A stretch of 64,000 bases of DNA. Source: Minisyncoccota bacterium. Lineage in GTDB: Bacteria; Patescibacteriota; Minisyncoccia; Minisyncoccales; JAGOPM01. Positions 1-64,000 of the stretch are shown here, piece after piece. Below the pieces are notes generated by a model. It was not told the DNA's origin, searched no databases, and saw only the letters and a list, made by a program, of their open reading frames with translations. The stretch is taken from positions 315,920 to 379,919 of the forward strand of contig JBAZJI010000001.1 of NCBI GenBank assembly GCA_041651395.1, read 5' to 3'. The stretch's first letter is position 1. Each line of letters opens with the position of its first letter. Both the position numbers and the translations under genes were made by a program.

Positions 1-49
1 TTGTAATAGATGAAAATGCGCTAGAGGCGCATATCGAAAAGCCGCAAGT

Positions 50-1264
50 ATGAAGAAAATGGAAAAACTATTAAAAGAGCATACGGCTTGGCGCAACAGC
101 TGCCTAAATTTGATTGCTTCGGAAAATGTAATGTCAGAAGCGGTTAAAAAGGCTTACGGCAATGATTTAGCTGGCCGCTACGCCGAAGGGTTGCCCGGCC
201 GCCGCTTTTATCAGGGCCTCAAATATTTTGATGAGATGGAAAATATTTGCATTGAGGCTTTCAAAAAGAAATTTAATGCCAATTTTGTCGAAGTGCGCCC
301 GGTTTCCGGGGCGGTAGCTAATTTGGCAGCCTTTTCGGGTTTATTTAAGCGTGGCGATACTGTTTTTACGCTTGGCTTAGCCGGTGGTTCGCATATTAGC
401 CATGAAAAGATCGGCGCCGCCGGGCTTTCCGGCCTTAATGTTGAGCATTTGCCCATGAATCCAGATGGGACTATAAATGTTTTTGCTTCGCGCAACCGGA
501 TTGAAAAAATTAGGCCCGCGGGTTTGATTTTGGGAGGCTCGGTTATTTTACTTGAACAACCCGTAAAAGAATTGGCCGAAATGTGCAAGCGCATTGGCAC
601 AAAAATTGTCTATGATGGCGCGCATGTTTTTGGGTTGATTTTTGCCGGAGTATTCCAAAATCCGCTAAGCCTGGGTGCCGATGTTTTGGTGGCAAGCACG
701 CACAAAACTTTTCCCGGGCCCCAAGGAGGCATAATAATCGGCAACCTAAGTGAGGAAGAACAAAAAAATGTTCAGCGCAAGGTTTTTCCCGGAATTTTAT
801 CATCGCATCATCTACACCACATTCCGGCTTTGTATGTGGCTTTTAAGGAATTCGAAAAAAATGGGAAAAAATACGGCGAGCAGATTTTGAAAAATTCTAA
901 AGCCTTAGCTCTTGAACTTGACAAGCTGGGATTTATTGTTTTATACAAAGACAAGGGTTTTACGCACACACACCAAGTTCTTTTAGACGTTGGTAAACAA
1001 GGTGGCGGTGCTGCCTGCGCCCAGTTACTTGAAGACGCCAATATTATTTGCAACAAAAATATGATACCCGGGGACGAAAGTGCCCTGAATCCTGGCGGCT
1101 TGCGTTTGGGCGTGCAGGAGATGACGCGCTTTGGCATGAAGGAAAAGGAAATGAAGCTTATTGCCAAATTATTCCAAGAACTGCTTATTAAAAAGAAACC
1201 GGCCAAGGCAGTCGGCAAAAAGGTGATTGCTCTACGCAAAAAATTTCAAAAGATAAAAATATGA
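50..1264 (+). CDS. glyA: Serine hydroxymethyltransferase, archaeal-type sequence signature
   Basis: 404-aa ORF. It has the LIASENV..RYAEGLPGRRFYQG block and the PLP-lysine motif STHKTFPGPQGG. No SD upstream. Confidence 0.9.
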   Translation: MKKMEKLLKEHTAWRNSCLNLIASENVMSEAVKKAYGNDLAGRYAEGLPGRRFYQGLKYFDEMENICIEAFKKKFNANFVEVRPVSGAVANLAAFSGLFKRGDTVFTLGLAGGSHISHEKIGAAGLSGLNVEHLPMNPDGTINVFASRNRIEKIRPAGLILGGSVILLEQPVKELAEMCKRIGTKIVYDGAHVFGLIFAGVFQNPLSLGADVLVASTHKTFPGPQGGIIIGNLSEEEQKNVQRKVFPGILSSHHLHHIPALYVAFKEFEKNGKKYGEQILKNSKALALELDKLGFIVLYKDKGFTHTHQVLLDVGKQGGGAACAQLLEDANIICNKNMIPGDESALNPGGLRLGVQEMTRFGMKEKEMKLIAKLFQELLIKKKPAKAVGKKVIALRKKFQKIKI

Positions 1265-1647
1265 ATTCAAAAGATTATATCGAATTGGCCAAAGTCACTG
1301 AAACCAAAGACTATAATCCGCCGGTCAAAAGGGTTGATGAAAAAACCGCTAGGCTTTTGCACGGCTTAATGGGAGTGGCCAGCGAGGCCGGCGAACTTTT
1401 GAGCCCTCTTAAAGCTCATATTTTTTATGGCCGGGAATTAGACAAAATCCATTTGAAAGAAGAAATGGGAGATATTTTTTGGTTTTTAGCCATTGCTTGC
1501 GATGCGCTTGATTTAGATTTTGAAGATGTTTGGCAAGCCAACATTGCCAAGCTTAAAGCGCGCTATGGTGAAAAGTTTTCCGAGCATCGGGCAAATAACC
1601 GTAACCTGAAAAAAGAACGCAAAGTCTTGGAGAAAAAGAAGAAATAA
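1261..1647 (+). CDS. MazG-like nucleotide pyrophosphohydrolase
   Basis: 128 aa. It has the all-alpha MazG pattern (EAGEL...EEMGDIFWFL...ANIAKL..RY). ATGA overlap with the glyA stop. Confidence 0.7.
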   Translation: MNSKDYIELAKVTETKDYNPPVKRVDEKTARLLHGLMGVASEAGELLSPLKAHIFYGRELDKIHLKEEMGDIFWFLAIACDALDLDFEDVWQANIAKLKARYGEKFSEHRANNRNLKKERKVLEKKKK

Positions 1648-1675
1648 AAAGCCCCGCCGGGGGCTTTTTATTTTT
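1646..1675. terminator. Bidirectional intrinsic terminator
   Basis: AAAAAGCCCC-GCCG-GGGGCTTTTT lies between convergent genes. Confidence 0.75.
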
Positions 1676-3395
1676 ACCAACCTCCACCACCTCCGCCGCC
1701 GCCACCACCGCCTGCCGAGCCTCCGCCACCCGAGGCAGAGGTGCTATTGGTAAAACCGCTATTTAAGTCGTGGCTTAGGGAGTTAATATCGCTCATCAAA
1801 GCCCCGAGGGCTAAATTGTCGCCGACATTGGAGCCTACATACCAAGGGCGTGGGGGCATTTGGATATCTTGGAATTGCGCCTGCCATTTTTTTTCTACGC
1901 CAAGCATAATAGCCCAGGGCAAGAGTTTATCGAAAAGCTCAGGGGTTTTTTCTGGCGCATTATGAAATTCGAGGCGATCCTTTTCGGCAACTCCCAAATA
2001 AAGTTTGAGCCCCTTAAGGTGATTTTTTGTTTGGCTGCCCAGAAGCGTTTGTTTTGAATAACACAAGTTAAGCGGCAGCCAATACATTCCCATTAATAAT
2101 AAAAATAATGCCAAAGGAAAATTAGTTTCACTATACAGCATAAAAAAGCCAATTATGATGATGGCGCTGCTCGCTATGTAGGCAAAATATCCGCCTAATG
2201 TTCGTTGGTTTTGAGCATAACCTTGCGACCTAAAAAAGTCCAAGGGAACATCCATCAGATCTTTAATATCGCGGCGCAAGGGTTCGCGTGATGTAAACAT
2301 TTTTGCCTCTTCACCCTTGAAATAGGCAAGGCTTTTCCCCGCTACAACACTTAAAATTTTTCTGTCCGGCTCGGGCAGGGAAGCACTATCTTTATTTAAG
2401 TCTTCAAAAATGTAATCGGCGGATTTCATGCCCCAAAAACCTTCTTTTTCTTTTTTTACCAATCGAATAAATCCATTTACCGCCAACCAAATTATCTGTC
2501 CACTCAAAGACGCGCTGGCAAAATGATAATTATTATAAATAGCACCGCCATCCATAGGTGTTAAATTCGGCAAAGGCTCGTATTGCGCCACGATAGGCTT
2601 ATTATCTTTAGGGTCGCGCCCGTTTTCCCAAAAATGCCAGATAGTGAAAGCAAAAAATATCGCCCCCAAAGCTACAAGGAGCCAAATGGTATCTCGGGAA
2701 GCCAGAGGAGTATATTTTCTTTCTTTAACCTCTACTAAGCCTTTATCAAAGCCGACGGCAACAGTTAAACCTTCGCCCGGTTGTAAAACCGGATTTCCTT
2801 GAAATGAAACGGAATTATTTTCCGGATTATATCGGCTTTGGCAACCACCCTGGCTGCCGGGCGGGCCCTGATAGCAGGCTATTTGCAGTTTCTCCGGAGT
2901 TAGGCCGCTTGGTAAAAAAACTGTGGCGCTGGGGTTGCTTATTGGCCAATCCCAATTATTGCCCGTGATATTCCAATATAATTCGTCAAAATTATCAAAA
3001 TAATTTATGGCAGCGGCAATATTGTAGGAAATAATAAATAATTTTTTCCCGCTAAAAGTATTATTCGGGTCGCCGATGCGGAATTTCCAATAATCGCCCT
3101 GGGCGGTTTTTTTGAACGGCAGGGGTTGGCCAAAAGCGTCCACTACCTGAAAGTTTTGGATCGGTAAGGAAAAATCTTTGCCGTTTTTAGTATGGTATTT
3201 GACTGGAATAAACCGGTAGATGCCGTGCAATGGGCCATCAGTGACATTAGCTTCGATTTTTTCCTCAATGGAAATGGAAGCATCTCTATTGATGGTTATC
3301 TCCGAGTGAAAGGCGCTGATTTCATTGGCCTTAGCTGAGGAAAGCCAAAAGAGGCAGGCGGCTAAGGTAAGAAACAGTATTTTTATAGGTTTCAT
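1674..3395 (-). CDS. DUF2207-like membrane protein with poly-Gly C-terminal tail
   Basis: 573 aa. Signal peptide, an extracytoplasmic N-domain, several TM helices, and the tail GGGGSAGGGGGGGGGGGW typical of DUF2207 proteins. Confidence 0.65.
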   Translation of the reverse strand: MKPIKILFLTLAACLFWLSSAKANEISAFHSEITINRDASISIEEKIEANVTDGPLHGIYRFIPVKYHTKNGKDFSLPIQNFQVVDAFGQPLPFKKTAQGDYWKFRIGDPNNTFSGKKLFIISYNIAAAINYFDNFDELYWNITGNNWDWPISNPSATVFLPSGLTPEKLQIACYQGPPGSQGGCQSRYNPENNSVSFQGNPVLQPGEGLTVAVGFDKGLVEVKERKYTPLASRDTIWLLVALGAIFFAFTIWHFWENGRDPKDNKPIVAQYEPLPNLTPMDGGAIYNNYHFASASLSGQIIWLAVNGFIRLVKKEKEGFWGMKSADYIFEDLNKDSASLPEPDRKILSVVAGKSLAYFKGEEAKMFTSREPLRRDIKDLMDVPLDFFRSQGYAQNQRTLGGYFAYIASSAIIIIGFFMLYSETNFPLALFLLLMGMYWLPLNLCYSKQTLLGSQTKNHLKGLKLYLGVAEKDRLEFHNAPEKTPELFDKLLPWAIMLGVEKKWQAQFQDIQMPPRPWYVGSNVGDNLALGALMSDINSLSHDLNSGFTNSTSASGGGGSAGGGGGGGGGGGW

Positions 3396-3465
3396 AGGTT
3401 CAAACTCAGTATAGCAACGGTTTGAAAGGCTTACAATTTCCTGTTATCCTGAAGGCAATAAATAT

Positions 3466-4929
3466 ATGGCCGAGCGCGCCTTTCGCCCCACAATTGGTTT
3501 GGAGATACATGCCGAGCTTAAAACGCAAAGCAAAATGTTTTGTTCGTGTGCTAATTGTACGCACCAAATCGAGCCCAACAAAAATATTTGTCCTGTTTGC
3601 ACCGGACAACCCGGAGTGCTTCCCGTGCCCAATGAAGAAGCGATAAAAGAGGTTATCAAAACCGGTATCGCGCTTAATTGCTCCATTGCCAAAAATTCCA
3701 AATTTGACCGCAAAAATTATTTTTATCCGGATCTGCCCAAGGGTTACCAAATTTCCCAATTCGATTTGCCGATTTGCGAAAATGGGTTTTTAATAATCGG
3801 AGAGAAAAAAATCAGGATAAAAAGAATACATTTAGAAGAGGATGCAGCTAAAAATTTCCACCAAAACGGCCAAACTTTAGTTGATTATAATCGGGCCGGT
3901 GTGCCTTTATTGGAACTGGTAACCGAGCCTGATATTACTTCTGGCGAGGAAGCTAAAAAATTCGGGCAAGAATTGCAGCTTTTACTGCGTTACCTTAATG
4001 TCTGCGATGGGGATATGGAAAAAGGGCAGTTGCGCCTCGAGGTTAATATCTCCATTTCGGATAGTGAAATATTTGGCACCAAGGTTGAGGTAAAAAATAT
4101 TAACAGTTTTGCCAATGCTGAGCGGGCCATTAATTACGAAATCGATCGGCAGGTAAAGGCGATTATGGCCAATGAAAAAATTACGCAGGAAACGCGCGGT
4201 TTTGACGCGGTCAAAGGCATTACAGTTGCGCAAAGAAGCAAAGAAGGTTCTAGTGATTATCGGTATTTTCCCGAGCCTGATATTCCGGTTTTGGATTTTT
4301 CCAAATGGGATATAGATTCTTTGAAACACGAAATTCCTGAATTGCCATGGGATAAGCGCGCCCGTTTTGCACGAGAATTCGAGCTTGATCTCAAATCTGT
4401 GGAGGTTTTAGTCAATAATCGGGAACTAGCCGATTATTATGAAAAAATTTGCACCGAATTGGGCGAAGCGGCCAAGGCAGAAAAAACTAAGGGGGATTTC
4501 AAAAAACTGGCAAAATTAGCCAGCAATTATCTGATAAACGATTATTTGGCTTTGATGTGGGCTACTCAAAAAGACGATAATAAATGGCCGATTACTCCGG
4601 AAAATTTTGCGGAATTTATTGCCAAGGTTAATGCCGGGGAGGTAAACAGCGCGAGTGCCAAAGTTGTTTTGGCGAAAATGTTTGCCACGGGCGCTGATCC
4701 GGGCCACCTTATCCAAGACCTTGGCCTTACCCAGATTGACGATGCGCAGGCCATAGCCCAAGTGGCGCAAAAAGTTATCCAAGAAAATCCGAAATCCGTG
4801 GCCGATTATAAAAAAGGCAAAGAGAATGCCATTATGTTCTTGGTGGGCGGTGTAATGAAAGAAATGAAGGGAAGGGCTAAGCCCGATGTGGCCAGAGATG
4901 TCTTAAAAAAAATATTGGATGCGCAATAA
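3466..4929 (+). CDS. gatB: Asp/Glu-tRNA amidotransferase subunit B
   Basis: 487 aa. GatB blocks PTIGLEIHAEL, CPVCTGQPGVLP and IHLEEDA, plus a C-terminal GatB/YqeY-like domain. Confidence 0.92.
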   Translation: MAERAFRPTIGLEIHAELKTQSKMFCSCANCTHQIEPNKNICPVCTGQPGVLPVPNEEAIKEVIKTGIALNCSIAKNSKFDRKNYFYPDLPKGYQISQFDLPICENGFLIIGEKKIRIKRIHLEEDAAKNFHQNGQTLVDYNRAGVPLLELVTEPDITSGEEAKKFGQELQLLLRYLNVCDGDMEKGQLRLEVNISISDSEIFGTKVEVKNINSFANAERAINYEIDRQVKAIMANEKITQETRGFDAVKGITVAQRSKEGSSDYRYFPEPDIPVLDFSKWDIDSLKHEIPELPWDKRARFAREFELDLKSVEVLVNNRELADYYEKICTELGEAAKAEKTKGDFKKLAKLASNYLINDYLALMWATQKDDNKWPITPENFAEFIAKVNAGEVNSASAKVVLAKMFATGADPGHLIQDLGLTQIDDAQAIAQVAQKVIQENPKSVADYKKGKENAIMFLVGGVMKEMKGRAKPDVARDVLKKILDAQ

Positions 4930-4986
4930 CTATTCACAACCCTTGCTACTTTTGGCCGGGGTTTTTTGCTATTATTAGCTAAGAAT

Positions 4987-7900
4987 ATGTCCGAAAGATT
5001 TTTCTATTTTTTGGTTTTTACATTTTTGTTCATATTTAGCATTGGCAGCGCCTCTGCCATGGAAGCCAGCAAATACTGCATTTCTTCGGGGGTGGCCAGG
5101 CCTTGCCCGTTGATCATCAATTCTCTTTTTATTGGTGCCTATGAGAATGCCGCCCAAGCTGATCCGGCCGTAAAAGCCAAAAGTTTCCGCAGCGAAGTTC
5201 ATACCATAGAGCGCGCCGGCTATACGGATACGGCCGATTCTTTCAATATCTCCGAGGAACAAAATATTTATTTTGCCAAATTACCCGCGAAGGGTGATTA
5301 TTTATTGTTTTCTATTTATAATTCCGCCCAGCCTTCGCTCAGTTGGCAAGCCTATGATGAGATCACGAATTTGAATACTAAAATTGCCTGCGCCAAGGAT
5401 TTGGACGGTTTGACTCAGGACAAATTTCGGGATGCCGGTAAAATAGCGGCCAAAAGTTCTGTTGTAGAATTTGTTTGGCCAAAGTTTCGGACGAATTTGA
5501 GCCGGGGCGATTGTTTTTGCCGCTTTCAATTTACTTTACTGGACAAAGATGGAAGAGTTTACGCGCAGTCAGTAACGCGGCCATTATTGGTTTGCGAAAA
5601 CCCGCCCAAAGTCAGCGGCCCGAGAATTGAAACTGACTTTGCCAGCATTTCTGCCAATAGTATTATTTTCAGGGGCAATTTGCAGCGTTCGGGTGGCGCA
5701 GCTGAAACGAAAATTGCAGTGCAGATTTTTCCAGAGATTGAACTTGGCAAATTTTTGAATGCCGAGGTGAAAGCCAGCCCCAATAAATATCCCAAAGGCC
5801 AAGCGGGTTATGCGGGCGCGGCCTTTTTTGATGATATTTTAACCATTGCCACGGCCCAAAAATATACTATGGGCCCAGTGGAGATATCGGTCAGTGATTT
5901 TTCTTTGCCCAAGGGCTATTGCTATGGTTTAGTGGCTACCAATTCGGCGGGCAAATGGTATGGCGGGCGGATTTGCGGCAATAATATTTATTATTTTCCG
6001 AAAGTGGAAACGCAACCTTTTGATTATGGCAATAATAAAGGAGCGGCCAAAGATGAAATTTCGGCCATCTTAAAATTTAGCGGGTTTGGTAGCGCTAAAG
6101 ATCGAGCCAATCAAGAAGCGGGGGAATCTGCACCGGGACGTGTTTGGTTTGAGGTGCGCGCCAGATACTCCGGTGCCAAATTGGAACAGGTTGGCGCCTT
6201 TGACGCTAAAGTCGGGCAAAAAATTTCAGGGTATAGTGCGGCCAAAAAGCAGGGCGATTATTGTTACAGAGCAGCGGCGATTAATAAGGCGGGAGTCAGC
6301 TACGGCAAAGAAATTTGTATCGGGCAGGAAGGTTCTTGGCCTAATTTGCCAAAAACCAAACCTATTGTGGGCCCGCCAAGCGAAGCGGGTGGTAAAAAAG
6401 AAACACCCCCAACCCCCCTTAAGCCCGCTACGCCGACTTTGTCGACCGGTGGCTATTCTTATGACAATTTTCCCAGTCCGATAAGATTTAAGGCCTCTTG
6501 GGGGAGCTTTAGCCAGAGCCAGTATGGCATGGATGTCAGCTATTGGGTGTATTATTGGAAACAGGGTGAGGAATTTAGTGAAAAAACAGCCCAGAAAAGC
6601 GCTGTGCTTACCAAAAAGATCGGCAAGGGCATGGAAAAAACTACCCAATATCTGGTTGCCGCCCGCAATGATGGCTTTTTCCAAGGTTCATTTTTTGGCC
6701 AAAGCGGTATGGGTTTGGCGCAGAGCTATTGCTATGCGGCCGCGGTTAAAAATAATTCTACAGGTGAAACTTTAATTGATTTGGCCGGCCAAAAATGTTT
6801 CGAGATTGCCAGCCCGGTGGAGATTGTCCAAAATCATCTCGCCGGATACGAAACGGCGATATTGGAAGCTAAAGTTTCCGCAGTTGAGGATGGGGCCTAT
6901 GGTTGGTTTTGGGTTTTTAAGCCTGACAGAAAGCTCGACATTGCCGCCAGTACGGCATATCAAACTTGCCAGTCGGTCGCCCAAGAAATCGAAAGCGCCA
7001 TGGCCAAGCTCAAAGCCGCTGGAAAAAATGAAAAGTCCAAAGAGTATAAGGATTTATTGGCCCGCTATGATGTGCGGCTGTCTTTGGGCACGGTGCAAGG
7101 ATTAAAGCAGGGCGATACTTTTAAGTATGCGCTTTCCGGGCTAAAGAGCGGCTCTGGCTACTGCGCGCAGGCCCGGATACGAAATTTTTTGAACAAGACT
7201 TTTTCGAGCGCTTTTGCGCCGATTTTAACGCAGGATTACGAGGCGGCCAATTTGCAGCTTTATGATGTTGTCGAGCGTGAGGAAAAATTCGGGCAGCGAA
7301 TCGGGACAAATAAACTTAAAATCGAAGGTCAGCTCAAGGATAATGGCGGTGATGGCAAAGGCCAAATTTATGCCTTGCTTTACGAAAGTGATGTTTTTGC
7401 TCTTGACGGCACACCGGATTGCAATATTGAACTTCGGGATAAAAAAGGCCGCTATCGGGTTAAAGTCATAAAGGGGAAAGTTTTCCCGACTTCCTTAATC
7501 AAGCAGGATTTGGCTTGGGATTTTGATAATTTGGAGGCGAGCAACTATTATTGCTATCAACTGATATCCGTTAATAAGGCAGGGACAAAATATTCGGCCC
7601 CAAAGTTTGCCTCGACCTATTTGTCTGATAAATATGTGCGCATGTATCCGGCTGATCCAGTAAAAGAAAGATCGGCCCAGGCGCATGTTTGGGTTGATAC
7701 AAGTTATCTTGCCGTTCAGAGGGGCTATAAAGTAGATAAAATTACGGTTAGCTACGGCGCTTTAAGCGGGTCGGTCGCTACGGAAAAGGGCTGTAAGCTC
7801 AGCGGAAGTAATTCTCTTTCGGGGAAAGAATTAAATTTAGAATCTGATAATCCGGTAAGCGTGCCGCTTAATTCTTTGTGCGTTAATACGAATTATACAG

Positions 7901-9795
7901 CTCGCGCGATTGTCGGCGTTAGATTGGGTAACCAGAAATCCACTCTTAATTCGCTTAATCAAGACGAGTTTAAGACTTTAGCTTTGCCTCCGCAAATTAA
8001 CGGAGCTAAGTCGTCTTTTAAGTATTTCGATGGTGATGGCTCCGGGCAGGCAACATTTAATATTGTGACTTTGGGTGGAAACAATAAAATCCGCTATAAG
8101 TTAAAATTAATTCCCGTTGATGGAGCTTGCCCCGAGGAGACTACGGCGCAAGGCCTGGTTTTGGAGGCGAAAAGGGAATATAAAGACCCCGCATTTAGTG
8201 GCGAGGAGAAAATTACTTTCACGAATTTGAATTTGGATGGCGGGCAGGCTTATTGCGCTTATCTGGCTGCTGAGCCCATCGCCTTGGGGATGAGGGGGAG
8301 CTATTTTGCCCCTGGCAATGGTTGGCGTTTTCTGGTTTTGGCTAGCGGGCCGCGGGTTTCTTTGGGCGAGTTTGATCCGGAAAAAAGTTTAACCATTATC
8401 AATAGCGAACTATTCGCCAAGGCTATTTTTGATCTGAAAAAAACCGGAGACAAAGGGAAAAAATTATTTATTGATCTTAGTTATGTGGTCAAGCGGGCCA
8501 AGCCCAAAGTTGTATCCGAGACTTTCCATATCCAAAAAGAGGTCGATATCTCGGGGCGAACTTTGGAAATGGTAATCCCGCAGCGCAATGAATTCCGCCA
8601 ATCAGAAAACTTCAAGTTCATCAAGCCTGATGATATTGTTTCTGTTTCTGCTAAGGTCAAAAATTCTTCCGGTGTGAGCGCGGAGCTTTCCGGGTTTACT
8701 TTCCAATTTCCCAACCTTGGGGCCGGCTCGAGCGCCGGAACAATTAATGTTCGGCTTAAAGAAACATCGCCGAGCAGCGGTTATGTTAATTATAATGTGG
8801 AAGTGCTTTTCAAGCCCGCTTCCAATACTTGGACTAAGAACGGCAAAACCGCCGAGGCGACTTTTTATCATGTAGCGACAGCGGCAGAAAGAGCTAACGA
8901 CCCGCTTTGCGGCCAGTCGATGAATATTAAACTGACTAATCCCGTCTTTGACGAGGAAACGCAAACTATCTCTTTTGTCGATACCTTGCGCCAAATTCCG
9001 CCGCGATGCAAATTCATGGTTTCGGTGCATTTTGAAAATTATTGGAAGCGCGTTTCCATGGGTTCTTGGCCGAATTTTTCACACAACGGCTATCCCAGCA
9101 CGATTTACAGGCAAGTTTGCGGCTACGATGGCGGGGATTGCATACCCAACGGCAAATATTATGATGTTTTCTTGCGCGAGCCGGATAAATGCGGCGCTGC
9201 TGCTGATGGGGATTGCCCGATGATGACCATGGCCAATATGCTCAGGCATTGGTATGACTCTGACAATGCTGTTCGCAGTTACATGTTTGATAGAAATATT
9301 TATAAGGGCATGAGCTGGTCCAAAGCTTCTTTTGTCCTTAATGGGGGAAGTGGTTGCAATGGCACAATCGGTAATTTGAAGCTAATTAATGATCAGTTAA
9401 CTGAAATCGATAATTCGCTGCCCTTTGGCCGTAAAACGAATTTGCAGGCAGTCAGCATTTTGCCCTCTGGTGACAGCGAGGAATCTCGTTCGCAATTACT
9501 TGACGAGGTGTATCGCCGCGCTTTAAGCAAGGGGATACCCGCCTCAGTGCGCTGTTGCCGCAGTTGGGGAGCGGGCCAACATTTCTTTTTGTTGCGCGAT
9601 GTCATTTATCGGGATCCGAACAAAAAATCCAGTGATGATGATTTGATTTTGATTGCCGATTCAAGTTGCAGCCGCGGTAATGCTGTGACCCGCCGCCAAT
9701 ATTTGGATTCTGAACGCTGCGGGCAAATAGCCGCCTGCCGTGACGGCTATAGTGTGCCGATTGACGTTATCATGTATTGGCTAGAGAAAAAGTGA
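4987..9795 (+). CDS. Giant secreted protein: FN3-like repeat array with a C-terminal papain-like (C39-like) cysteine peptidase domain
   Basis: ATG 4987 gives the signal peptide MSERFFYFLVFTFLFIFSIGSASA; the track start at 4966 is TTG. Repeated beta-sandwich modules end in motifs such as GYCYGLVATNSAGKWYG, DYCYRAAAINKAGVSYG and NYYCYQLISVNKAGTKYS. The C-terminus has Cys (DCPMMTMANML), His (GQHFFLL) and Asp (LIADSS) in papain-like order. Confidence 0.6.
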   Translation: MSERFFYFLVFTFLFIFSIGSASAMEASKYCISSGVARPCPLIINSLFIGAYENAAQADPAVKAKSFRSEVHTIERAGYTDTADSFNISEEQNIYFAKLPAKGDYLLFSIYNSAQPSLSWQAYDEITNLNTKIACAKDLDGLTQDKFRDAGKIAAKSSVVEFVWPKFRTNLSRGDCFCRFQFTLLDKDGRVYAQSVTRPLLVCENPPKVSGPRIETDFASISANSIIFRGNLQRSGGAAETKIAVQIFPEIELGKFLNAEVKASPNKYPKGQAGYAGAAFFDDILTIATAQKYTMGPVEISVSDFSLPKGYCYGLVATNSAGKWYGGRICGNNIYYFPKVETQPFDYGNNKGAAKDEISAILKFSGFGSAKDRANQEAGESAPGRVWFEVRARYSGAKLEQVGAFDAKVGQKISGYSAAKKQGDYCYRAAAINKAGVSYGKEICIGQEGSWPNLPKTKPIVGPPSEAGGKKETPPTPLKPATPTLSTGGYSYDNFPSPIRFKASWGSFSQSQYGMDVSYWVYYWKQGEEFSEKTAQKSAVLTKKIGKGMEKTTQYLVAARNDGFFQGSFFGQSGMGLAQSYCYAAAVKNNSTGETLIDLAGQKCFEIASPVEIVQNHLAGYETAILEAKVSAVEDGAYGWFWVFKPDRKLDIAASTAYQTCQSVAQEIESAMAKLKAAGKNEKSKEYKDLLARYDVRLSLGTVQGLKQGDTFKYALSGLKSGSGYCAQARIRNFLNKTFSSAFAPILTQDYEAANLQLYDVVEREEKFGQRIGTNKLKIEGQLKDNGGDGKGQIYALLYESDVFALDGTPDCNIELRDKKGRYRVKVIKGKVFPTSLIKQDLAWDFDNLEASNYYCYQLISVNKAGTKYSAPKFASTYLSDKYVRMYPADPVKERSAQAHVWVDTSYLAVQRGYKVDKITVSYGALSGSVATEKGCKLSGSNSLSGKELNLESDNPVSVPLNSLCVNTNYTARAIVGVRLGNQKSTLNSLNQDEFKTLALPPQINGAKSSFKYFDGDGSGQATFNIVTLGGNNKIRYKLKLIPVDGACPEETTAQGLVLEAKREYKDPAFSGEEKITFTNLNLDGGQAYCAYLAAEPIALGMRGSYFAPGNGWRFLVLASGPRVSLGEFDPEKSLTIINSELFAKAIFDLKKTGDKGKKLFIDLSYVVKRAKPKVVSETFHIQKEVDISGRTLEMVIPQRNEFRQSENFKFIKPDDIVSVSAKVKNSSGVSAELSGFTFQFPNLGAGSSAGTINVRLKETSPSSGYVNYNVEVLFKPASNTWTKNGKTAEATFYHVATAAERANDPLCGQSMNIKLTNPVFDEETQTISFVDTLRQIPPRCKFMVSVHFENYWKRVSMGSWPNFSHNGYPSTIYRQVCGYDGGDCIPNGKYYDVFLREPDKCGAAADGDCPMMTMANMLRHWYDSDNAVRSYMFDRNIYKGMSWSKASFVLNGGSGCNGTIGNLKLINDQLTEIDNSLPFGRKTNLQAVSILPSGDSEESRSQLLDEVYRRALSKGIPASVRCCRSWGAGQHFFLLRDVIYRDPNKKSSDDDLILIADSSCSRGNAVTRRQYLDSERCGQIAACRDGYSVPIDVIMYWLEKK

Positions 9796-9818
9796 CATTT
9801 TCTGAAATGCAATCTTAA

Positions 9819-9850
9819 GTGCCTGCCTGACGATAGGTAGGCGCTTTTTA
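9819..9850 (+). terminator. Intrinsic terminator of the 1609-aa gene
   Basis: GCCTGCCT-GACGAT-AGGTAGGC followed by GCTTTTT. Confidence 0.7.
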
Positions 9851-9940
9851 TAGAGATATTAAATGCAATTTTTTGCTAAAACCGCGGGTGTTAATGGAAT
9901 CTAAGCCTAAAAGGCTTGATTTTATTAGCAACTTCGTGCA

Positions 9941-9996
9941 TTGATTTTTTGTAAAAAATGTGCTATAATATAAGTATTAACAGTTAAATAAGGAGG
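9941..9996 (+). promoter_or_regulatory. Promoter + SD of 142-aa gene
   Basis: TTGATT (9941), 17-nt spacer, TGC-TATAAT (9964), AAGGAGG (9990), GTG 10005. Confidence 0.6.
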
Positions 9997-10004
9997 AAGA
10001 AGAA

Positions 10005-10433
10005 GTGAAGAAAAATAATATCTTACTGGTTGCTGGAATCGTTGTTGCTCTTGCCCTTCTGAGCGTTGCCTATTTCTGCAACCAAGAAAGGGTCGTATTG
10101 GAAAATGATTACGCAATGTATGTTTCCGATATGTCCGGATATACTGCGCAAAAGCTCAATGTCTGTTTTACCTTAAAGGTTAAACAGATTCCCGATTCCG
10201 GTTGGCTTTTTGCCAAGCTCTCCTATGAAGAGCAAAAGGACGGGAAGTGGCAACAGTATGCAGAGTGTGAAGCTGGCAATACCACGAAGCTTGGGCCATG
10301 GGTGCTTACCGGAGATCCTGGGGCATACCGCGGCGAAGGTTTTAGGGTAAGGATAACGCTTTATCAAACCAGTGCTTATGAATCCTTCATTGTCTTAGGC
10401 CAGTTGGGAACATTCTATTTCCCGGAAAAGTAA
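10005..10433 (+). CDS. Hypothetical membrane-anchored protein
   Basis: 142 aa. GTG start 8 nt after AAGGAGG, with its own promoter and terminator. N-terminal TM helix followed by a beta-rich domain. No family recognised. Confidence 0.6.
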   Translation: MKKNNILLVAGIVVALALLSVAYFCNQERVVLENDYAMYVSDMSGYTAQKLNVCFTLKVKQIPDSGWLFAKLSYEEQKDGKWQQYAECEAGNTTKLGPWVLTGDPGAYRGEGFRVRITLYQTSAYESFIVLGQLGTFYFPEK

Positions 10434-10478
10434 TACCCTTAGGGGTCGGGCTGCACGCAAGTGCGGCCCTTTGTTGTA

Positions 10479-10536
10479 TTGATTTTTATAGAATATATGC
10501 TATAATATAGGTAAATTAAAAACTACATAAAGGAGG
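10479..10536 (+). promoter_or_regulatory. Promoter + SD of 220-aa gene/nadD operon
   Basis: TTGATT (10479), 16-nt spacer, TGC-TATAAT (10501), AAGGAGG (10530), ATG 10541. Confidence 0.6.
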
Positions 10537-10540
10537 TTAA

Positions 10541-11203
10541 ATGATGGAGAGGGAAAAACTTTCGATTAGTGATGCGGACGTCCAAGCCATGCTCGCCGAA
10601 CAAGATAGGCTAGAGGGCAATGGGAATGTTGAAATATTGGAAAAGCAGGAATGGTATTTGGCTATGTGCAAATATGATCCAGTGACGGCGAAGGAAATCA
10701 TCGAGGCGATTGAACTTTACGACGATGGTTTTACGACGGCGCTCTCCAATGTGATGCCATATTCTGAAGCTAAAAATAATTCTTCGGTTATCGTTGCCGA
10801 CCTCTTCCGTTTTTTCTGTGTAGCTCTCAGCCCGATCTACCACGCATATGGCTTGTTTCCCAAAATTAAAAGAAGGGATATTCAGATGTTTCAGGCCGGA
10901 AAAGTTTTGCCAAATGCCTCCAAGGAAAGTTTTGGTAAGTGTTGGGTTGAAACTGCGGAAAAATCTTTGGAGTATGTTCGCGAAACGATTAAATTAAGTA
11001 ACGCTCTCTGGTCTAATGTATTTGAAAGCATAGTCACCAGATTTCTAGACCGAGAGTCTTTGGGCTTATTCAGCATGACTTTGGTATTGGTGCTCAGGGC
11101 TAGCAGTTACTTGCTGCCAATGGACAACGGTGAATTGGCTCAATGGTTCGATAAGCAAGTGGATCCGGGTAAGGGAGGAGGAAAGTATGTCGGTAACGGC
11201 TAA
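10541..11203 (+). CDS. Hypothetical cytoplasmic protein, translationally coupled to nadD
   Basis: 220 aa. ATG 4 nt after AAGGAGG. Its 3' end contains the nadD SD and overlaps the nadD start by 17 nt. No family recognised. Confidence 0.6.
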   Translation: MMEREKLSISDADVQAMLAEQDRLEGNGNVEILEKQEWYLAMCKYDPVTAKEIIEAIELYDDGFTTALSNVMPYSEAKNNSSVIVADLFRFFCVALSPIYHAYGLFPKIKRRDIQMFQAGKVLPNASKESFGKCWVETAEKSLEYVRETIKLSNALWSNVFESIVTRFLDRESLGLFSMTLVLVLRASSYLLPMDNGELAQWFDKQVDPGKGGGKYVGNG

Positions 11204-11789
11204 AAAGATTGCAATTTTCGGCGGTAGCTTTGACCCGCCAACGCTTTCACACCGCCGGGCGGCCCAAAAACTGGCCAGCGAATTCGATCATGTTTTTATC
11301 GTTCCTTGCGGGCAGAGATCAGATAAAGGCAAACCGCACGCTATGAGGATGGCTTTGGAGCGCATGGCTATGTGTGATTTGAATTTCTACAACCTGCATC
11401 CCAATATCACTATAGATTTTTTTGATATCCAACACGACAAATTTACAACCACTTTTGAAATGCAAAAGCATTACGAAAGATTGGGCGAAATTTGGCACGT
11501 GGTGGGCGGAGACCTAATCCTGGGCGGCGCTGATGGTTGCTCGGAAATTCAGAAAAAGTGGAGTGAGGGCTGTTGGCTTTGGGAAAATTTGAATTTTGTC
11601 GTTATACCGCGGCCGGGATATCGCTTCTGCTTGCAGGACTGTCCGCCTCACCGCAAAATTATCTGGCTTGATACGGATTGTTCCAGCACTAAAGCGCGCC
11701 AAGCTGCAAAGCAAAATAATTCCCTGCGCAGCCTTGTCACTTCCGAAATTGAAACCTACATCTTCGTCAAAAATCTTTATCAAGATTAG
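11187..11789 (+). CDS. nadD: Nicotinate/nicotinamide mononucleotide adenylyltransferase
   Basis: ATG 11187 follows GGGAGGAGG. Motifs IFGGSFDPPTLSH, VVGGDLI and SSTKAR (SxTxxR) match the NadD/NMNAT nucleotidyltransferase family. Confidence 0.8.
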   Translation: MSVTAKKIAIFGGSFDPPTLSHRRAAQKLASEFDHVFIVPCGQRSDKGKPHAMRMALERMAMCDLNFYNLHPNITIDFFDIQHDKFTTTFEMQKHYERLGEIWHVVGGDLILGGADGCSEIQKKWSEGCWLWENLNFVVIPRPGYRFCLQDCPPHRKIIWLDTDCSSTKARQAAKQNNSLRSLVTSEIETYIFVKNLYQD

Positions 11790-11793
11790 CATG

Positions 11794-11818
11794 GCCCTGA
11801 GAATCTCAGGGCTTTTAT
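11794..11818. repeat. Palindromic element copy 1 (core only)
   Basis: GCCCTGAGAATCTCAGGGC followed by TTTTAT, directly after the nadD stop. Confidence 0.85.
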
Positions 11819-11866
11819 AGTATTAAAATAATGTTTTTCGGGGCTAAAAGGGGAGTAGTGTTACCC

Positions 11867-11923
11867 TTGATTTCTGGCAATTTTATTGTATAATTAAATA
11901 AATTAACAATCGAAAAAAGGAGG
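11867..11923 (+). promoter_or_regulatory. Promoter + SD of 444-aa gene
   Basis: TTGATT (11867), 16-nt spacer, TATAAT (11889), the leader motif AATCGAAA, AAGGAGG (11917). Confidence 0.6.
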
Positions 11924-11931
11924 AAAGTTTA

Positions 11932-13266
11932 ATGGCAGATAAAGCAAATAAATTTGTTTTCGATCCGGCCGCTGCTGCCCCGATTGCGGCAGAATTGGGT
12001 ATTTTTCCGGGAGATCCGGAAGCGGGTTTGGACTTTGCAACGTTTTGGGAGCGGCGCTTGCCAGAAGTTGGCTTTTCTAATGATTCGCATACCCTGAGCC
12101 AATTTGTGGTCCGGCTATGCAAAAAGGCCAAGCAGTTTAGGGAACAAGCGATGACTTTGAATTTTGCTCGGGGCAAACAAATGTTGCTCAATAAGGGCGG
12201 ACTTATTGCTCTTCGCGAATTGGTCAGAGAAGCCTTTGATCCTAGCTGCGATCTTGATTGGGCCTTGGCTTGCTATATTTGGCAAGACGATGTTGACGAC
12301 AACCTGGAGAAGATGGTTAGGGGAAGAATCGTGTATTTGGCGCGCACTTGCTACAACCTCATCTTAAAATCCAATATCAGCCTGCACTCCCCTTTAGGGA
12401 AATGGTTGTTGGCAAAGGTTTTAGAAGATGTGGATGTCGAAGATATCACCCTGCTCTGCTTCTTGGCCAAGGTTCAAAAAATGGATATCTTGGCCAAACA
12501 TGCAGCGCAAAAAGCTTGCCGGCTAACCAAAAACTTCGCCCCAACCTTGGAGCTTGTAAGGCTTTTAGGCTGGGACTTGGTTAGCGGGGACGAAATTATT
12601 GCCCAAAGTCTGGTAGAAAAAGTCTCCAATATTATGGATGTGGCGCATGCCTCCGAGGGGGAAATTCCCGAGGAGCTTGCTAAGGATTTGTGCTTTAAGG
12701 CTTTGCAGGTTAAGGGTTGTTTGAATGAGGCGATTTATGCACATAACTTAGTCATTGCTAATCCCAAGAATGCCCGTTTAGCGACGGCTATTCGCTGGGT
12801 CATCAAGAAGCGCGCCCCACGATTTGCACTTGCTAGAATCGCCTTTGAAATTTTGGATTTTTCCAAAGCACCAGAGGAAGCCTACAAAAATTTTGCCGAA
12901 TTTGTCGCTATGCAGGCCTGCGAGCTGGAAGAAGTCGGCTATGCCATGCGTTTTGTCAGCGATGCCAAACGCAAGGAAGTGGCCGACAGGTTACCCGCAG
13001 CCAAAGGAACATTGTCTGAGCTTATTAATGGCTATAATTATTTTCTGGAATGCAAAATCCAAGCCGCTCAGGGAACGCCCGGGTATACCGATGCTAAAAT
13101 TTGTTTGGACGTGGCAGAAAACGAATACGTGCGCCATGCCAAAGAAATGTGCCAAAGCGATTTGCAGAAATGGTATTATGTGGTCAGTTCGGCCGCCGTG
13201 GGCAGTCGCTTGTATGATGAGGCCTGTGTCAAAATCGGTATGGAAAGAATTCCCTCCACTATTTGA
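11932..13266 (+). CDS. Hypothetical alpha-helical protein
   Basis: 444 aa with its own promoter, AAGGAGG and terminator. No family recognised. Bracketed by palindromic repeat copies 1 and 2. Confidence 0.65.
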   Translation: MADKANKFVFDPAAAAPIAAELGIFPGDPEAGLDFATFWERRLPEVGFSNDSHTLSQFVVRLCKKAKQFREQAMTLNFARGKQMLLNKGGLIALRELVREAFDPSCDLDWALACYIWQDDVDDNLEKMVRGRIVYLARTCYNLILKSNISLHSPLGKWLLAKVLEDVDVEDITLLCFLAKVQKMDILAKHAAQKACRLTKNFAPTLELVRLLGWDLVSGDEIIAQSLVEKVSNIMDVAHASEGEIPEELAKDLCFKALQVKGCLNEAIYAHNLVIANPKNARLATAIRWVIKKRAPRFALARIAFEILDFSKAPEEAYKNFAEFVAMQACELEEVGYAMRFVSDAKRKEVADRLPAAKGTLSELINGYNYFLECKIQAAQGTPGYTDAKICLDVAENEYVRHAKEMCQSDLQKWYYVVSSAAVGSRLYDEACVKIGMERIPSTI

Positions 13267-13288
13267 GCCGCCTAATGCGGCTCTTTTT
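13265..13288 (+). terminator. Intrinsic terminator of the 444-aa gene
   Basis: GAGCCGC-CTAAT-GCGGCTC followed by TTTTT. Confidence 0.75.
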
Positions 13289-13292
13289 CTAA

Positions 13293-13331
13293 AAACAAAT
13301 AGCCCTGAGATTCTCAGGGCTTTTATGTTTG
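13293..13331. repeat. Palindromic element copy 2 (full 39 nt)
   Basis: AAACAAATAGCCCTGAGATTCTCAGGGCTTTTATGTTTG. It lies 5 nt after a separate intrinsic terminator of the 444-aa gene. Confidence 0.9.
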
Positions 13332-13348
13332 GTTTAAGCCAGTTATTA

Positions 13349-13441
13349 TTGACAAAAATATTAAAAAATGTATAGTATAGGGCGCTCAAAATTGAGCGCT
13401 TGCCAGCATTTGTTGGTAAAAATTTACAACTTAAAAGGAGG
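13349..13441 (+). promoter_or_regulatory. Promoter, operator-like palindrome and SD of flotillin gene
   Basis: TTGACA (13349), 16-nt spacer, TG-TATAGT (13371). The inverted repeat GCGCTCAAAATTGAGCGC sits at 13382-13399 over the expected transcription start. AAGGAGG is at 13435. Confidence 0.55.
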
Positions 13442-13448
13442 TTTATTA

Positions 13449-15674
13449 GTGGAAATTGCAGAAATGATGCCTTGGTTGATTGGTATTGGAATAGGGATTG
13501 TGGTTTTGATTGTTTTGCTTTTTATCAAAGCCTCGTTCCATTTCATTCCGGCAGACATGATCGGAGCCGTTAAGAAGAACTTCGGCATCCGGAAACTTAA
13601 GGGAGATCAGATTATTGCCCTCGAAGGTGAGGTCGGCTGGCAGGCAAGCTGTTTGATGCCTGGTTGGCGATTTAAGTTTTGGCCGCTTTATACCGTGAAA
13701 TTGTTCCCGGTTGTCCAAGTGGGCCAAGATGAAATTGGAGTTGTTTTCTCGCAAATTGGAGAAAATATTCCGGTTGGTTGGAGAACGGCTCGCCAAATTG
13801 CAGGAGACACTGAGGAGATTTACTCTGACGTGGGAAGATTTATGCGTGAAGGCGGGCAAAAAGGCATTCAGAGAGCCGTGCTCTCTCCAGGCCACATCTA
13901 CTACATGCACCCGATTGCTTTTGTGGTGAAAACCGCAACCAGCACTTTTGGTATGCCATTCTCTGAATCAGTAGAAGAAACTTTTGGGCAGTATGAGGAC
14001 CAGAAGTACCGGCCCCTTGAAATCAAGACACAGCAGGGTTCAGATGTTGATATTATTGGTTTGGTAACCATCCTTGATGGTCCGCCCAACCCAGATAATA
14101 CTCCGGCTTCTCGCATTGGCGGATTTTCCGATATTCAAGATGCGGAGACGAAGAGGACCGAGGAGGCGAAGAAAAAATACGAGGCTGATATGGAGGCGCT
14201 CGGCGCTAAAGAAAATATTGAGAGGGAGGAATCGAAAAGACAAAAGTTAAGGACAGCAAGAGACAAATTTGATAAAAGTAAGCAGACGCCCGAGGATAGG
14301 CTTGAATACGACGAAGAAGTCCGCAACATCAAACAAATACCCGAAGCTCAAAGGGAATATGAAGAATCAATCCGCAAACTCGGGCTGGATATCATCAACA
14401 TGCTGTTTTTCCAAAGCAAAGTAAATTTGCACAACAGCTACCAAGATATGCAGAAATTCTTCGATGCAGGCGGTTGCCAAGGTTTGCAGCATGATGTCAT
14501 AACTTATGGCAAATATAACTTCAATCCGTTCTTGGTGCGCGTAGAAGAAGCCCGTGGTTTAGTAGTGCCGCAGGGAAAAGTGGCGGTTGTGCGCGCAGGT
14601 GTTGGCTTGGCATCCGAGGATGTTTCCGGCGAAGGATTCAAGCACGGTTTCATAGTTAGGCCGGGCCACAGAGGAATTTGGAACGAGGCTTTGCGCCCGG
14701 GAAAATACCTCATCAACCCACACATCTATGCTACAGAGCTTGTGCCCACTTCTATCATCACGCTAAACTGGGCCAAGGAGACTTCTGTGGCCCACAAGCT
14801 CGATGAAAGGCTCAGTCAAATCAATGCCCGCTCTAAGGAAGGTTTCCAGTTTTCCATTGACCTGCAAGTGCAGATCCATGTTCCAGACACCAAGGCTCCA
14901 TATGTTATCGTCATGGTGGAGAAGATTGACTACCTTGTCTCCGAAGTCTTGCATCCGGCCGTAGGAAACTACTTCCGCGACAAGCTTCAGGGGATGCAGG
15001 CCATCCAATTTATCCAAGAAAGGCAGAAGGTTCAAGAAGAAGCCACAGAACACATTAAGCAGAAGCTTGAAGACTTCAAAGTTGAGTGCTATGGCGTTTT
15101 TATCCAAGATGTTATCCCGCCAGAAGATCTTGTTGATGTTCTCAAAAATGCCGAACTGGCAGTCCAGCAGAAAAAGACTCTTGAGCAGCAGAAGATAACC
15201 GAAGACGCCAGACTTGCTACAGAAAAGTCCAAAGGAGAAGCGGACCAGCAGGCGGCTCTTGCTAAATCGAAAATCGATATTGAAATCAGTCGTAACGCTG
15301 CCGATGCTCAAAAGCTTAGAGCTGAGGGTGAAGGTGGATACAAGGAAAGAATCGGAGAAGCTGAAGGAAAGGCCATCGAAGCTAGAGGTAAAGCTGAAGC
15401 TGAAGTCATCAAGCAAAAAGGTCTTTCTGAGGCAGAGGCTCTTGAAAAGAAGAATAAAGCCTTGGGCGGAGCCGAGGTTGTTGCCAGCATAGAAATCATC
15501 AAGGCGATTGCTGCCAACAATATTAAGATTACCCCCGATATTCTCATCAATGGGGGAGAGAGTGGCGCCGACAAGAGCACAAGCATAGCAACTGCTCTTA
15601 TTGCAAAAATACTCCAAGGAGGAGCTGCACCAAATTCCGCAATAATACCCCCAACAGAAAGCAAAAAATCATAA
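13449..15674 (+). CDS. SPFH/band-7 flotillin-like protein, unusually long
   Basis: GTG 13449 lies 7 nt after AAGGAGG; ATG 13464 is an alternative start. It has an N-terminal TM helix, an SPFH core and a flotillin-type A/E/K-rich C-terminal coiled coil (AEGEGGYKERIGEAEGKAIEARGKAEAEVI). There is an extra K/E/R-rich insert around 14140-14400. Confidence 0.8.
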   Translation: MEIAEMMPWLIGIGIGIVVLIVLLFIKASFHFIPADMIGAVKKNFGIRKLKGDQIIALEGEVGWQASCLMPGWRFKFWPLYTVKLFPVVQVGQDEIGVVFSQIGENIPVGWRTARQIAGDTEEIYSDVGRFMREGGQKGIQRAVLSPGHIYYMHPIAFVVKTATSTFGMPFSESVEETFGQYEDQKYRPLEIKTQQGSDVDIIGLVTILDGPPNPDNTPASRIGGFSDIQDAETKRTEEAKKKYEADMEALGAKENIEREESKRQKLRTARDKFDKSKQTPEDRLEYDEEVRNIKQIPEAQREYEESIRKLGLDIINMLFFQSKVNLHNSYQDMQKFFDAGGCQGLQHDVITYGKYNFNPFLVRVEEARGLVVPQGKVAVVRAGVGLASEDVSGEGFKHGFIVRPGHRGIWNEALRPGKYLINPHIYATELVPTSIITLNWAKETSVAHKLDERLSQINARSKEGFQFSIDLQVQIHVPDTKAPYVIVMVEKIDYLVSEVLHPAVGNYFRDKLQGMQAIQFIQERQKVQEEATEHIKQKLEDFKVECYGVFIQDVIPPEDLVDVLKNAELAVQQKKTLEQQKITEDARLATEKSKGEADQQAALAKSKIDIEISRNAADAQKLRAEGEGGYKERIGEAEGKAIEARGKAEAEVIKQKGLSEAEALEKKNKALGGAEVVASIEIIKAIAANNIKITPDILINGGESGADKSTSIATALIAKILQGGAAPNSAIIPPTESKKS

Positions 15675-15696
15675 GCAGGAATATTCCTGCTTTTTT
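15674..15696 (+). terminator. Intrinsic terminator of flotillin gene
   Basis: AGCAGGA-ATAT-TCCTGCT followed by TTTTT. Confidence 0.75.
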
Positions 15697-15736
15697 AATT
15701 AAAAATCCTCCACTTGAGTAGAGGAAAAACTAACCT

Positions 15737-15775
15737 AAACAAATAGCCCTGAGAATCTCAGGGCTTTTATGTTTG
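15737..15775. repeat. Palindromic element copy 3 (full 39 nt)
   Basis: AAACAAATAGCCCTGAGAATCTCAGGGCTTTTATGTTTG. It matches copy 2 at 38 of 39 positions; the only difference is the central base. It overlaps the stop codon of the minus-strand 180-aa gene. Confidence 0.9.
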
Positions 15776-16309
15776 AATATTATTGAGGGTGGGTGGGAGT
15801 GGCTGCCTTTGGGGCGGCCGGCGTAAGGACCAGGTGCAGTCAATGTCTAGCTTAACGGCTTCTTTGCGGAATTGGTCCATAAGGGGTTGCAGTTCCTTTT
15901 GCCATTTGGTAAAAATTGTAACTTTGGCAGTGTGGCGCATCCCTTCGCCGATTTTTTTGTAAAGCGTGAATTCAATTTTGAATCCAAGCTTGGGTTTGGG
16001 CGCCCCAGAAGGGCTATACCAAAACATCTTGTAAAAATCGTGGACGCGGTAGCGATTGAGGTTTTTTTCTTCCAACCGCCAAGGAACACCATTGGTAAGG
16101 CCTTGGCCTTTTTCGGACATTTTTTTCACCATAACATCGACTATATGCTCCAGCGAGACGCGCCTTTTTTCATCAAGGGAGTATGCCAGATTGATAATCG
16201 GTCGGTCAAAGAGCCGGCGTTCGTTATGGGAATTTTGTCCTGCCCCGGGTTCGCTGACCGGAACAGGTGCGCCATCGGATGTGGCGCAAAGACAAAATTT
16301 CTGTTCCAT
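15767..16309 (-). CDS. Hypothetical protein
   Basis: 180 aa. The minus strand is supported by a consensus promoter (TTGACA-17-TGCTATAAT), a GGAAGGAGA SD and a terminator hairpin. No family recognised. Confidence 0.6.
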   Translation of the reverse strand: MEQKFCLCATSDGAPVPVSEPGAGQNSHNERRLFDRPIINLAYSLDEKRRVSLEHIVDVMVKKMSEKGQGLTNGVPWRLEEKNLNRYRVHDFYKMFWYSPSGAPKPKLGFKIEFTLYKKIGEGMRHTAKVTIFTKWQKELQPLMDQFRKEAVKLDIDCTWSLRRPPQRQPLPPTLNNIQT

Positions 16310-16313
16310 GTCA

Positions 16314-16412
16314 TCTCCTTCCTACCCATTTCGATTTTTAAGATACGACACTGCCACTACGGGTAATAGGGGCGATTGTTGATATTATAGCAAATAATAT
16401 TATATTTGTCAA
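16314..16412 (-). promoter_or_regulatory. Promoter + SD of minus-strand 180-aa gene
   Basis: On the minus strand: TTGACA (16412-16407), 17-nt spacer, TGC-TATAAT (16389-16384), the leader motif AATCGAAA (16336-16329), GGAAGGAGA (16322-16314). Confidence 0.6.
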
Positions 16413-16436
16413 TACGAGGGGAAATAGCCCAAACTA

Positions 16437-16500
16437 TTGATTTTTGTTTATTTTATGCTATAATATATGATAGATAATTAAAAATCGAAAGGGAAAGGAG
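16437..16500 (+). promoter_or_regulatory. Promoter + SD of multi-HTH gene
   Basis: TTGATT (16437), 16-nt spacer, TGC-TATAAT (16459), AATCGAAA (16483), AAGGAG (16495). Confidence 0.6.
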
Positions 16501-16505
16501 TAACG

Positions 16506-17345
16506 ATGCCAATAGAAAACAAATTGGGCATGTTGGAATTTCTTCGCCAAAATATCGGTCAGATGAGCCTGCTAAAAATGGCCCAAGCCCGCAATTTGGA
16601 GCTTGAAGAATTCCGGGAAATTCTCCGATGGTATTTGGACTGCAGTTTGTTGACTCAGCCATTTTCAAAAATGACCACTAAAAAGCTGATTATTAAGTAT
16701 TATGGAATCATACCCAATGCGCGGCTCGCTAAGCTTCTTGGTCTGACCGAACACAGCTTGCGTCAACTAGCCTATGAATTGCGTTCAAAGAAAAAAATGC
16801 TCCCTGAATCTTTTTTCGAGGATGTTATTGCCAAAGAATTGACCTATATTACCACTGATTTGGAAGCCTTGGCCCAAAAGTATAAAGTGAGTTTGGCCGT
16901 GATTTGTAATACTGCCAAAAAGCTTTATGCAGAGGGCAAAATTCCTTCCAAGGTTTGGCGAAAGAAAAAAATTCCTAAGAGGGACCGCTTAACTAATTTG
17001 GAGAAAAAAGTTTTGGAACTCTGCCAGCAAGGCGGGCTAAGCTATGAACAAATCGCCGCTCTTGCCGGTACAACCAAAGGAACGATTGCCCCAATAAAAA
17101 CGCACTTAAGAAAGCTTGGCTATTATTTGCGCGATGAACGCAAATGCCAACCGCGCGCACCCCTTACTGAGTTTCAGGAAAAGGTGCTCCGTTTAAGTAA
17201 TGAAGGCGCCAGTAGTTTTGCCCAGATAGCCATAGAATGCCAATGCGAGAAGATTAAAATAAACAGGGCCCGTGTGCTTTTACGCAAGCGGGGTTACAAA
17301 TTCCCAAATTTGCCCATAGGCCGGCCACCGGCTAAAAATGACTAA
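16506..17345 (+). CDS. Multi-HTH putative DNA-binding protein
   Basis: 279 aa. There are about five helix-turn-helix-like modules. The last two are clear tandem repeats resembling sigma-70 region 4/LuxR HTH (LTNLEKKVLELCQQGGLSYEQIAALAG.. and LTEFQEKVLRLSNEGASSFAQIAIECQ..). Confidence 0.55.
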   Translation: MPIENKLGMLEFLRQNIGQMSLLKMAQARNLELEEFREILRWYLDCSLLTQPFSKMTTKKLIIKYYGIIPNARLAKLLGLTEHSLRQLAYELRSKKKMLPESFFEDVIAKELTYITTDLEALAQKYKVSLAVICNTAKKLYAEGKIPSKVWRKKKIPKRDRLTNLEKKVLELCQQGGLSYEQIAALAGTTKGTIAPIKTHLRKLGYYLRDERKCQPRAPLTEFQEKVLRLSNEGASSFAQIAIECQCEKIKINRARVLLRKRGYKFPNLPIGRPPAKND

Positions 17346-17346
17346 A

Positions 17347-17366
17347 CTGCCTATAAGGCAGTTTTT
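17347..17366 (+). terminator. Intrinsic terminator of multi-HTH gene
   Basis: CTGCC-TATAA-GGCAG followed by TTTTT. Confidence 0.65.
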
Positions 17367-17394
17367 ATTTGCAGAATTTGGGCTCACGCCTATT

Positions 17395-17477
17395 TTGACA
17401 TTTTGAGTTATTATGATATAATATTATAACGAGAAATTATCAATTTCTTGGCTTAATAACCGAATAATAAAAGGAGG
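17395..17477 (+). promoter_or_regulatory. Promoter, leader hairpin and SD of nadE
   Basis: TTGACA (17395), 16-nt spacer, TATAAT (17417), hairpin AGAAATT-ATC-AATTTCT (17432-17448), AAGGAGG (17471). Confidence 0.6.
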
Positions 17478-17482
17478 ATTTG

Positions 17483-19330
17483 ATGCGCAATCTTAAAGTG
17501 GCGATTGGACAAATTGATGTTGTTCCCGGGAATATCGCAATCAATTTGCGAAAATGCTTGGAAACCATAGAAGCCGGTAAGGCACAAGGATGTGAGCTGG
17601 TGGTTTTGCCAGAATTGGCAACCACGGGCTATCTGTTCGGCGACCATTTTGAAAACAGCCAATTCTGCGAGGATGCCAATAATGCTAATTTGGCTATTCT
17701 GGCCGCCTCGAAAGGCATTGCTGTTATTTGGGGAGGCCTAGAAACCGACTTTAGCAAAAAAGGCGAAGATGGCCGGGAAAGGAAATACAATGCGGCCTTT
17801 GCAGCCCAAAACGGTTGCTGGGTAAAAGGCGGAAATGGGAGCGGCGCAACTTATAAGTATCTGCTTCCGGATTACCGTTTTTTCAATGACAAGCGCTATG
17901 TTTATTCCAACCTCCAACTGGAGCAGTCTAAGGCAATGCGCTCGGGAGCGTTGCAAAAACCTTTCGCTTTCCAATTTTTCGGCGAAGAAGTTTTGGTTGG
18001 AGTGCTGATTTGCGAAGACATGTGGACTCAGGACTACGAATTCAAACCCCCGATCCATTTAGTGGATAAGGGCGCTAGAGTTCTGGTCAATGTTTCCATG
18101 TCACCGTTTTCTTGGCACAAGAATCAGACGCGCCATAAAGTGGTCAGTGAAATGTTGCACGATTGCCATGTGCCTTTGCTTTATTGTAACTGTGTAGGCC
18201 TGCAAAACAACTTGAAGAATTACATTGTTTTTGACGGGCGCTCCTCGGTTTACGATTGCGAGGGCAACCTAAGCTATGAGCTGCCACTCTATGAGGAAAA
18301 AATCGCCTTCATCGATTTGAAAATCGAAGGCAATCACCAAAATTCCTGCGTTGTGGCCGAGCAATACGACGACGATCGCGAGCTTTACACTTCGTTGCTC
18401 TATGCCAATAGGCGGATTTTGGAAAGGCACATGCCTAATGGCAAAGTGGTCATCGGCCTTTCGGGCGGAATCGATTCAGCTGTTTCTGCGGCCCTGATGG
18501 TAGAAGCCATCGGGAGCCAAAGGGTGGTGGGAATTAATATGCCGACAAGATTTAATTCCCGTTTGACGCGCGATTTGGCCCGGGAGCTGGCTGGAAATTT
18601 GGGCATCGAGTATAAGGTCATTCCCATTCAGGATCTCTTTGAGGAGACACTCCTGCAACTGCAAAGCGCCGGCGTCTGTTTGAGTGATTTTGACAAACAG
18701 AATGTCCAAGCTCGTCTCAGAATGCAGGTTTTAGCTTCTCTGGCGGCGCATTACAAGGGAATTTTTACCTGCAATGCCAACAAGACTGAGATTTGCTTTG
18801 GCTACTCGACTTTATATGGAGATGTGGCCGGGGCTTATGCGCCAATCGGGGATTGCTTGAAAAGGGAAGTTTATCAGCTGGCCGGATACCATAATCAGGT
18901 AAGCGAGAGAAAAATTCCCCAAGGTATTATTGAGGTGATTCCCAGTGCCGAGCTCAGCGATTCGCAAAAAATCGAAGAGGGTAAGGGTGATCCATTCAAT
19001 TACCGCTATCACGATGAGCTAGTTAGGGCCTTTATCGAATTTGGCCACGATCCGGGAAAAATTTTGCAGCGCTATGACCAGGGCAATTTGGAAAGTTTGT
19101 TGCGCTTAAACCCGGGGGAGTTGGCCGCGATATTTGCCGACCGCCAAGCCTTTGCCAGTGATTTGAGCCAAAAGTGGGCGATGTATAAAAATAATATTTT
19201 CAAACACGCCCAGTGCCCGCCGATTCCGATTATGACGCGCCGGGCTTTCGGCTTTGATTTGCGCGAATGTATTCCGCCCAACGCAATGTCTTATCGCTCG
19301 GAGCTTTTTAATCAACTCCTTGAAAAGTAA
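17483..19330 (+). CDS. nadE: Glutamine-dependent NAD+ synthetase
   Basis: ATG 17483 lies 5 nt after AAGGAGG. N-terminal CN-hydrolase domain (PELATTGY, VLICEDMW) and C-terminal NAD synthetase with the ATP-PPase motif GLSGGIDSAV. Confidence 0.9.
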   Translation: MRNLKVAIGQIDVVPGNIAINLRKCLETIEAGKAQGCELVVLPELATTGYLFGDHFENSQFCEDANNANLAILAASKGIAVIWGGLETDFSKKGEDGRERKYNAAFAAQNGCWVKGGNGSGATYKYLLPDYRFFNDKRYVYSNLQLEQSKAMRSGALQKPFAFQFFGEEVLVGVLICEDMWTQDYEFKPPIHLVDKGARVLVNVSMSPFSWHKNQTRHKVVSEMLHDCHVPLLYCNCVGLQNNLKNYIVFDGRSSVYDCEGNLSYELPLYEEKIAFIDLKIEGNHQNSCVVAEQYDDDRELYTSLLYANRRILERHMPNGKVVIGLSGGIDSAVSAALMVEAIGSQRVVGINMPTRFNSRLTRDLARELAGNLGIEYKVIPIQDLFEETLLQLQSAGVCLSDFDKQNVQARLRMQVLASLAAHYKGIFTCNANKTEICFGYSTLYGDVAGAYAPIGDCLKREVYQLAGYHNQVSERKIPQGIIEVIPSAELSDSQKIEEGKGDPFNYRYHDELVRAFIEFGHDPGKILQRYDQGNLESLLRLNPGELAAIFADRQAFASDLSQKWAMYKNNIFKHAQCPPIPIMTRRAFGFDLRECIPPNAMSYRSELFNQLLEK

Positions 19331-19336
19331 ATAATA

Positions 19337-19359
19337 CGCACCGCTTGGTGCGTTTTTTT
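19337..19359 (+). terminator. Intrinsic terminator of nadE
   Basis: CGCACC-GCTT-GGTGCG followed by TTTTTTT. Confidence 0.8.
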
Positions 19360-19397
19360 GTGCCTTGGGCGATATAAATAAGGAATAAACAAAGTAT

Positions 19398-19457
19398 TTG
19401 ACAAATATTATAAATAGTTTATAATTAAAGAATTAAAAACCTACATATAAAAGGAGG
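19398..19457 (+). promoter_or_regulatory. Promoter + SD of HD-domain gene
   Basis: TTGACA (19398), 16-nt spacer, TATAAT (19420), AAGGAGG (19451), GTG 19463. Confidence 0.6.
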
Positions 19458-19462
19458 ATTGT

Positions 19463-20209
19463 GTGAAGCAAGGGATTGATATTAAAAAAATGAAATCTCT
19501 TTGGTATCGGCTTTTTGGTGTCGACTTAAGACAACCAAACGACATTTTGGACTTATTTTTTTCGACGATCGTCAAGCAATATAGTGACCCTCGTCGGCGC
19601 TATCATGTTTTGTCCCATGTTGAGGAGGGTTTGGATTTGCTTGAAGAGTATCGCGCCTCGGCCAATAGCTATTTTCATGTTGCTTATGCTTTTTGGCTCC
19701 ATGACATTTTCTATAATCCGAAAACGTCAGACAATGAGAAAAATAGCGCATTTTTGGCCAGTGGTTGGTTGGGATTAATTTTGTCCTATATCCCGGCCGT
19801 TCGGATTATGCCCTCAAACAGCCTTGCGCAGGAAATCAGCAATAATCAAGGACTGGTGACTGACCTGATTTTGGCCACGCGCCATCAAGAACGCCAAATC
19901 GATCCTGATTGTCAGCTGATTTGCGATCTTGACCTCTATCGCTTGACCGGCGACTTCCAGAAAGAGGACATTGAGGACATCCGTTTCGAATACATGCACC
20001 TTGGTGAAAAAGAATGGGTAATTGGTCGCTTGAAATTTTTACGGGGTATTTTGGAACGAGGCTATATTTTCCAGACCCCGGAATTTATTTTGCGGTTCGA
20101 GGAAAAAGCGCGCCAAAACATCAAATCCCAAATTGTTGAATTCGAAAATAAGCTCGCCGCGCTTAATAGGCCCAAAAGCAACTTTAACCTCCTTACAATT
20201 TTCAGCTGA
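19463..20209 (+). CDS. HD-superfamily phosphohydrolase-like protein
   Basis: 248 aa. GTG start after AAGGAGG. The motifs RRYHVLSHV and FWLHDIFYNP resemble the uncharacterised HD-family group (COG4339-like). Confidence 0.5.
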   Translation: MKQGIDIKKMKSLWYRLFGVDLRQPNDILDLFFSTIVKQYSDPRRRYHVLSHVEEGLDLLEEYRASANSYFHVAYAFWLHDIFYNPKTSDNEKNSAFLASGWLGLILSYIPAVRIMPSNSLAQEISNNQGLVTDLILATRHQERQIDPDCQLICDLDLYRLTGDFQKEDIEDIRFEYMHLGEKEWVIGRLKFLRGILERGYIFQTPEFILRFEEKARQNIKSQIVEFENKLAALNRPKSNFNLLTIFS

Positions 20210-20214
20210 ACAAA

Positions 20215-20243
20215 CCCAGACAGAACCTGTCTGGGTCTTTTTT
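20215..20243 (+). terminator. Intrinsic terminator of HD-domain gene
   Basis: CCCAGACAG-AAC-CTGTCTGGG followed by TCTTTTTT. Confidence 0.8.
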
Positions 20244-20330
20244 AATTTTCCACAGGCAAAAATGTATTAAATTTGTCGAGCGCAGAGTATAATTAGGCAA
20301 GCAAGGCTGTTTGCGTGGCCGTTGCTTTTT

Positions 20331-21113
20331 ATGGAGTATAAGAGGTTGTTATACATAATTTTCATATTATTCATATCGCTGACTAGCGTGCATATTTTGG
20401 TGGAGGCGGCTACTTCCGATGCTTATAAAAGCAGCCAGGATAATGCCGGGCCCATGCCTTTTAATGCTTCGACGAGTAATTATAATTTTAAGGCAGTCGT
20501 CGGGGAGCCGGGTTCGGGTATCTCTACCTCGACTAATTATATTTATGAGCACGGCGTGTTCTGGGATCAGGAGCAGGCCAGCACCACTTGCACTATAAAA
20601 TGGGCTACGCCTGAGGGCCGTAGTGGCACAGCCGAAACCAATGACCATGTTACTTTTTATTTAATTGTTAAGGGTGGCGGTAGTACGGTTTTAATTACGC
20701 CCTTGGCCACTACTTCGCATGCGGGCACAACCAGTGAGCAAATTGATTTATCTATTTTGGGTCCGGGCTCTTACGATATCGGGATAAAAACCAACCAACA
20801 CATCACCAAAATGTTGCGGGGAGTCGCTATTGCTACCGGGACAAATGTTTTGAATTTTACCCAAGCCAATAATAGTTCACCTAAGGGCAGCGTGCGGCTT
20901 TTGGCCGGTGATGTGAACGGTGCCGGCAATACCACCTCTACATTGGGAGATGATGTGGTAAATTCCGTGGACGCTTCATTGATTATTTCCCAACTCGATC
21001 AGACCGACCCTACCAATGATACTTACCGGGGGAATTTGAATTTTGATTCGGTTGTCAATGCGGTAGATTTGTCGCTTTTGATAAAAAATTTAGATGTGCA
21101 CGGAGATCAGTAA
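20331..21113 (+). CDS. Secreted protein with C-terminal dockerin-like repeats
   Basis: ATG 20331 gives a signal/anchor sequence. The C-terminus carries two Ca-loop/helix repeats: GDVNGAGN..DDVVNSVDASLIISQL and GNLNFDSVVNAVDLSLLIKNL. Confidence 0.55.
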   Translation: MEYKRLLYIIFILFISLTSVHILVEAATSDAYKSSQDNAGPMPFNASTSNYNFKAVVGEPGSGISTSTNYIYEHGVFWDQEQASTTCTIKWATPEGRSGTAETNDHVTFYLIVKGGGSTVLITPLATTSHAGTTSEQIDLSILGPGSYDIGIKTNQHITKMLRGVAIATGTNVLNFTQANNSSPKGSVRLLAGDVNGAGNTTSTLGDDVVNSVDASLIISQLDQTDPTNDTYRGNLNFDSVVNAVDLSLLIKNLDVHGDQ

Positions 21114-21176
21114 AGAAAATCCTGAATTTTAATTCCAAAGAATTAAGTCCGAAAGAAATAAAAAAGAAATCAAAAT

Positions 21177-23534
21177 ATGAAAGCGCAGAATATAATTTCA
21201 TATTTCTTCATCGCCGCACTTTTGTTGTGCTTTGGCCTGACGGCCGTGGCGGCAGCGCCCAGCGGCAACCATTGGTTTCAAATAATTGCCCAAACCTATA
21301 CCGGCAGTGATGCTACCGGAGATGGCGGCACAGGCGATGCTTCGGATTTTAATTACTATTATGTTGGCCAAACTTTCCGCGGGACAGTGCAAATAAAGTC
21401 CACCGGCACTACGGCTGCTAATATCAAATTAACTTATCCGACTGCTTACCTGACGATTTCCAATTTGCTTGCCGGCTCCTATTTTACCGAATATCCTTCC
21501 ACCGGGCAGGCTACTTCCAGCGGCATTGTCCGTTTAACCGGAACCAGAATGTCTGGTGTTTCTTCGGCTACCGGAACATTTGGTTATATTGATTTTGTAA
21601 TGGGCACATCTTCGGCCTGTAATTATTCCACGACTAGTTACCAAACACTTTCTTTTACGACGAGCACCAACGGTTTAGGTGATGTTTCCAGTATTGCTTA
21701 TCAGGGTATTAATTATTTGGATAGTAAAGAAGATTTTAATTTTCACATTTGGGCGGATTTGAAAAATCCTTTCGCCACCGGGACTAATATAACCAACGCT
21801 TCAACTGGCGTGCCTGTCGACCTTAATTACATTTTTGCCTTACGCGATACCAAGAATGGTTCGAGCAGCAATACTGGAGTTGGCACGGGCATTAATACGG
21901 CCGCCGGCGGCCGAACTTTGACTTTTAATGACGGCACAGGGGCAACGAGCTACTTGGCTTATACTTCATATAGCTGTTCTGGCACTTGGAACACTAATTG
22001 CACCACGACCGTGAACCCGGATAGCCCATTGGCTATTACCGGAGATACGCGTAATTGGAAGTATAATACTTCCTATACTATTAATGTTTCCGGATACGCT
22101 GACCGGGCTTCGACGGCGCAAGCTAATACCTCTTGCCCGGGAGAGGCTAATGGCCCCAATAGTATGGATGCCTCCACTTGGACTTTTACCACCGAGTCTG
22201 ACACCATTGCCCCCAGTGTTTCTTCGACTTCGCCTGCCGCCGGAGCTTCGGGCGTGGCCACAACATCTAATGTGGTTGTAGAAATAATTGATATTAAAGC
22301 GGCTAACATTTCCGGTGAGGGTGTTTCTTCCACCAGCTGTCAAATAGATTTGAATGTTCCTTCTTGGGGCGGCACTTGGGTGAGCTTCGATTCCGCCACT
22401 TCAACTGTTACGGTTACGCCCATCAATTATGGTTATCGTTACACTATTGATCCTTCCAGTAATTTCGCACAAAACGAAACTGTCTCCGCCAGAATCCGTA
22501 ATTGCTATGATTTGGCCAATAATGTGAGTTCTACTGATCCGCTCCTTTCTTGGACATTTGCCACGGCCGATAATGACCCGCCTTATGTCACGCCCGTTAA
22601 CCCGGTTGATAAACAGTCGATCGTGGATACTGCGGCTATAGTTTTTAACTTGCGCGATTTGGGCGTGGGCGTGAGCTTGGCCAATACTTTCATTTATGTC
22701 GATGGTTTATGGTGGTCTAATGCCGGTGGTTCGGGCACGATTGCTACCAGTGGAGCTAATATTGCCTTTGCCACGAGCAATAATTTCAACGGAGGGAATT
22801 ATGCCGGCGACACTTCAGGGATTTCCGCTATTGCTAATGGCTATACTTTTACCCTAAAAAAACAAGGGGCTTTTACCACAGGCTCAATACCCATTGAGGT
22901 ATTTTCCCGCGATACTTCCAATAATTTAATGCATCGTTATTTGTATGGGGCGGTAGCGGGCACAGCGACTTGCGCGTCGAGCACCTGTTATGATAATAAT
23001 TGCTGCTCTAGCGGCACGACTTGGAATGGTTTGACTTGCACGGCCACTTTAGGCAGTGCTTATTGCGGTTCTAATACCTCCTGGAACGGTAGTCTTTGTA
23101 TTGGCTCTGCTTCAAGTGGAGGAATGAGTGCGGGCGGTGGCGGTGGCTTGCCGGGCAAGGATTATTGCGGTTCCAATACGCGATGGGATGGCCGTAAATG
23201 TATTGCTTCGAGCACGGCCGCAGTGGCTAAGTGTATACCCACCACCCAAACAAAGTTTATCGAAATTCCCAAAGAAATTACCAAATACATTTCGATCCCG
23301 AAAATCGAATATCGTTTCGTCGAGAGAGCTGCTGAAGAGCAAAAAGTGGAGCCGATAAACCGTAAGCTTTTAGAAAATCTTTTAGCTATTTTAAGCGTGG
23401 CCGATCGGGCGCCGCAGGATGGTAAGGACGATTTACAGGACATCAAAATCGTGGAAATTCCTCAAGTTGGAGAAACTATCAGAGTAACCGGTAGGGCGCA
23501 GCCCGGACAAAAATTGAAAATAATTGTCAAATAA
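21177..23534 (+). CDS. Secreted multidomain protein: cohesin-like N-domain, SbsA-type Ig-like domains, Cys-motif repeats; C-terminal Ig domain truncated by stop
   Basis: 785 aa with a signal peptide. Ig-like segments begin DTIAPSVSSTSPAAGASGV and DNDPPYVTPVNPVD. The motif C-x-S-N-T-x-W-(N/D)-G-x-x-C occurs three times. The ORF ends inside an Ig-like domain (see findings). Confidence 0.55.
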   Translation: MKAQNIISYFFIAALLLCFGLTAVAAAPSGNHWFQIIAQTYTGSDATGDGGTGDASDFNYYYVGQTFRGTVQIKSTGTTAANIKLTYPTAYLTISNLLAGSYFTEYPSTGQATSSGIVRLTGTRMSGVSSATGTFGYIDFVMGTSSACNYSTTSYQTLSFTTSTNGLGDVSSIAYQGINYLDSKEDFNFHIWADLKNPFATGTNITNASTGVPVDLNYIFALRDTKNGSSSNTGVGTGINTAAGGRTLTFNDGTGATSYLAYTSYSCSGTWNTNCTTTVNPDSPLAITGDTRNWKYNTSYTINVSGYADRASTAQANTSCPGEANGPNSMDASTWTFTTESDTIAPSVSSTSPAAGASGVATTSNVVVEIIDIKAANISGEGVSSTSCQIDLNVPSWGGTWVSFDSATSTVTVTPINYGYRYTIDPSSNFAQNETVSARIRNCYDLANNVSSTDPLLSWTFATADNDPPYVTPVNPVDKQSIVDTAAIVFNLRDLGVGVSLANTFIYVDGLWWSNAGGSGTIATSGANIAFATSNNFNGGNYAGDTSGISAIANGYTFTLKKQGAFTTGSIPIEVFSRDTSNNLMHRYLYGAVAGTATCASSTCYDNNCCSSGTTWNGLTCTATLGSAYCGSNTSWNGSLCIGSASSGGMSAGGGGGLPGKDYCGSNTRWDGRKCIASSTAAVAKCIPTTQTKFIEIPKEITKYISIPKIEYRFVERAAEEQKVEPINRKLLENLLAILSVADRAPQDGKDDLQDIKIVEIPQVGETIRVTGRAQPGQKLKIIVK

Positions 23535-23535
23535 T

Positions 23536-24582
23536 ATGGCTGAACCGCAAATATACGAAGTAACAGCCGACCAAAATGGTAACTGGGAAGTAAATCTCCC
23601 TAATACTTTTGGCAATGGGGTACATGCCGTGACCGCTATTGATCAGGATGGTAATAAGGATGCAGTCGTGGTGGATATTAAGGGCGAACCGGAAACCAAA
23701 ACTGTGGTACAGGAAAAAATCGTTACGCAGGAAGTAGTTAAGGAAATTATGCCACAAGGTTTGTTTCTTTGGGTAACGCTGCTTTATTTAACGGCTATGC
23801 TGGTATCTTTGGGAATGATTTATTTTTCCCGCAAAGCCAAAGAACAGGACGGCAGCCAATCCAAAGCCAAAGGTGTGGGGTTGGTTTTCGGGGTTTTGGT
23901 TATGATTTTGGCGACTGTACTTTATATTTATGCTTCTTATTCTTTTGGCTTAATAAAAAGCTTGGCCCTGAAAGACAATATAATGCAGGCCTCACTGGTT
24001 TCTTTGGCACGCCAAGCTAAAGAAGATGTCCGGCATATAAACATAGAAGGTATTGTCACGGATCCGACTACTAAGCAAGGTTTGGAAGGGGTAAGCATTT
24101 CTGCGGGCTCAACCGTTGTTAAAACACCTAAGGGCGGTGAGTTTGCTTTGGGCTCTATAGTGGAAGGCGAGGGTGTCAAAATCGATTACCCGGTTTTAAG
24201 CCGACCCTTGCGCTATAAAGCCAAAGAAGGTAAGCAGGAAATTATTTTTGACCCCATGCTTTATAATGCAGCTATCAAAGTGACTGATTTGGAAGCGCAC
24301 AATAAGGTAGATGGCATATATTTGGAAATGCTCTCCACGGCCAATCAGCAGAAATTATCATTGGATGAATTTGTTAAGAATTATCAAAAGGGTTTTAATA
24401 AGCTCAATGAAGTAATGCCGGAATTGATTGTTTTGGATGCGAATGTGCATAGCCCATGGAGTTCGCCCCAATATGCGGTGCAATACCCGATGGTTGTGGA
24501 ATTAAAATTAGGAAACGGTCAGGGCGGGGAAAGTAATTATTTTTTTGCTCTCGAGGAAGGGATGTGGAAGTTAGTTCAGTAA
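23536..24582 (+). CDS. Membrane protein carrying the second half of the split Ig-like domain, two TM helices and a CarboxypepD_reg-like domain
   Basis: ATG 23536 follows the upstream stop after a 1-nt gap, in the +1 frame. N-terminus YEVTADQNGNWEVNLP..GVHAVTAIDQDGNKD, then two TM helices, then IEGIVTDPTTKQGLEGVSISAG. It may be the 3' part of a frameshifted single gene. Confidence 0.5.
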   Translation: MAEPQIYEVTADQNGNWEVNLPNTFGNGVHAVTAIDQDGNKDAVVVDIKGEPETKTVVQEKIVTQEVVKEIMPQGLFLWVTLLYLTAMLVSLGMIYFSRKAKEQDGSQSKAKGVGLVFGVLVMILATVLYIYASYSFGLIKSLALKDNIMQASLVSLARQAKEDVRHINIEGIVTDPTTKQGLEGVSISAGSTVVKTPKGGEFALGSIVEGEGVKIDYPVLSRPLRYKAKEGKQEIIFDPMLYNAAIKVTDLEAHNKVDGIYLEMLSTANQQKLSLDEFVKNYQKGFNKLNEVMPELIVLDANVHSPWSSPQYAVQYPMVVELKLGNGQGGESNYFFALEEGMWKLVQ

Positions 24583-24604
24583 TTACCATTAAATTTTCAA
24601 AAAG

Positions 24605-27600
24605 ATGCCTAAAAACATCAAACAATTGTCAGTTAAAATAATTATCGCGACGTTTGGCATGGCGCTTTTGGCAGTCACGGCTTGGGCGGCAACACCGTCT
24701 TTCATGAATTACCATTCGCGGCTACGTGATGCTTCGGGTTTCCCGATTTCGGCGAGCACTTCTATCCGTTTTACGATTTATAATGACGCCACCAACGGCA
24801 ATGGTAATACGCAGGCAACTTCAGCCGGCGGGCCGGTATTATGGAGCGAGCTTTACGATCAAGGCCTTGGTAATTGCGCCCAAGTCCAACCTGATGACCG
24901 CGGTTACTTTACGGCTAAACTCGGTTCTTGCATACCATTCCCTCCAAATTTGGATTTTACTACCAGCACACTTTATTTAGGTGTAACTATCGGCACGGAT
25001 TTATCCAGCAATACCGAGGCTAGCCCGCGGGTGCAATTTGGGGCCGCCCCTTATGCTTTTAATGCCAAGCGCGTTGGTAATTTTTATGACAGTGGTGCAA
25101 ATTCTCTTGTTGGGGAAGCTTTGGGCACGGCCACGGCCGGGAGCAATTTTAATTCAGCTTCATTTTTACTCAATGGTTCGGCATGGACTGGGAGTGCTGC
25201 TACTTCGGTTTCCATGGTTTTGCAAAATATTGTTACTAGCCAAACAGTTTACAAATTGCAAGTCGCCAATGCCTCTGGCGCGGAATTATTTTCTATAAAT
25301 CAATCCGGTGTGGCTTCAACAACGCAATTAGTTGTGGCTCAAGCTATGCAGTTTACCAGCACAACACCAACCATTACTTTGGGAAGTAACGATTCTGCCG
25401 GTATTCTGACAGTTAAAGATAGCGCGGCCACCCCTAATACATTAATGGCACTTTCCGATTCGGGCACGGCAGGGCTTTTGACCGTGGGCACGGTTTCGAC
25501 CACCCAGTTTGTTTTAGGAGTCGATTCCATAACTGATTTGACCGGCGCCGGTCTTAAAGTAGTCGCCAATGCTTTGCGTGCGGAAATTAATTTGTCTACC
25601 GATCAGGTAACTAGCACTTTAGGAATTGATAATGGTGGCACCAATGCCACTTCCGGGCAGCTGACCGCCAATCAAATAATTGTTTTTGACGGCACACGAA
25701 TGATTACCACCGGGTATCGGGTTGTGGATTTTATGTCGAGCAGTTCGGTTACTACCAGCCAATTTACCGTGCTTGGCGATACTTATCTGGCTACCACTAC
25801 CATCTCGACAACTTTGACTGTGCAGGGCAATACTTATTTGGCCACCACTAGCTTAACCTTTCTTAATGCCAGCACGGTTAATGCGGCAAACGCATCTTTT
25901 ACCAATGCTACCTCAGGCAATTTGTATGTTTATAATTCAACGGCCGGCAATTCTACTACCACTAATTTATATGTGAGTAATTCGGCAACATTCAACACTA
26001 CAACCTTTAATGGCCCGGTTACAATGGCCACTACCACCGTTAGCCTCCTTAACGCCTCAAGCTCATTTTTTACCAATGCCACAGCTACCAATTTTTACGC
26101 AAGTAATTTTACCGCCTCAACGGGAACTTTTACCGGGCATTTATCTTTTACCACCGCTTCGGGCACGGCCTTGACTTTGACGAGTAATTTATGGACCGGG
26201 GGAATGCTTCAGGTTACCGGCACATCCACGTTGGCAACAACTACCATTGCGGCACTTACGGTTTCGGGCACCTCCACTCTGGGGGCAACAGTACTTTCCG
26301 GCTTTACTGCGGGATCGGCTTTGTTCGTTGGGGCTAATAGCCAGATCGCTCAAGATAATTCCAATTTTTATTGGGACGATACCAATAATCGTTTAGGTTT
26401 GGGCACCTCCACACCGGCCCAACGTTTGACAATCAATGGCGGAAACATTTTCCAATATTCGACCGGAACAATTTCCAAAATCAGTTCCTCTTCGGCTAAT
26501 TACGCCAACGGGCTTTCACTAAGCGGGAAGATTTTGGCAGTTTCCGATAATGATAGCGGGGCAGGCAACGCTCACTTAGATTTTTACGATATTTCTGATC
26601 GCGCCAATATGTCTTTGCTAAGCACTTATACATCCGTTCAGACTTCCGATTACATGGAGGAGGTTTTTATTGCCAGCAATTTCGCTTATACAGCTGCCTC
26701 TTCAGGAATGCACATTATTGATATTTCCAATCCCAAAGCGCCAGTTTTGGCTGGATTTTATGCTACACCCTCCACAACTAAAAGCATTTATGTTTCCGGT
26801 AAATATGCCTATTTAGGAGTTTCAAAAGGCACGGGCGTTGGTGGGCTTTATGTAATTGATATTTCTTCTTCCACTAATCCGGTTTTGACGGGAAATGTCG
26901 CAGTTAATACTGGCAGTAACCATGTTTTTGATATCGTTGTGCGCGGCAAGTATGCCTATTTGGCAGCCGATGGTGATGGATTAAAGATTGTTGATATTTC
27001 CAACCCGGCAAGTCCGGCGGTGGTTGGGACATATTATTCTGCCGGTCCCACTAATCCTTCGGGCTATGCTGCGGGAGTTTATGTTTCTGGTAAATATGCC
27101 TATTTAGCCGATCTTTCAGATGGATTAGATAATGGTGGAATGAAAATTATTGATATTTCCGATCCGACAAGTCCAACTCTTGCTGCCAATTATGATTTAG
27201 GTGCGCGTTCGGTCAATAATATTATTGTTAACGGGCGATACGCTTATTTGTCAATTTATAATTTTACGAACGGTGAATTGCAAATCGTGGATATTGCGAG
27301 CTCTACTGCACCATTTTTAACATCTAAATATGCCGATAATTTGATTTATGATGTTGCACTTTCGGGCAAAACGGCATTTGTGGCTGACTGGACTGGAGGA
27401 GTAGTGGCGCTCGATATCAGCGGTGCTGATTTGCCGACTCTCAACGCGGGCAATATCGAAACTAGTTTTGCCAACATCACGGAAAATGCCGTGGTGGCCA
27501 ATTCTTTGTATGTGGGCAGCGGTTTGACCGTGGGCCCTTCGGGCATCAAATCAGGTGGTGGTTTGGCTTTTGATTCTACAAGTTCTGCATCGTATTTTGC

Positions 27601-30600
27601 TTATCGCTTGGGCATTGGCACAACTACGCCTGCCTATCCCTTAGATGTGGTGGGCAATGCCAGAATAAGTGGCACAACTACGCTTGGCGCTTATGATATA
27701 ACAAAATATTCCGGAACCGATAATCAAGTTTTAACTTATGTCTCCGGCAAAGCGGTGTGGCAAACTCCGGCAGGCGGTGGCTTGCCTAATGGTACGGTTG
27801 GTTACACCTTAGTGAGTGGTGGCGGAGCGACATGGAACGCTACTAATACTTTGGTTGTAACTTCTTCGGCTCTTGGTTATCGAGTGGGTATCAATACGAC
27901 AACTCCGGCTTTTTCTTTGGATGTAGCGGGCACGGTTAATGCTTCGACTAGCGGTTATCGTCTGGGAACAAATAAGGGAATTATGCACGTTAGTACGAGC
28001 GCCGCACTCACTTCATGGACGCCCAATGGCGCTAATTCGGCAGGCGGGCTTTTTGTGGAGAGTGGGGCTGATGGCGGTTTCTCTGGCCTTTATATGGATG
28101 AGGATATGATAAAATTGGTGACTGGAGCTTCTGGCAATTTTTACCTCATGAATGGAGTTAATGCCACTTCCTTCTCTTTTGTCAGTGGTGGCGGTTTTGG
28201 TATGAATGGTGGGGCTAATAGTTTCATTTGGGCTACTTCTAATCCCAGCGCTATGAGCCCCGGGGTTGGGCGTTTGGGCATTTTGGAAAAAACCGGAACC
28301 GATGCGGTAGAAGTCCGCGATGCCGACTTGGCGGTTTATGGCACATCGACCATGCGCAATATTTTACCCGAAGCCAATTTAACTTACAGTTTGGGCAATG
28401 CCTCATATCGTTGGCTTAATATGTATGCCTCCACTACCTATATTGGTTCGGGCACTTGGCAGCTTTTGCAAGAAGGCGGCTCTGGCGCCTTTATCATCCA
28501 AGATACGGGTGGCAATCGGGCAGGCTTGCTTTATGTTTCCTCTACTAAAGGTGTAGCTATCGGGACCACGACCGTGATGAGTCAGGCCTTTAATTTAGAT
28601 GGTGCTGCCCTGTTTATTCCTACCAGTACCACTCCGGCTTCAGTAACCGGTTCGATGTATTACGATTTGACTAATAATCGATTCAGCTTTTTCCAGAATG
28701 GCGCTTGGAGTTCTTATACGGCGGCCAGTGGCACAGCCATGACCGGTGTGGCGGCCGGGTATAATTCCGTAGCATATTGGGCGGATAATAGTACGTTGGC
28801 GGGTACTTCCACATTTATTTATAATGCCACTTCTTCGCAGTTGGGCTTGGGTGCCACTTCTTCGCAGCTTTCCGCCATGTTGCAAATTAATACCACTGGC
28901 ACAATTTTTAATAATTTGCTTTTAAGTCGAACGCATAAAGGCGAAGGCGAATTGACAATCCAATCTAACACTACTTCTATCGCAATAAATTCATTGGAGC
29001 TTGGCACAATGGCCTTTGGCAATGTTTCATTGGGTCCTTCAGCTGGTGTGGTAGCTCTTGGCGGAGTCACAGCAATTGGATATCAGGCGGGGCATGTAAC
29101 AGTTGCCAGTACAACATTGGTTGGATATCAGGCGGGGTTATCTGGGCCAGGGATTGGTTTAACGGCAATCGGATATCAGGCAGCCACTGCAAATGGCGGA
29201 GGTGCATTTAATACAGCAGTTGGCTATTCCGCCTTGGCTGCTAATAGTTCCAATGATAATACGGCCGTTGGGTATAATTCCCTTGCATTAAATGCTGCCG
29301 CGAACAATACTGCTTTTGGCTCACAATCATTGAGCGTGAATGTTAATGGAATTGATAATACCGCAATCGGATATCATTCCATGAAGGCATTTAATCCAGC
29401 TTCAAGCGATGCAAATAATACTGCGGTCGGTTCCGATGTTTTACCTAATTTGCAGCAGGGAAGTGGAAATACAGCCCTTGGTTACAACACCGGACTAACA
29501 CAGTCAAGTGGTGATTCCAATATTTTTCTTGGCTCAAATATTCAGGCGGAGCCCGGATATACAACTGCGGATTATCGTTTATATATTGATGCGGACGCAC
29601 CGGATATGAACACTCCTGTTCCTCCCACTCCGCCATTTCAGTATGCGATTGTCGGGCAATTAAAAAATGTGGCCGCTGACGGAACCTATGGCCGCATACC
29701 GCACAATGCGATTGGCATCAATTCTTCGCAGGCTGATCTTGATGCGTCGCTGCTAAATTTTTATGTCTATGGCGCGGCCGGTGGTACGACGCCTTGGAAT
29801 ACTCTTTCGGATGCAAACCTTAAAGATGTTAATGGTGATATTTTTGGTTCGGCTTTAGGGATTGTAAATGCATTGCATCCCGTAAAGTATAAATGGAATG
29901 ATTTGGCGAACCAAGAATTCCAGCTCAATCAAAACGCAGAAAATTATGGATTTTTGGCGCAGGAGGTCAATAATATTCTGCCTTCAATAGTTGGTTCCGG
30001 TGGAAAATATTGGATGATGCGTTATGAAGGTATTATCCCGATTCTTACCGCCGCCATTCAGGAACAGCAAGCCCAAATCGAGGCTCTTAGGGTTGCCACT
30101 TCGAGCTTTGCTGGCAATGTTACGGTTAGCGAGCTTAAAGTGGAAGGGAGGCTGATTGTTAAAGATAACGTGACATTGGGCCTTGATACGGTTGGTCAAG
30201 TTATGGTGCCCACAGGGCAAGCCAGTGCGCATATTGCTTTCAGTAAAGCTTATGATACTTTGCCCATTATTACTGTTACGCCTATTGGCATAATTGACGC
30301 CAAATTTGGGGTGGATAATATTACCAAGTCTGGTTTTGATCTGGTGGTCAGCCCGGCCCAGAACCAAGAAATGTTCTTTAATTGGCACGCCTTTGCCATT
30401 GCCGACGAAACTAAGATTATCGTAGCTAATAGTTCGCCTGTTGTAGCTGCGCCTTTTGTCCCGAGTGTGCTGCCCACAAGTACCCCCGAAGTTGCCCCAA
30501 CCTCCACAGAGGCTGTGAATTCCAGCAGCAGTGAGCCGATAATTAATAATGAAATAGCTACATCCTCGGTCTCTTCCACTTTACCCGAGGCGGTAAGCAG

Positions 30601-30619
30601 CAGTGAGCCGATAAACTAA
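24605..30619 (+). CDS. Giant surface protein: LVIVD-repeat propeller, YadA-head-like repeats, phage tail-fibre S74 intramolecular chaperone domain, H-type-lectin-like domain
   Basis: 2004 aa with a signal peptide. LVIVD-type repeats (YAYLAADGDGLKIVDISNPASPAVVG and similar) lie at ~26430-27440. (A/T)(I/V)GYQA repeats lie at ~29040-29540. The S74 block is SDANLKDVNGD..LHPVKYKW..YGFLAQEV..ILPSIV..RYEGIIPILTAAIQEQQAQIEAL at ~29806-30090. Confidence 0.75.
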   Translation: MPKNIKQLSVKIIIATFGMALLAVTAWAATPSFMNYHSRLRDASGFPISASTSIRFTIYNDATNGNGNTQATSAGGPVLWSELYDQGLGNCAQVQPDDRGYFTAKLGSCIPFPPNLDFTTSTLYLGVTIGTDLSSNTEASPRVQFGAAPYAFNAKRVGNFYDSGANSLVGEALGTATAGSNFNSASFLLNGSAWTGSAATSVSMVLQNIVTSQTVYKLQVANASGAELFSINQSGVASTTQLVVAQAMQFTSTTPTITLGSNDSAGILTVKDSAATPNTLMALSDSGTAGLLTVGTVSTTQFVLGVDSITDLTGAGLKVVANALRAEINLSTDQVTSTLGIDNGGTNATSGQLTANQIIVFDGTRMITTGYRVVDFMSSSSVTTSQFTVLGDTYLATTTISTTLTVQGNTYLATTSLTFLNASTVNAANASFTNATSGNLYVYNSTAGNSTTTNLYVSNSATFNTTTFNGPVTMATTTVSLLNASSSFFTNATATNFYASNFTASTGTFTGHLSFTTASGTALTLTSNLWTGGMLQVTGTSTLATTTIAALTVSGTSTLGATVLSGFTAGSALFVGANSQIAQDNSNFYWDDTNNRLGLGTSTPAQRLTINGGNIFQYSTGTISKISSSSANYANGLSLSGKILAVSDNDSGAGNAHLDFYDISDRANMSLLSTYTSVQTSDYMEEVFIASNFAYTAASSGMHIIDISNPKAPVLAGFYATPSTTKSIYVSGKYAYLGVSKGTGVGGLYVIDISSSTNPVLTGNVAVNTGSNHVFDIVVRGKYAYLAADGDGLKIVDISNPASPAVVGTYYSAGPTNPSGYAAGVYVSGKYAYLADLSDGLDNGGMKIIDISDPTSPTLAANYDLGARSVNNIIVNGRYAYLSIYNFTNGELQIVDIASSTAPFLTSKYADNLIYDVALSGKTAFVADWTGGVVALDISGADLPTLNAGNIETSFANITENAVVANSLYVGSGLTVGPSGIKSGGGLAFDSTSSASYFAYRLGIGTTTPAYPLDVVGNARISGTTTLGAYDITKYSGTDNQVLTYVSGKAVWQTPAGGGLPNGTVGYTLVSGGGATWNATNTLVVTSSALGYRVGINTTTPAFSLDVAGTVNASTSGYRLGTNKGIMHVSTSAALTSWTPNGANSAGGLFVESGADGGFSGLYMDEDMIKLVTGASGNFYLMNGVNATSFSFVSGGGFGMNGGANSFIWATSNPSAMSPGVGRLGILEKTGTDAVEVRDADLAVYGTSTMRNILPEANLTYSLGNASYRWLNMYASTTYIGSGTWQLLQEGGSGAFIIQDTGGNRAGLLYVSSTKGVAIGTTTVMSQAFNLDGAALFIPTSTTPASVTGSMYYDLTNNRFSFFQNGAWSSYTAASGTAMTGVAAGYNSVAYWADNSTLAGTSTFIYNATSSQLGLGATSSQLSAMLQINTTGTIFNNLLLSRTHKGEGELTIQSNTTSIAINSLELGTMAFGNVSLGPSAGVVALGGVTAIGYQAGHVTVASTTLVGYQAGLSGPGIGLTAIGYQAATANGGGAFNTAVGYSALAANSSNDNTAVGYNSLALNAAANNTAFGSQSLSVNVNGIDNTAIGYHSMKAFNPASSDANNTAVGSDVLPNLQQGSGNTALGYNTGLTQSSGDSNIFLGSNIQAEPGYTTADYRLYIDADAPDMNTPVPPTPPFQYAIVGQLKNVAADGTYGRIPHNAIGINSSQADLDASLLNFYVYGAAGGTTPWNTLSDANLKDVNGDIFGSALGIVNALHPVKYKWNDLANQEFQLNQNAENYGFLAQEVNNILPSIVGSGGKYWMMRYEGIIPILTAAIQEQQAQIEALRVATSSFAGNVTVSELKVEGRLIVKDNVTLGLDTVGQVMVPTGQASAHIAFSKAYDTLPIITVTPIGIIDAKFGVDNITKSGFDLVVSPAQNQEMFFNWHAFAIADETKIIVANSSPVVAAPFVPSVLPTSTPEVAPTSTEAVNSSSSEPIINNEIATSSVSSTLPEAVSSSEPIN

Positions 30620-30641
30620 TTTTATTTTTTGATCAGCAAAT

Positions 30642-31325
30642 ATGACCGAAATTTATCAACCTTCAAAAAATTCCGAGACGTCAAAAACGGCCAATGCTTG
30701 GAAAATAATTATTTTTATCATTTTCCTATTAGCCATTTGCTTTGCTGCCTGGTATTTTCTTTTTCGGGAAAACAGTAAGCCAGTAGCTCCGCAAAATGCC
30801 AACAACATTCAGGCGCCCCAGAGCCTGTTGGAAAAGATTTCCAAGCATATTATTTTACCTCCCGAGGATCCGATAATTTCCACAGTAACCGACGCGCAAA
30901 AACTGCAAAAAGAAGATGCTTTTTTTTCCAATGTACAAAATGGCGATACGCTTTTGATTTTCCCCAATACCAAAAAAGCGATTTTGTACAGTTCGCAGCG
31001 CGATGTTTTGGTCAATGTCGGGCCTATTATTTTACCTCCCGGGCAGGGTGAAGCGGCGTTAAATATGAAGATTGAGATGCGCAACGGTACTCCGGATCTA
31101 AAAGCCGCCGATACTTTGATGGAAGAGCTTAAAGCCCGTGGAGCGACCATTAGCCGAGTTGTTTTTGCGGCCCGTCGCGATTATAAGAATACGGTTCTAG
31201 TTAATGTATCCGGAAAGGATATTTCGGCTTTGGAGAATTTTTTAGGAGTTAAAGCGATTACGGCGCTTCCCGCGGGAGAAAAATCCGCTAAAGATGCGCA
31301 GGCGGTTATAATTTTTGGAAAATAA
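30642..31325 (+). CDS. Membrane-anchored LytR_C-domain protein
   Basis: 227 aa with an N-terminal TM helix. The C-terminal region (KIEMRNGT..ADTLMEELKARG..TVLVNVSGKD) resembles the LytR/CpsA/Psr C-terminal domain. Confidence 0.5.
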   Translation: MTEIYQPSKNSETSKTANAWKIIIFIIFLLAICFAAWYFLFRENSKPVAPQNANNIQAPQSLLEKISKHIILPPEDPIISTVTDAQKLQKEDAFFSNVQNGDTLLIFPNTKKAILYSSQRDVLVNVGPIILPPGQGEAALNMKIEMRNGTPDLKAADTLMEELKARGATISRVVFAARRDYKNTVLVNVSGKDISALENFLGVKAITALPAGEKSAKDAQAVIIFGK

Positions 31326-31333
31326 AAAATATT

Positions 31334-31726
31334 ATGAAAAAAATAATTACATTTTGTTTCGTTTTGATGCTTGCATTGGAAATCGTCGGTTTGCTGGGTT
31401 TATATTTTGTCTGGAATAATATCTCTTTTGTGAGAAATGACGCCTATCAATCGGTGTTTCTGACCAATAACCAAGTTTTTTTTGGTAAAGTAACGTATGC
31501 GGATAGCCAGTATGTAGTTTTATCCGACGTTTATTATTTGCAGGTTCCTGAGGCTCTACAAAAAGAAGCCACGGATCAGAATTTGGTCTTAATTAAGAGG
31601 GGCAGTGAGCTGCATGGCCCTAAGGACAGCATGAAAATCAACAAGAGCCAAATAATTTTTATTGAGGAAATCAAAGACGATGGAAAGGTGGCACAGGCCA
31701 TAAAAGATTATAAGGCCAAAAAATAA
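31334..31726 (+). CDS. Small membrane-anchored hypothetical protein
   Basis: 130 aa with one N-terminal TM helix. No family recognised. Confidence 0.5.
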   Translation: MKKIITFCFVLMLALEIVGLLGLYFVWNNISFVRNDAYQSVFLTNNQVFFGKVTYADSQYVVLSDVYYLQVPEALQKEATDQNLVLIKRGSELHGPKDSMKINKSQIIFIEEIKDDGKVAQAIKDYKAKK

Positions 31727-31746
31727 TTGGTTTTGTATTGTTTTCA

Positions 31747-32529
31747 ATGTCTAAAGATTCTAGCTTACAACCGCATATTATGTGTAAGAGGGGGGATATT
31801 GCCCGCTATGTTATCTTGCCCGGCGATCCGGGGAGGGTCTCGCGTATCGCCCAACTTTTGGATTCGCCAAAGGAGATTGCTTTTAATAGGGAGTTTCGCA
31901 CTGTTACCGGTAAATATCACGATATCAATGTTTCCATTTGTTCTACGGGCATTGGCGGGCCTTCAACGGCCATTACTATCAAAGAGCTTTGCAATTTGGG
32001 AGCTGAAGTTTTAATCCGGATTGGCTCTTGTGGCTCCAATCAGGAATATGTGGAAGTGGGTGACTTGGTAGTCAGCGAAGGCGCAGTTAGAGAGGACCAC
32101 ACGGCTTTGGATTTTGTGCCATTGCCATACCCGGCCGTTGCCGACAGATTTGTATTGCATGCCTTAGAAATGGCGGCCCATGGGCGACATACAGAAACAA
32201 AACAAAACTTTCGCACCGGGGTTACGCTTTCCGCTGATGGGTTATATTCGGCTAAAAATTTAGAGCGCAAGGATTTTTGGCGGCCCTATGGTGTCTTAGC
32301 CCAAGAAATGGAAATCGGGACTCTTTACCCCTTGGCGCGAATGTATGGGGTGCGTGCCGGAGCTTTGCTTTTAGTGGTAAATAAAATTGGAGTCAAAGAT
32401 TTGTCCGAAGGGATAAGGAAATATGCGGAACAGGCGCAGAAAGGCGAGGGGTTGATGAAAAAAGAAAATCAGGCTGCCCAGACGGTTTTGGAGGCTATCC
32501 GCATTTTGCACGATGATTACGGAATATAA
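31747..32529 (+). CDS. Nucleoside phosphorylase, hexameric PNP/UDP-1 family (uridine/purine/MTA phosphorylase-like)
   Basis: ATG 31747. Motifs ILPGDPGRV, STGIGGPS, IRIGSCGS and EGAVRED. Confidence 0.75.
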   Translation: MSKDSSLQPHIMCKRGDIARYVILPGDPGRVSRIAQLLDSPKEIAFNREFRTVTGKYHDINVSICSTGIGGPSTAITIKELCNLGAEVLIRIGSCGSNQEYVEVGDLVVSEGAVREDHTALDFVPLPYPAVADRFVLHALEMAAHGRHTETKQNFRTGVTLSADGLYSAKNLERKDFWRPYGVLAQEMEIGTLYPLARMYGVRAGALLLVVNKIGVKDLSEGIRKYAEQAQKGEGLMKKENQAAQTVLEAIRILHDDYGI

Positions 32530-32532
32530 GTT

Positions 32533-33123
32533 ATGGGAGAAAAGTATATCGGGACAAAATTCCAAACGGTTTTTAAGGGAGAATTTGCACCTAATGCCGA
32601 GCAGCGGCGTTTGATACGTTCGCTTATTTCTGTGGGTAAAGAATTTAAGAAGATGGGTCTTATTGATAAGAATGGCGGCAACATTTCGGTGCGCTCCGGC
32701 CGGGGGTTTATCATCAAGCGTACCGGTTCGCATCCCTATAACCTTAAATCCAAAGATTTTGTTTTCGTGGCTAAAGTTGCCGGCAATAAGGTCTTTACCT
32801 TGGGCGATTCTGAACCCAGCTCGGAAGCGCGTTTGCATAATCAGGTTTATAAAGTACGCGGTGATGCCAAGGCAGTATTGCACGCCCACGATAAAGATGC
32901 TTTGCGCTGCCGCCAAAAGCTTGGCGGAGTGGTTTATTTGCCGCCCATACCCTACGGCACCCAAAAATCAGCCACGGCTGTGGCTAAGGCTTCTAAAAAA
33001 TCAGATTACATTATTCAGAACAAGCACGGGATAGTGGCGATAGGCAAAGATATTAAATCCGCCCTAAAATTAATCCGCCAAAACCATGCAAGATTTTGTG
33101 AGCTTTCAACTAAGTCTTCCTAA
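32533..33123 (+). CDS. Class II aldolase/adducin-family protein (MtnB/Ald2/FucA-like)
   Basis: 196 aa. Motifs GGNISVR, PSSEARLHNQVY and VLHAHD (zinc-binding His). Confidence 0.75.
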   Translation: MGEKYIGTKFQTVFKGEFAPNAEQRRLIRSLISVGKEFKKMGLIDKNGGNISVRSGRGFIIKRTGSHPYNLKSKDFVFVAKVAGNKVFTLGDSEPSSEARLHNQVYKVRGDAKAVLHAHDKDALRCRQKLGGVVYLPPIPYGTQKSATAVAKASKKSDYIIQNKHGIVAIGKDIKSALKLIRQNHARFCELSTKSS

Positions 33124-34144
33124 AACAATAGAGATAAAAAAAGATTGTGCGTTTATAGTTGATCAACTGGCTTTGCCCCAGCATCTTAAATTTCGCCGTT
33201 TGGATAGCTACCAGGATTGTATCCAAGCTATTAAAAAGATGCGGATTCGGGGCGCCCAAGCCCTTGGCGCTTGCGGTGCCGCCGGCCTTTATTTGGCCGC
33301 CCGGGCTTTTCGCGATAAGAGCGCAGATCGTTTTTCCAAGTATATGGATTATGCGGCCAGCGAAATTATCAAAGCCAGACCCACGGCGGTCAATTTGGCT
33401 TGGGCGGTTAAAAAAGTTTTAGATAGCGGTAATGGCCCCTCCTTAGAGGAGATGCGCGAAAAAATATGTGCGGAGGCGCTACATTTGCTTGAGCATGAGG
33501 AAAAAAATAATATTGCCATCGGCCGCCATGGAGCAGCACTTTTGGAAAGCGGAATGAAGATTGAAACGCATTGTAATGCCGGGTCGCTTTCCGGAGTTTG
33601 GTTTGGTACGGCCAGCGCTCCGATTTATTCGGCTTTAATGTCTGGCAAAAAATTAAAAGTCTGGGTAGACGAAACCCGGCCAATGTTGCAAGGCTCCCGT
33701 TTAACCGCTTGGGAACTCTCCCGAGCTAATGTTGATTATTCCATTGTGGTTGATGGGGCTAATGGCTATTTGATGTCACATGGCTTAGTAGATGCGGTTA
33801 TCGTGGGGGCCGATAGAATTGCCGCCAACGGGGATACGGCTAATAAAATCGGGACATATCCTTTGGCTTTAATGGCTAAAGAGCATAATATTCCCTTTTA
33901 TGTAGCCGCAGTTAATTCCACTATAGATTTTGCTACACCTAAGGGCAGTGACATAAAAATTGAAATCCGCGATGATGAAGAAATTACGGATTTTACCTGT
34001 TATTTAAGCCGCGATGTGGCGCCCAAGGGGGCAGATAGTTACAATCCGGTTTTTGATATTACGCCGGCCAAATTAATAACCGCTTTTATTACCCAGTCAG
34101 GAATTTATAAACCCCACGAGCTTTCACGAGTTAAATTAGCCTGA
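33086..34144 (+). CDS. mtnA: S-methyl-5-thioribose-1-phosphate isomerase-like (eIF-2B family)
   Basis: 352 aa. Motifs IRGAQALG, THCNAGSL, DETRPMLQGSRLTAWEL and GADRIAANGDTANKIGTY. Overlaps the aldolase gene by 38 nt. Confidence 0.78.
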   Translation: MQDFVSFQLSLPKTIEIKKDCAFIVDQLALPQHLKFRRLDSYQDCIQAIKKMRIRGAQALGACGAAGLYLAARAFRDKSADRFSKYMDYAASEIIKARPTAVNLAWAVKKVLDSGNGPSLEEMREKICAEALHLLEHEEKNNIAIGRHGAALLESGMKIETHCNAGSLSGVWFGTASAPIYSALMSGKKLKVWVDETRPMLQGSRLTAWELSRANVDYSIVVDGANGYLMSHGLVDAVIVGADRIAANGDTANKIGTYPLALMAKEHNIPFYVAAVNSTIDFATPKGSDIKIEIRDDEEITDFTCYLSRDVAPKGADSYNPVFDITPAKLITAFITQSGIYKPHELSRVKLA

Positions 34145-34221
34145 TCTTCCAGTGATTCGACATATTGGTATCAAGCTAAAATTCTCAGTGGCAGCTTCCT
34201 GCTTGCCGGCATAGTAATAAT

Positions 34222-34247
34222 TAAAAATCCGCTTCGAGGGCGGATTA
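34222..34247 (-). terminator. Terminator of CYTH-P-loop gene
   Basis: On the minus strand: ATCCGC..loop..GCGGAT followed by TTTTT, abutting the stop codon. Confidence 0.65.
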
Positions 34248-35369
34248 TTTGATTTTTGAAATGAATTTATCAACTTTTGCAATAACCTCTTGGGCTTTCT
34301 TGGAAAAATTGTCGCAAGACGCGATAAAATGGAATTGCGGATGTCTATTCCACGCTTGGACGATTTTCTGCTCGCGTTCTAGGGCTTCTGAGTAGTTTTC
34401 GTATCGGGCGGTATTGCCGGCAAAATTTTTATTGTAAATTTTTTCGTCGGGCATTCCCAAACAGATTACCAAGGCGTATTTGGCATATTCTTGTGCAATG
34501 GTCGTGCAAAACAGTTCTTCAAACCTTTTGTCTCCGCCTTCGATATAAGCCAAACAGTCAACTGTGCCTCGGTCGATAATCATGGCTTTTTTAGGGTTGG
34601 CTTGCATGGCCGCCTGTGCTGAAACGCTGGCTTCAAATGATGATTGGATGTAGTAAACCGATTCCTGAAACTGATCGTATTGGGCGGGGGTGGCGCACTT
34701 TTCCGGGCGCAGGCCGATTTCTTTAATGATTAATGTGGCGATTTCGGGGAAAAAGACGGCGCTATCTTGGAAGTGGGTTTTTAGGATATCAAGTATGCTT
34801 GATTTGCCCGAGCAGGGCCCGCCTGTAAGCACGATCCACGGCATGTGCCTTTGGGAAATCCGGCTCTTGAGTTCGTCAAAGTTAAGGTCTGAACCGGCGA
34901 TTTTGAAAAGATCGTAATTGGTGATGATCCCGGTGATTTCGCACTCCACCTTCATCCAATCCGGAAAGACAATTCGGTCATTGATATCATTGAGGGAATA
35001 TTCGGCAACAACTAGACCGCGCCATTTCCCTTCAAAGAAATCAATTTTCCAACGGCCGATCCTTTTCCGAATTTTTTCCAATGGTCGGCCCAGCTGCCCC
35101 ATAATTGTCCGAACCGAACCGGTCGGACCCAGTGGAACATTTTGACAGCTGCGCACCATCCCTTTGCCGTTTTTGACGCTGAAACTTGATTTGCCATCAC
35201 TGATGCGCAGCCGAAATTCTTTTTTTCTTTCGGTGGCTAAAAAGTAAGCTTGTTCAATGTGCTCTACTTGTGCTTCTTTGGGCATTTTGCTTTGGTCGAG
35301 GTGGACGATAAATCGTCGCTCATACTCAACCTTTCCGTTGAAGTCTCCGCTGACAGGTTTTTTTGCCAT
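34245..35369 (-). CDS. CYTH domain fused to a P-loop AAA_28/NadR-kinase-like domain
   Basis: 374 aa, with AAGGAGG 6 nt before the ATG. The N-terminus has the CYTH pattern (EYERRFIV, IEQAYF, FRLRI, IDFFEG..GLVVAEY, EITG..YDLFKIA). The C-terminus has Walker A LTGGPCSGKSS followed by FFPEIATLIIKE. Confidence 0.68.
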   Translation of the reverse strand: MAKKPVSGDFNGKVEYERRFIVHLDQSKMPKEAQVEHIEQAYFLATERKKEFRLRISDGKSSFSVKNGKGMVRSCQNVPLGPTGSVRTIMGQLGRPLEKIRKRIGRWKIDFFEGKWRGLVVAEYSLNDINDRIVFPDWMKVECEITGIITNYDLFKIAGSDLNFDELKSRISQRHMPWIVLTGGPCSGKSSILDILKTHFQDSAVFFPEIATLIIKEIGLRPEKCATPAQYDQFQESVYYIQSSFEASVSAQAAMQANPKKAMIIDRGTVDCLAYIEGGDKRFEELFCTTIAQEYAKYALVICLGMPDEKIYNKNFAGNTARYENYSEALEREQKIVQAWNRHPQFHFIASCDNFSKKAQEVIAKVDKFISKIK

Positions 35370-35375
35370 TATCTG

Positions 35376-35436
35376 CCTCCTTCTTAAGTTATTGAGGTGC
35401 TCAGTTTAGGATAATCTGGGCCAAATGATTGGTCAA
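35376..35436 (-). promoter_or_regulatory. Promoter + SD of CYTH-P-loop gene
   Basis: On the minus strand: TTGACC (35436-35431), 17-nt spacer, TATCCT (35413-35408), AAGGAGG (35382-35376). Confidence 0.5.
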
Positions 35437-35460
35437 CTGGTGATATTTTTCACCTTCGTG

Positions 35461-35476
35461 TTATAATTTATTATAA
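35461..35476. promoter_or_regulatory. 7-2-7 palindrome overlapping the -10 of the znuA-like/ZIP operon (possible Fur/Zur-family box)
   Basis: TTATAAT-TT-ATTATAA ends 3 nt before the ATG at 35480. Confidence 0.3.
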
Positions 35477-35479
35477 GTT

Positions 35480-36268
35480 ATGCCTAAAAAGATTATTGTT
35501 TTGGTGGCCTTGGGGGTGATTTTGGCTATCTCCCTACCTTTTGCATACCAGAATTTTTTCTCGGCGAAAAATAAAAATGAGACGCCGTATCGTAGCGGCA
35601 ATCTAAAAGTTGTAGCTTCTATTTTCCCGGTAGCCGATATTGCCAAAAGCATAGGCGGGCGCAATGTCGAAGTTGTCACATTGGTGCCTTTGGGCATGGA
35701 TATCCATACTTATGAGCCGACGGCCGAAGATGTTAATAAAATATCAGGAGCCGATATCTTTATTTATGCGGGCCGCGGCGCTGATGCGTGGGCTCGAAAA
35801 TTCGTGGAGGAAAACCCTAATGCTAAATTAGTTTACCTTGATGCTTCCCAGGGAGAAGAAAAAGTCCCCACTCTTGTTGGTAGCGACGGCCAAGGTCATT
35901 ATTGGCTTTATCCGGAAAGTTTGGCGGCCGTAGCGCAAAATATCGGGAATGTTTTTTCAAAAATAGATCCGGATAATAAGGAGTATTATAAAAAAAATAC
36001 TCAGGTTGTCTGCGAGGATTATCAACAATTAGTCCGCCAATACGAAATTTTGAAAAGCTGCCCTAAAAAGGAAGTAAAATATGCAGGGCATTTCGCTTTT
36101 GGCTGGCTAGCCAGTGCATACAAACTACGATTCAGGGAGGGTAAGCCCGCCGTGGCGCTTTTTGATGCCGAGAATCCCGACAAGGCCCAACGTGACGCTA
36201 ATATTACGCTTTTGGAATTTTTGAATATGAATTTGTCAAATCTGAAAACCGCATTAGAATGTAAATAA
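35480..36268 (+). CDS. ZnuA/TroA-like metal-binding protein, short form
   Basis: 262 aa with an N-terminal anchor. Metal-ligand blocks DIHTYEP, GHYWLYP and AGHFAFGW are present. The C-terminal lobe looks shorter than in typical ZnuA. Confidence 0.68.
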   Translation: MPKKIIVLVALGVILAISLPFAYQNFFSAKNKNETPYRSGNLKVVASIFPVADIAKSIGGRNVEVVTLVPLGMDIHTYEPTAEDVNKISGADIFIYAGRGADAWARKFVEENPNAKLVYLDASQGEEKVPTLVGSDGQGHYWLYPESLAAVAQNIGNVFSKIDPDNKEYYKKNTQVVCEDYQQLVRQYEILKSCPKKEVKYAGHFAFGWLASAYKLRFREGKPAVALFDAENPDKAQRDANITLLEFLNMNLSNLKTALECK

Positions 36269-36269
36269 T

Positions 36270-37010
36270 ATGTCACTCTTATTACTGATTGTTTTAAGCA
36301 CGCTCTTTATCGGTTTAGCCGCCTTTGCCGGTCTTTTGGGCTTGGCTATGCAGCCAGAACGGCTCAACCGGATAATATTGTATTTGGTGAGCTTTTCCGT
36401 TGGCGCCCTTATGGGTGACGCCTTTATTCACATTATTCCTGAAGCATTTGAGGAAATGGGCTTTGGGATGCAGGTGCCGATTTTAATACTTTGTGGTTAT
36501 TTGTTGTTTTTTGTTTTAGAAAAATTTTTACTTTGGCGCCACTGCCATGATAACGATTGTCAGGGCCATATTAAGCCCTTGGCTACTTTGAGCATTGTTG
36601 GCGATGCAATACATAATGTTATAGATGGGATGTTTATTGCCTCGAGTTTTTTGATTTCTATTCCTTTAGGCATCTCTACAACATTGGCGGTTTTTTTGCA
36701 CGAAATTCCCCATGAATTGGGTAATTTTGCAATTTTAGTCCATGCGGGGCTAAAGCGGAAAAAAGCTATAATTTATAATTTTGCGACCGGTATCGCATCT
36801 GTTCTGGGGGCTATTGCCACTTATTATATCGGGTTAAGATTTTCCGGATTTTCTATCATGCTTTTGCCCGTAACGGCCGGCGGGTTTTTGTATGTAGCCG
36901 GTTCTGATTTGATACCAGAGTTGCATCACGAAAATAATTTGCATCGTAGTATCAAACAACTAGTGTGTATTTTGTTGGGAATTTTGATTATGAGTATAAT
37001 AGGGAAGTAA
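36270..37010 (+). CDS. zupT: ZIP-family divalent metal transporter
   Basis: 246 aa, polytopic. It has the HEIPHELGNFAILV signature, a His-rich loop and HxxD motifs. Confidence 0.85.
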   Translation: MSLLLLIVLSTLFIGLAAFAGLLGLAMQPERLNRIILYLVSFSVGALMGDAFIHIIPEAFEEMGFGMQVPILILCGYLLFFVLEKFLLWRHCHDNDCQGHIKPLATLSIVGDAIHNVIDGMFIASSFLISIPLGISTTLAVFLHEIPHELGNFAILVHAGLKRKKAIIYNFATGIASVLGAIATYYIGLRFSGFSIMLLPVTAGGFLYVAGSDLIPELHHENNLHRSIKQLVCILLGILIMSIIGK

Positions 37011-37017
37011 AACGAAC

Positions 37018-37797
37018 ATGGGAAATATAATCGAAGTAAAAAATCTCGTTAAAAAGTTCAAGGATGTGGTTGCGGTGGATGATATCTCTTTGGACGTGCA
37101 GAAAGGGGATGTATTCGCCTTGCTTGGCCCCAATGGCGCCGGAAAAACGACCACCATTAGAATGCTGACGACTTTATTGCGTCCGACCAGCGGACAAATT
37201 TTTGTTGACGGCCACGACGCCTTGCAGAAACAGGACGACGTTCGCTGTGATTTCGGAATTGTCTTTCAGGATCCGAGTGTGGACGAAAGCCTTACTGCCT
37301 ACGAAAATCTGGAATTCCATGGAATGATTTATGGAATTGCGCGAAAAGTTCGCGAGGAGCGTATTAAGGAAATGCTGAATCTTGTCGAATTGTACGAAAA
37401 GCGCAATAAGTTGGTTAAGGAGTTTTCCGGCGGCATGAAGCGTCGTTTGGAAATTGCCAGAGGCTTAGTTCATCATCCGAAAATATTTTTTCTCGATGAG
37501 CCAACTTTAGGCCTTGATCCCCAGACCCGCAATAAAATTTGGGAATATCTGCAATATCTAAACAAGACAGAAGGGACGACGATATTTTTTACTACCCATT
37601 ATATGGAGGAAGTAGAAAAATTTGCCCACCATACGGCTATTGTGGATAAAGGGAAGATAATCGCCAAGGGTACCGTGGAAGAAGTAGAACGGCAGGCTAA
37701 TGCTCCCAGACTCGAAGAGGCATTCTTAAATTTAACCGGGCGCAACATCCGCGAAGAGTCTTTCAACGGAAAATTCCGCGGCCATGGGCATCATTAA
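37018..37797 (+). CDS. ABC transporter ATP-binding protein (ABC-2/DrrA-like)
   Basis: Walker A GPNGAGKTT, signature FSGGMKRR, Walker B IFFLDEPT. Confidence 0.88.
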   Translation: MGNIIEVKNLVKKFKDVVAVDDISLDVQKGDVFALLGPNGAGKTTTIRMLTTLLRPTSGQIFVDGHDALQKQDDVRCDFGIVFQDPSVDESLTAYENLEFHGMIYGIARKVREERIKEMLNLVELYEKRNKLVKEFSGGMKRRLEIARGLVHHPKIFFLDEPTLGLDPQTRNKIWEYLQYLNKTEGTTIFFTTHYMEEVEKFAHHTAIVDKGKIIAKGTVEEVERQANAPRLEEAFLNLTGRNIREESFNGKFRGHGHH

Positions 37798-37805
37798 TAA
37801 ATATC

Positions 37806-38558
37806 ATGTTCACAGCAATTTATATTCTTTGGTATAGGCAAATTATAAAATATTTTCGCTCCCCGGTTCGCCTTGTCGGTTCTTTGGGCCAACCAATTTT
37901 ATTTATGATCGCCTTCGGTTTTGGGCTTAATCGGATGTATCAGGGGTCGGGCGGCCAAGGTACCTATTTGCAGTTTATCGCCCCCGGTATAATGGCCATG
38001 TCGGTAATTTTTATGGCCTTCTTTTCCGGAGTGGAAGTGATTTGGGACAGGAAATTTGGCTTTTTGCGCGAAACCTTGGTGGCACCGGTTCCACGGTTTG
38101 CTATTGTGTTGGGCAAGGTTTTAGGCGGTTCGACTATTGCCGTTTTTCAGGGTATTGTGGTATTTTTGGTTTCTTTAGCTTTTGGTTTCCGGCCAGAGAA
38201 TTGGCTGATGGTGCCATTCGGCTTTTTTTATCTTTTTCTTATTGCATTTTTTTGTTCGGCCTTGGGAATTCTAATAGCTTGCAATATGGACGACGGCGAA
38301 GCTTTCCCCGTTATCATGAATTTTGTCGTGATGCCTTTGTATTTTCTTTCCGGCGCATTTTTTTCCGTCAAAGATAGCCCGGATTTTCTCAGAAATATAA
38401 TTAGCTTCAATCCGATTGCCTATGGAGTTGATGGCGCGCGCGGCGCCATGATGAATAATGGTTATTTCGGTTTTGGTACTGATGCCCTCGTGCTTATCGT
38501 TTGTGGTTTGGCGCTTTTGGCGCTTGGTAATTATTTTTTTGCAAAAATTGAAGTCTGA
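37806..38558 (+). CDS. ABC-2 type transporter permease
   Basis: 250 aa with six predicted TM helices, directly downstream of the ATPase gene. Confidence 0.8.
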   Translation: MFTAIYILWYRQIIKYFRSPVRLVGSLGQPILFMIAFGFGLNRMYQGSGGQGTYLQFIAPGIMAMSVIFMAFFSGVEVIWDRKFGFLRETLVAPVPRFAIVLGKVLGGSTIAVFQGIVVFLVSLAFGFRPENWLMVPFGFFYLFLIAFFCSALGILIACNMDDGEAFPVIMNFVVMPLYFLSGAFFSVKDSPDFLRNIISFNPIAYGVDGARGAMMNNGYFGFGTDALVLIVCGLALLALGNYFFAKIEV

Positions 38559-38565
38559 TTTTTAC

Positions 38566-39630
38566 ATGTTTGCCAAAGAATTGTTCAAAATTACGTTGGT
38601 AATAATTTTGTTTGCAGCCGGCTTATTTGTCTGCGGGCAGCTTGGCTGGGAAATTGGCGAGCTTGCAGGCAATATTGCTCAGCCTTTGGCGATTCCCGTA
38701 TTTTTTAAGGCAAAATTGCCTGAAAAACCAGTTCAGATTTTTATCGTTGGAGATATTATGCTTGACCGGGGCGTGGAGAAAAAAATCAAGAAAAGCGGGG
38801 ACTGGGGATACCCTTTCGCAAAAATCAAGGATTTGTTTTCCGGTTTTAATTATGGGGTGGCTAATTTGGAAGGGCCGGTTTTAAGCCAGCCTCCGGATAC
38901 CGGGGCTGCCTCTATGAGTTTTGCTTTTGCCAGTTCCTCAATTATTGGCTTAAAAGAGGCGGGGATAAATTTGGTTTCTTTAGCCAATAATCATACTGAC
39001 AATATGGGCTATAGCGGTTTGGACGAGACGCGTCTTTTGCTCTCCAGGCAGGATTTAGTGGGTTTTGGGCATCCCTACGGCTGTACTACCAGCGATGCTT
39101 ACGCTAGTGGCAGTTTAATATTTTTTGCTTTCAATGATATATTTCCGGGAAATTGCACAAGCGGACAACTTGCGGCTATAATTTCAACTTTGCGTCAAGA
39201 AAATGCTACTTCCGTAATAATGGTTATGCCCCATTGGGGCGAGGAATATTCGCTTTATAGTAATGCCCGTCAAAAAGATTTAGCCCATACTCTAGTTGAG
39301 GCGGGTGCGGACTTGGTAATCGGGGGCCATCCGCATGTGGTGCAGGAAATCGAACAATATCAGGGAAAACTTATATTTTATTCTTTGGGCAATTTTGTTT
39401 TTGATCAATATTTTTCTAAAAATACTCAACAAGGATTGGGTTTAGGGCTTTCAATTTCTGCTAATACCAGCAGCCTCACTCTTTGGCCGCTTGATCTTTC
39501 TTTAAGCCAGCCTAAATTAATGGATACAACTTCTTCGGCTGCATTTTTACAATCTTTGAGTAAGAGATCGAGCCCAGAATTATCCGAGGCGATAAAAAAA
39601 TGTTATATTGAAATCGAACATAAACCATAA
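38566..39630 (+). CDS. CapA/PgsA-family metallophosphatase-like protein
   Basis: I use ATG 38566; the track start at 38458 overlaps the permease gene. N-terminal anchor, then GDIMLDRG, ANLEGP, ANNHTDN, PHWGEEY, GGHPHV and GNFVFD. Confidence 0.8.
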   Translation: MFAKELFKITLVIILFAAGLFVCGQLGWEIGELAGNIAQPLAIPVFFKAKLPEKPVQIFIVGDIMLDRGVEKKIKKSGDWGYPFAKIKDLFSGFNYGVANLEGPVLSQPPDTGAASMSFAFASSSIIGLKEAGINLVSLANNHTDNMGYSGLDETRLLLSRQDLVGFGHPYGCTTSDAYASGSLIFFAFNDIFPGNCTSGQLAAIISTLRQENATSVIMVMPHWGEEYSLYSNARQKDLAHTLVEAGADLVIGGHPHVVQEIEQYQGKLIFYSLGNFVFDQYFSKNTQQGLGLGLSISANTSSLTLWPLDLSLSQPKLMDTTSSAAFLQSLSKRSSPELSEAIKKCYIEIEHKP

Positions 39631-39636
39631 GGGGCC

Positions 39637-41829
39637 ATGAAATTAAAAGGTTTACTATTTGCGGCATTATTTATTTTATTCGGGGCAAATTGTTATGCGG
39701 CGCAAGACGATTCTGCGCGCATAAATAATTTGAACTTTCAAACAAGAGGAAGCGGGATACAAATTTCCGGCCAAGTTCAAAATTCCTCTGCTCAGGATTT
39801 GCTGCTTAAAATTTATTTTTCTAATGGGAGCGAGTCGCTAACGGCAGCTACTTTGCCCAAAGCCGATAATGGACAACTTAATGTTTTTGTCAATAATTTT
39901 TTACCCCCGAAGGGCTATTTGATAAATTACAGTTTTATTCCCAAGGGAGAGGCGGGCAAAATTTCCAATGAAAGCGTCCCGGATACCAAGCCGCGGGTTT
40001 TTGTTGACTCGACATCGATTGTCAATGAAACAACTATGGAATTTGCCCTGCGTCTGAAGAATTTTCCTGATGCCCCGATAAAGGCTAAAATATTTTGGAA
40101 GAAAAAAGATTCAAAAGAAGCCTGGAAGGGATCGCCGGAGGGTGTTATCGATAATAATTTATTCGAAAGGTTTTGGCTTAGTGCAAAAAATTTAGAGGGT
40201 AATGTCGATTATATTTTTAGGCTCGAAGTGAAAAGCCCGACAGTCTCTCTCTCCAAAGAAAGCGAAATAGTCACAATTAATGGCAAAAAAATTGCTCGGG
40301 AAAAAACCGGGTGGCGGGTTTTCAAAATCAGCCGCAAGCCTAAGCTGATGACTCATAGTGTTAAGATGGACAAGTCAAAAATGCCTTGGAAAATTTCTGT
40401 TTTGGCGGGCATAGTGCCTCTGAATATTGATTTTACTGGTTGGTTCAAAATTATCGAACAAGCTAAAGGCGGCAACATTGAATATACGAGCTTGCCGGTT
40501 AAATATAAAAAAAGCCAGTCGAGCTATTCGGCTATTCTGTCGTTAGTGGGGCAAGCTTTAGTTTCAAATAATAAGAAGGTTTTTTATAATTTTAAGCCCG
40601 GGACAAAATATCAAGCTGTGGCTTATGCGCAAAATGCTGCCGGGATAGTGCGGGCCAAAGAAGTGCTTAATTTTGCCATTGATAAAACCGTGCCGGCGCT
40701 TGTTACGGCTTTGCCCGTTAGCCATTTAACTCCCAAATCTGCAGTTCTGCGCGCTCGGGTGGAATATTTTGGTGCCCCGCAGGGCCGAGCGGGATTTAAG
40801 ATCTGGAAGAAGGGCCAAAAACCACCTTATGTTTTTAATCCGCAAAAAGAATTGGCTGCAACGGTCAGCGAAAAAAGCAATTTTGAGCTCCTTTCCTCTC
40901 TAGAAAAAAATACGCAGTATTGTTATTTTCCATGGGCACAAAGTAGCGCCCAGGGCAAGGCGTATTCTACGGGCAGCACTGTTTGCTTTACAACGCCTAA
41001 TTCTGATTATTTGCAAGTTCCGTTTTATTCACAAAATGACCAAAGGTGGGCTAATTGTTCTTGGAATGAATGTAATTCTGGGGCGGTTTTTTGGAAATCT
41101 GGCTGCGGCGAAACCGCCTTGGCTCAAATTGTCTCTTATTGGTATGAACTGAACCCTAAAGTCAAAGAAAATTGGGATAAAGAATTTGTTAAAGTTTTGC
41201 AATACTATAAAACTAAAGACCAAAATATTTATCGACGCATGCTTGTCGTACAAAACGGGGAAAAGGGAGTGAAGGCCGCGGGCAAGAGCCCTAATCCTTA
41301 TTTTCTTAATAAATTGATGCGGATGTATGGGGCAGAGACCTGCGATTGGAATGAAAAACTCTCCGAAGTTTTAAGTATTTTGAATTTGCGGATATATCGC
41401 TTGACAAGTAACGATAAAAATTCCGTTAATTCCAAATTTATTAACCAAGGCATTCCGCTATTGTCGCGCTGTTCTCCCAGTTGGATAACCGGCACCTTGC
41501 CCGGGCATTACGGGACTATTACTGGTTTTTTTGGCAGCAAAACCTATGTAAATCAATACGGCCAGGAATATTTTGACCAAATGTATATCAATGATCCTGG
41601 GAAAAAAGCTGAGGAAGAAAATGATACTAACCCCGTAAAGAGAGGAAAGGCCCAGATGCTTTCTATAAGCCAAGAAACCCATTTTGCAGAATGTGGTTAC
41701 CAATATCGCAATGATAAGAGTGCATGGGAAACTCTAGAAGGCGCGACTGCGGTTTTTCCGGGCGATTACCCCACTACAAATTATTTGCCGCGGGAATTCG
41801 ACAAAGGAACTTATCAGGGTAATATATGA
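39637..41829 (+). CDS. Secreted FN3-like repeat protein with C-terminal Peptidase_C39_2-like cysteine peptidase domain
   Basis: 730 aa with a signal peptide. FN3-like strand motifs include KYQAVAYAQNAAGIVRA and QYCYFPWAQSSAQGKAYS. The C-terminus reads VPFYSQNDQRW..SGCGETALAQIVSYWY..PGHYGTITG..YINDPG. Confidence 0.62.
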   Translation: MKLKGLLFAALFILFGANCYAAQDDSARINNLNFQTRGSGIQISGQVQNSSAQDLLLKIYFSNGSESLTAATLPKADNGQLNVFVNNFLPPKGYLINYSFIPKGEAGKISNESVPDTKPRVFVDSTSIVNETTMEFALRLKNFPDAPIKAKIFWKKKDSKEAWKGSPEGVIDNNLFERFWLSAKNLEGNVDYIFRLEVKSPTVSLSKESEIVTINGKKIAREKTGWRVFKISRKPKLMTHSVKMDKSKMPWKISVLAGIVPLNIDFTGWFKIIEQAKGGNIEYTSLPVKYKKSQSSYSAILSLVGQALVSNNKKVFYNFKPGTKYQAVAYAQNAAGIVRAKEVLNFAIDKTVPALVTALPVSHLTPKSAVLRARVEYFGAPQGRAGFKIWKKGQKPPYVFNPQKELAATVSEKSNFELLSSLEKNTQYCYFPWAQSSAQGKAYSTGSTVCFTTPNSDYLQVPFYSQNDQRWANCSWNECNSGAVFWKSGCGETALAQIVSYWYELNPKVKENWDKEFVKVLQYYKTKDQNIYRRMLVVQNGEKGVKAAGKSPNPYFLNKLMRMYGAETCDWNEKLSEVLSILNLRIYRLTSNDKNSVNSKFINQGIPLLSRCSPSWITGTLPGHYGTITGFFGSKTYVNQYGQEYFDQMYINDPGKKAEEENDTNPVKRGKAQMLSISQETHFAECGYQYRNDKSAWETLEGATAVFPGDYPTTNYLPREFDKGTYQGNI

Positions 41830-42527
41830 AAATCCATCGTTTTTATTGCCAGTTCGAGGAGAAAAATAATAAGATTAAAATTAGCGACAAGGGGCAAATA
41901 AGGCAGTTGCGAAATGTTTTGCGCTTGGCTGCCGGGGATAAGGTGATTGTGTTCAGTAATAATGGAGCTGATTACCTCTGCGAGATTGCCTCTCTTTCCG
42001 GCGATGGTTGTGAACTATCGATTTTAGAGATCCAAGAAGCAAAACAAAATATTTTGCCAAGAATTTGGCTGTTTTGTTCGGTCTTAAAAAAAGAGAATTT
42101 TGAATTAGTTGTGCAAAAGGCTACCGAGTTGGGCGTGTCGCGCATTATTCCGATAATTTGCGAGCGGACGGTTAAGACCGGCCTAAATCAGGAAAGGTTG
42201 GAAAAAATTGCCCTTGAAGCCATCGAGCAGTCTGGGCAAAATTCTTTGCCGCAAATTGACGAGCCGACAGATTTGCAAGCCGCTCTCAGCCTTGCGGCGG
42301 CTTGCGAGCTGAATATTTTACTCAATATGGCCAGTGAGAAGATTAAGCAAGTTTGTTTAGATGCCAAACAACTCTCCATATTTGTCGGCCCGGAAGGCGG
42401 TTGGACCGAATCAGAGGTTGAAAAAATGAAACACGCCGGATTTATTGAAGCGGCCATTGCCCCCAGCACGCTTAGAGCAGAAACCGCCGCTATCGCCGGC
42501 CTTGGGGCAGTAGTCAGCCGATTTTAG
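41826..42527 (+). CDS. rsmE: 16S rRNA (uracil1498-N3)-methyltransferase
   Basis: 233 aa. The N-terminus HRFY...QLRNVLRL..GD fits a PUA-like domain and the C-terminus VGPEGGW..E fits the SPOUT knot motif. ATGA overlap with the upstream gene. Confidence 0.85.
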   Translation: MKIHRFYCQFEEKNNKIKISDKGQIRQLRNVLRLAAGDKVIVFSNNGADYLCEIASLSGDGCELSILEIQEAKQNILPRIWLFCSVLKKENFELVVQKATELGVSRIIPIICERTVKTGLNQERLEKIALEAIEQSGQNSLPQIDEPTDLQAALSLAAACELNILLNMASEKIKQVCLDAKQLSIFVGPEGGWTESEVEKMKHAGFIEAAIAPSTLRAETAAIAGLGAVVSRF

Positions 42528-42579
42528 CCTGTGGAAATCCTCTTTTTGTTTAACATCGGTTTCATTTATAATTTAGTTA

Positions 42580-42816
42580 ATGTTGCAAACTACATATATC
42601 AGCGGCTACACCGTTAAATATGAAGACGGTGAGGCTAATATATTTGATGCGATTAATTACTTATCCAGCGATTTGAGCCAAGAGGAAGCCGCGGTTTTTT
42701 TCGACCAAGCCAAAGTAAAGGGCTCGGCCGCTTTTGAAACCGATACCGAAGGGCAATATACGCTCTCATATAATGCCGACAATACTTATAATTTATTAAA
42801 AAGGGATTTTGATTAA
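42580..42816 (+). CDS. Small hypothetical protein
   Basis: 78 aa. TATAAT lies 7 nt upstream of the ATG, a leaderless-type start. No family recognised. Confidence 0.4.
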   Translation: MLQTTYISGYTVKYEDGEANIFDAINYLSSDLSQEEAAVFFDQAKVKGSAAFETDTEGQYTLSYNADNTYNLLKRDFD

Positions 42817-42832
42817 TTCATAAAAATAAAAT

Positions 42833-45505
42833 ATGTCCAATAAAAAATTTCTAGTATTTTTCGCTGTGTCTGCTTTGGCGCTGCTACTGGCGGGCCCAAT
42901 ATCGGCTAAAACCTATGTTTGTTTCAAAACATTTGGGCGATGTTTGGAAAATTTCAAATATTTTAATCCCTCGCCGGCCTGCACCGGTGATTTGGAAACA
43001 TATTATAAGGGTTTGACTGATGGTATTTGCTACTCCGACCAAGCGACTTGCGAGAATATTTGTAAGGCCGGCGGGCAAACCGGCAAGAAATTTTTTGTCT
43101 GTAAGCCCAATACTGCCAATCCGGCGACAGGCACGTGCGACCCGCACAAGAAAAACGGCACGGAGAGCGCCTATACGACCCAGCAAGCCTGCACTGACGC
43201 GCTAAAAACTGATTATGGCGCGACGGAAGTGAAGGGTCGCTGCTATGAGGAAAATGAGTACGATACATGCCGCACGGCGTGCGGAGCGAGTAATAATGAT
43301 TATTCCTATTCGGTTTGTATTTTAGGTGATAAAAAATGCGAATTGCATCGCTATTCCAAATATCCCAATACTGTCGAAGGTAAAAAACAATGCGAGATTG
43401 ATATAAACAATGACCAAAATTATAAAGGTTTAGCCAAGGGGTATTGTTATTTGGCCAGCGAACTAGAAACTGCCTGCAAGGCAGATTGTGAAAGGGCGAC
43501 AACTTTTGGCAAGCCCGGGGTTTGTATTTTGGGCAAAGGCTGTGAAGCGCATAAATTTGCCGCCACTTATGAAAACGATCCGGAATGGTGCCAAATTACT
43601 TTGACCCGGGATTACGGACTCAATATTACCAACGGCAAATGCTATGCCAGTGACGAGTATTCCAATGATGTAAATAACACGACTTTAACTTGCAACAAAG
43701 AGTGCAAGGCAACCTCGACCGTGGCAACAAAGAAGATTGGGGTTTGCTTGAAGAGTGAGAAAAAATGCGTCGAGCACCAAAGGGCGGACTTTTTCAAAAC
43801 CACTGGCGGAGGATATAACGTCAAAAAGTGCACGGATTATTTATCCTTGGGCATGGATTATAAAGGCGTTAATACTACGGGTAAATGTTATAATAGTGAA
43901 GAAATGAAAACGGGGGGAGTCTGTGATACGGAATGCGGCTCTGCGGTGGCAGAAAATTTTTATGTTTGCAATAAAACCACCAAGGCTTGCGAATCGCACA
44001 AGGTTCAGAGTTATGCCGGTATAACCGATTGCAATGCCGCGTTATCTTCTCTTTATCCCGATCATAGTTTAGCCGCTGATCGCTGCTACACTAAGGCCGA
44101 ATATGAGGGCGGTGTTTGCGGGAGAGACTGTGCTACCAGCCAGCCAACGAACAATTATTATATTTGCAACAAAACTACCAAGGCTTGCGAGCTCCATAAA
44201 AAGCAAGATTATACTAATGTGGATCTTTGTAAAGTCGATATTCGCAATCAGTATTCTGACCATGATCCGGCCACTGATAAGTGCTATTTGAAAACAGAGT
44301 TTGATAATGGGGTGTGCGGCCGCGAGTGCAACCCGAATAATCAGGCGATAGGATCAAAGAATGTTCTTATTATTACTAAGACCCTGGCTTCTCGGCCTAA
44401 AACTTCATTCCCGTTTGGTATACCCGGAATGCTCGATATTACCTCAGCGGGGTTTGCCGGATATAATTTTGAAGTCAAGAACAGTCTGGCAGGTAATCTT
44501 TCCGGTTATGACACAATCGTTTATCTAATGCCCAGCTTTGATGATTTGTTGACAACCGCGGAGAGCGCGGCTTTGGAAGCTTGGATAAAAAACGGCGGCA
44601 AGTTTATCCGTTTTGCCAACGCTATGGCTGAGCAGGATAATTTGGAATGGAATTTTTCGGACTTAAAGACCTTTAAGGCCTCTATTAATTCTAGTGCCGG
44701 CAAAACTTTAACTCCTTTCAAAATTTTGGAAGAAAACCCATTAGCGGCTTATACTGCGGCGCAATCCAGTTATGTTGATGTTTCCAAAATGGCTTATAAA
44801 AATGAAATTGAGGCCTTTGGCAGTTCGGAAATCTGGCCATATAAAGATAGCGCCTGGTGCAATACCGTTGTTCATGCCTCTAACGGCACGAACGATTCGG
44901 TTTTAGCTTATCGCAATTATGGACAGGGAATAATCATTTATAACGGTATCTATTTTGGCTCGGATTTTGGCGCTTCTCCTAAGCCCGGCACCGACACTTT
45001 AGCCAATAATATTACTCAGCTCTGGCTTAATGCTTTGCGCTTTACCTGGAAGACCAATAAATTATCCTGCACCAAACCGATTGCTTCTAATGAGGTAATG
45101 CCTACGCCCAAGAAGCCCGGCACGCCCAGTATTCCTAAAACTTTTTCTGATAAATTCGGACTAGATAATTCGCCGCGTGTTTTTGCCAGTGATGTTGACC
45201 CGATCGGCAATTATGCTGTTTTGTGCGGCACGGTCAATACCGGACCCGGTAAGGATGCTACTATTATTTTTGAGTATTGGAACGGGGCTAACCCTGGCAA
45301 AAAAATTCGGGTGGGCAAAATGGATGTCACGACTAATGATACCTTCTGTCAGCCGGTATTTGATCTTCAAGCTAACGCGACATATTACTTTGTCTTCCGG
45401 GCATACAATGGTGCGGGCAAAGTGAGCTCGGTTCCGGTGGAGTTTAAGACAACAAAGCCGACTGCCCGAGAGCTGGAAATCATAAAATTGTTTAGGGGCA
45501 AATAA
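42833..45505 (+). CDS. Secreted protein: seven tandem six-cysteine modules, a GATase1-like/DUF4350-like middle domain and a C-terminal FN3-like domain
   Basis: 890 aa with a signal peptide. The modules are about 65 aa with the pattern (F/Y)VC..x..C(E)xHK..x..C..x..(G/D)(K/R)CY..x..C..x..C. The C-terminus reads NATYYFVFRAYNGAGKVSSVPVEFKT. Confidence 0.6.
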   Translation: MSNKKFLVFFAVSALALLLAGPISAKTYVCFKTFGRCLENFKYFNPSPACTGDLETYYKGLTDGICYSDQATCENICKAGGQTGKKFFVCKPNTANPATGTCDPHKKNGTESAYTTQQACTDALKTDYGATEVKGRCYEENEYDTCRTACGASNNDYSYSVCILGDKKCELHRYSKYPNTVEGKKQCEIDINNDQNYKGLAKGYCYLASELETACKADCERATTFGKPGVCILGKGCEAHKFAATYENDPEWCQITLTRDYGLNITNGKCYASDEYSNDVNNTTLTCNKECKATSTVATKKIGVCLKSEKKCVEHQRADFFKTTGGGYNVKKCTDYLSLGMDYKGVNTTGKCYNSEEMKTGGVCDTECGSAVAENFYVCNKTTKACESHKVQSYAGITDCNAALSSLYPDHSLAADRCYTKAEYEGGVCGRDCATSQPTNNYYICNKTTKACELHKKQDYTNVDLCKVDIRNQYSDHDPATDKCYLKTEFDNGVCGRECNPNNQAIGSKNVLIITKTLASRPKTSFPFGIPGMLDITSAGFAGYNFEVKNSLAGNLSGYDTIVYLMPSFDDLLTTAESAALEAWIKNGGKFIRFANAMAEQDNLEWNFSDLKTFKASINSSAGKTLTPFKILEENPLAAYTAAQSSYVDVSKMAYKNEIEAFGSSEIWPYKDSAWCNTVVHASNGTNDSVLAYRNYGQGIIIYNGIYFGSDFGASPKPGTDTLANNITQLWLNALRFTWKTNKLSCTKPIASNEVMPTPKKPGTPSIPKTFSDKFGLDNSPRVFASDVDPIGNYAVLCGTVNTGPGKDATIIFEYWNGANPGKKIRVGKMDVTTNDTFCQPVFDLQANATYYFVFRAYNGAGKVSSVPVEFKTTKPTARELEIIKLFRGK

Positions 45506-45506
45506 T

Positions 45507-45725
45507 ATGAAGCCGCAAGATTGCCAGGAAAATTATGAGATTTGTGCCTGCCCGGCCTGCCCGCTCTATAATGAATGTAATGATTATGAAAAAGAGCGCT
45601 TGTTCTGCAGTCGTGGCAAAGCCCAGTGCTCTATGGATGTGAAAAAAGATTGTATTTGCGAAAGTTGCGGCGTCTACCTGGAAAACCATTTGGAAGGAAG
45701 ATATTTTTGTGCCAAAGGCGAATAA
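45507..45725 (+). CDS. DUF2769-like cysteine-rich small protein
   Basis: 72 aa. The pattern CACPACPLYNEC..LFCSRGKAQC..CICESCGV..YFCAKGE matches DUF2769. It starts 1 nt after the upstream stop. Confidence 0.6.
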   Translation: MKPQDCQENYEICACPACPLYNECNDYEKERLFCSRGKAQCSMDVKKDCICESCGVYLENHLEGRYFCAKGE

Positions 45726-45746
45726 AATTAAAACTATCTCTCTAAG

Positions 45747-45772
45747 TCCCCGCCCTTAAGCGGGGATTTTTT
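45747..45772 (+). terminator. Terminator after DUF2769 gene
   Basis: TCCCCGC-CCTTAA-GCGGGGA followed by TTTTTT. Confidence 0.8.
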
Positions 45773-45825
45773 GTTTTCGATTTTCATTTTGAATTTCGGC
45801 GACTTTATGTTATAAAAAATACATT

Positions 45826-46896
45826 ATGGCATTTTCTATCGGAATTGTCGGTTTGCCCAATGTCGGCAAATCTACTTTATTTGAAACAATCACTAAAAAA
45901 CAGGTAGATCGGGCTAACTATCCATTTTGCACTATTGATCCCAATGTCGGAGTAGTGGCAGTCCCTGATAACCGCGTTGATGCGCTGGCCGAACTTTCCA
46001 AATCCGCTAAGAAAATTTATACCACGGTGGAATTTGTCGATATTGCCGGCTTAATAAAAGGGGCGGCAGAGGGTGAAGGTTTGGGCAATAAATTTTTGGC
46101 TAACATTCGGGAATGTGATGCCATTGTTTATGTTTTGCGGGCTTTTGCCAATACCGACATTATTAATACGCAGGAAAAATTAGATCCGGTCGGGGATAAA
46201 ATGATTTTGGATACTGAACTTTCCTTGAAAGATTTAGAGACACTTAATAAGCGATTAGATGGCCTGGCGCGGGAAATCCGTGGCAATAAGGCAGACGCTC
46301 AAAAAGATGATACTGCGGTCCGCAAGGCCATTAAAATCCTCAATGGAGGCAAAATTCTGTATGGGCACCCCGATCTCCTCGAGGAAGACTTGAAATTTTT
46401 GGGCCAATATCAGCTTTTAACGCTTAAGCCGAGAATTTATCTGCTTAATGGTAAGGATTGTGAAGTTGCTCCCTCAGTTTTAGAAACCTTCAAACAAAAT
46501 GATTGGCCTTATTTGATTATTGATGTGGCGACAGAATTTGAAGCGGCGGGTTTAAGCCTTCAAGAGCGCCAAGATTTGGGGGTGGAAGGTGAGCCCGAAC
46601 TTGATGTGCTTATCCGTAAAGCTTATGAAATTTTGGGATTGATAACATTTTTAACTACCGGCACAGACGAAACTCGCGCCTGGACAGTGCATAAAGGCGA
46701 CAAGGCTCCGCGCGCCGCCGGAACTATCCATACTGATTTTGAAAAAGGCTTTATTAAGGCCGAAACCATTAATTGGAAAACTTTATTAGATTGCGGCGGT
46801 TATGCCGGAGCACGGGAAAAGGGCCTGCTGCGATCCGAGGGCAAGGAGTATGTGGTGGCAGATGGCGATGTTATGGAATTTAAGTTTAACAACTAA
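45826..46896 (+). CDS. ychF: Ribosome-binding ATPase YchF
   Basis: 356 aa. G1 motif [16 protein letters not shown], and a C-terminal YchF/TGS-like domain ending [12 protein letters not shown]. Confidence 0.92.
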
Positions 46897-46940
46897 ACAT
46901 TTTTGTAATTTGCAAAGCAGTGCTATAATATAAAAAAGTT

Positions 46941-47048
46941 ATGACGGTAGTTTTTGAAATTGTCGCCATTATTCTGACTTTTATAATGGGCTTTGTTGCA
47001 GGCGTACTCGTCTGCTTTTGGGGAATTTATAATTTAATCAGCATGTAA
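46941..47048 (+). CDS. Possible 35-aa hydrophobic micro-protein
   Basis: ATG..TAA ORF encoding MTVVFEIVAIILTFIMGFVAGVLVCFWGIYNLISM (one TM helix). TGCTATAAT lies 11 nt upstream. It is below the ORF-track cutoff and is supported only by its position and hydrophobicity. Confidence 0.25.
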   Translation: MTVVFEIVAIILTFIMGFVAGVLVCFWGIYNLISM

Positions 47049-47051
47049 AAT

Positions 47052-47747
47052 ATGGACACAGAAAAAAATAATCTGTTTATTTGGGCAGTGGGAGTAGTTT
47101 TAATCGTAATATTGGGGCTTTGGTATTTGCAAAGCCGCCCACAAAAGCCCAGTGAAGATATGGTTGGTCAAACTGTCGACGCGCAAGGGTCGCAGGGTGG
47201 CCCTATTGCTAGTACAAAAACAACAACTATGAAAAATAAACCACAATGCCCGGGATTTAAGCTTCCCGAGGAAGGAAAAAAGTATTTTGCCAAACTGCAA
47301 ACCAGCGCAGGCCATATCACTATTGAGCTAGATGCCGACAAAGTTCCTTACACAGTGGGTAATTTTATCTGTTTGGCTAGCAATAAATTTTATGACAGTG
47401 TAATATTCCATCGTGTTATCGAGGGCTTTATGATCCAGGGCGGGGATCCGGATGGCAATGGGACTGGTGGCCCAGGATACCAATTCGATGATGAGGAATT
47501 TTCTGGAAAATATAGCCGGGGAACTGTAGCCATGGCTAATGCCGGCCATAATACGAATGGCTCGCAGTTTTTCATTATGCACAAGGATTATGAATTACAG
47601 CCTAATTATGTGATTTTTGGGCACGTAGTCGATGGAATCGAAACTGTGGATACTATTGCCACTGCCAAGACCAAATTCAATGGCGGAGAGAATTCAACGC
47701 CAGTTGACCCGGTCAAAATTACTTCCATAGAGATTATCGAACGCTGA
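47052..47747 (+). CDS. ppiB: Membrane-anchored cyclophilin-type peptidyl-prolyl isomerase
   Basis: 231 aa with an N-terminal TM helix. Motifs FHRVIEGFMIQGGDP and GTVAMANAG.NTNGSQFFI. Confidence 0.88.
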   Translation: MDTEKNNLFIWAVGVVLIVILGLWYLQSRPQKPSEDMVGQTVDAQGSQGGPIASTKTTTMKNKPQCPGFKLPEEGKKYFAKLQTSAGHITIELDADKVPYTVGNFICLASNKFYDSVIFHRVIEGFMIQGGDPDGNGTGGPGYQFDDEEFSGKYSRGTVAMANAGHNTNGSQFFIMHKDYELQPNYVIFGHVVDGIETVDTIATAKTKFNGGENSTPVDPVKITSIEIIER

Positions 47748-47754
47748 AAATATC

Positions 47755-47779
47755 AAAACAGCCCTCGCGGGCTGTTTTT
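47755..47779. terminator. Bidirectional terminator between ppiase and pseudouridine synthase
   Basis: AAAACAGCCC-TCGC-GGGCTGTTTTT. Confidence 0.8.
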
Positions 47780-48485
47780 AGTTGTTTAAGTTTTTAACTT
47801 CTTGCTTGGAGAGTTCGCGGTATTTGCCTATTTCCAGACTGCCTAACTCCAGATTACTGATGGCAATTCTTTGTAAACATTCCACTTTGGCGCCCAGAGC
47901 GGCAAACATTCGGCGGATTTGGCGTTTTTTGCCTTGGGTTATGGCTATTTCAAATTCGTCTTTCCCTAAGGCTTTTATTTTTTTAGCTTGGACATGGCCA
48001 TCACCTTCGCCGATATCAATGCCATTTTTCATTTCTTGGATGATACGGTGAGCAGTCAGCTCTTTAGGTGCAATAATTTTCACGATATAGCGCTTTTCGT
48101 GCATGTAACGGGGATGGGTTAGCTTGGCAAGTAATTCGCCGTCATTGGTTAAAAAAATTAACCCGGTGCTATCCTTATCCAAGCGCCCGCAGATTGGCAG
48201 GCCGTGGTACTGTTTGGGGAGGAGAGAATAAATATTGATTTCGTTTCTAAATTTGGCGCTAGTGCAGGTGTAGCCGATCGGTTTATTAAATATTAAATAA
48301 ACTTTACTTGTCTGGGGGTTGATCAATTTTCCTTCGACTTCGATGACATCGGTTGTTTCTGCTTTTTGCCCCAAGGAGGCGGTTTTGCCATTTACCAAAA
48401 CTTTGCCCATGGCAATGAGGGTCTCAGCCTTGCGGCGGGAATATAATCCGGAATTAGCAATGAGTTTTTGGATCCGTTCTTTCAT
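47778..48485 (-). CDS. rRNA pseudouridine synthase (RsuA/RluB family)
   Basis: 235 aa. N-terminal S4 domain (SRRKAETLI..GKVLVNG) and the catalytic motif GRLDKDSTGL. Confidence 0.88.
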   Translation of the reverse strand: MKERIQKLIANSGLYSRRKAETLIAMGKVLVNGKTASLGQKAETTDVIEVEGKLINPQTSKVYLIFNKPIGYTCTSAKFRNEINIYSLLPKQYHGLPICGRLDKDSTGLIFLTNDGELLAKLTHPRYMHEKRYIVKIIAPKELTAHRIIQEMKNGIDIGEGDGHVQAKKIKALGKDEFEIAITQGKKRQIRRMFAALGAKVECLQRIAISNLELGSLEIGKYRELSKQEVKNLNN

Positions 48486-48487
48486 AT

Positions 48488-48542
48488 TTGACTTTTGCTG
48501 ATTATATTATATAATTTGGCAAATTGCAAATTAATAAGGAGG
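48488..48542 (+). promoter_or_regulatory. Promoter + SD of 196-aa membrane-anchored gene
   Basis: TTGACT (48488), 16-nt spacer, TATAAT (48510), AAGGAGG (48536). Confidence 0.55.
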
Positions 48543-48547
48543 AGAGA

Positions 48548-49138
48548 ATGGAGCCAGATGAGTTCCTGAAGACTTGCGGTATTGTTTTTCTTAGCATTAT
48601 TGCGGCCCTGGGGATTATTTGGTTGTTCTTCGCCAAGATATTCCCGCAAACCCCGCAATTAATAAGTTTGCCGGCCAACCAGGCTTTGGCAAAAAATTTA
48701 CCCGGACCAGAGCTGGTTGAAAAGCCGTATTTTTATTCACCGCCAATGACTGCGAAGACTCACTCCTATAGCGAGCGGGCTTTGGGCCAGAGGCTGTCGG
48801 GCATGTCGGGCTTAATAAGTGGTGTGGATGAAAATTATCCCGTTAAGGTTTATTTTCAGGTTATCCACAAAGAAGGAAAAACTGAGGACTATATGAGCTT
48901 GGTGCCTGCTAAATTGCTCCATCAGGAGCTTAGCGGTCAGGAAAGTTTGTTTTTCGATATTTACAACGAGGGCCCTAATATTTATGAAGATGGCCTAATT
49001 GTGCCGCTACTTAGCGAGGACGCCACTATCACGGGCAAAACCTTTTACCGTAGCGTAATTGTCGCCCAAGACGGGCTGACGAAAGCACTGGGCGCTTGGG
49101 AATTTTTGGGCAGAAGCCTTAAAAATAATCCCCCTTAA
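48548..49138 (+). CDS. Hypothetical membrane-anchored protein
   Basis: ATG 48548 lies 5 nt after AAGGAGG. It has one TM helix. No family recognised. Confidence 0.55.
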   Translation: MEPDEFLKTCGIVFLSIIAALGIIWLFFAKIFPQTPQLISLPANQALAKNLPGPELVEKPYFYSPPMTAKTHSYSERALGQRLSGMSGLISGVDENYPVKVYFQVIHKEGKTEDYMSLVPAKLLHQELSGQESLFFDIYNEGPNIYEDGLIVPLLSEDATITGKTFYRSVIVAQDGLTKALGAWEFLGRSLKNNPP

Positions 49139-49184
49139 TGAATGGGGTTTTTATTTTGTCGGCCAATTTTGATATAATCCAGTT

Positions 49185-51632
49185 ATGAAATTTAACGGTT
49201 TGAGCGCCGACGAAGTAATAGTCAGCCGCCAAAAATTCGGAAAAAATATTTTACCAGAAAAGGAAAGATATTCTCCTTGGCAAACGTTTTTTGCCCAATT
49301 CCAAAGCCCTCTGATTTATATTTTAATTGTGGTGGCGGCAATTTCAGTTTACTTCAAAGAAATTAATGACGCGATTCTGGTTTTTGGGGTCGTGTTTTTA
49401 GATGTCGGTATGGGTTTCTGGCAGGAAAATCAGGCGCAGCAGACTTTAAGCGCTTTGAAAAAAATAGTTAGCCACAAAGCTTTGGTTATTAGGGATAAGC
49501 AGCGCAAAGAGATTGCGGTTGAAAATGTAGTTGTGGGAGATTTGGTTGTGTTAGGCGCAGGCGATATTGTGCCTGCTGACGGGAAACTTTTGGAAGGGAT
49601 TAATTTATTGGTCAATGAGGCAATTTTGACCGGAGAGCAGGAAGCTTTACCCAAGAGCGAGCAGGGTGACAAAAAATTATTTATGGGCACAACCGTGCTT
49701 TCCGGGCGCGGAGTTATGAAAGTGGAGGCTATTGGCCTTAAAACAGAGATGGGGAAAATTGGTGCCAGTTTAGTCGAAATTGAGCAATCCCAGACGCCAT
49801 TGCAGCGCCAAATGGCGGATTTTTCGCACAATTTACTTTATATTATTTTTGCTGTTTGCGGCGCGATTTTAATTTTTGGTTTATTGGCCAAAGAGCCTAT
49901 CGTGGGCATGGTTCGTCTTTCTATCATTTTGGCCGTGGCCGCCATTCCGGAAGGGTTGCCGGTTGCCATTACTCTTATTTTGGCTTTAGGAATGCGCCGG
50001 ATTTTGAAAAAGAAAGGACTGGTTAAAAAACTTGTCTCTATTGAAACTTTGGGCGTTACTTCGGTTATTTGCACGGATAAAACCGGAACTCTGACCGAAG
50101 GGAAAATGCAAGTTAAGCGCCAACATTTTACCGATCCGCTTGAGGCTCGCTACTGCATGATTTTGGCCAATGATCAGAAAACTAATTTAGAAATTTCCCT
50201 TAATGAATTTGCGGGCGGCCAAAACGGGCTAGCGCCGCAAGAAGTTTATGAATCGGCGCCCCGATCATTTGAAGAATCTTTTGATAGCCAGAAAAAATAT
50301 ATGCTGACGGTTAACCATCTCAATGGTCTTGATCGGGTATTTGCTAAGGGCGCCCCCGAAATTGTTTTGGCGTGGTGCCCGATGCCCGACGAGGAAAGGC
50401 AAAAGTGGGAAGAGGAAATTTTTGCGTGGGCTTCCTCGGGTTTGAGGGTTTTGGGTTTTGTTACCAAGGAAGCGGGCACGCCTCTAGGGAAGTATGACTA
50501 TAAATGGTTGGGGATTGTCGGTATCGAGGATCCCGTTAGGCCTACGGCCAAAAAATCCATCCAGGACGCACAGGCCATGGGTATAAAAGTGAAGATAGTT
50601 ACTGGTGATTACAAGGAAACGGCGGCGCATATCGCGCGCAATTTAGGTTTAGCCTTTACCGAGAACCAGATAATTGCCGGCAGCCAAATAGAGAAAATGG
50701 GTGAAGAAGAATTGCAGCTTGTGGCATCGCGGGGGGTAATATTTGCCCGGGTTACGCCTTTACAAAAACTGCGCATTGTCAAAGCCCTGCAGACCAAAGG
50801 TGAAATTGTCGCCATGACCGGAGATGGCGTTAATGATGCGACGGCTCTTAAACAGGCCAATATCGGTTTGGTAGTGGATAATGCTACCGATGTTGCCAAG
50901 TCGGCTGGGGATTTAATTTTATTGGATAGTAATTTTCAAACGATTGTCGATGCTTGCGAAGAGGGGCGTTTGATTTTTGCCAACATTAAAAAGGTTGTCG
51001 GCTATACACTTTCCAATTCTTTTGCGGAGATTTTTCTGATTTTTGGCGCTATGTTACTTAAACTGCCTGCCCCCTTAACCATCGTGCAAATACTTTGGAT
51101 ACACTTTATTTGCGATGGGCCATTAGACTTATTGCTTGGCTTTGAGGAAAAGGAAAAATCATTGCGGGATTATTCCCCCAAGGAATTACAAAAGGAAAAA
51201 ATTTTAGATGGCTCTATGAAATTTTTGATTTTCGGTATCAGTTTTGTTACCGGTATTTTGGCCTTAATGTTATTTATCCATTATTACCGGGAGGGGGAAC
51301 TGGCCTTGGCGCGGAGCGTGGCTTTTGCGACTTTGGCGATAGTTGATTTGATTTATGTGTTTTCCTTCAAGAACCTAAAAAGGCTACTCATTAATACGGA
51401 GAATTTTTTTGCTAATAGATACTTGATATGGGGCGTGGCCGGCGGCTTTGTTATGGTTCTTATTGCCTTATATTTTCCTCCGGCTGTCAAAATTTTAGAA
51501 ACCGTTAAATTGACCGCAGTGGAATGGGGAGAAATAATTTTTATTGCTTTGCTAGATCTAGTATTGGTAGAGGCGGTAAAAGCGGTTAATATCGGCCGTC
51601 ACAAAAAATTATTGAAACATGAAAATTTTTAA
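49185..51632 (+). CDS. P-type cation-transporting ATPase (type IIA, Ca2+-ATPase-like)
   Basis: 815 aa. Motifs TGE, IPEGLP in TM4, the phosphorylation site ICTDKTGTLT, and the hinge MTGDGVNDA. Confidence 0.9.
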   Translation: MKFNGLSADEVIVSRQKFGKNILPEKERYSPWQTFFAQFQSPLIYILIVVAAISVYFKEINDAILVFGVVFLDVGMGFWQENQAQQTLSALKKIVSHKALVIRDKQRKEIAVENVVVGDLVVLGAGDIVPADGKLLEGINLLVNEAILTGEQEALPKSEQGDKKLFMGTTVLSGRGVMKVEAIGLKTEMGKIGASLVEIEQSQTPLQRQMADFSHNLLYIIFAVCGAILIFGLLAKEPIVGMVRLSIILAVAAIPEGLPVAITLILALGMRRILKKKGLVKKLVSIETLGVTSVICTDKTGTLTEGKMQVKRQHFTDPLEARYCMILANDQKTNLEISLNEFAGGQNGLAPQEVYESAPRSFEESFDSQKKYMLTVNHLNGLDRVFAKGAPEIVLAWCPMPDEERQKWEEEIFAWASSGLRVLGFVTKEAGTPLGKYDYKWLGIVGIEDPVRPTAKKSIQDAQAMGIKVKIVTGDYKETAAHIARNLGLAFTENQIIAGSQIEKMGEEELQLVASRGVIFARVTPLQKLRIVKALQTKGEIVAMTGDGVNDATALKQANIGLVVDNATDVAKSAGDLILLDSNFQTIVDACEEGRLIFANIKKVVGYTLSNSFAEIFLIFGAMLLKLPAPLTIVQILWIHFICDGPLDLLLGFEEKEKSLRDYSPKELQKEKILDGSMKFLIFGISFVTGILALMLFIHYYREGELALARSVAFATLAIVDLIYVFSFKNLKRLLINTENFFANRYLIWGVAGGFVMVLIALYFPPAVKILETVKLTAVEWGEIIFIALLDLVLVEAVKAVNIGRHKKLLKHENF

Positions 51633-52062
51633 TAAGGAAATCGAGAAATTTTCCTCCAAGACTTACGACTTCATCGATCTAAGCGAAGAAATCATCGCCA
51701 TTGCCAAAGAAAGTCAAATTAAAAACGGTTTGATCAATATTCAAAGCTTACACACCTCGGCCGCGGTTCTTTGCAATGAAAACGAACCTTTACTCCTGGA
51801 TGATTTTCGTCGTAATTTAGAAATGACAGCTGAAAAGGCGGGAAAATATCAGCACGATAACTTAGCTGTTCGGACGGTTAATATTTGTGCGGGTGAGTGC
51901 ATTAATGGGCATGCTCATTGCAAAGCTATTCATTTGCCTACAAGTATTACGCTCAATTTGATCGAGGGACAGATCTCGTTTGGCCAGTGGCAGAGAATCT
52001 TTTTGCTTGAATTGGACCAAGCCCGACCACGGCGGGTGCAAATTATGATAATTGGAGAATAA
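51619..52062 (+). CDS. YjbQ/UPF0047-family protein
   Basis: 147 aa. The pattern HTSAAV..NE...D.......H..NGHAH...GQWQRIFL.ELD..R.R matches the family. Confidence 0.78.
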   Translation: MKIFNKEIEKFSSKTYDFIDLSEEIIAIAKESQIKNGLINIQSLHTSAAVLCNENEPLLLDDFRRNLEMTAEKAGKYQHDNLAVRTVNICAGECINGHAHCKAIHLPTSITLNLIEGQISFGQWQRIFLLELDQARPRRVQIMIIGE

Positions 52063-52112
52063 TTGAGATAAATTCGGGCGTTTCAAGCGCCCTTTTTGTT
52101 GTGAGTTTAACA

Positions 52113-52177
52113 TTGACATTGCTAAAATTTATATCATAATTAAATCAGAACAATTATAATTTAATTGTGAGAGGAGG
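52113..52177 (+). promoter_or_regulatory. Promoter + SD of lipoprotein gene
   Basis: TTGACA (52113), 16-nt spacer, CATAAT (52135), GAGGAGG (52171). Confidence 0.55.
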
Positions 52178-52184
52178 TCGCTAA

Positions 52185-52991
52185 ATGGCGAAAAATGTGC
52201 TTATTTTATTGGCGATTTGTGCTGTATTTCTGCTCTCGTGCCAAGAAATAGCCCCTTTGAGAGATGTGGATATTGTGGCGGTATTCGGTCAAGAATTAGT
52301 CGGAGTAGCCACAGTATTGAGCAATCCTTCTGCTCTTATTCTGGAACCAAAGATTGATGCCAAGTTAAGCGAGCCGATTTTTATTAAAAGGCTCAACCTG
52401 GCTTTTGAACCCGCTAAGTGGTTTGGTTTAGGCGATAGCTCAACAAGGGTTTTGCGTTTAACTATCGAGCTTGGCGGTTTTGAAAGCGTCAATTGGGAGT
52501 TTATTGATGAGGCGCAAGTTTTTTTGCTGCGCTACAACTCCAGCGGGCAGGCAGTGAGGCGTGATAACAACGGTGATCTAGATTCGTTGGTAATGAGGTT
52601 TGATCAAGAGAGTCGGCAGACTTCTTGCTTCCTGAATTATCCGGAAGGGCATTATCGGGTATTTACGCTTTGGCGCGCCAAGAAGAAAAATATTTTTGCC
52701 GTGCAATTCGATTGCCTGGAATTGGAACCGGGAAAATTCTGTCAGCTACTGCGCGCCCAGCCAGTGCTCGACTATGTCAACAATATCGCTGTGCGTGAAG
52801 TGGAGCATGAAATAAATTGCGAGACGCCAGGCTACTCTCAATGCGTTTACGGTCCGGATGAAAGCTGCGGCAATGTCCAAGCCAAATATCTCATTTTAGG
52901 CGAGGAATATGGCCGCCCTTCCGAACTGCAGATATTTGATTCTCCGAGTAAGGCTCTGGAATCTGCCAAATATCTCAAAAAAAATCCCTGA
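52185..52991 (+). CDS. Hypothetical lipoprotein
   Basis: 268 aa with a lipobox-like LLSC. Own promoter, GAGGAGG SD and terminator. No family recognised. Confidence 0.55.
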   Translation: MAKNVLILLAICAVFLLSCQEIAPLRDVDIVAVFGQELVGVATVLSNPSALILEPKIDAKLSEPIFIKRLNLAFEPAKWFGLGDSSTRVLRLTIELGGFESVNWEFIDEAQVFLLRYNSSGQAVRRDNNGDLDSLVMRFDQESRQTSCFLNYPEGHYRVFTLWRAKKKNIFAVQFDCLELEPGKFCQLLRAQPVLDYVNNIAVREVEHEINCETPGYSQCVYGPDESCGNVQAKYLILGEEYGRPSELQIFDSPSKALESAKYLKKNP

Positions 52992-53010
52992 ACGAACAGG
53001 GATTCTTTTA
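52984..53010. terminator. Bidirectional terminator between lipoprotein gene and metG
   Basis: ATCCCTG-AACGAA-CAGGGAT followed by TCTTTT. Confidence 0.7.
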
Positions 53011-53029
53011 TTACTAGAAATCAATTTAT

Positions 53030-54466
53030 TTAAGCGAGTTTAGCAAAAAGCGGCTGGGCTTTTTTAATATTTTGATTCTCTAAAGGTTTTGCCAAATCTG
53101 CCCAAGTTAGATTAAAGTGGTATGTTTGGGCGATTTTCTGGCAAGTGGAGGGCATAAAAGGGGAAAGAATAATAGCGATAGCCTTAATATTTTCCGCCAG
53201 CTTATAGAGTTCTTTTTTATCTTTTGTTTTCCAAACTTGCTGTGCATCTATATGGCGGTTGCAAACGCCGACAAAAGCCATAACACTTTCAAGAACTTTA
53301 TGAAATTCAAAAAGCCCGAATTTGTTTTCGATGTCTTGAAGATCGAGCTTTGCGATTAAATCATTCTCGCAGGCTTCAAAGCCTCCGGCTTTTTCGATTA
53401 GGGCTGAAACTCTCATGACGAGATTGCCAAGATTATTGGCCAAGGTATTATTGGTTTCGATAATGGCGGTTTTGCTTAAATCTCCATCCTGCCCAAAGGC
53501 TATGGCCGAAAAAAGGAAGTAGCGGGCCGTATCCACCCCGGCAATTTGGACCACTTCGGCGGGAGTGATATAGTTGCCTCCTGATTTGGAAATTTTATCC
53601 CCATTTAGCGTCCACCAACCGTGGACTGCCACATGTTTTGGCTGTTCTAAGCCGGCGGCAAACAAAATACCCGGCCAAATAACAGCATGAAACCACGCAA
53701 TATCTTTGGCCATAATATGGGCATCAGCTGGCCAGAATTTGGCAAAATTTCCCGTCCTGTCGGGATAGCCCAGGGCGGTTAAATAGTTTGTTAAAGCATC
53801 AAACCAGACGTAACAGACGTGTTCTTTATCAAATGGCAGCACAATGCCCCATTTAAGATTTTTGCGCGAAATAGAGATATCTTTTAAGCCTTCTCTAATA
53901 CGGTTGCAGATTTCGTCACGCCGGAAAGCGGGAAGGATGAAATCGCTTTCGCAAAGTTTCAAAATTTGTTCCTGATATCTGGAGAGTTTGAAAAAATAGG
54001 TTTCTTCCTCGAGCCATTGCACGGGCTTTTTGTGTATTGGGCAGCAGCCATTTTCCAAGTCTTTTTCTTGGAAGTAAGCCTCGCAGGCTGTGCAGTAGTG
54101 GCCAACGTATTTGCCAAGATAAATATCTCCCTTATCAAAAACTGTTTGTAAAATATATTCAACGGCTTTTTGGTGGTCACTATCAGTGGTGCGGATAAAG
54201 CGATTATATTTTATATCCAAAACTTCCCAAGCTTTTTTGAATTCTGGGATTAAGGTATCCACAAAGGCTTTGGGCTCCATGTTTTGGGCTTGGGCCGCTT
54301 CCTCGATTTTTTTACCGTGTTCGTCGGTGCCGGTTAAAAAATAAGTCTCCTCACCTTTGAGCTTGTGGTAGCGATTGACAATATCGGCAGCCACCGTGGT
54401 ATAGGCGTGGCCGATATGAGGTATGCCATTGGGGTAATATATCGGAGTCGTAACGTAATACTTCAT
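53030..54466 (-). CDS. metG: Methionyl-tRNA synthetase (short form)
   Basis: 478 aa. HIGH motif (PHIGHAY), KMSKS motif (KISKSGG), and a zinc knuckle CTACE..CCPIH. Confidence 0.92.
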   Translation of the reverse strand: MKYYVTTPIYYPNGIPHIGHAYTTVAADIVNRYHKLKGEETYFLTGTDEHGKKIEEAAQAQNMEPKAFVDTLIPEFKKAWEVLDIKYNRFIRTTDSDHQKAVEYILQTVFDKGDIYLGKYVGHYCTACEAYFQEKDLENGCCPIHKKPVQWLEEETYFFKLSRYQEQILKLCESDFILPAFRRDEICNRIREGLKDISISRKNLKWGIVLPFDKEHVCYVWFDALTNYLTALGYPDRTGNFAKFWPADAHIMAKDIAWFHAVIWPGILFAAGLEQPKHVAVHGWWTLNGDKISKSGGNYITPAEVVQIAGVDTARYFLFSAIAFGQDGDLSKTAIIETNNTLANNLGNLVMRVSALIEKAGGFEACENDLIAKLDLQDIENKFGLFEFHKVLESVMAFVGVCNRHIDAQQVWKTKDKKELYKLAENIKAIAIILSPFMPSTCQKIAQTYHFNLTWADLAKPLENQNIKKAQPLFAKLA

Positions 54467-54575
54467 AAAATCAAAGATTAAAATTAAGGTAGGCGCACTG
54501 CGCCATTTCCCTTTCTATATTATGCTAAATTTTAACAATTTGGCAACATGAAAAATGGTGGTATAATGCGGTTAT

Positions 54576-55232
54576 ATGAATACACTGAAAATAATTTCTT
54601 TATTTTTGGTCATTATATCTATTGCGTTAAGCTTTTGGCTATATCCGCAAATGCCTAGTATTCTGCCAAATCATTGGGGTATTAGCGGGGAAGCTGATGG
54701 TTATGCCAGCAAGGAATCGGCCCTTTTTGCTTTTCCGCTTTTGCTTTTAGTTATTTTTATTTTGCTTAATTGGTTGCCCAAAGCCGATCCTAAGCAGGAA
54801 AATATTGTTTTTAACCAAAAATATCTGGATAGAGTGATATTAGCGCTAATGGTTTTTATGTTTGTTGTTAATATTGGCACTAGCGCATTGTATTTAGGTT
54901 ATTCTTTCAATTTTGGAGATTTAATGCTGCCGCTCTTAGGTTTGCTTTTCGTGTTCATTGGAAAAAATATAGAAAATATCAAGCCTAATTGGTTTTTTGG
55001 CATCCGCACCCCGTGGACAATCAATAATGAAGATATTTGGTCAAAAACCCATAAGATAGGTTCAAAAATGTTTGTCGGTTTAGGCTTTTCACTTATTATC
55101 ATTTGGGCCTTGTCATGGTTTAAGTTTTTTAGCAAAGAGGTTGTCTTTTTTATTTTTATGGGGGAGATGATTGCGGTAGTTATTTGGAGCTTTGCTTATC
55201 CTTATTTACTCTGGAAAAAAGGAAAAAAATAA
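54576..55232 (+). CDS. SdpI/DUF1648-family membrane protein
   Basis: 218 aa. It has the block P.HW...G..DGY and NWFFGIRTPWT..NEDIW..THK. Confidence 0.62.
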   Translation: MNTLKIISLFLVIISIALSFWLYPQMPSILPNHWGISGEADGYASKESALFAFPLLLLVIFILLNWLPKADPKQENIVFNQKYLDRVILALMVFMFVVNIGTSALYLGYSFNFGDLMLPLLGLLFVFIGKNIENIKPNWFFGIRTPWTINNEDIWSKTHKIGSKMFVGLGFSLIIIWALSWFKFFSKEVVFFIFMGEMIAVVIWSFAYPYLLWKKGKK

Positions 55233-55237
55233 TTAGA

Positions 55238-55267
55238 AAATCACCGTTGACGAAACGGTGATTTTTT
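55238..55267 (+). terminator. Terminator of SdpI-like gene
   Basis: TCACCGTT-GACGA-AACGGTGA followed by TTTTTT. Confidence 0.8.
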
Positions 55268-55306
55268 GTTTTAATAGTCTAAATTCAAAATTGAATAAGG
55301 AGGATA

Positions 55307-55828
55307 ATGAAGGTGAATTGGTTTATGCTGGCGATTAGCGCTGCTTTGCTTTGGGGCTTGGGTGCCTTTGTCAATAAAATTGCCGTGGGTATTTTTAAGG
55401 CTCCCTCAACCACGGCTATGCTATTCATGGGAGTGGGCATTGGGGCAAGCGTGATTATCTATTTTCTAGTTAAAACTCCGCAGCTGGCGCCGTGGTTAAA
55501 AGTATTTGGCATTGCCTTATGCGCCCTTTTGGCGGCTTTTACAGTTTGCGTGGCCGCTTTTCACTGCCCGGAGCTTAAGTGGCAAGGCCTAGCAATCGCA
55601 TTTTTGGCCGGAGTAATTTGGACAGCTGGCCAGGTGGTGGTTTTTATCGCACTAGACGGTGGGGCAAACGCTTCCCGCCTGGCTCCGATTTACAACCTGA
55701 ATACAGTTGTAACTGTAATCTTGGCTTTGCTCTTTTTAAGCGAAGGGCCGGGAAATTTTTGGGGATACGCCCGTATTGCCGGAGCGGTCATTTGCAGTAT
55801 TGGCACCGGATTGCTGGTAAATTTTTAA
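55307..55828 (+). CDS. EamA/DMT-like small membrane transporter
   Basis: 173 aa with about five TM helices. The start motif ISAALLWGLGAFVNK is EamA-like. AAGGAGG lies 3 nt before the ATG. Confidence 0.5.
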   Translation: MKVNWFMLAISAALLWGLGAFVNKIAVGIFKAPSTTAMLFMGVGIGASVIIYFLVKTPQLAPWLKVFGIALCALLAAFTVCVAAFHCPELKWQGLAIAFLAGVIWTAGQVVVFIALDGGANASRLAPIYNLNTVVTVILALLFLSEGPGNFWGYARIAGAVICSIGTGLLVNF

Positions 55829-55922
55829 GATATCTGCCCTTAAGGGTGGATTTTTTTATGCTTGTGGAAAACAAAACTGACAATGTTTCCGTTTATGTTA
55901 TAATTTTGTAACAAAATAAAAT

Positions 55923-56282
55923 ATGTTCAAAGAAATTTCTAATGTTTTTCAGAAAAAGACAGCATTCAAGTATGTAATTTTTGCCCTGATTTGGACTTTG
56001 GTCATTATGGTTCTATTCAGCGTTCTTGCTCCATGGGCCAATAAAGCTTTTGGCGGTGATGGAGAGCAGACGCTTTATACTTTGGCCGTTTCCGCATTTT
56101 TACCCGGTATTTGGCTTTATTTGGGATTCAAGGCTGTTGTTTATGCAATGCGGGAATTGCAAGGCAAGAAAACTAAAATTGTTTTCACGATTTTGGCTGC
56201 TCTAATGGCTTTAGGCTTAATTTTTGTCGCAATTTATCAAGCCTTAATGGTTCTTTACGCTGCCGGTTTTATTGCAATTTGA
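55923..56282 (+). CDS. Hypothetical membrane protein
   Basis: 119 aa with three predicted TM helices. Confidence 0.45.
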   Translation: MFKEISNVFQKKTAFKYVIFALIWTLVIMVLFSVLAPWANKAFGGDGEQTLYTLAVSAFLPGIWLYLGFKAVVYAMRELQGKKTKIVFTILAALMALGLIFVAIYQALMVLYAAGFIAI

Positions 56283-56291
56283 GCCTAACTG

Positions 56292-56326
56292 AAAACTCCG
56301 GCCCATTAAGGGTCGGAGTTTTTTTA
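56292..56326. terminator. Bidirectional terminator
   Basis: AAAACTCCGGCCC-ATTAA-GGGTCGGAGTTTTTTT lies between convergent genes. Confidence 0.75.
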
Positions 56327-56800
56327 TAACCGTTGAGACTTTTTCTTTTCTTCGCGCCACTCAATCAGATCTTCTTTGTCGCAATATTCCAACCAAGTGC
56401 CATCGGAGGAAACTACATACCATTTCTTTTTGGCCTCACTCCAAACCATTGGGTCGCCCATATAAAAGGGTTTTTTAACAATTTCTTTGGGTTTGAGTTT
56501 ATCAAGCTCCAGCCATTTTTTGAAAACAGTTTCAATCGAGTAGTCTAAATTCCGGCTGCTGGCCCAGTCTGCCACCTTGCGGATGGCGTCTATTGCTTCC
56601 TGCGGGCTACCGGCCAAATCAATAAGCTGTTTGGCGGGTTTGGTAAAGCGGGAATAGATTATTTTTCTCTTTTTGGCATCTTCTTTTATTTGTTCTAAAG
56701 TTAGGCCCTTGGTTTCAAAATAAAAATTAACCACCTTTTGGATAGGGGAAGGCTCGGGTAGAGTTTGCTGGATATGCTTCTCGGCTTTCTTTTTGGGCAT
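56324..56800 (-). CDS. Hypothetical protein co-transcribed with PadR-like regulator
   Basis: 158 aa, lysine-rich. It starts 5 nt downstream of the PadR-like gene on the minus strand. Confidence 0.5.
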   Translation of the reverse strand: MPKKKAEKHIQQTLPEPSPIQKVVNFYFETKGLTLEQIKEDAKKRKIIYSRFTKPAKQLIDLAGSPQEAIDAIRKVADWASSRNLDYSIETVFKKWLELDKLKPKEIVKKPFYMGDPMVWSEAKKKWYVVSSDGTWLEYCDKEDLIEWREEKKKSQRL

Positions 56801-56805
56801 TTTAA

Positions 56806-57120
56806 TTAAGAGATATTAGTGAGAGCGTTTTCCAATAAGTCTTTGGCTTTGCGCAATTCCTCGTTTCCCTTGGGAGTGATTTTATAAATTCTTTTGCGAT
56901 CAATCAAATAACTTTTAACAAAACCATCTTCTTCGAGGCGATATAAAACTCGGTAAGCTGTAATCTCGCCCGGCTTAAAACCGAATTTTTTTTCGATGAG
57001 CTCTCGCATTTCGTAAGCATAGAGCGGATGGTCTTCATTAGCATTCTTTACCAAGACCAAAATATACATCCAGAGATTTTCGATGGTATTTGATTGATTG
57101 AGGCGTTCAATTGGCAGCAT
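56806..57120 (-). CDS. PadR-like winged-helix transcriptional regulator (paralog 1)
   Basis: 104 aa. The pattern LWMYILVLV...YAYEM..LIEKKFGFKPGEITAYRVLYRLEEDGFV....R.YKITPKG is PadR-like. Confidence 0.7.
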   Translation of the reverse strand: MLPIERLNQSNTIENLWMYILVLVKNANEDHPLYAYEMRELIEKKFGFKPGEITAYRVLYRLEEDGFVKSYLIDRKRIYKITPKGNEELRKAKDLLENALTNIS

Positions 57121-57127
57121 AGGCTTG

Positions 57128-57155
57128 TTGACTTACTATTTTACACCTGTAAAAT
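57128..57155 (+). promoter_or_regulatory. Promoter of PadR-like paralog 2/HAD operon in the divergent PadR intergenic region
   Basis: TTGACT (57128), 16-nt spacer, TAAAAT (57150). The near-palindrome TTACACCTGTAA overlaps the spacer and -10. No SD precedes ATG 57205. Confidence 0.45.
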
Positions 57156-57204
57156 AAAAATGAAAGACTTGATTTATCATAAAATAAATTTTTTAATATT
57201 CAAT

Positions 57205-57519
57205 ATGCAACCCCTTGAAAGGCTCAAAGCCAGCACCACGTCAGGGAATATCTGGATTTATATTCTACTTTTAGGTAAAGATCGGGATGTGATTTCCGAT
57301 AAACTGCCGGAGCTTATTTATGAAAAATTCGGATTTTTGCCGAATAGCGTTTTGGCTATGGCGGTTTTGTTCCGGCTTAAAGCCGAAGGCTATGTTACTC
57401 AAGAGAGATTTCAAAGCCAATCAGCCTACAAAACCACTTCTAAAGGTTTAGACGAGCTTAATCGGGCCAGAGAATACACTTTAGGCCTTTTGGAAAGATT
57501 CAGAAAAGCGCAGGCATGA
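57205..57519 (+). CDS. PadR-like regulator (paralog 2)
   Basis: I use ATG 57205; the track start at 57094 runs through the divergent promoter. The 104-aa product aligns with paralogs 1 and 3 (IWIYILLLG..LIYEKFGFLPNSV..LFRLKAEGYV). Confidence 0.6.
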   Translation: MQPLERLKASTTSGNIWIYILLLGKDRDVISDKLPELIYEKFGFLPNSVLAMAVLFRLKAEGYVTQERFQSQSAYKTTSKGLDELNRAREYTLGLLERFRKAQA

Positions 57520-58175
57520 ATGGCTATAAGGCAATAATTTTTGATCTTGATGGAACAACTTTGGATACTGAAGGTGTCCATTTTGATAGTTGGAATTTTG
57601 CCTTGGCTAAACACGGCAAAAATCTTTCTGAACAGGAATATCTCCGATATGCCGGGCGCCATGAGCAGATAGTGGCTAGTGCGGTTATTCCGGATTTGAA
57701 AATTTCCGACTTAACGGTTGAAAAACTCATAGATTACCGGCACGAATATCTCGATACACATATGTATTGCGGCCTTAAATACATGCCCGGAGCCCTGCAG
57801 GCCCTGGAAAAGTTTAATGAAGAGAATTTTATCGTGGCGGCCGCCACGGGTGGTATTTTGGGAGAAACACAGCGTAAAATTCAGAGTGCGGGGTTACAAA
57901 AGTATTTTCGTTTGATAGTGTGTGCCGACCACGTCAAGAGAGGGAAGCCCTTTCCAGATATTTATGAGTATTGTGCTGACCGGCTCGGCGTTGTGCCCAG
58001 CCAGTGTTTAGTTTTTGAGGACTCCAATCCAGGTGCCTTAGCCGCTTTTCAGGCCGGCTGCCATGTAGTGGCTATTCCGAACCGCTGGACAAAGGAGCAG
58101 GATTTTTCTATGGCTATTGCGCGGTTCGAAAATTTTGATCAAGCAATGGAATATTTTTTCCCCAATAATGTTTGA
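57516..58175 (+). CDS. HAD-superfamily hydrolase (beta-phosphoglucomutase-like subfamily IA)
   Basis: 219 aa. Motif I is IIFDLDGTTLDTE; it also has KRGKPFPD and FEDSNPG. ATGA overlap with PadR-like paralog 2. Confidence 0.85.
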   Translation: MNGYKAIIFDLDGTTLDTEGVHFDSWNFALAKHGKNLSEQEYLRYAGRHEQIVASAVIPDLKISDLTVEKLIDYRHEYLDTHMYCGLKYMPGALQALEKFNEENFIVAAATGGILGETQRKIQSAGLQKYFRLIVCADHVKRGKPFPDIYEYCADRLGVVPSQCLVFEDSNPGALAAFQAGCHVVAIPNRWTKEQDFSMAIARFENFDQAMEYFFPNNV

Positions 58176-58227
58176 CAAAGCGGGATATTTTGGCAAACAT
58201 AAGAAAGCAACTTAAATCGAAAGGAGG
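58172..58227 (+). promoter_or_regulatory. Promoter + SD of 192-aa gene
   Basis: TTGACA (58172), 17-nt spacer, a weak -10 AAACAT, then the leader TTAAATCGAAAGGAGG (58213-58227). Confidence 0.45.
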
Positions 58228-58235
58228 CGGGGGCT

Positions 58236-58814
58236 ATGATTTCGGCGCCAGTGAGCACTGTTTTGATTTGGGATCCGGTTGATGTTCTTATTCATGACCA
58301 GAATGCGCTTGCACCAACCGGCAGTGGGGAAATTTGTTTTGAAAGTCGCAATGAGTCATTAGTGCCTCTGACCTTGATTGCCCGACTACCAGAAGTCAGG
58401 CAGATTATCTCAACCATCGTCAGTAGGCATTTATTCCATGATTGGATAGCATATTATAAATTGGACGGGTTGTTTGTTCGGTCCTATTTTTCCAAGAATG
58501 GAACAGCCAAAGAGCATTGTGATTTGATAAAAAACGAATTTCCAACGGCAAAGCGGATAATTTATATTACCAGTGTTGCGCGCAACCTTGACGCACTTTG
58601 TTCACTAGCCGGCCCGGAAAAGAGATTTGAGTCGCCGTGGCAGGAAAAGAAATTGCTCACTTTGGCGTTTTGTCCACACGAATGCCGGTGCCAATTTCGC
58701 GACGCTCAAGCCATTCAAAGATTGGCGGGATATTTTCAAAGAGGTGCTGATCTTATCGTGCAGAATACTGCTGAAGTATACGAAATTGTGCAAAGTTTGT
58801 TAGCTAAACCATAA
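58236..58814 (+). CDS. Hypothetical protein
   Basis: 192 aa with an SD-class leader (TTAAATCGAAAGGAGG) and its own terminator. No family recognised. Confidence 0.55.
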   Translation: MISAPVSTVLIWDPVDVLIHDQNALAPTGSGEICFESRNESLVPLTLIARLPEVRQIISTIVSRHLFHDWIAYYKLDGLFVRSYFSKNGTAKEHCDLIKNEFPTAKRIIYITSVARNLDALCSLAGPEKRFESPWQEKKLLTLAFCPHECRCQFRDAQAIQRLAGYFQRGADLIVQNTAEVYEIVQSLLAKP

Positions 58815-58834
58815 GCGGGGAATTCCCGCTTTTT
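58815..58834 (+). terminator. Terminator of 192-aa gene
   Basis: GCGGGGAATTCCCGC followed by TTTTT. Confidence 0.75.
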
Positions 58835-58862
58835 ATCCTTTATTTATAAGGATTTTCCTATA

Positions 58863-58891
58863 TTGACTAATTAAGCAATATATGGTATACT
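58863..58891 (+). promoter_or_regulatory. Promoter of PadR-like paralog 3
   Basis: TTGACT (58863), 17-nt spacer, TATACT (58886). The leader contains the small hairpin AGTCG-GATTA-CGACT and has no SD. Confidence 0.5.
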
Positions 58892-58923
58892 ATAAAATAT
58901 AGTCGGATTACGACTCAAAATAT

Positions 58924-59235
58924 ATGCTTAAGTTCACAACGCCCAGCGAAAAGCTGCAGAAGACTACTACCCACGATAATTTGTGGATGTACATCTTGTA
59001 TTTAGGATACGAGAAAGAAATCCCAGTTGAAGATGTGCCGCGTCTGATCTATGAGCAGTTTGGCTTTTTGCCTAACGCCATAGTGGTGGAAACTGTTATG
59101 TTTAGGTTGCGCAAGAAAGGATATATTTCCGACGAGTGCTACCAAAGCAAGGCAGCTTTCAAAACCACCAAGAAAGGAGCCCAACAGCTCACTTCTATGG
59201 AACAGATGTTCAAGGAAATGTTGCAGATTTTCTAA
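58924..59235 (+). CDS. PadR-like regulator (paralog 3)
   Basis: 103 aa. LWMYILYLG..LIYEQFGFLPNAI..MFRLRKKGYI..FKTTKKG is closest to paralog 2. Its promoter is TTGACT-17-TATACT. Confidence 0.6.
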   Translation: MLKFTTPSEKLQKTTTHDNLWMYILYLGYEKEIPVEDVPRLIYEQFGFLPNAIVVETVMFRLRKKGYISDECYQSKAAFKTTKKGAQQLTSMEQMFKEMLQIF

Positions 59236-59249
59236 ACTCTAAAGCAAAA

Positions 59250-59271
59250 GCCCCGCAATCGCGGGGTTTTT
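59250..59271 (+). terminator. Terminator of PadR-like paralog 3
   Basis: CCCCGC-AATC-GCGGGG followed by TTTTT. Confidence 0.8.
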
Positions 59272-59300
59272 GTGTCTAATAAAGCTGAAATTTTGTAGGG

Positions 59301-59356
59301 TTGCAAAAAGTATGTTTTGTGTTATATTTTTATCAGCAAATTAAATCGAAAGGAGG
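59301..59356 (+). promoter_or_regulatory. Promoter + SD of HAD2/ATP-grasp operon
   Basis: TTGCAA (59301), 16-nt spacer, TATATT (59323), then the leader TTAAATCGAAAGGAGG (59341-59356). Confidence 0.55.
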
Positions 59357-59362
59357 TTTGCG

Positions 59363-60079
59363 ATGGATTTCAAAGGAGCTATTTTGGACTTCGATGAAGT
59401 TTTGGGGCGAACCGAAGGCTATCAATATCTCAAGTGGAATGTGATCTTAGGGCCGCGCTACGGTGTTTGGCTGACTCCGCAGGATTACGCTTCAAAGTAT
59501 TGCGGAAAATCATCCAAAGATGAGATTCCAGCGCTTTTGTGCCAGCATTTTCCACAGATAGAGATTAGCCCAAGCAAATTGGCTGATCTTGCCCGCCAAG
59601 AACTCGATTATTTTTTTGGCGAGCATAAGATTGAGCTTATGCCTGGGGCGCATGCTGGTTTAGTGACGCTTGCCAACTACTTTGGCTTGGAAAATATGTC
59701 GGTATGTTCAGCCAAAAATGATGAGGAATTGGAGATGAAACTGGTTAGTGCGCAAGTTGAGTGGTGGTTTCCGGGAACAAAAGATAGGAAGCATCGTTCT
59801 ACGCAAGAGGAAGCGGGAAAAGGAAAGCCGGCGCCAGATATGTATATTCTGGCTGCCAAGCGTTTAGGGTTTGAGCCTAAAGAGTGTTTTGCGGTTGAAG
59901 ATACGCAAGCAGGAGTAGATGCAGCTGCCGCCGCTGGCGTTTATGTGGTGGCAATGCCAACCATATTCTCGACCGGCCAAGATTTGAGCCGCGCCAATTT
60001 GATTCTTAAAGGTGGCTGGCCAGAGTTTATTGCCAATGCAGAATTGATTCTGAATTGCAAATATGTTCCAAGTGCGTAG
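59363..60079 (+). CDS. HAD-superfamily hydrolase, divergent motif I
   Basis: 238 aa. Motif I is AILDFDEVLGRTE; it also has GKGKPAPD and VEDTQAG. Confidence 0.72.
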   Translation: MDFKGAILDFDEVLGRTEGYQYLKWNVILGPRYGVWLTPQDYASKYCGKSSKDEIPALLCQHFPQIEISPSKLADLARQELDYFFGEHKIELMPGAHAGLVTLANYFGLENMSVCSAKNDEELEMKLVSAQVEWWFPGTKDRKHRSTQEEAGKGKPAPDMYILAAKRLGFEPKECFAVEDTQAGVDAAAAAGVYVVAMPTIFSTGQDLSRANLILKGGWPEFIANAELILNCKYVPSA

Positions 60080-60086
60080 AGGAGGA

Positions 60087-60908
60087 ATGATGCTAAAAGT
60101 TGTTTCGATTTATCGCGAAACAAAAAATGCAGGCAAGCCAAGGGCGGATAATGAGATCCTGGATAAAACTGGAACCCAATTTTCCAAACGAAGCTTCGAA
60201 ACGTTCTATATGGCGGCAGATGATTTTCTAGCGAATCTCGGAGCTCAATATAGCGCTGACATAATTCTAAGCATGGCTAGAGGCCCACAGATAAATAGTA
60301 CTCTGGCACTACTTCAAAGGCAGACGAATGTTTTTATTGTAAATCCGCCAGAAGCAGTGAGTGCGAGTTTGAGCAAAGTTGATACGTACAGGAGGCTTGA
60401 CCGTTTTGGCGTGTTGATTCCTAAATGCGAGATTTGGGAAACCGAAGCTCTGCAGAACCTTGAACTAAAAGGCAAGCAAATTTTGAAATCTGCCTATGGG
60501 CACGATATGTGGTTTGTGGTGCAAAATGCCAGCCAGCTCGAAGCTGCAATGAACTACTACCAGAAAAAGGGAATTGAGCAGGTAATAAAGCAGGATTTTA
60601 TACTCGGAGTCGATATAAAATTCTATGGAATCGGAGATCGGGTTATCCTGCCAGAGAGCGCAGATAGCTTACCGTGCGAGATCTTGAACAAGATTCCGAT
60701 TGCCGTAGAGCAGATCCGCAAAGCCACAAGCTTAGATGTTTTTGGTGGAGATCTAATCGCTGATGTCGCCAGCAATAAGCTTTATTGCGTTGATGCGAAT
60801 GACTGGCCAAGCTTTGGAACACTGGCGAATTATTCTCAAAGCCAAGCGGCACAAGATATTGCAACGCACATCATTGACAGCTTTAATGCTCAGAGAAGTA
60901 ATAAATAA
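60087..60908 (+). CDS. ATP-grasp-like enzyme (RimK/inositol-phosphate-kinase-like fold)
   Basis: ATG 60087 directly follows AGAGGAGG inside the HAD gene's 3' end. It has ILKSAYGHDMWFV, VIKQDFI.G.DIKFY and the terminal motif CVDANDWPSF. Confidence 0.55.
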   Translation: MMLKVVSIYRETKNAGKPRADNEILDKTGTQFSKRSFETFYMAADDFLANLGAQYSADIILSMARGPQINSTLALLQRQTNVFIVNPPEAVSASLSKVDTYRRLDRFGVLIPKCEIWETEALQNLELKGKQILKSAYGHDMWFVVQNASQLEAAMNYYQKKGIEQVIKQDFILGVDIKFYGIGDRVILPESADSLPCEILNKIPIAVEQIRKATSLDVFGGDLIADVASNKLYCVDANDWPSFGTLANYSQSQAAQDIATHIIDSFNAQRSNK

Positions 60909-60987
60909 CCCAAAAGGGCAACGTATGTTGCCCTTATTTATATTGCTATTTTAGCCAAAAGTGGTATTTTAACTTAATAACAATAAT

Positions 60988-61602
60988 ATGTTAGACACAA
61001 AAAGACATCTATTCAAAGGACTTGAGGGTTTTGTTGCAAATACTTTTGCCAAACTCCCATTAAGTGCTAATCAATACACTTATCTCTCGATTGTGTTTGT
61101 ATTGATTAGCGCATACTTAATAATCAGCCGAGAATTCTATTGGGCATTGGCGTTCTTTGCCCTCTCTGGCTTAATGGACTTCGTCGATGGCTCTGTGGCT
61201 CGCGCTAAGGGCACTTCGGGCCCTTTTGGGGCATATTTGGATACGGTAGTAGACCGGTACATCGAAGGCATAATAATCGTTTCATTAATGTTTTTGCCTT
61301 TGCCGCATTTCTTGAACATACCGCATTATATTTGGATTGGAGCGTTTTTATTCGGATCGATTGCCACGACGTATGTAAAAGCTGCTGCTTCTGAAAAAAA
61401 ACTTGTGGATAGGGAGCTAGTGGGAGGGGTAATGTCGCGCGGAGAAAGAATTATTATGCTGTGTATTGGAATTTTGCTGGCAAACTTTAGTTATACATGG
61501 TGCATGTACGTTATCGTATTTTTGGCCATAATGAGCAACTATACGGCTTTACAAAGAATAACTTCAGCCTTTCGCAAGTCAAAAACAATTTTATCAGCTT
61601 AA
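60988..61602 (+). CDS. CDP-alcohol phosphatidyltransferase family protein
   Basis: 204 aa, polytopic. Signature DFVDGSVARAKGTSGPFGAYLDTVVDRY (D-G-x2-A-R-x8-G-x3-D-x3-D). Confidence 0.8.
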   Translation: MLDTKRHLFKGLEGFVANTFAKLPLSANQYTYLSIVFVLISAYLIISREFYWALAFFALSGLMDFVDGSVARAKGTSGPFGAYLDTVVDRYIEGIIIVSLMFLPLPHFLNIPHYIWIGAFLFGSIATTYVKAAASEKKLVDRELVGGVMSRGERIIMLCIGILLANFSYTWCMYVIVFLAIMSNYTALQRITSAFRKSKTILSA

Positions 61603-61604
61603 AG

Positions 61605-61633
61605 AAAAATCCCGCTTTCAAGCGGGATTTTTT
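61605..61633. terminator. Bidirectional terminator between CDP-alcohol transferase and radical SAM genes
   Basis: AAAAATCCCGCT-TTCA-AGCGGGATTTTTT. Confidence 0.8.
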
Positions 61634-62642
61634 ATAGCACTCCGGATACTCTGGCACCGCATTTTTGGCAACTGCCATTATTGTCATTTCTTTTTGTCAC
61701 ATTCTGGCGGCGTTGGATTAAAACATCTTGGCACTTGGGGCAGAGAGTGTTATTTAGCGGTTCGGCTTTTTGTTTGGGCAAATAAACGTATTGTAATCCG
61801 GATTTTTTCCCAAGGGCTACAATATCAAGTAGGCTTGCGTTTTCCGGCGCGTTGCTACTCTCTAGTTTCCAAGAAACTGCCGGATCAAATGCTAAAACAT
61901 GCCAAGGCGTCTGGGCGCCCAAGTCTGTTTTAATATAGCTGGCCAGTGAGGCAAGCATCGAAATATGGTCGTTTTGTTTAGGGATGATAAGAGTGGAAAT
62001 TTCCAGCCAAATGCCGGCATCTTTGAGCCGTTTGCAAGTGTCTAAAACCGGTTGTAAGGCAGCATTGCAATTTTCCTTATAAAATTTTTCGCTAAACGAT
62101 TTAATATCAATATTAACCGCGTCTAAATAAGGCGCAACCATCTCAAAAAGTTCCCGGCTCCAAAAACCATTACTATCCCAAACGTTTTTTAGCCCGGCTT
62201 GGCGCGCTAAGCGCATGGTATCATAAGCAAATTCGGAAAACATGGCCGGGGAAGTATAAGAATAGGCGATTGATCGGCAGTTTTGGGTTAGGGCCAAATC
62301 AACAATTTCCTGCGGCTCATAGGGATGGCCAAAAGTATCGCCACTCAGCCGCGGCTTTTGTGAAATATTCCAGGTTTGGCAATTAGCGCACATCATATTG
62401 CAGCCCGCACTCCCGATTACCAAAGCCAAGCTGCCGGGCAAAAAGTGATATAGGGGGATGCTTTCGATTTTTTGTATCTGCAGGGCGACAATTTGGCCAT
62501 AATTAAGCGCCATAAGCTCGCCATTTTTATTTTCGCGGACTTGGCACATGCCGCGCTTGCCTTTTGCCACCTGGCAATAATGGGCGCAGTTCAGGCAGCT
62601 GATATTTTGGCCGCTGGCTTTTTGCAAATAAACTTTTTTCAT
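61632..62642 (-). CDS. AmmeMemoRadiSam-system-type radical SAM enzyme (PFL-activase-like)
   Basis: 336 aa. N-terminal Cys cluster CLNCAHYC..GKRGMCQVREN, then PLYHFLPGS, then the radical SAM motif GCNMMCANCQTWNIS. Confidence 0.82.
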   Translation of the reverse strand: MKKVYLQKASGQNISCLNCAHYCQVAKGKRGMCQVRENKNGELMALNYGQIVALQIQKIESIPLYHFLPGSLALVIGSAGCNMMCANCQTWNISQKPRLSGDTFGHPYEPQEIVDLALTQNCRSIAYSYTSPAMFSEFAYDTMRLARQAGLKNVWDSNGFWSRELFEMVAPYLDAVNIDIKSFSEKFYKENCNAALQPVLDTCKRLKDAGIWLEISTLIIPKQNDHISMLASLASYIKTDLGAQTPWHVLAFDPAVSWKLESSNAPENASLLDIVALGKKSGLQYVYLPKQKAEPLNNTLCPKCQDVLIQRRQNVTKRNDNNGSCQKCGARVSGVL

Positions 62643-63373
62643 TATTTGGCGCGTTTGATTTTTGTTTTTACCTTTATCCCTAATGCTTTGGCTGCGGGTT
62701 TGATAAAAGTTTTGTTAAATTCTCTGGCAGTGTTGAGGATTTTAGCTAAAATCGGAATCGCCATGTAAATAAAGTGTGAGTGGTGGCCAAGGCCCATTGT
62801 TTGTTTTTTCAAAATTCCCTGTTTTACATCTTCGATAGTTTTTGCATTGGGAATTTCGGTATAGCTATCGCCAATGCCAGCGGAGAAATGAGCGTCCGAT
62901 CCTCCAGTCATGGCTAAGTTGTATTTTTTGGCGCAGGCTAAAGCTTTTTCATTAAAATCTCCCCATGGCCGGCGGGCATTAAATACTTCCATGCCGTCAA
63001 TTATATCCAAGTAGTCCTCGATATTGCCCTTGAAGCCTTCATAAAAATGAAAAGGGTGAGGAATAATGGCGAGACCTCCTTGGTCGTGTATTTGTTTGAT
63101 AACGTCGCGTAGCTCGTGGCCCAAACCGTCGATTTGTTTGTTAATAAAAAGCGCCAAGACATCTCCTTGTTTGGTTTTAATTTCTTCGCCACGGATAATT
63201 ATAGCGCCGGTTTCTTTAGCAACCGTATCAGCATCTTTCCAACAGCGGCAATTTTCGTGATCGGTTATAGCGATACCATCTAAGCCTTTTTTTTGGGCAA
63301 CTTTTACAATTTTGCGTAAAGATGAGAGCCCGTCGTAGGAATATCGCGTATGACAATGCAGGTCCAGTTTCAT
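62642..63373 (-). CDS. PHP-domain metallophosphoesterase
   Basis: 243 aa. Motifs DLHCHTRYSYDG, IAITDHEN, IPHPF and GGSDAH. Its stop overlaps the start of the radical SAM gene. Confidence 0.8.
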   Translation of the reverse strand: MKLDLHCHTRYSYDGLSSLRKIVKVAQKKGLDGIAITDHENCRCWKDADTVAKETGAIIIRGEEIKTKQGDVLALFINKQIDGLGHELRDVIKQIHDQGGLAIIPHPFHFYEGFKGNIEDYLDIIDGMEVFNARRPWGDFNEKALACAKKYNLAMTGGSDAHFSAGIGDSYTEIPNAKTIEDVKQGILKKQTMGLGHHSHFIYMAIPILAKILNTAREFNKTFIKPAAKALGIKVKTKIKRAK

Positions 63374-63463
63374 TATTTTGATTATAGCTGAAATTACCAG
63401 TAAATACAGTGAAAAACTCCCTAACTATTGAAAAATTCTGGCAAAAATGCTATAACATAGTTA

Positions 63464-64000
63464 ATGAAGAGAAGGGTATTTTTAGCTATAAACCCCGATG
63501 CGCAAGCGCAGGAATATCTTCAGCAAATCAAGGATCAAATTGATTCGTCTTTTGAGGCGTGTCCCATTCGTTGGGCGCGCCATTTTGATTTGCATATTAC
63601 CTTGGCCTTTATCGGTATGGTTGGAGAAGCGGAGATTATTAAGATTCGGGAAGCGGTCATGGAGATTTGCGCCCTTTACGGATATTTTTCTTTGAATATG
63701 TCGCGGGCAGCCTTTGCTCCGGAAGGCGAAATCCCTCCGCGCTATGTTTGGGTAAACTTCAAAAACGATAAACGTTTTGAAGAAATGCAAAAAATATTGG
63801 CCCAAAAACTTCTGGAGCGGGGAATTCGTCTCGATCCTAAGCCATTTCATTGTCATATCACTTTAGGCCGCGTGAAGCAGTTTGAATATCGCCGGATTGA
63901 GCCCGAGGAAATGCCCAATATCGCGCAGGACTTAGAATTTTCTTTCCCGGCAGGAGGAATTTCCCTGATGGAATCACGCAAGACTATGGATGGGGCGGAT
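63464..64000 (+). CDS. thpR: RNA 2',3'-cyclic phosphodiesterase (2H phosphoesterase, ThpR/LigT-like), 3'-truncated by window end
   Basis: This frame stays open from ATG 63464 to the window end, so it is absent from the ORF track. It has two H-x-T-x motifs (HITL at 63593 and HITL at 63854). TGCTATAAC lies 7 nt before the ATG. Confidence 0.72.
   Translation, partial: MKRRVFLAINPDAQAQEYLQQIKDQIDSSFEACPIRWARHFDLHITLAFIGMVGEAEIIKIREAVMEICALYGYFSLNMSRAAFAPEGEIPPRYVWVNFKNDKRFEEMQKILAQKLLERGIRLDPKPFHCHITLGRVKQFEYRRIEPEEMPNIAQDLEFSFPAGGISLMESRKTMDGAD

Follow-up and report, generated by a model that had tools for sequence, protein, structure and literature searches.

Direct repeats flanking a flotillin gene in a small group of CPR bacteria probably reflect a bidirectional terminator duplicated by gene insertion

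How does a locus in a CPR (ultra-small) bacterium come to carry three near-identical palindromes, all within 4 kb, two of which bracket a single flotillin gene? In the window, by which we mean the whole stretch of DNA analyzed (64 kb of a 952-kb genome, and the scope of the own-genome copy count), a pattern search recovered two full matches of a 39-nt unit (copies 2 and 3; Table 1) with an identity of 38/39, the sole difference being the central loop base (T vs A), at a repeat period of 2,444 nt. The same pattern matched in 0/100 shuffled controls. Additionally, the 25-mer GCCCTGAGAATCTCAGGGCTTTTAT at 11794-11818 (copy 1) is identical to positions 15746-15770 in copy 3. When the 21-nt stem-loop was searched with up to three mismatches, three matches were obtained in the 64 kb (11793-11813, 13301-13321, and 15745-15765), none in the shuffles, and no fourth copy was found in the window. 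The first-pass annotation had described the two 39-mers, the shared 25-nt core, and the lack of any further copy, all of which the pattern search reproduced. It had left several readings of the element, among them a small REP/MITE-like mobile element, a binding site for a protein or recombinase, and the footprint of an insertion.

Table 1. Features of the locus in window coordinates
Feature	Position	Strand	Remarks
nadD (nicotinate-nucleotide adenylyltransferase)	11187-11789	+	Pfam CTP_transf_like, NCBIfam nadD; gene call in relative L003
Copy 1, hairpin GGCCCTGAGA-A-TCTCAGGGCT + TTTTAT	11791-11818	.	Same place in all relatives, including L010
444-aa gene	11932-13266	+	Lineage-restricted
Intrinsic terminator of the 444-aa gene, GAGCCGCCTAATGCGGCTC + TTTTTC	13265-13289	+	Equivalent gene-proximal hairpin in L010, L011, and L034
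Copy 2, predicted 39-nt bidirectional terminator (full unit)	13293-13331	.	Pattern match, fold; left junction ancestral
Inserted segment, about 2.4 kb	13332-15736	+	Absent from L010+L033, L011, and L034
Insert promoter TTGACA-16-TATAGT (sigma-70-like)	13349-13376	+	Inside inserted segment
5' palindrome of inserted segment	13381-13398		
Flotillin/SPFH gene	13449-15674	+	Inside inserted segment
Flotillin gene terminator	15673-15698	+	Inside inserted segment
Minus-strand-oriented hairpin	15706-15725		Inside inserted segment
Copy 3, predicted 39-nt bidirectional terminator (full unit)	15737-15775	.	Pattern match, fold; 180-aa stop in T-tract
180-aa gene, convergent with the 444-aa and flotillin genes	15767-16309	-	3' end overlaps copy 3; missed by the first-pass annotation
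279-aa protein with several helix-turn-helix (HTH) motifs	16506-17345	+	Divergent from the 180-aa gene

The unit is laid out as an A-tract (AAACAAATA), a GC-rich stem of 9 bp, six of them GC pairs, with a loop of 1-3 nt, and a T-tract (TTTTATGTTTG), the perfect 9-bp dyad being GCCCTGAGA-N-TCTCAGGGC. A T-run lies 3' of the stem on both strands, reading TTTTAT(G/A)T on the plus and ATTTGTTT(TT) on the minus strand; in the consensus scan, copies 2 and 3 came out as terminator-like in both orientations. Predicted RNA folds over the copies lay between about -17 and -19 kcal/mol for both strands, with z of -3.9 to -5.1 (-17.2 kcal/mol and z -3.9 in copy 1; for copy 2, -18.6 kcal/mol in the plus-strand and -18.1 in the minus-strand transcript). 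The flanking AAACA..TGTTT arms, noted earlier as an extension of the inverted symmetry, are simply the A- and T-tracts that a bidirectional terminator carries. Every copy sits at a gene 3' end and has a T-tract: the stem of copy 1 begins 4 nt past the nadD stop codon, copy 2 begins 35 nt past the stop of the 444-aa gene, whose own terminator precedes it, and copy 3 begins 2 nt past the minus-strand stop of the 180-aa gene, whose TAA (TTA at 15767-15769) is located within the T-tract. We infer that the 39-nt unit would work as an ordinary bidirectional intrinsic (Rho-independent) terminator. It shares with such terminators the GC stem-loop between A- and T-tracts, the U-run on both strands, and the position directly past stop codons, as well as the conservation of structure rather than of stem sequence over greater distance; it differs in that three near-identical copies occur in 4 kb, with copy 2 serving no gene of its own. 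The hairpin at the orthologous site of a flotillin-less relative (L034) is built on another stem (GCCGCGA/TCGCGGC) in the same layout, again with the stop codon inside the T-tract; at this greater evolutionary distance the structure is conserved and the stem sequence is not.

These positions also bear on what each copy does. Separate terminator-like hairpins precede copy 2 (stem 13265-13283 followed by TTTTTCT) and copy 3 (stem 15673-15692 followed by TTTTTT), as the first-pass annotation had recognized, and from this it had considered both copies redundant as terminators. That holds for copy 2 but not for copy 3, because the latter directly follows the point where the convergent 180-aa gene stops; copy 3 is the predicted working terminator of this gene and would add a second plus-strand barrier behind the flotillin terminator. 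From nadD to the 444-aa gene, copy 1 is the sole hairpin of terminator type, and it is the only predicted terminator of nadD.

The dyad could alternatively be an operator for a dimeric protein, such as the neighboring 279-aa multi-HTH protein, co-regulating the 444-aa and flotillin genes. Copies 1 and 2 are indeed upstream of the promoters of these two genes, and the HTH gene is syntenic in every lineage examined as part of a conserved 444/180/HTH block. We regard such a role as very improbable, since the distance from the stem end to the -35 box is about 53 nt for copy 1 vs about 27 nt for copy 2, copy 3 is upstream of no promoter, and all copies lie exactly at gene 3' ends with T-tracts. Moreover, common natural variants have a change confined to a single arm (TCTCAGGGC to TATCAGGGC); the loop becomes larger and the dyad is broken, yet the hairpin is kept. 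The same variants, the differing stem in L034, and a window without a recombinase gene give no positive support to the earlier suggestion of a protein or recombinase binding site.

Beyond the window, the scan of species-representative genomes returned one related stretch, which is the orthologous locus in a related MAG, and no dispersed copies; the metagenome scan detected only the copy-1 sites of relatives and no other loci, and the viral contig scan found none. The sole match beyond close relatives was a look-alike terminator in a Pasteurellaceae genome. That a small REP/MITE-like mobile palindrome spread to three intergenic sites is therefore extremely improbable: the copies are palindromic, intergenic, about 39 nt long, and near-identical, but they are confined to one locus of the 64 kb, each sits at its orthologous position in all relatives (more than 20 related contigs), no other locus turned up in the exact-match scans, and the "arms" are A- and T-tracts, one of which is coding sequence of the 180-aa gene. 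REP/BIME, Correia, RUP, and MITE-like repeats are likewise short intergenic palindromes able to act as terminators; unlike them, the present element has a single locus, and the only occupancy polymorphism among relatives concerns the 2.4-kb gene insert.

In three lineages at increasing evolutionary distance, the locus is made up of the 444-aa gene and its own terminator, then one hairpin, then the 180-aa gene, and flotillin is absent. In the nearest of these (L010+L033), precisely the 2,407 bp separating the repeats are missing (window 13330-15736): the merged contigs align to window 10293-13329 and 15737-18204 with a single element at the junction, and flotillin had no tblastn match in them. 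L010 and L033 are contigs of a single run, merged on the basis of an overlap of exactly 30 nt (k-1), their adjacency resting on k=31 contigs broken inside the element, with all junction-spanning 31-mers present in the contigs. L011 harbors the 180-aa homolog, two hairpins (one of them AGCCCTGA..TCAGGGCT), and the C-terminal part of a 444-aa homolog; L034 harbors a 435-aa homolog (38% identity, E 7e-91) and a 176-aa homolog along with two hairpins, one of which belongs to the 435-aa homolog, and no flotillin was found at this locus. Together with two close clusters, the L034 protein and the L011 C-terminal fragment comprise the homologs of the 444-aa gene. The first-pass annotation had proposed looking in relatives for gene absence exactly at the repeats, and had offered the footprint of an insertion as one reading; for the flotillin gene this last reading is supported, the gene being missing exactly there with one repeat copy present, which is not the behavior of a common terminator with no tie to gene presence or absence.

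Copy 2 itself retains a trace of the event. Read as the reverse complement, its right end (TTATGTTTG) gives the two final codons and stop (CAA ACA TAA, Q-T-stop) of the 180-aa gene, and CAAACA is coding sequence in the window as well as in L011. These end codons in copy 2 and the empty sites in three lineages indicate that flotillin was inserted once with duplication of the terminator. Additionally, in strains of the L004 type, copy 2 alone has two weakening changes, a stem-top C>A and TTTTAT>TATTAT in the T-tract, which appear to reflect relaxed constraint on this copy. Taken with the observed positions and hairpin stability, the empty sites and fossil codons support an account in which the 2.4-kb flotillin insertion duplicated a bidirectional terminator and gave rise to copies 2 and 3 within a small CPR group; we assign this account a probability of about 0.72.

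The opposite polarity, with flotillin and both repeats ancestral and the gene lost independently between the 39-nt repeats in each flotillin-less genome, is unlikely. A deletion running from one direct repeat to the other would leave just a single copy, the state seen in L010+L033, repeats of 39 nt are long enough for repeat-mediated deletion, and three precise losses by inter-repeat recombination would yield an identical present-day pattern. The 180-aa proteins, however, share 94-99% identity among flotillin-bearing genomes, with identities to these of 91-92%, 59%, and 43% in the flotillin-less lineages, a nesting that sets one gain against three independent precise losses in successive outgroups. 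The single hairpins of L034 and L011 have diverged in loop or stem, and no trace of flotillin-side flanks was found at either site; all of the at least 14 crown-clade contigs keep flotillin, with no ongoing loss seen. Finally, an insertion with duplication would be needed in any case to explain how the repeat came to hold the last codons of the 180-aa gene.

Under insertion with duplication, the ancestor would have had the 444-aa and 180-aa genes converging on two hairpins, namely the 444-aa terminator and the present hairpin, which ends the 180-aa gene. At the base of the window's clade, the 2.4-kb segment would have entered once, just to the right of this hairpin, bringing the flotillin/SPFH gene along with a promoter and terminators of its own, and the target would have been duplicated in direct orientation over at least 39 nt, possibly about 57-64 nt. 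Copy 3 would have retained the termination role for the 180-aa gene, whereas copy 2 would be a stranded relic behind the 444-aa terminator, acting as a redundant second terminator or as an insulator upstream of the flotillin promoter. As to how the duplication arose, we favor repair of a staggered break, or a template switch at a replication fork stalled by the hairpin, after which the terminator would have been re-copied; no enzyme or donor for the insertion was identified. The arrangement resembles target-site duplications and attL/attR in that direct repeats bracket the insert and the empty site has one, and resembles tRNA-gene islands in that one repeat (copy 2) keeps the 3' end of the target gene. 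It departs from them in that no integrase, notable terminal inverted repeats, or donor was found, the insert consists of one housekeeping-type gene, and a duplication of at least 39 nt far exceeds in length those that transposases usually leave.

This would represent a clean, datable case of a reduced CPR genome gaining a complete gene. Insertion at a terminator between convergent genes would disrupt nothing, and the duplicated terminator would keep every gene insulated, such that the tandem "redundant" terminators would record history rather than a new element. It also raises the mechanistic question of a direct duplication of at least 39 nt without a recognizable recombinase. The practical value is limited, the repeats marking the boundaries of a lineage-specific insert and being a likely cause of short-k assembly breaks.

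The flotillin event does not account for copy 1, which is a third paralogous copy of the hairpin, older than the insertion, and may have originated by an earlier duplication of the same kind or by gene conversion. The hairpin could be an att- or attC-like site at which a recombinase encoded elsewhere captures single-gene cassettes serially, the 444-aa gene and then flotillin, with the copies as boundaries. Direct repeats bracket the single-gene insert exactly, the third copy brackets the neighboring orphan 444-aa gene (the right flank of copy 1 weakly resembling the 180-aa 3' end), the bracketed genes share one orientation, as do integron cassettes separated by similar imperfect palindromes, and flotillin homologs occupy unrelated contexts in other lineages. 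We nevertheless consider serial capture by a recombinase quite improbable. About 45 ORFs across the 64 kb, scanned against Pfam, contained no integrase, transposase, or recombinase domain and no intI; inspection revealed no attC core motifs (RYYYAAC ... GTTRRRY), GTT at the element boundaries always being followed by T; and the hairpin, besides being near-perfect, falls well short of attC sites in length. Unlike integron cassettes, the 444-aa and flotillin genes each have their own sigma-70-like promoter and terminator. The 444/180 pairing is ancient, being found in L011 and L034, and thus the 444-aa gene is no recent capture beside the 180-aa gene; the stem sequence differs in L034, other flotillin loci are without flanking repeats, and a single insertion event is documented.

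A related but improbable reading is that the 180-aa terminator hairpin serves as a reusable capture site, beside which self-contained single-gene units insert with the hairpin regenerated each time. The 444-aa gene would have entered first, downstream of nadD, and flotillin later, either through a trans-acting recombinase recognizing the hairpin or through template switching at a stalled hairpin; if true, this would amount to integron-like gene accretion in CPR bacteria. The stem-top base toggles recurrently between A and C in all three copies, which under the same supposition would mean ongoing exchange between them.

The element described by the first-pass annotation was recovered by direct reading and pattern matching as two full 39-nt copies at 13293-13331 (copy 2) and 15737-15775 (copy 3), which differ only at the central loop base, and its pattern was matched by none of 100 dinucleotide-preserving shuffles. 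A search of the 64 kb with the 21-nt stem-loop AGCCCTGAGA-W-TCTCAGGGCT, allowing up to three mismatches, returned only these two and the core hairpin after nadD (copy 1), in agreement with the earlier statement that no further copy exists. The three copies formed one family in the repeat finder, with spacings of 1,508 and 2,444 nt, and the 25-mer of copy 1 at 11794-11818 is identical to 15746-15770. Each full copy consists of an A-tract, a 9-bp GC-rich stem and a T-tract, and would therefore yield a hairpin followed by a U-run on either strand; in a consensus terminator scan, copies 2 and 3 indeed scored as terminator-like on the plus and the minus strand alike. The same scan bore out the separate terminator-like hairpins previously noted 5' of copies 2 and 3. 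RNA folds of the repeats ranged from -17 to -19 kcal/mol (z-scores -3.9 to -5.1). In the spacer between nadD and the 444-aa gene, copy 1 is the sole hairpin, its stem beginning 4 nt past the nadD stop, and copy 3 directly adjoins the 180-aa gene's stop codon. The extended inverted symmetry of the arms, to which the first-pass annotation drew attention, is present, but given this anatomy and the positions at stop codons it corresponds to the normal layout of a bidirectional intrinsic terminator. Taken together, the repeats are real, non-random and predicted to be ordinary bidirectional terminators. No Rfam family was found at the repeats; the 9.8-17.6 kb region, searched at E<=1, had only chance miRNA and snoRNA matches elsewhere. 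A dif/Xer site, considered for the TTATGTT in the T-tract, was rejected by inspection, as both the 11-6-11 architecture and the ATAA...TTAT inner dyad are missing.

Genes and hairpins of the flotillin locus, in window coordinates
Feature	Coordinates	Orientation	Context
nadD	11187-11789		first gene of the locus order, 5' of copy 1
Copy 1, 21-nt stem-loop	11793-11813		
444-aa orphan gene	11932-13266		between copy 1 and its own terminator, then copy 2
Copy 2, 21-nt stem-loop	13301-13321		
Promoter and flotillin/SPFH gene	13449-15674 (gene)		after copy 2
Flotillin terminator, then a hairpin		minus-strand-oriented (hairpin)	between the flotillin gene and copy 3
Copy 3, 21-nt stem-loop	15745-15765		
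180-aa orphan gene	15767-16309	minus strand, convergent	3' end at copy 3
279-aa multi-HTH gene	16506-17345	divergent from the 180-aa gene	then nadE

The host of this locus, which lies on a metagenomic contig of 951,739 bp, is a CPR/Patescibacteria bacterium, whose close relatives are classed in public records as Candidatus Saccharibacteria or Candidatus Paceibacterota. The repeats do bracket the 444-aa and flotillin genes, as first described, but the minus-strand 180-aa gene at copy 3 had been overlooked: its stop TAA (plus-strand TTA, 15767-15769) falls within the T-tract of copy 3, and its last two codons, CAA ACA, make up the TGTTTG arm of the element. Scans with PHROGs, PADLOC, NCBIfam and Pfam gave no identification for the 444-aa and 180-aa proteins. 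Both have very few homologues, a profile search for the 180-aa family returning just 2 cluster representatives among 1.8 billion, and the AlphaFold model of the 180-aa protein (mean pLDDT 54) was too poor for a fold search. The 444-aa, convergent 180-aa and divergent HTH genes form a block kept across four lineages, down to 38-43% protein identity. The 279-aa protein carries several HTH motifs of the sigma-70 region 4/LuxR type and no catalytic domain; it matches the PHROG regulator phrog_323 (E 6e-11) and, weakly, the transposase family phrog_151 (E 2e-4), and its homologues measure 127 aa in L011 and 182 aa in L034, two lineages lacking flotillin.

Comparison with relatives revealed a flotillin-less form of the locus in three lineages. 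Contigs L010 and L033, which come from the same sequencing run and share an overlap of exactly 30 nt (the k-1 of a k=31 assembly), were merged for this comparison. The merged sequence has the order nadD, copy 1, 444-aa gene with its own terminator, one element, 180-aa gene and HTH gene; it aligns to 10293-13329 and 15737-18204 of the window, with 37 nt of the element common to both alignments and the intervening 2,407 bp absent, and tblastn found no flotillin in it. The left flank of this empty site is that of copy 2 and the right flank that of copy 3, as expected for an insertion with target duplication. In L011, one hairpin (read in window orientation as AGCCCTGA-TTTTCA-TCAGGGCT) and then a second one separate a 180-aa homologue (~60% identity) from the C-terminal part of a 444-aa homologue (38% identity, E 4e-10); the HTH gene lies on the other side. 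In L034, the 444-aa protein has a 435-aa homologue (38% identity, E 7e-91) whose gene is followed by its own hairpin, a second hairpin and the gene for a 176-aa homologue of the 180-aa protein (43% identity), again with no flotillin. Hence, exactly at the repeats, where the first-pass annotation had proposed comparing gene content, flotillin varies in presence, and the relatives without it hold one copy there; these empty sites lend support to the suggestion that the repeats are an insertion footprint, as far as flotillin is concerned. The suggestion does not extend to the 444-aa gene, which was not recently captured beside the 180-aa gene, because their pairing is ancient, L011 and L034 already having it.

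In the 180-aa protein, the flotillin-bearing genomes share 94-99% pairwise identity and the flotillin-less lineages stand at 91-92%, 59% and 43% to them, a nested series. On this pattern, a single gain of flotillin at the base of the crown clade (the flotillin-bearing genomes, including the window) is more parsimonious than the rival account, three separate precise losses. Every crown-clade contig reaching the site has the flotillin-side flank, which indicates that the insertion is fixed in this clade. We infer that the repetition of the hairpins records the insertion of the flotillin gene.

The direction of the duplication can be read from copy 2, which lies 5' of the flotillin promoter and contains TTATGTTTG, the reverse complement of the Q-T-stop ending the 180-aa gene; the duplicated segment therefore derives from the point where the terminator meets the 180-aa gene. 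In L011 as in the window, CAAACA is coding sequence. Gapped alignment suggests that the homology may once have spanned CTAA to TTATTGA, ~57-64 nt, with later indels; the sharply conserved 39 nt would then represent what selection keeps as a terminator. The orthologous hairpin of L034 has another stem (GCCGCGA/TCGCGGC) yet keeps the layout, its T-tract again containing the stop codon; this fits a structurally selected terminator and speaks against a sequence-specific recombination site. The earlier idea of a binding site for a protein or recombinase finds no positive support. In the L004-type strains, which are relatives with flotillin, copy 2 alone combines a stem-top C>A change with an interrupted T-tract, and it appears to be a redundant relic that behaves as a dispensable copy.

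The flotillin promoter may be partly built from duplicated 3' sequence of the 180-aa gene, since the possible far end of the duplication, TTATTGA (13346-13354), runs into that promoter's -35 hexamer TTGACA. Just 3' of the -10 box, at the likely mRNA start, we observed a perfect palindrome, GCGCTCAA-AA-TTGAGCGC (13381-13398), which reads GTGCTCAA-AA-TTGAGCAC at the same site in all relatives (L002, L004-L009 and L019-L021). This compensatory double change keeps the dyad or hairpin and suggests a putative operator or 5'-UTR stem regulating flotillin.

Two stretches came up in an exact-match scan of a 596-Gb collection with one genome for each species, the first being this very locus in a MAG 90% identical to the window. 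The second, on the minus strand of L001 (Mesocricetibacter intestinalis, Pasteurellaceae) at 6383-6407, is the identical 25-mer GCCCTGAGAATCTCAGGGCTTTTAT; its flanks are unrelated, and it was set aside as probably a coincidental terminator. A degenerate scan of a metagenome collection gave only the copy-1 sites of two relatives, a pattern scan of viral contigs gave no copies, and more than 20 related contigs hold copies at the same orthologous positions. Apart from the L001 look-alike, the copy number and context in relatives, which the first-pass annotation had recommended checking, thus concern this locus only. With copies confined to this locus and none dispersed in the 64 kb, a REP/MITE-like element is not supported. 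Several k=31 (Logan) contigs start or stop within the hairpin (L010 ends there, L022 and L033 start there), and the repeat is consequently a practical cause of assembly breaks; contigs of one genome overlap at the hairpin by k-1.

As to how the insert arrived, a Pfam scan of the ~45 window ORFs found no recombinase, integrase or transposase domains, and the insert had no blastn match in plasmid or phage collections. The flotillin gene has a GC content (0.469; GC3 0.486) that is unremarkable for the window (mean 0.445 +/- 0.02), and its composition hence shows no sign of foreign origin. The nearest flotillin outside the clade has only 51% identity and an unrelated context free of bracketing repeats, and the flotillin homologues of genomes L015 and L016 have no bracketing repeats in their flanks and neighbor genes unrelated to this locus. 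Ordinary transposase target duplications are too short to match the direct duplication of at least 39 nt seen here. An origin by cruciform resolution predicts that the right flank of copy 2 is the exact complement of the left (TATTTGTTT); the observed sequence is the direct repeat TTTTATGTTTG, which excludes it. We favor a staggered break that was repaired, or template switching during replication at the hairpin, by which the terminator would have been re-copied. Campbell-type integration of a circle bearing the same sequence could have occurred only as a secondary transfer from one relative to another. A role of the hairpin as a reusable site directing gene capture fits the data but is unlikely. 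No described precedent was found in the literature searched. The insert ends (13332-13340 and 15726-15736) are weakly inverted-complementary, GGTT...AACC in the window and GGTTTAA...TTAATCC (6/7 match) in the relative L019, extending the dyad by a few bases, and this may be due to chance.

Copy 1 has the hairpin and TTTTAT in common with copies 2 and 3, its right flank bears a weak resemblance to the 3' end of the 180-aa gene, and it is already present in the flotillin-less L010; it is an older paralogue. In L010, copy 1 and the other copy differ at 5/25 positions, two changes per copy looking lineage-specific, which implies that the ancestor shared by the window and L010 had two almost identical hairpins. 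Possible sources of copy 1 are a previous rearrangement by which the 444/180/HTH block came to lie beside nadD, and gene conversion.

The base at the top of the stem (11805, 13313 and 15757) toggles between A and C independently in all three copies. In copy 1 the window alone has C, all other genomes examined having A; in copy 2 the L004-type strains have A where others have C, and in copy 3 A was seen in the relative L012 and C in others. Short-tract conversion between copies, or a mutational hotspot associated with the hairpin, could account for such toggling. Of the 18 sites that vary at the strain level in 2.4 kb, 3 lie in or beside the elements (64 nt), a modest enrichment. The first base of the stem likewise alternates between G and A, as seen in L010 and in the copy 3 of several strains.

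Further repeated modules occur around the locus. Promoter modules that are nearly identical, TTGATTTTT...TGCTATAATATA, lie ahead of the 142-aa, 220-aa and 279-aa HTH genes at 9940-9972, 10477-10509 and 16435-16467 (73-85% identity over 33 nt; ~50-60 nt long in blastn), and an RBS module is repeated at 17453-17480 and 19433-19460, 5' of nadE and a 248-aa gene. Additionally, very large ORFs of 1,609 and 2,004 aa with internal repeats, and neighboring, probable surface proteins with dockerin and Big_5 domains, occupy the regions 4966-9795, 24605-30619 and 20322-23534.

Follow-up and report, generated by a model that had tools for sequence, protein, structure and literature searches.

A candidate non-cellulosomal cohesin-dockerin surface display cassette conserved in Patescibacteria

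Background

In Ruminococcus flavefaciens, the type III pair formed by the X-dockerin (XDoc) of CttA and the cohesin of ScaE uses one wall-anchored cohesin to hold a non-enzymatic adhesion protein at the cell surface. Outside cellulosomes, cohesin and dockerin modules reportedly occur widely across the three domains of life, as shown by surveys such as that of Peer et al. in 2009.

A dockerin segment consists of a 12-residue, EF-hand-like Ca loop, with Asp or Asn at positions 1, 3, 5, 9 and 12, followed by a helix (PMC12484212). Type II pairs serve as Ca-mediated links that fix cellulosomes to the cell surface, and type III dockerins lack a second canonical Ca loop (PMC12484212). A conserved neighbor of the pam operons, which encode the CPR-specific Pam pilus, is a tail fibre-like protein (bioRxiv 10.64898/2026.03.03.709456).

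Here we describe a locus from a Minisyncoccota bacterium (GCA_041651395.1), located in a 64,000-nt stretch of contig JBAZJI010000001.1 (positions 315,920-379,919, forward strand) that we term the window. The original prediction held that two neighboring genes, here called A and B, encode a dockerin and a cohesin and form a two-component module. Both open reading frames and the quoted sequence strings are present as described. However, no fewer than three components make up the module, namely A, B and a membrane protein, C, and a giant protein resembling the product of gene D is often present as a fourth. We consider it probable that A, B and C, often together with D, constitute a conserved Patescibacteria operon that specifies a non-cellulosomal cohesin-dockerin surface display device.

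Results and discussion

Organization of the locus

All four genes reside on the plus strand. Gene A (20331..21113) encodes a putative secreted XDoc protein of 260 aa from the ATG at 20331, which is also the start chosen by gene callers. Residue numbers used here for A refer to the 263-aa ORF that begins at the TTG at 20322 (20322-21113). Gene B (21177..23534) encodes a presumably secreted stalk protein of 785 aa, gene C (23536..24582) a two-TM protein of 348 aa from the ATG at 23536, and gene D (24605..30619) a giant surface protein of 2004 aa. The gene upstream of A ends in an intrinsic terminator (20214..20246, plus strand) that has a 10-bp stem with 6 G-C pairs and a T-run. This is the strongest terminator-like site within 19300-32000, and the scan of that interval revealed no terminator of similar strength between A and D. 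The element is therefore the predicted 5' boundary of an A-B-C(-D) transcription unit.

The whole 64-kb window carries one cohesin and one dockerin module of these subtypes. The window ORFs that were scanned include no CAZyme or CBM and no extra dockerin or cohesin, in agreement with the original view that the pair lies outside any cellulosome context. A cellulosome is recognized by dockerin-bearing carbohydrate-active enzymes together with a multi-cohesin, CBM-bearing scaffoldin, and this combination was not seen among the window ORFs scanned.

Gene A encodes a predicted X module and dockerin

The A protein is composed, in order, of an N-terminal hydrophobic segment that is a likely signal peptide, a PamT-like head, an Ig-like X module and a dockerin. 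The dockerin module (aa 190-263, 20889..21110, plus strand) includes a match to Pfam Dockerin_1 (PF00404) at aa 209-257, with E = 1.6e-5 and a score of 25.5 bits versus a GA of 22.9. This profile also matches 11 of 24 members of the gene A family at E <= 0.01. Together with the fold matches described below, the score upholds the proposal that A ends in a dockerin.

Segment 1, GDVNGAGNTTSTLGDDVVNSVDASLIISQL (aa 196-225, nt 20907-20996), has a Ca loop with an insertion, AGNTTSTLG, between loop positions 4 and 5, and then a helix that is predicted at a pLDDT of only 55-60. The insertion, previously given as 7 residues, is 9 residues long when aligned to the canonical 12-residue loop, and its length is the same in 24 of 24 aligned family members. 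All five Ca-ligand positions (D197, N199, D210, N214 and D217) are filled by conserved residues, but the Pfam match to the A dockerin begins only past the insertion. Segment 2, GNLNFDSVVNAVDLSLLIKNL (aa 237-257, nt 21030-21092), has the loop N238-L-N240-F-D242-S-V-V-N246-A-V-D249, followed by LSLLIKNL, for which a helix is predicted. With ligand positions 1, 3, 5, 9 and 12 all filled and a helix after them, it has the features of a second dockerin segment and is indeed close to canonical, as had been claimed.

Across the A family, Ca-ligand positions 1, 5, 9 and 12 are invariant or nearly so in both loops. At position 3, loop 2 shows no variation and loop 1 has N or S. The V-N-S-V-D-L-S helix/recognition positions of both segments rank with the most strongly conserved residues in A, which suggests that a partner-binding surface is conserved.

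Directly N-terminal to the dockerin lies an Ig-like beta-sandwich (aa 89-189, 20586..20888, plus strand) with the position and fold of an X module and an AlphaFold pLDDT of ~90 over its core. Two dockerin helices are predicted in the same model, in which the dockerin part is of moderate confidence (pLDDT 48-80). The best 10 Foldseek matches of the A model in the PDB are all X-module-dockerin chains, aligned over ~180 columns that cover both domains. Judged by fold match, the Ig-like domain and the dockerin form one structural unit, as in type II XDocs, and the modeled A dockerin is thus predicted to be part of a full XDoc dyad. Below these matches are weak ones to type V pilins (FimA) and the basal pilin SpaB.

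Gene B encodes a predicted cohesin

The B protein begins with a putative signal peptide (aa 1-26) and a cohesin. Ig-like domains and Cys-rich repeats come next, and half of an Ig domain forms the C terminus. The cohesin module occupies aa 27-205 (21255..21791, plus strand), and a cohesin had been anticipated at the start of B, at about residues 60-170. When aa 27-205 are searched in isolation, Pfam Cohesin (PF00963) matches aa 62-166 (nt 21360-21674) with 26.3 bits versus a GA of 24.1 (E = 9.3e-6), whereas a scan of full-length B yields no Cohesin match. Because the match is seen only with the isolated domain, a full-length search alone would falsely refute the presence of a cohesin. The previously quoted strings GQTFRG...ISNL (aa 64-97) and GTFGYIDFVM (aa 133-142) lie in this region. 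PF00963 matches only 7 of 31 B family members at E <= 1, and the Pfam scores of the A dockerin and the B cohesin are both only 2-3 bits above threshold.

The AlphaFold model of the domain (pLDDT 83.6, pTM 0.83) is an elongated beta-sandwich that is superposable on solved cohesins. In a Foldseek search of the PDB, cohesins are the first 40 matches and 47 of the best 48 (E to 1.5e-6, TM to 0.73), at sequence identities to solved cohesins of 10-16%. The adhesin domain CLIPPER (9ifr) is a non-cohesin among the fold matches. Cohesins of types I, II and III are interleaved among the best matches with similar scores.

Weak tail matches of the B family profile were also inspected, and nine of the ten tested are Pfam-certified cohesins. 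The best PDB sequence match of this profile, albeit weak (E = 0.15), is the type II cohesin 2y3n_A, and that of the A family profile is the dockerin 2y3n_B. Thus, the two profiles independently picked two chains of one complex. The B cohesin has family-specific conserved flanks, TGxD[NA]TGDGGTG / NYYYVGQ in front and TTESNIS...EDF..H.WAD..KP behind, and in the core B family the cohesin is single and always N-terminal.

Conservation of the gene pair

Related genomes were examined over 20 kb each around the locus. This cohesin subtype was found in 45 species-representative Patescibacteria genomes, and in 45 of 45 the cohesin gene is adjoined by exactly one A-type dockerin gene. The window likewise has one module of each kind. 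This linkage lends strong indirect support to the original idea of a cognate pair encoded side by side. The A-type gene is upstream on the same strand in 41 loci and inverted just past C in the other 4. Adjacency of A and B is kept across deep Patescibacteria lineages, including loci with rearranged gene order. The cassette occurs in Uhr-, Magasanik-, Peregrini-, Peri-, Vogel- and Nomurabacteria and in Paceibacterota, and all 51 gene A homologues carry Patescibacteria names. None of the 51 A homologues has a precomputed Pfam annotation, and none of the 43 B homologues is annotated as having a cohesin or dockerin.

We infer that A binds B. It is unlikely that the two modules are genuine but not partners, with A docking to a cohesin encoded elsewhere, B acting as a hub for other dockerins in the manner of cellulosomes, and the genes being neighbors through co-regulation of envelope genes. 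The 45 of 45 adjacency, with one A-type dockerin per locus even where gene order is rearranged, argues against such an arrangement. Some B homologues do have their own C-terminal dockerin-like tail, which implies more cohesins in at least those genomes, but these tails are of a different, canonical subtype that is missed by the A-type HMM. Similarly, dockerin-domain envelope proteins exist elsewhere in CPR, such as the stand-alone essential protein SEML1_0315, and the analysis covered 64 kb here and 20 kb per related genome; however, each core-family B has a single cohesin, and no second module of either subtype is present in the window.

The folds might instead be used without any plug-and-socket interaction. 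The tip of B would then be an adhesin or ligand binder, and the end of A would be a Ca2+-stabilized EF-hand pair in an assembly factor, cap or matrix protein. To our knowledge, no partner has been demonstrated for many of the cohesin-like and dockerin-like modules that occur outside cellulosomes. Cohesin-dockerin roles beyond polysaccharide degradation have only been proposed (2025 review, PMC12484212). The match to CLIPPER, the 10-16% identity to solved cohesins, the atypical first dockerin loop and the existence of A homologues without a head or obvious cargo are all compatible with this explanation. Yet A matches the entire XDoc dyad, beyond an EF-hand pair, and its V-N-S-V-D-L-S positions are highly conserved. 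Moreover, two independent modules match opposite halves of one interaction and are co-inherited in every genome found, and we therefore regard the explanation as quite improbable.

The B stalk and its predicted membrane anchor

Downstream of the cohesin, B contains Ig-like stalk domains (aa 206-598, 21792..22970, plus strand), including a Big_5 match at aa 342-463 (nt 22200-22565, 32.6 bits); B homologues have matches to Big_5, fn3 and Pur_ac_phosph_N. A Cys-rich region follows (aa 599-686, 22971..23234, plus strand), with 10 cysteines and three C-G-S-N-T-x-W-x-G-x-x-C-like repeats whose motif is kept in the B family consensus. The last residues of B (aa 756-785, 23442..23531, plus strand) resemble the first strands of an Ig domain of the Big_6/Big_13 type and end in a conserved tail, ...G.A.P..K[IL]K.II[YK], immediately before the stop codon.

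The B-C junction reads TAA-t-ATG, and the head of C (aa 1-49, nt 23536-23682, plus strand) appears to complete the Ig domain begun by B. When joined, the B tail and C head match Big_6 (29.6 vs 27.6) and Big_13 (27.1 vs 27), whereas neither half passes alone. The joined sequence runs collinear with P0035, a natural fusion. Seven homologues exist naturally as B-C fusions, and these have two TM helices. Of the 38 assessable loci, 36 have gene C either downstream of B or fused with it, and the spacing from the B stop to the C ATG is 1-6 nt in 23 loci, with all three relative frames represented. The C terminus of B and the N terminus of C are thus predicted to be two halves of one Ig domain.

The C protein has two hydrophobic segments, TM1 (aa 75-97, nt 23758-23826) and TM2 (aa 113-140, nt 23872-23955), both on the plus strand, that are separated by a K/R-rich loop, and a C-terminal domain of ~210 aa follows TM2. 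Its N-terminal tail has 13 acidic and 5 basic residues and the loop has 5 basic and 2 acidic residues, a charge distribution consistent with an N-out/C-out topology. Variant B proteins carry, in place of the split-Ig anchor, either a tail resembling a dockerin or just one TM helix. Because the anchor is swapped at the C terminus, this end is presumably where B is attached.

The product of gene D has 6 LVIVD repeats, a Peptidase_S74 intramolecular-chaperone domain and a weak H-lectin match. Its N-terminal 160-270 aa recur directly 3' of C in at least 14 other loci, where the remainder of the protein differs. Gene D is a frequent, non-universal fourth member of the cassette.

The head of A and its relation to PamT

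The N-terminal head of A (aa 29-88, 20406..20585, plus strand) has repeated S-T-N-Y/F motifs and matches the PamT model NF058579 of NCBIfam. Positions 27-81 of this profile are matched by 8 of 8 signal-peptide-free head modules (E = 4e-6 to 5.5e-4), and 15 of 24 full-length A family members match it, with a best E of 9.4e-9. These profile matches point to homology between the A head and the mature N terminus of PamT, a protein proposed to form the tip of the Pam pilus in CPR bacteria. A itself was rejected as a PamT equivalog, with 23.2 bits versus a 240-bit cutoff and coverage of profile positions 5-82 of 241 only. Because its match is limited to the N-terminal third of the profile, the head is better viewed as a shared module than as a sign of PamT family membership.

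The head is modeled with low confidence (pLDDT 40-55). Across the A family the XDoc is constant and the N terminus varies: the PamT-like head is missing in about a third of members, and others carry longer N-terminal regions instead. Head-less homologues have no obvious cargo. Such proteins could be caps or structural components just as well as cargo carriers.

A search with NCBIfam models matched none of the pam operon genes (PamA, B, C, D, E, R) among A-D and the ORFs at 50-19330 and 30642-39630. It is very improbable that A is a PamT-like tip subunit of a divergent Pam-type donor-strand pilus, in which A and B join by strand exchange and the cohesin/dockerin likeness is secondary, since the homologous head, the apparent strand complementation at the B-C junction and the weak fold matches to FimA and SpaB are outweighed by a PamT score of 23 bits against 240 over the first third of the profile only, by the lack of Pam matches among the neighboring ORFs scanned, and by a family whose conserved part is the XDoc and a third of whose members have no head.

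Comparison with described systems

The best fold matches of the A Ig-like domain plus dockerin are type II cohesin-XDoc structures, namely those of Clostridium thermocellum CipA XDoc with the SdbA/ScaA cohesin (2b59, 5k39, 5m0y) and of A. cellulolyticus (4u3s, 4wi0), although sequence identity to these proteins is only 10-20%. The predicted polarity is also the same as in type II cellulosomal pairs, with the cohesin on the cell-anchored part and the XDoc on the incoming part. Unlike these systems, the cassette has no scaffoldin, enzymes or CBM, has a proposed 1:1 stoichiometry, and resides in CPR hosts. Further differences are the conserved 9-residue insertion in the first Ca loop of A, the family-specific flanks of the B cohesin, and the failure of the B fold matches to separate types I, II and III. 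The predicted anchor differs as well: a split Ig domain and a two-TM protein stand in place of the SLH modules or sortase of type II systems.

The proposed device shares the logic of CttA-ScaE, and type III cohesins (5n5p, 5lxv) are among the B fold matches. However, CttA has cellulose-binding modules and is part of a cellulosome, and in A, unlike in type III dockerins, the second Ca loop is the canonical one. Non-cellulosomal cohesins rank high among the B fold matches (ranks 10, 21, 22 and 35), namely 2xdh from Archaeoglobus fulgidus and the toxin-complex modules 2jh2, 2vo8 and 2w1n from Clostridium perfringens, with which the cassette shares a use outside cellulose degradation.

With the Pam pilus, the cassette has in common its restriction to CPR, Ig-like surface components, a PamT-type head and apparent strand complementation, which is the Pam assembly principle and is seen here between B and C. 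The tail-fibre-type S74 domain of gene D may likewise be compared with the tail fibre-like neighbor of pam operons. In contrast, attachment in the cassette is proposed to be of the cohesin-dockerin kind, which is unmentioned in the Pam study (bioRxiv 10.64898/2026.03.03.709456). A literature search found no description of a syntenic XDoc, cohesin and membrane-anchor cassette, or of such a pair in Patescibacteria.

A model for the surface display device

In the favored model of a cohesin-dockerin display device, A and B would be exported by Sec. B would be tethered to the membrane through beta-strand complementation, in which its last ~30 residues and the first ~50 of C make one Ig domain, and the tight stop-to-ATG junction would yield about equal amounts of B and C. 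With B tethered at its C terminus, the N-terminal cohesin would occupy the membrane-distal end of the stalk. The dockerin of A, holding two Ca2+ and buttressed by the X module, would then plug into this cohesin 1:1 in a type II-like manner. The head of A would be shown at the tip, where it most likely contacts a host cell or a surface polymer. This adhesive role is predicted from sequence.

A more specific and tentative version, which we rate as possible but doubtful, is a modular tip appendage: C holds B by the split Ig domain, A plugs in through its XDoc with an exchangeable head, and the same head caps Pam pili.

Conclusions

Both modules are too divergent for precomputed Pfam annotation, which exposes an annotation blind spot. 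Small, orthogonal cohesin-dockerin pairs are also of use as parts in protein engineering. The locus also suggests two ideas about assembly, namely that a domain split over two polypeptides can serve as an anchor and that a head module can be common to the cassette and the Pam pilus tip. If the display model is correct, the cohesin-dockerin principle, including its mechanically strong X-dockerin form, would extend to this superphylum and to a function that has nothing to do with breaking down plant cell walls.

The attachment of ultra-small CPR/Patescibacteria cells to hosts or surfaces is poorly understood, and the majority of their envelope proteins lack annotation. The cassette offers a concrete candidate for such attachment, in the form of a minimal 1:1 cohesin-XDoc link on a membrane-anchored stalk. 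Were the modular tip appendage to prove true, one CPR host-recognition module would be used on two appendages, and the cassette would be core to episymbiotic attachment.

Locus organization

Four neighboring plus-strand genes make up the region of interest: A, encoding a dockerin protein (20331-21113; residues numbered by its 263-aa ORF); B, encoding a cohesin-bearing stalk of 785 aa (21177-23534); C, encoding a protein with two transmembrane (TM) helices (ATG 23536-24582); and D, encoding a giant surface protein of 2004 aa (24605-30619). A strong terminator at about 20214-20236 closes the upstream gene. The A-B-C-D junctions that follow it are short or overlapping, and no strong internal terminator was found in the cluster. 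A and B each start with a single hydrophobic stretch and, after it, a site resembling A-x-A; these stretches are putative Sec signal peptides.

The window has a GC content of 42-47%, and nearly all its genes lie on the plus strand. Housekeeping genes (SHMT, GatB, NadD, and NAD synthase) form the upstream flank, and genes for a nucleoside phosphorylase, MtnA, and metal and ABC transporters form the downstream flank. ORFs at 4966-9795 (1609 aa) and 11932-13266 (444 aa) have no Pfam or NCBIfam match, and an ORF at 42833-45505 (890 aa) has no Pfam match; all three could be additional envelope proteins without annotation in this CPR genome.

The dockerin protein A

The original prediction held that A ends in a dockerin and B begins with a cohesin, and that the two would form a cognate surface module outside any cellulosome. 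The sequence strings quoted in its support all occur where they were placed. Pfam Dockerin_1 matches aa 209-257 of A (25.5 bits; cutoff 22.9) and also 11 of 24 aligned A homologues. Conservation in the family peaks in the C-terminal ~72 residues, with a mean column identity of 72% (alignment A6). In both dockerin loops, the Ca-ligand residues at positions 1, 5, 9, and 12 remain Asp or Asn. Position 3 never varies in loop 2 and is either N or S in loop 1, and a V-N-S-V-D-L-S loop-to-helix motif is common to both loops. Loop 2, described earlier as close to canonical, is canonical. The insertion noted in loop 1 comprises nine residues rather than seven; it lies between positions 4 and 5 in all members.

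Searches of PDB sequences with phmmer returned nothing relevant for A or B. The A family profile has dockerins as its best matches there (2y3n_B, E=0.028, and CelS dockerins), which are weak but consistent. An AlphaFold model of mature A, based on a 45-sequence alignment (pLDDT 70.9, pTM 0.63), comprises three parts: the Ig-like core is confident (pLDDT about 90), the N-terminal ~55 residues are poorly defined, and the dockerin region, with two helices, is moderately confident. The best 10 PDB matches to this model are all X-module-dockerin (XDoc) chains of type II complexes, among them 4u3s_B, 4wi0_B, 5m0y_B, 2b59_B, 5k39_B, and 5g5d_B, and the CipA Coh9-X-DocII chains 4fl4 and 3kcp. Their E values range from 2e-5 to 1e-3, the alignments cover about 180 columns, and generic transthyretin-like and pilin sandwiches rank below them after a clear gap. 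Judged by the predicted fold, A comprises a complete X-dockerin unit.

The cohesin of B

Pfam and NCBIfam scans of full-length B report Big_5 only and no cohesin. Thus, the cohesin profile search on which the original prediction was staked fails for the whole protein; it succeeds for the isolated domain, and the full-length result is a false negative. When aa 27-205 are scanned alone, Pfam Cohesin matches residues 62-166 (26.3 bits; cutoff 24.1). An AlphaFold model of the same segment (31 sequences; pLDDT 83.6, pTM 0.83) retrieves cohesins from the PDB at ranks 1-40 and in 47 of the first 48 places. These span types I, II, and III at 10-16% identity and include the non-cellulosomal cohesins of Archaeoglobus and C. 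perfringens. The B family profile gives weak but consistent matches to PDB sequences.

A cohesin HMM searched exhaustively against 1.84 billion representatives recovers a tight family, with 29 matches at E<=1e-30; the module is single and N-terminal in the strong full-length matches. In the weak tail of this search, nine of 10 tested proteins are Pfam-certified cohesins, some of them multi-cohesin or dockerin-bearing. The model fold, the isolated-domain match, and the family search together support the assignment of the N-terminal domain of B as a cohesin. The cohesin and A families are not paralogues, because hhalign finds no relationship between them.

Conservation in the cohesin module is highest outside the Pfam core, in the motifs TGxD[NA]TGDGGTG before it (21300-21335, aa 42-53) and TTESNIS..G.D.LDDAEDF..H.WAD..KP after it (21680-21770, aa ~168-198). 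The many Asp and Gly residues of these flanks suggest a possible surface for binding metal or a partner. Further along B, between the Ig stalk and the tail, a Cys-rich stretch (22971-23234, aa 599-686) holds three CGSNTxWxGxxC-like repeats with 10 cysteines, and the repeat motif is present in the family consensus. Disulfide-stabilized extracellular modules have likewise been noted for the pilins of the CPR Pam pilus.

Pairing of A and B across genomes

Scanning the cohesin alignment against one genome per species (GTDB r232) yielded 45 loci, in Uhr-, Magasanik-, Peregrini-, Peri-, Vogel-, and Nomurabacteria and Paceibacterota. By family HMMs, exactly one A-type dockerin ORF adjoins the cohesin gene in every one of them, so that the side-by-side encoding originally pointed out extends to all 45. 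The dockerin gene is upstream on the same strand in 41 loci, directly abutting except in L008, and is inverted immediately past C in the other four. Six-frame ORFs of the window contain one dockerin and one cohesin module. When other cargo proteins were sought with a dockerin-only profile, nothing but short ORF fragments came up, an uninformative outcome. The cohesin region of the window is 98% identical in a Patescibacteria MAG (L005, CAZQSQ010000001.1).

Retention of the A-B linkage through local rearrangement and across deep lineages is the strongest evidence here for what appears, from gene order, to be a dedicated functional pair. We infer that A and B bind. It is very likely that both modules are genuine, and moderately likely that they are binding partners within a surface display device. 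The original observation is confirmed, and its interpretation is supported and extended.

The cassette is specific to Patescibacteria, yet several of the MAGs that carry it (L010, L015-L017, L022-L024, L026, L027, L031, L033, and L045, from binchicken co-assemblies) are titled "uncultured Gammaproteobacteria bacterium"; these titles are probably automatic mislabels. Similar caution is due for the "Candidatus Saccharibacteria" label of the near-identical L005.

A split Ig domain as the proposed link between B and C

Across loci L005-L048, B and C are separate in most lineages and fused in others. Where they are separate, B always ends inside an Ig domain, with the tail ...G.A.P..K[IL]K.II[YK], and the ATG of C lies 1-6 nt past the B stop; its frame relative to B differs among genomes (0, +1, or +2). 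The junction in the window is TAA-t-ATG. A frameshifted pseudogene or a recoding site is out as an explanation, given that the split is conserved with 1-6 nt spacing in all three frames. The arrangement instead reads as translational coupling.

Seven long homologues are B-C fusions, in which two TM helices precede a C-like domain. The last 50 residues of B and the first 75 of C are collinear across the junction with one such fusion (P0035). When joined, they pass both Pfam Big_6 (29.6; cutoff 27.6) and Big_13 (27.1; cutoff 27). The B tail alone has no Pfam match, and the C head alone falls short of the threshold, aligning with no more than the back half of the profiles. These matches indicate that the B C-terminus and the C N-terminus share one predicted Ig domain of the Big_6/Big_13 type (23442-23682). 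The acidic N-tail and K/R-rich inter-TM loop of C fit a putative N-out/C-out topology. A conserved Ig split that is fused elsewhere suggests that C would hold B through beta-strand complementation, as a non-covalent anchor. The cohesin would then sit at the stalk end farthest from the anchor.

Other homologues replace this anchor. P0015, P0032, P0033, P0034, and loci L020 and L025 have neither the split-Ig tail nor a C partner. All of them carry a C-terminal dockerin-like tail instead, which scores 21.6 bits in P0032 and 19.2 bits in P0033, just under the Pfam gathering cutoff. With an N-terminal cohesin and a canonical-looking C-terminal dockerin, these proteins have an adaptor-scaffoldin-like architecture. 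In the distant homologues P0040 and P0042, the C-terminal element is a single TM helix. Such replacements confirm, at the level of predicted domains, that the C-terminus of B is the attachment end.

The head of A and gene D

The XDoc unit of A is constant across the family, and its N-terminus is variable: about a third of members lack it, and some have 100-250 extra residues. The majority carry a ~55-residue module with S-T-N-Y/F repeats, which we call the head (20406-20585, aa 29-88). In the Pam pilus, described recently in CPR bacteria (bioRxiv 10.64898/2026.03.03.709456), PamT is proposed to form the tip. Freed of signal peptides, the heads of eight of eight diverse members match positions 27-81 of the NCBIfam PamT model; 15 of 24 full-length homologues also match the model. 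With 23 bits against the equivalog cutoff of 240, A falls well short of a PamT equivalog, and no further Pam components were found among the neighboring ORFs scanned. The match indicates that the head is homologous to the mature PamT N-terminus. The simplest reading is that one head module is mounted in two ways, in A and in PamT, and it may have a role in adhesion.

The gene D product has six LVIVD repeats and a Peptidase_S74 domain, of the tail-fibre/endosialidase chaperone type, and matches H-lectin weakly. Only its N-terminal ~160-270 residues are conserved, and at least 14 further loci have them directly after C (L006, L010, L013, L018, L022, L026, L029, L031, L034, L035, L036, L045, L046, and L048). 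A "tail fibre-like" protein is also reported as a conserved neighbor of pam operons (bioRxiv 10.64898/2026.03.03.709456).

Relation to known cohesin-dockerin systems

In function, the A/B system most resembles the type II XDoc-cohesin links that tie cellulosomes to cells and the type III CttA-ScaE adhesin mount; in both, as here, the cohesin is on the anchored partner. Unlike these, it has no enzymes, CBMs, or multi-cohesin scaffoldin among the window ORFs scanned. It has a proposed 1:1 stoichiometry and a predicted split-Ig and two-TM anchor, its first Ca loop carries an insertion, its cohesin is flanked by conserved motifs of its own, and its host is a CPR bacterium. The one CPR "dockerin" protein reported to be essential, SEML1_0315 of S. 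epibionticum, is a different, stand-alone gene of 927 aa beside hydrolase and tRNA genes, and we reject it as a homologue.

Non-cellulosomal cohesin-dockerin modules are already known, and in our literature search neither the A-B-C cassette nor a cohesin-dockerin pair of any kind in Patescibacteria was described. Thus, the cassette is a new form within a known phenomenon. Precomputed annotation assigns no cohesin or dockerin among 43 B or 51 A homologues, and the B cohesin exceeds the Pfam cutoff only if the domain is scanned alone. Cohesin and dockerin censuses of MAGs would miss this family.

Follow-up and report, generated by a model that had tools for sequence, protein, structure and literature searches.

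SpyTag/SpyCatcher (from CnaB2) and isopeptag/pilin-C are engineered split immunoglobulin (Ig)-like domains, the Spy pair being locked by an isopeptide bond. In C. difficile SlpA, the LMW and HMW interaction domains are interlocked, and the split there arises by proteolysis of one precursor. The Pam pili of CPR bacteria have truncated Ig-like domains and employ donor-strand exchange (bioRxiv 10.64898/2026.03.03.709456), and the membrane-anchored PamR is predicted to tether the Pam filament by strand insertion (Troman et al., bioRxiv 10.64898/2026.03.03.709456). Our search of the literature for naturally split Ig domains, or for fission within a domain, returned nothing specific. Here we describe two adjacent ORFs in a 64,000-nucleotide stretch of DNA from a Minisyncoccota bacterium (the window) that, based on Pfam, profile and fold evidence, encode complementary pieces of a single bacterial Ig-like domain, as the original prediction from the sequence had proposed. 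The best explanation for this arrangement is that ORF1 and ORF2 are both genuine genes, each with its own start, that arose by fission in a Big_6/Big_13-type domain.

Organization of the Locus

Re-reading of the sequence bore out the ORF coordinates, the ORF1 stop, the +1 frame of ORF2 and the TAA at 23521-23 that had been described earlier. The features of the locus, with positions counted along the window, are as follows:

21177..23534, + strand: ORF1, a 785-aa secreted surface protein; TAA at 23532-34
ORF1 aa ~1-26, + strand: N-terminal Sec-type signal peptide, MKAQNIISYFFIAALLLCFGLTAVAA/AP, read from the sequence
23445..23531, + strand: donor piece of the divided Ig-like domain, made up of ORF1's final ~29 residues (IKIV...TIRVTGR...KLKIIVK); predicted strands A'/A + B
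23521..23538, + strand: junction, TAA(+1 frame)-TTG TCA AA[A TAA] T ATG
23536..24582, + strand: ORF2, 348 aa, ATG start, +1 frame relative to ORF1; a two-TM membrane protein
23536..23679, + strand: acceptor piece of the divided Ig-like domain, at ORF2 aa 1-48, with four predicted strands (QIYEVT, NWEVNLP, GVHAVTAID, KDAVVVDI)
23758..23826, + strand: TM1 of ORF2, aa ~75-97, GLFLWVTLLYLTAMLVSLGMIYF, from a hydropathy scan and AF2 helices
23872..23955, + strand: TM2 of ORF2, aa ~113-140, from the hydropathy scan
24028..24579, + strand: extracytoplasmic domain at the C-terminus of ORF2, in which a transthyretin/CarboxypepD_reg-like beta-sandwich precedes an alpha/beta module

Besides the signal peptide, ORF1 has Big_5/FN3-like domains (Big_5 at 32.6 bits by Pfam), repeats rich in Cys and, at its C-terminus, half of an Ig-like domain, and we noticed no sortase-type signal on it. 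Its C-terminus is GETIRVTGRAQPGQKLKIIVK, ending in KLKIIVK and then the TAA. ORF2 starts with MAEPQIYEVTADQNGNWEVNLPNTFGNGVHAVTAIDQDGNKD..., giving the N-terminal peptide (M)AEPQIYEVTADQNGNWEVNLPNTFGNGVHAVTAIDQDGNK, which begins (M)AEPQIYEV, and runs from an N-tail with the truncated Ig-like domain through TM1, a basic loop and TM2 to the extracytoplasmic C-terminal domain. The latter was modeled by AF2 with a pLDDT of 94-98 and resembles transthyretin-like domains by Foldseek (5aq0, E=1e-3); its Pfam matches are weak.

The DNA at the junction reads GTC AAA TAA t ATG GCT, that is, the ORF1 stop, one spacer nucleotide and the start codon of ORF2 (23536-38), and the +1 frame, after its closure at 23521-23, is opened by TTG at 23524 and by ATG at 23536. 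There is no Shine-Dalgarno (SD) motif at the junction, nor an SD-like stimulator upstream of it; a missing SD was rejected as evidence for recoding, as many genes in the window are without one. Stop-codon reassignment was also rejected, since TAA, TAG and TGA all terminate ordinary ORFs in the window. The sequence TAAtATG is found as well between ordinary genes of this genome (36268/36270).

The Joined Sequence Is One Ig-Like Domain

When the tail of ORF1 and the head of ORF2 are joined, the resulting sequence is one domain. It matched Big_6 (PF17936) with 30.2 bits, relative to a gathering score of 27.6, over positions 14-73 of the 83 in the profile and across the junction, and Big_13 (PF19077) with 27.5 bits, relative to a cut-off of 27. 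ORF2 by itself scored 14.1 bits for Big_6 (profile positions 37-73 only) and 18.0 for Big_13, in each case over the C-terminal half of the profile only, and the gathering score for an Ig-like domain was reached only by both ORFs together. Big_13 was matched by all 11 of the joined or contiguous junction sequences, and a profile made from these 11 matched Ig-like domains solved as single chains, in alignments that cross the junction (Bap 7dm0, E=7e-12; SiiE 2yn3, E=9e-7). The junction sequences are collinear with canonical single-chain domains, with the break at the B-C turn, after beta-strand B.

The concatenated tail and head, modeled by AF2 as a single chain with canonical single-chain domains making up the guiding alignment, formed one 7-strand sandwich with a pLDDT of 87-95 over residues 31-90, a prediction that shows the compatibility of the halves and not their heterodimerization. 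The strands that this model places at residues 17-20, 27-33 and 39-45 of the construct correspond to ORF1 aa 757-785, and Foldseek aligned it with the SiiE BIg domain 2yn3 over ~80 columns (rmsd 2.9, 28% identity) and also with Bap 7dm0. In an AF2 run of the ORF1 tail with full-length ORF2, for which the alignment was unpaired except for the contiguous relatives P0024 and P0038, the ORF1 tail was not docked (pLDDT 45-68), and the ORF2 head had a pLDDT of 86-91 even without the partner strands. The Ig-like fold of ORF2 is incomplete, with strands A and B missing both from it and from ~80 of 82 relatives.

The Split Is Conserved in Relatives

An exhaustive phmmer search with ORF2 produced 143 representatives, most of which are 330-355 aa in length and align with ORF2 from end to end. 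A word-index search with an ORF2 profile found only 6 proteins, and no related loci were found in metagenome contigs searched with a 3-sequence alignment. Nearly all ORF2-like proteins (~80 of 82) start mid-domain, with M, 10-25 aa and then DxxGxW. ORF1 has 43 homologs, in CPR bacteria, and the same hairpin (...G.A.P..K.K..IY) forms the C-terminal end in 26 of 38 ORF1-like proteins. Named relatives are nearly all Patescibacteria, and the two-gene module is apparently confined to CPR bacteria.

Eight distinct lineages, with ORF2 identities of 21-63%, are split at the same loop, and the nucleotide geometry of the junction varies among them:

Window, L007 and L003: AAA-TAA-t-ATG, frame +1
L015: GAA-TAA-a-ATG, frame +1
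L017: TAC-TAA-t-ATG, frame +1
L019: TAC-TGA-t-ATG, frame +1
L016: TAT-TAA-tt-ATG, frame +2
L008: TAT-TAA-tat-ATG, frame 0
L009: TAT-TAG-cct-ATG, frame 0
L010-12: ATGAGTAG, an overlap of 8 nt, frame +1; last sense codon GAG

The spacing from stop to start is between -8 and +3 nt in all eight lineages with the ATG always immediate, and in L003 this ATG is the sole available start for ORF2. Adjacency of ORF1 and ORF2 and their tight stop/start spacing are kept at every locus that has upstream DNA, and canonical Ig signature residues are kept in both half-domains down to ~21% identity. These comparisons show that the split is ancient, conserved at one structural position and independent of reading frame. 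Orthologs split consistently at one point, and with independent signal sequences, were what the original prediction had set against its own reading of a single gene cut by a frame change. Such a same-point split was indeed found in the eight lineages, orthologs being mostly split and rarely fused; the part concerning signal sequences did not hold, in that ORF2 has, instead of a signal peptide, an acidic tail predicted to be N-out.

Continuous versions of the gene, although rare, lend substance to the earlier suggestion of an ancestral gene of ~1130 aa, as relatives near that size exist. For instance, P0175 (1135 aa) has a contiguous Ig domain followed by two TMs and the C-domain, and there are seven other fused forms of 1010-1120 aa. 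From the N-terminus, the fused relatives have a signal peptide, the ORF1-like part, two TMs and the C-domain, a layout that places the split-domain region outside the cell. We down-weighted L013 (P0024) as a demonstration that a close fused relative exists because its contig is also frameshifted inside the ORF1-like part. In L014 (P0038), on a short contig, the whole Ig domain lies inside the ORF2-like gene. Direct fusion to a TM without the Ig domain was seen in seven ORF1-like forms and a dockerin-like C-terminal end in the ORF1-like proteins P0177/78/80/81, which together argue that the Ig module is not the sole attachment route for the ORF1-like protein.

Selection, Probable Translational Coupling, and Predicted Membrane Topology

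The dN/dS values relative to L007 were 0.034 for ORF1 and 0.068 for ORF2, and the value for ORF1 relative to L003 was 0.06, which shows strong purifying selection on both genes. Within ORF2, conservation is highest in the half-Ig head (pN 0.08 vs. 0.24 for the whole ORF). Synonymous change drops at the junction, where 20 nt are unchanged in L003 and L007 even though synonymous divergence has reached saturation. The stop and start codons overlap or lie a few nucleotides apart in all eight lineages, which is an arrangement of the coupling type, and the junction sequences suggest that ORF1 and ORF2 are coupled by termination-reinitiation.

The hydropathy scan found no hydrophobic segment in ORF2 before TM1 (~aa 75-97), and ORF2 is therefore without a signal peptide, in agreement with what had been claimed for the downstream product. 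Its N-tail has a net charge of -8, and 79 of 82 family members likewise have a negative net charge there (mean -8.2). The loop between TM1 and TM2, SRKAKEQDGSQSKAK, carries a positive net charge, as in 75 of the 82 (mean +4.8), and is therefore predicted to be cytoplasmic. Together these sequence features point to an exported, outward-facing (N-out) N-tail. Translocation of an N-tail without a signal peptide is known, and by analogy it is plausible that a tail of ~75 residues carrying four beta-strands could be exported in this manner.

A Proposed Model of Complementation in Trans

We favor, with reasonable though not high confidence, an ancient and translationally coupled fission inside the Ig-like domain, in which the ORF1 hairpin would complete the ORF2 fold in trans and so tether ORF1. 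According to this model, ORF1 would be exported by Sec and end with the A/B hairpin, and ORF2 would start with the remaining four strands on its acidic, outward N-tail of ~75 residues. Outside the membrane, the ORF1 hairpin would insert into the truncated ORF2 Ig fold (beta-hairpin complementation in trans), producing a non-covalent, 1:1 tether of ORF1 to its membrane anchor, and the stop/restart junction (TAA-n-ATG or equivalents) would maintain the 1:1 stoichiometry. It is feasible that assembly is also co-translational, because the ribosome would end one chain and restart the other at the same spot. We infer that the two halves physically reassemble, and the two proteins probably join through their shared domain. 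A broader proposal, on which our judgment is evenly balanced, is that this represents a widespread CPR surface-display module in which an Ig-like domain cut at the B-C turn is rebuilt extracellularly from two separately exported chains, the hairpin of a Sec-secreted ~800-aa protein and the signal-less acidic N-tail of a two-TM anchor.

Alternative Explanations

The original prediction had raised three causes for the junction, a recent disruptive frameshift, a 1-nt assembly error and recoding at AAA-TAA, and the evidence from orthologs speaks against each. That removal of one A from CAAAT gives a continuous ORF of 1134 aa, and that continuous relatives such as P0175 exist, would agree with pseudogenization or with a sequencing or assembly error in the A-run. 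We consider either to be extremely improbable, as the same junction stands in separate assemblies (ENA, Logan and NCBI alike), recurs in relatives at 93% and 63% identity and was read in three Logan runs for a 63%-identity relative, and the split is common to dozens of diverged clusters (more than 25 ORF1-like and ~80 ORF2-like). With dN/dS of 0.03-0.07 on both sides, there is neither the relaxed selection nor the sporadic, lineage-specific lesion of a pseudogene. A programmed +1 frameshift at the shifty stop AAA-UAA, yielding a fusion of ~1134 aa besides the 785-aa product, has in its favor the +1 relation, a stop codon in the A site after Lys AAA, junction nucleotides kept in the window, L007 and L003, and a fused reading that is a good Ig-like domain. 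It is nonetheless improbable: the second gene is in frame 0 in L008 and L009, in frame +2 in L016 and overlaps by 8 nt in L010, the last codons GAA, TAT, TAC and GAG are unable to re-pair in +1, and the slippery codon is not conserved. Three different stop codons are used with an ATG at every junction, no SD-like stimulator is present, and ordinary genes of this genome also meet at a TAAtATG. Low-level frameshifting at AAA-UAA may nevertheless occur in this lineage.

A further alternative accepts the ancient fission and dispenses with reassembly, such that ORF1 is released or anchored otherwise and the half-domain of ORF2 has a different partner to complete it or is repurposed (being disordered or folding upon ligand binding). 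The ORF1 tail left undocked by AF2, with an alignment unpaired except for two contiguous relatives, and the other C-terminal modules of some ORF1-like proteins (dockerin-like ends and direct TM fusions without the Ig domain) are consistent with this explanation. We regard it as rather unlikely, in view of the Ig signature residues kept in both halves to ~21% identity, the adjacency and tight stop/start of the two genes at every locus with upstream DNA, and the constraint on the head, which exceeds that on any other part of ORF2. In addition, it is general knowledge that a four-strand fragment of an Ig-like sandwich should not fold stably alone when its central B strand is missing.

Comparison With Known Systems

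If the two halves reassemble as in the complementation model, the locus would provide a compact genetic means of attaching a large secreted protein to a membrane anchor in bacteria with no outer membrane. It would extend beta-strand complementation from pilus polymerization to 1:1 anchoring and constitute a natural, non-covalent counterpart of the engineered split-Ig tags, as well as a source of orthogonal split-tag pairs. It would also represent a domain that is still functional after a loop cut, with fission having occurred inside a domain rather than between domains. For annotation, neighboring ORFs that form one domain need not mean a frameshift error or recoding, and comparing junction geometry over orthologs quickly separates fission, error and recoding.

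The window has in common with the prfB (RF2)-type +1 shifty stop a sense codon, an in-frame stop and a downstream ORF in +1. The differences are that frame, stop and P-site codon vary among the orthologs here, that there is no upstream SD-like stimulator and that an independent ATG is always present. With the canonical Ig-like domains of giant adhesins (Big_6, Big_13; SiiE BIg 2yn3, Bap 7dm0), the joined sequence shares the signature I.VTG.A.P...V.I...AD.NGNW...L..G.H.VTA.D..GN and the predicted 7-strand sandwich, and the profile and fold matches cross the junction. In the adhesins such domains are one continuous chain, usually in tandem arrays, whereas here a single copy is spread over two gene products. 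The Spy-type tags and SlpA resemble our proposal in that a beta-sandwich divided into a small strand or hairpin and a larger acceptor reassembles to link two surface proteins. The split here shows no sign of covalent locking and is genetic, natural and conserved.

The chaperone-usher pili (Pap/Fim) and Pam pili share with our proposal an incomplete Ig-like fold that is completed by the strand(s) of another polypeptide, and the Pam pili, with their membrane-anchored tether PamR, likewise belong to CPR bacteria, cells that lack an outer membrane. Among 16 neighboring proteins scanned with NCBIfam, no PapD/PamC-like chaperone, usher or Pam family was found near the locus, the only match being PamT on the upstream gene at 23 bits, below the cut-off of 240. 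In the pili, a single C-terminal G strand is missing and is replaced by an N-terminal extension or linker. Here, the missing element is the N-terminal A/B hairpin, of two to three strands, for which the proposed donor is the C-terminus of the partner, and the domain is of the Big_6/Big_13 type rather than a pilin fold. The proposed product is accordingly distinct from a polymer, being a 1:1 heterodimer encoded by adjacent genes that would derive from one ancestral domain.

The Junction Between ORF1 and ORF2

The gene for a predicted secreted surface protein (ORF1) and the two-TM membrane-anchor gene (ORF2) are arranged as follows.

21177-23534, + strand: ORF1, 785 residues, C-terminus ...GETIRVTGRAQPGQKLKIIVK, stop codon TAA at 23532-34
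23536-24582, + strand: ORF2, 348 residues, start codon ATG at 23536, 1 nt past the ORF1 stop

These coordinates and translations agree with the original prediction, as does the TAA at 23521-23 that closes the +1 frame upstream of the junction. A TTG at 23524 lies in frame upstream of the ORF2 ATG; since it is not conserved (TCG at the same place in the related locus L003), we take ATG-23536 as the ORF2 start. The sequence TAAtATG also links two ordinary adjacent genes (35480-36268 and 36270-37010, junction 36268-36272) and looks like a usual coupling motif of this genome; the SD motif is absent from many genes in the window. Synonymous change between the window and L003 is reduced near the junction, where 2 of 12 codons differ against a background of ~0.5, which fits an initiation region.

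A Single Ig-Like Domain Encoded by Two Genes

That the ORF1 C-terminal tail and the ORF2 N-terminal head read as one Ig-like domain is backed by Pfam: joined in silico they score 30.2 bits against Big_6 (gathering score 27.6) over profile positions 14-73, spanning the junction, whereas ORF2 alone scores 14.1 bits over positions 37-73 only. Tails and heads joined from nine lineages align without difficulty with two contiguous relatives, Big_13 matches 11/11 of these sequences, and their profile matches the solved single-chain domains of Bap (7dm0, E=7e-12) and SiiE (2yn3) across the junction. Alignment with 38 canonical giant-adhesin repeats places the break in a short turn between the '..V.I.V' and '..G..TAD' strands.

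From an artificially concatenated 106-residue chain and an alignment with canonical repeats, which favors the canonical fold, AF2 predicted one seven-strand sandwich with pLDDT of 87-95 over residues 31-90; three strands precede the junction (construct residues 17-20, 27-33, and 39-45) and four follow it (50-55, 61-67, 73-81, and 86-93). This model superposes on SiiE BIg domains (~80 columns, rmsd 2.9, 28% identity) and also on Bap. When the tail was modeled with full ORF2, using an alignment unpaired save for the two contiguous relatives, the ORF2 half-domain had pLDDT of 86-91 and the tail was unplaced (45-68). Neither half is a complete domain by itself.

Conservation of the Split

The original prediction had offered an assembly error, a disruptive frameshift, or recoding at AAA-TAA as explanations. 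However, the junction is identical in the ENA, Logan, and NCBI assemblies, in L007 (a species representative at 93% identity), and in a relative at 63% identity whose sequence comes from three assembled runs (L003-L005). With dS of about 1.9 or more, synonymous sites have reached saturation between the window and L003; both ORFs are nonetheless intact, and dN/dS is 0.034 (ORF1) and 0.068 (ORF2) relative to L007 and 0.06 (ORF1) relative to L003. The identical junctions, intact ORFs, and low dN/dS rule out an error of assembly as well as recent pseudogenization, and the two half-domains are under purifying selection. Recoding would need both the frame relation and the shift site to be conserved; neither is, as the nucleotide geometry of the junction varies between lineages despite one shared break point.

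Junction sequences and ORF2 frame in the window and related loci
Window, L007, L003: AAA-TAA-t-ATG, frame +1
L015: GAA-TAA-a-ATG, frame +1
L017: TAC-TAA-t-ATG, frame +1
L019: TAC-TGA-t-ATG, frame +1
L016: TAT-TAA-tt-ATG, frame +2
L008: TAT-TAA-tat-ATG, frame 0
L009: TAT-TAG-cct-ATG, frame 0
L010-12: ATGAGTAG, 8-nt overlap, frame +1

This is the pattern expected of independent genes. In every lineage with recovered DNA, the upstream ORF stops just past the second strand (...G.A.P..K.K..IY), with an ATG directly after it, so that the break is conserved at one structural position. An exhaustive phmmer search matched ORF2 to 143 representatives of 50%-identity clusters, mostly of 330-355 residues and aligning end to end, and ~80/82 ORF2-like proteins begin partway through the Ig-like domain, as their N-termini consist of Met, 10-25 residues, and a DxxGxW motif. 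The ORF1 side leads to the same conclusion, because 26 of 38 close ORF1-like proteins end in the same hairpin with no TM segment. ORF1 and ORF2 are two separately initiated, tightly juxtaposed genes, and on these sequence comparisons the split is very probably genuine, of ancient origin, and independent of reading frame. The finding is real and of greater interest than an error would be, but it is not recoding.

Synteny across lineages is limited to the ORF1-ORF2 pair. Taxonomic labels of the related MAGs disagree: L007 (CAZQSQ010000001.1, 93% identity) is labeled uncultured Candidatus Saccharibacteria, the window MAG, whose contig spans about 950 kb, Candidatus Paceibacterota (CPR/Patescibacteria; NCBI), and one ORF1-like protein Verrucomicrobiae.

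Topology and Attachment

Each of the 82 ORF2-like proteins carries two TM segments, with an N-tail that is net negative in 79 (mean -8.2) and an inter-TM loop that is net positive in 75 (mean +4.8), and by the positive-inside rule ORF2 is predicted to be N-out, loop-in, C-out. Acidic N-tails of such length are translocated without a signal peptide in other systems, e.g., ProW. Fused relatives of 1010-1135 residues (P0155, P0157, P0159, P0161, P0175, P0183, P0081, and P0079) carry an N-terminal signal peptide and ORF1-like ectodomain followed by the same two TMs and C-domain as in ORF2, putting the region of the junction on the outside of the cell. Four attachment solutions were found in the ORF1 family.

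Split Ig domain and separate anchor: the majority
Anchor fused directly, without Ig domain: seven forms
Fusion via a contiguous Ig domain: P0175 (1135 residues), P0135 (weakly), P0024/L013
Contiguous Ig domain, then a dockerin-like end: P0177/78/80/81

The continuous form of ~1130 residues proposed originally is therefore real in some lineages (P0175), but in the window's clade the split form has long been maintained. P0024 (L013 2700-2840 and 4000-4090; JGI 3300050348), the only close fused relative, is distinguished at the junction from L010, its split relative, by a 2-nt indel ('AG'); the L013 contig has another frameshift inside the ORF1-like part, and this copy may be error-prone or decaying. 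In L014 (1-280), the ORF2-like gene of P0038 (TTG start) contains the whole Ig-like domain, with an in-frame TAG 21 nt upstream; the break may precede the Ig domain in this GC-rich lineage (1464-nt contig).

In the mechanism we propose, termination-reinitiation would give about 1:1 synthesis of ORF1 and ORF2, Sec would export ORF1, the ORF2 N-tail would be translocated, and the ORF1 A/B hairpin would complete the ORF2 C-G strands, tethering ORF1 to the membrane. On balance, we lean toward the halves reassembling in this way.

Neighboring Genes

20322-21113, + strand: 263-residue gene immediately before ORF1; its C-terminus matches Dockerin_1 above the cut-off (25.5 bits), and its N-terminus weakly matches CPR_pilus_PamT of NCBIfam (23 bits against a cut-off of 240)
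~22970-23250: ORF1 residues ~600-690, about four short Cys-rich repeats, (Y)CG(S/A)NT(S/R)W(N/D)G..C, with Gly/Ser-rich linkers between
24605-30619, + strand: 2004-residue protein directly downstream of ORF2, six LVIVD repeats, Peptidase_S74 (endosialidase intramolecular chaperone) domain, weak H-type lectin match, choice-of-anchor B region
10541-11203 and 11130-11789: same-strand ORFs overlapping by 74 nt
37806-38558 and 38458-39630: same-strand ORFs overlapping by 101 nt

The Cys-rich repeats are kept in most ORF1-like relatives and have no family match. For both overlapping pairs, the mechanical ORF list may have the second start wrong. These bacteria may have a cohesin/dockerin-type attachment system, as hinted by the dockerin-like module that takes the place of the split Ig at the end of four ORF1-like relatives. 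The 2004-residue protein, whose gene also follows ORF2 in L003, resembles a tail fiber in its repeats and domain matches.

Comparison with Pam Pili

Truncated Ig-like domains and donor-strand exchange are already known in the Pam pili of CPR bacteria, including a predicted membrane tether, and a tail fiber-like protein is reported to co-localize with pam operons in CPR genomes (bioRxiv 10.64898/2026.03.03.709456). The window locus, however, is not a pam operon: in an NCBIfam scan of 16 neighboring proteins no Pam or chaperone family matched at threshold, the sole match being the 23-bit PamT on the upstream gene. The locus is best described as a naturally split, conserved Ig-like domain and a probable new form of beta-strand complementation.
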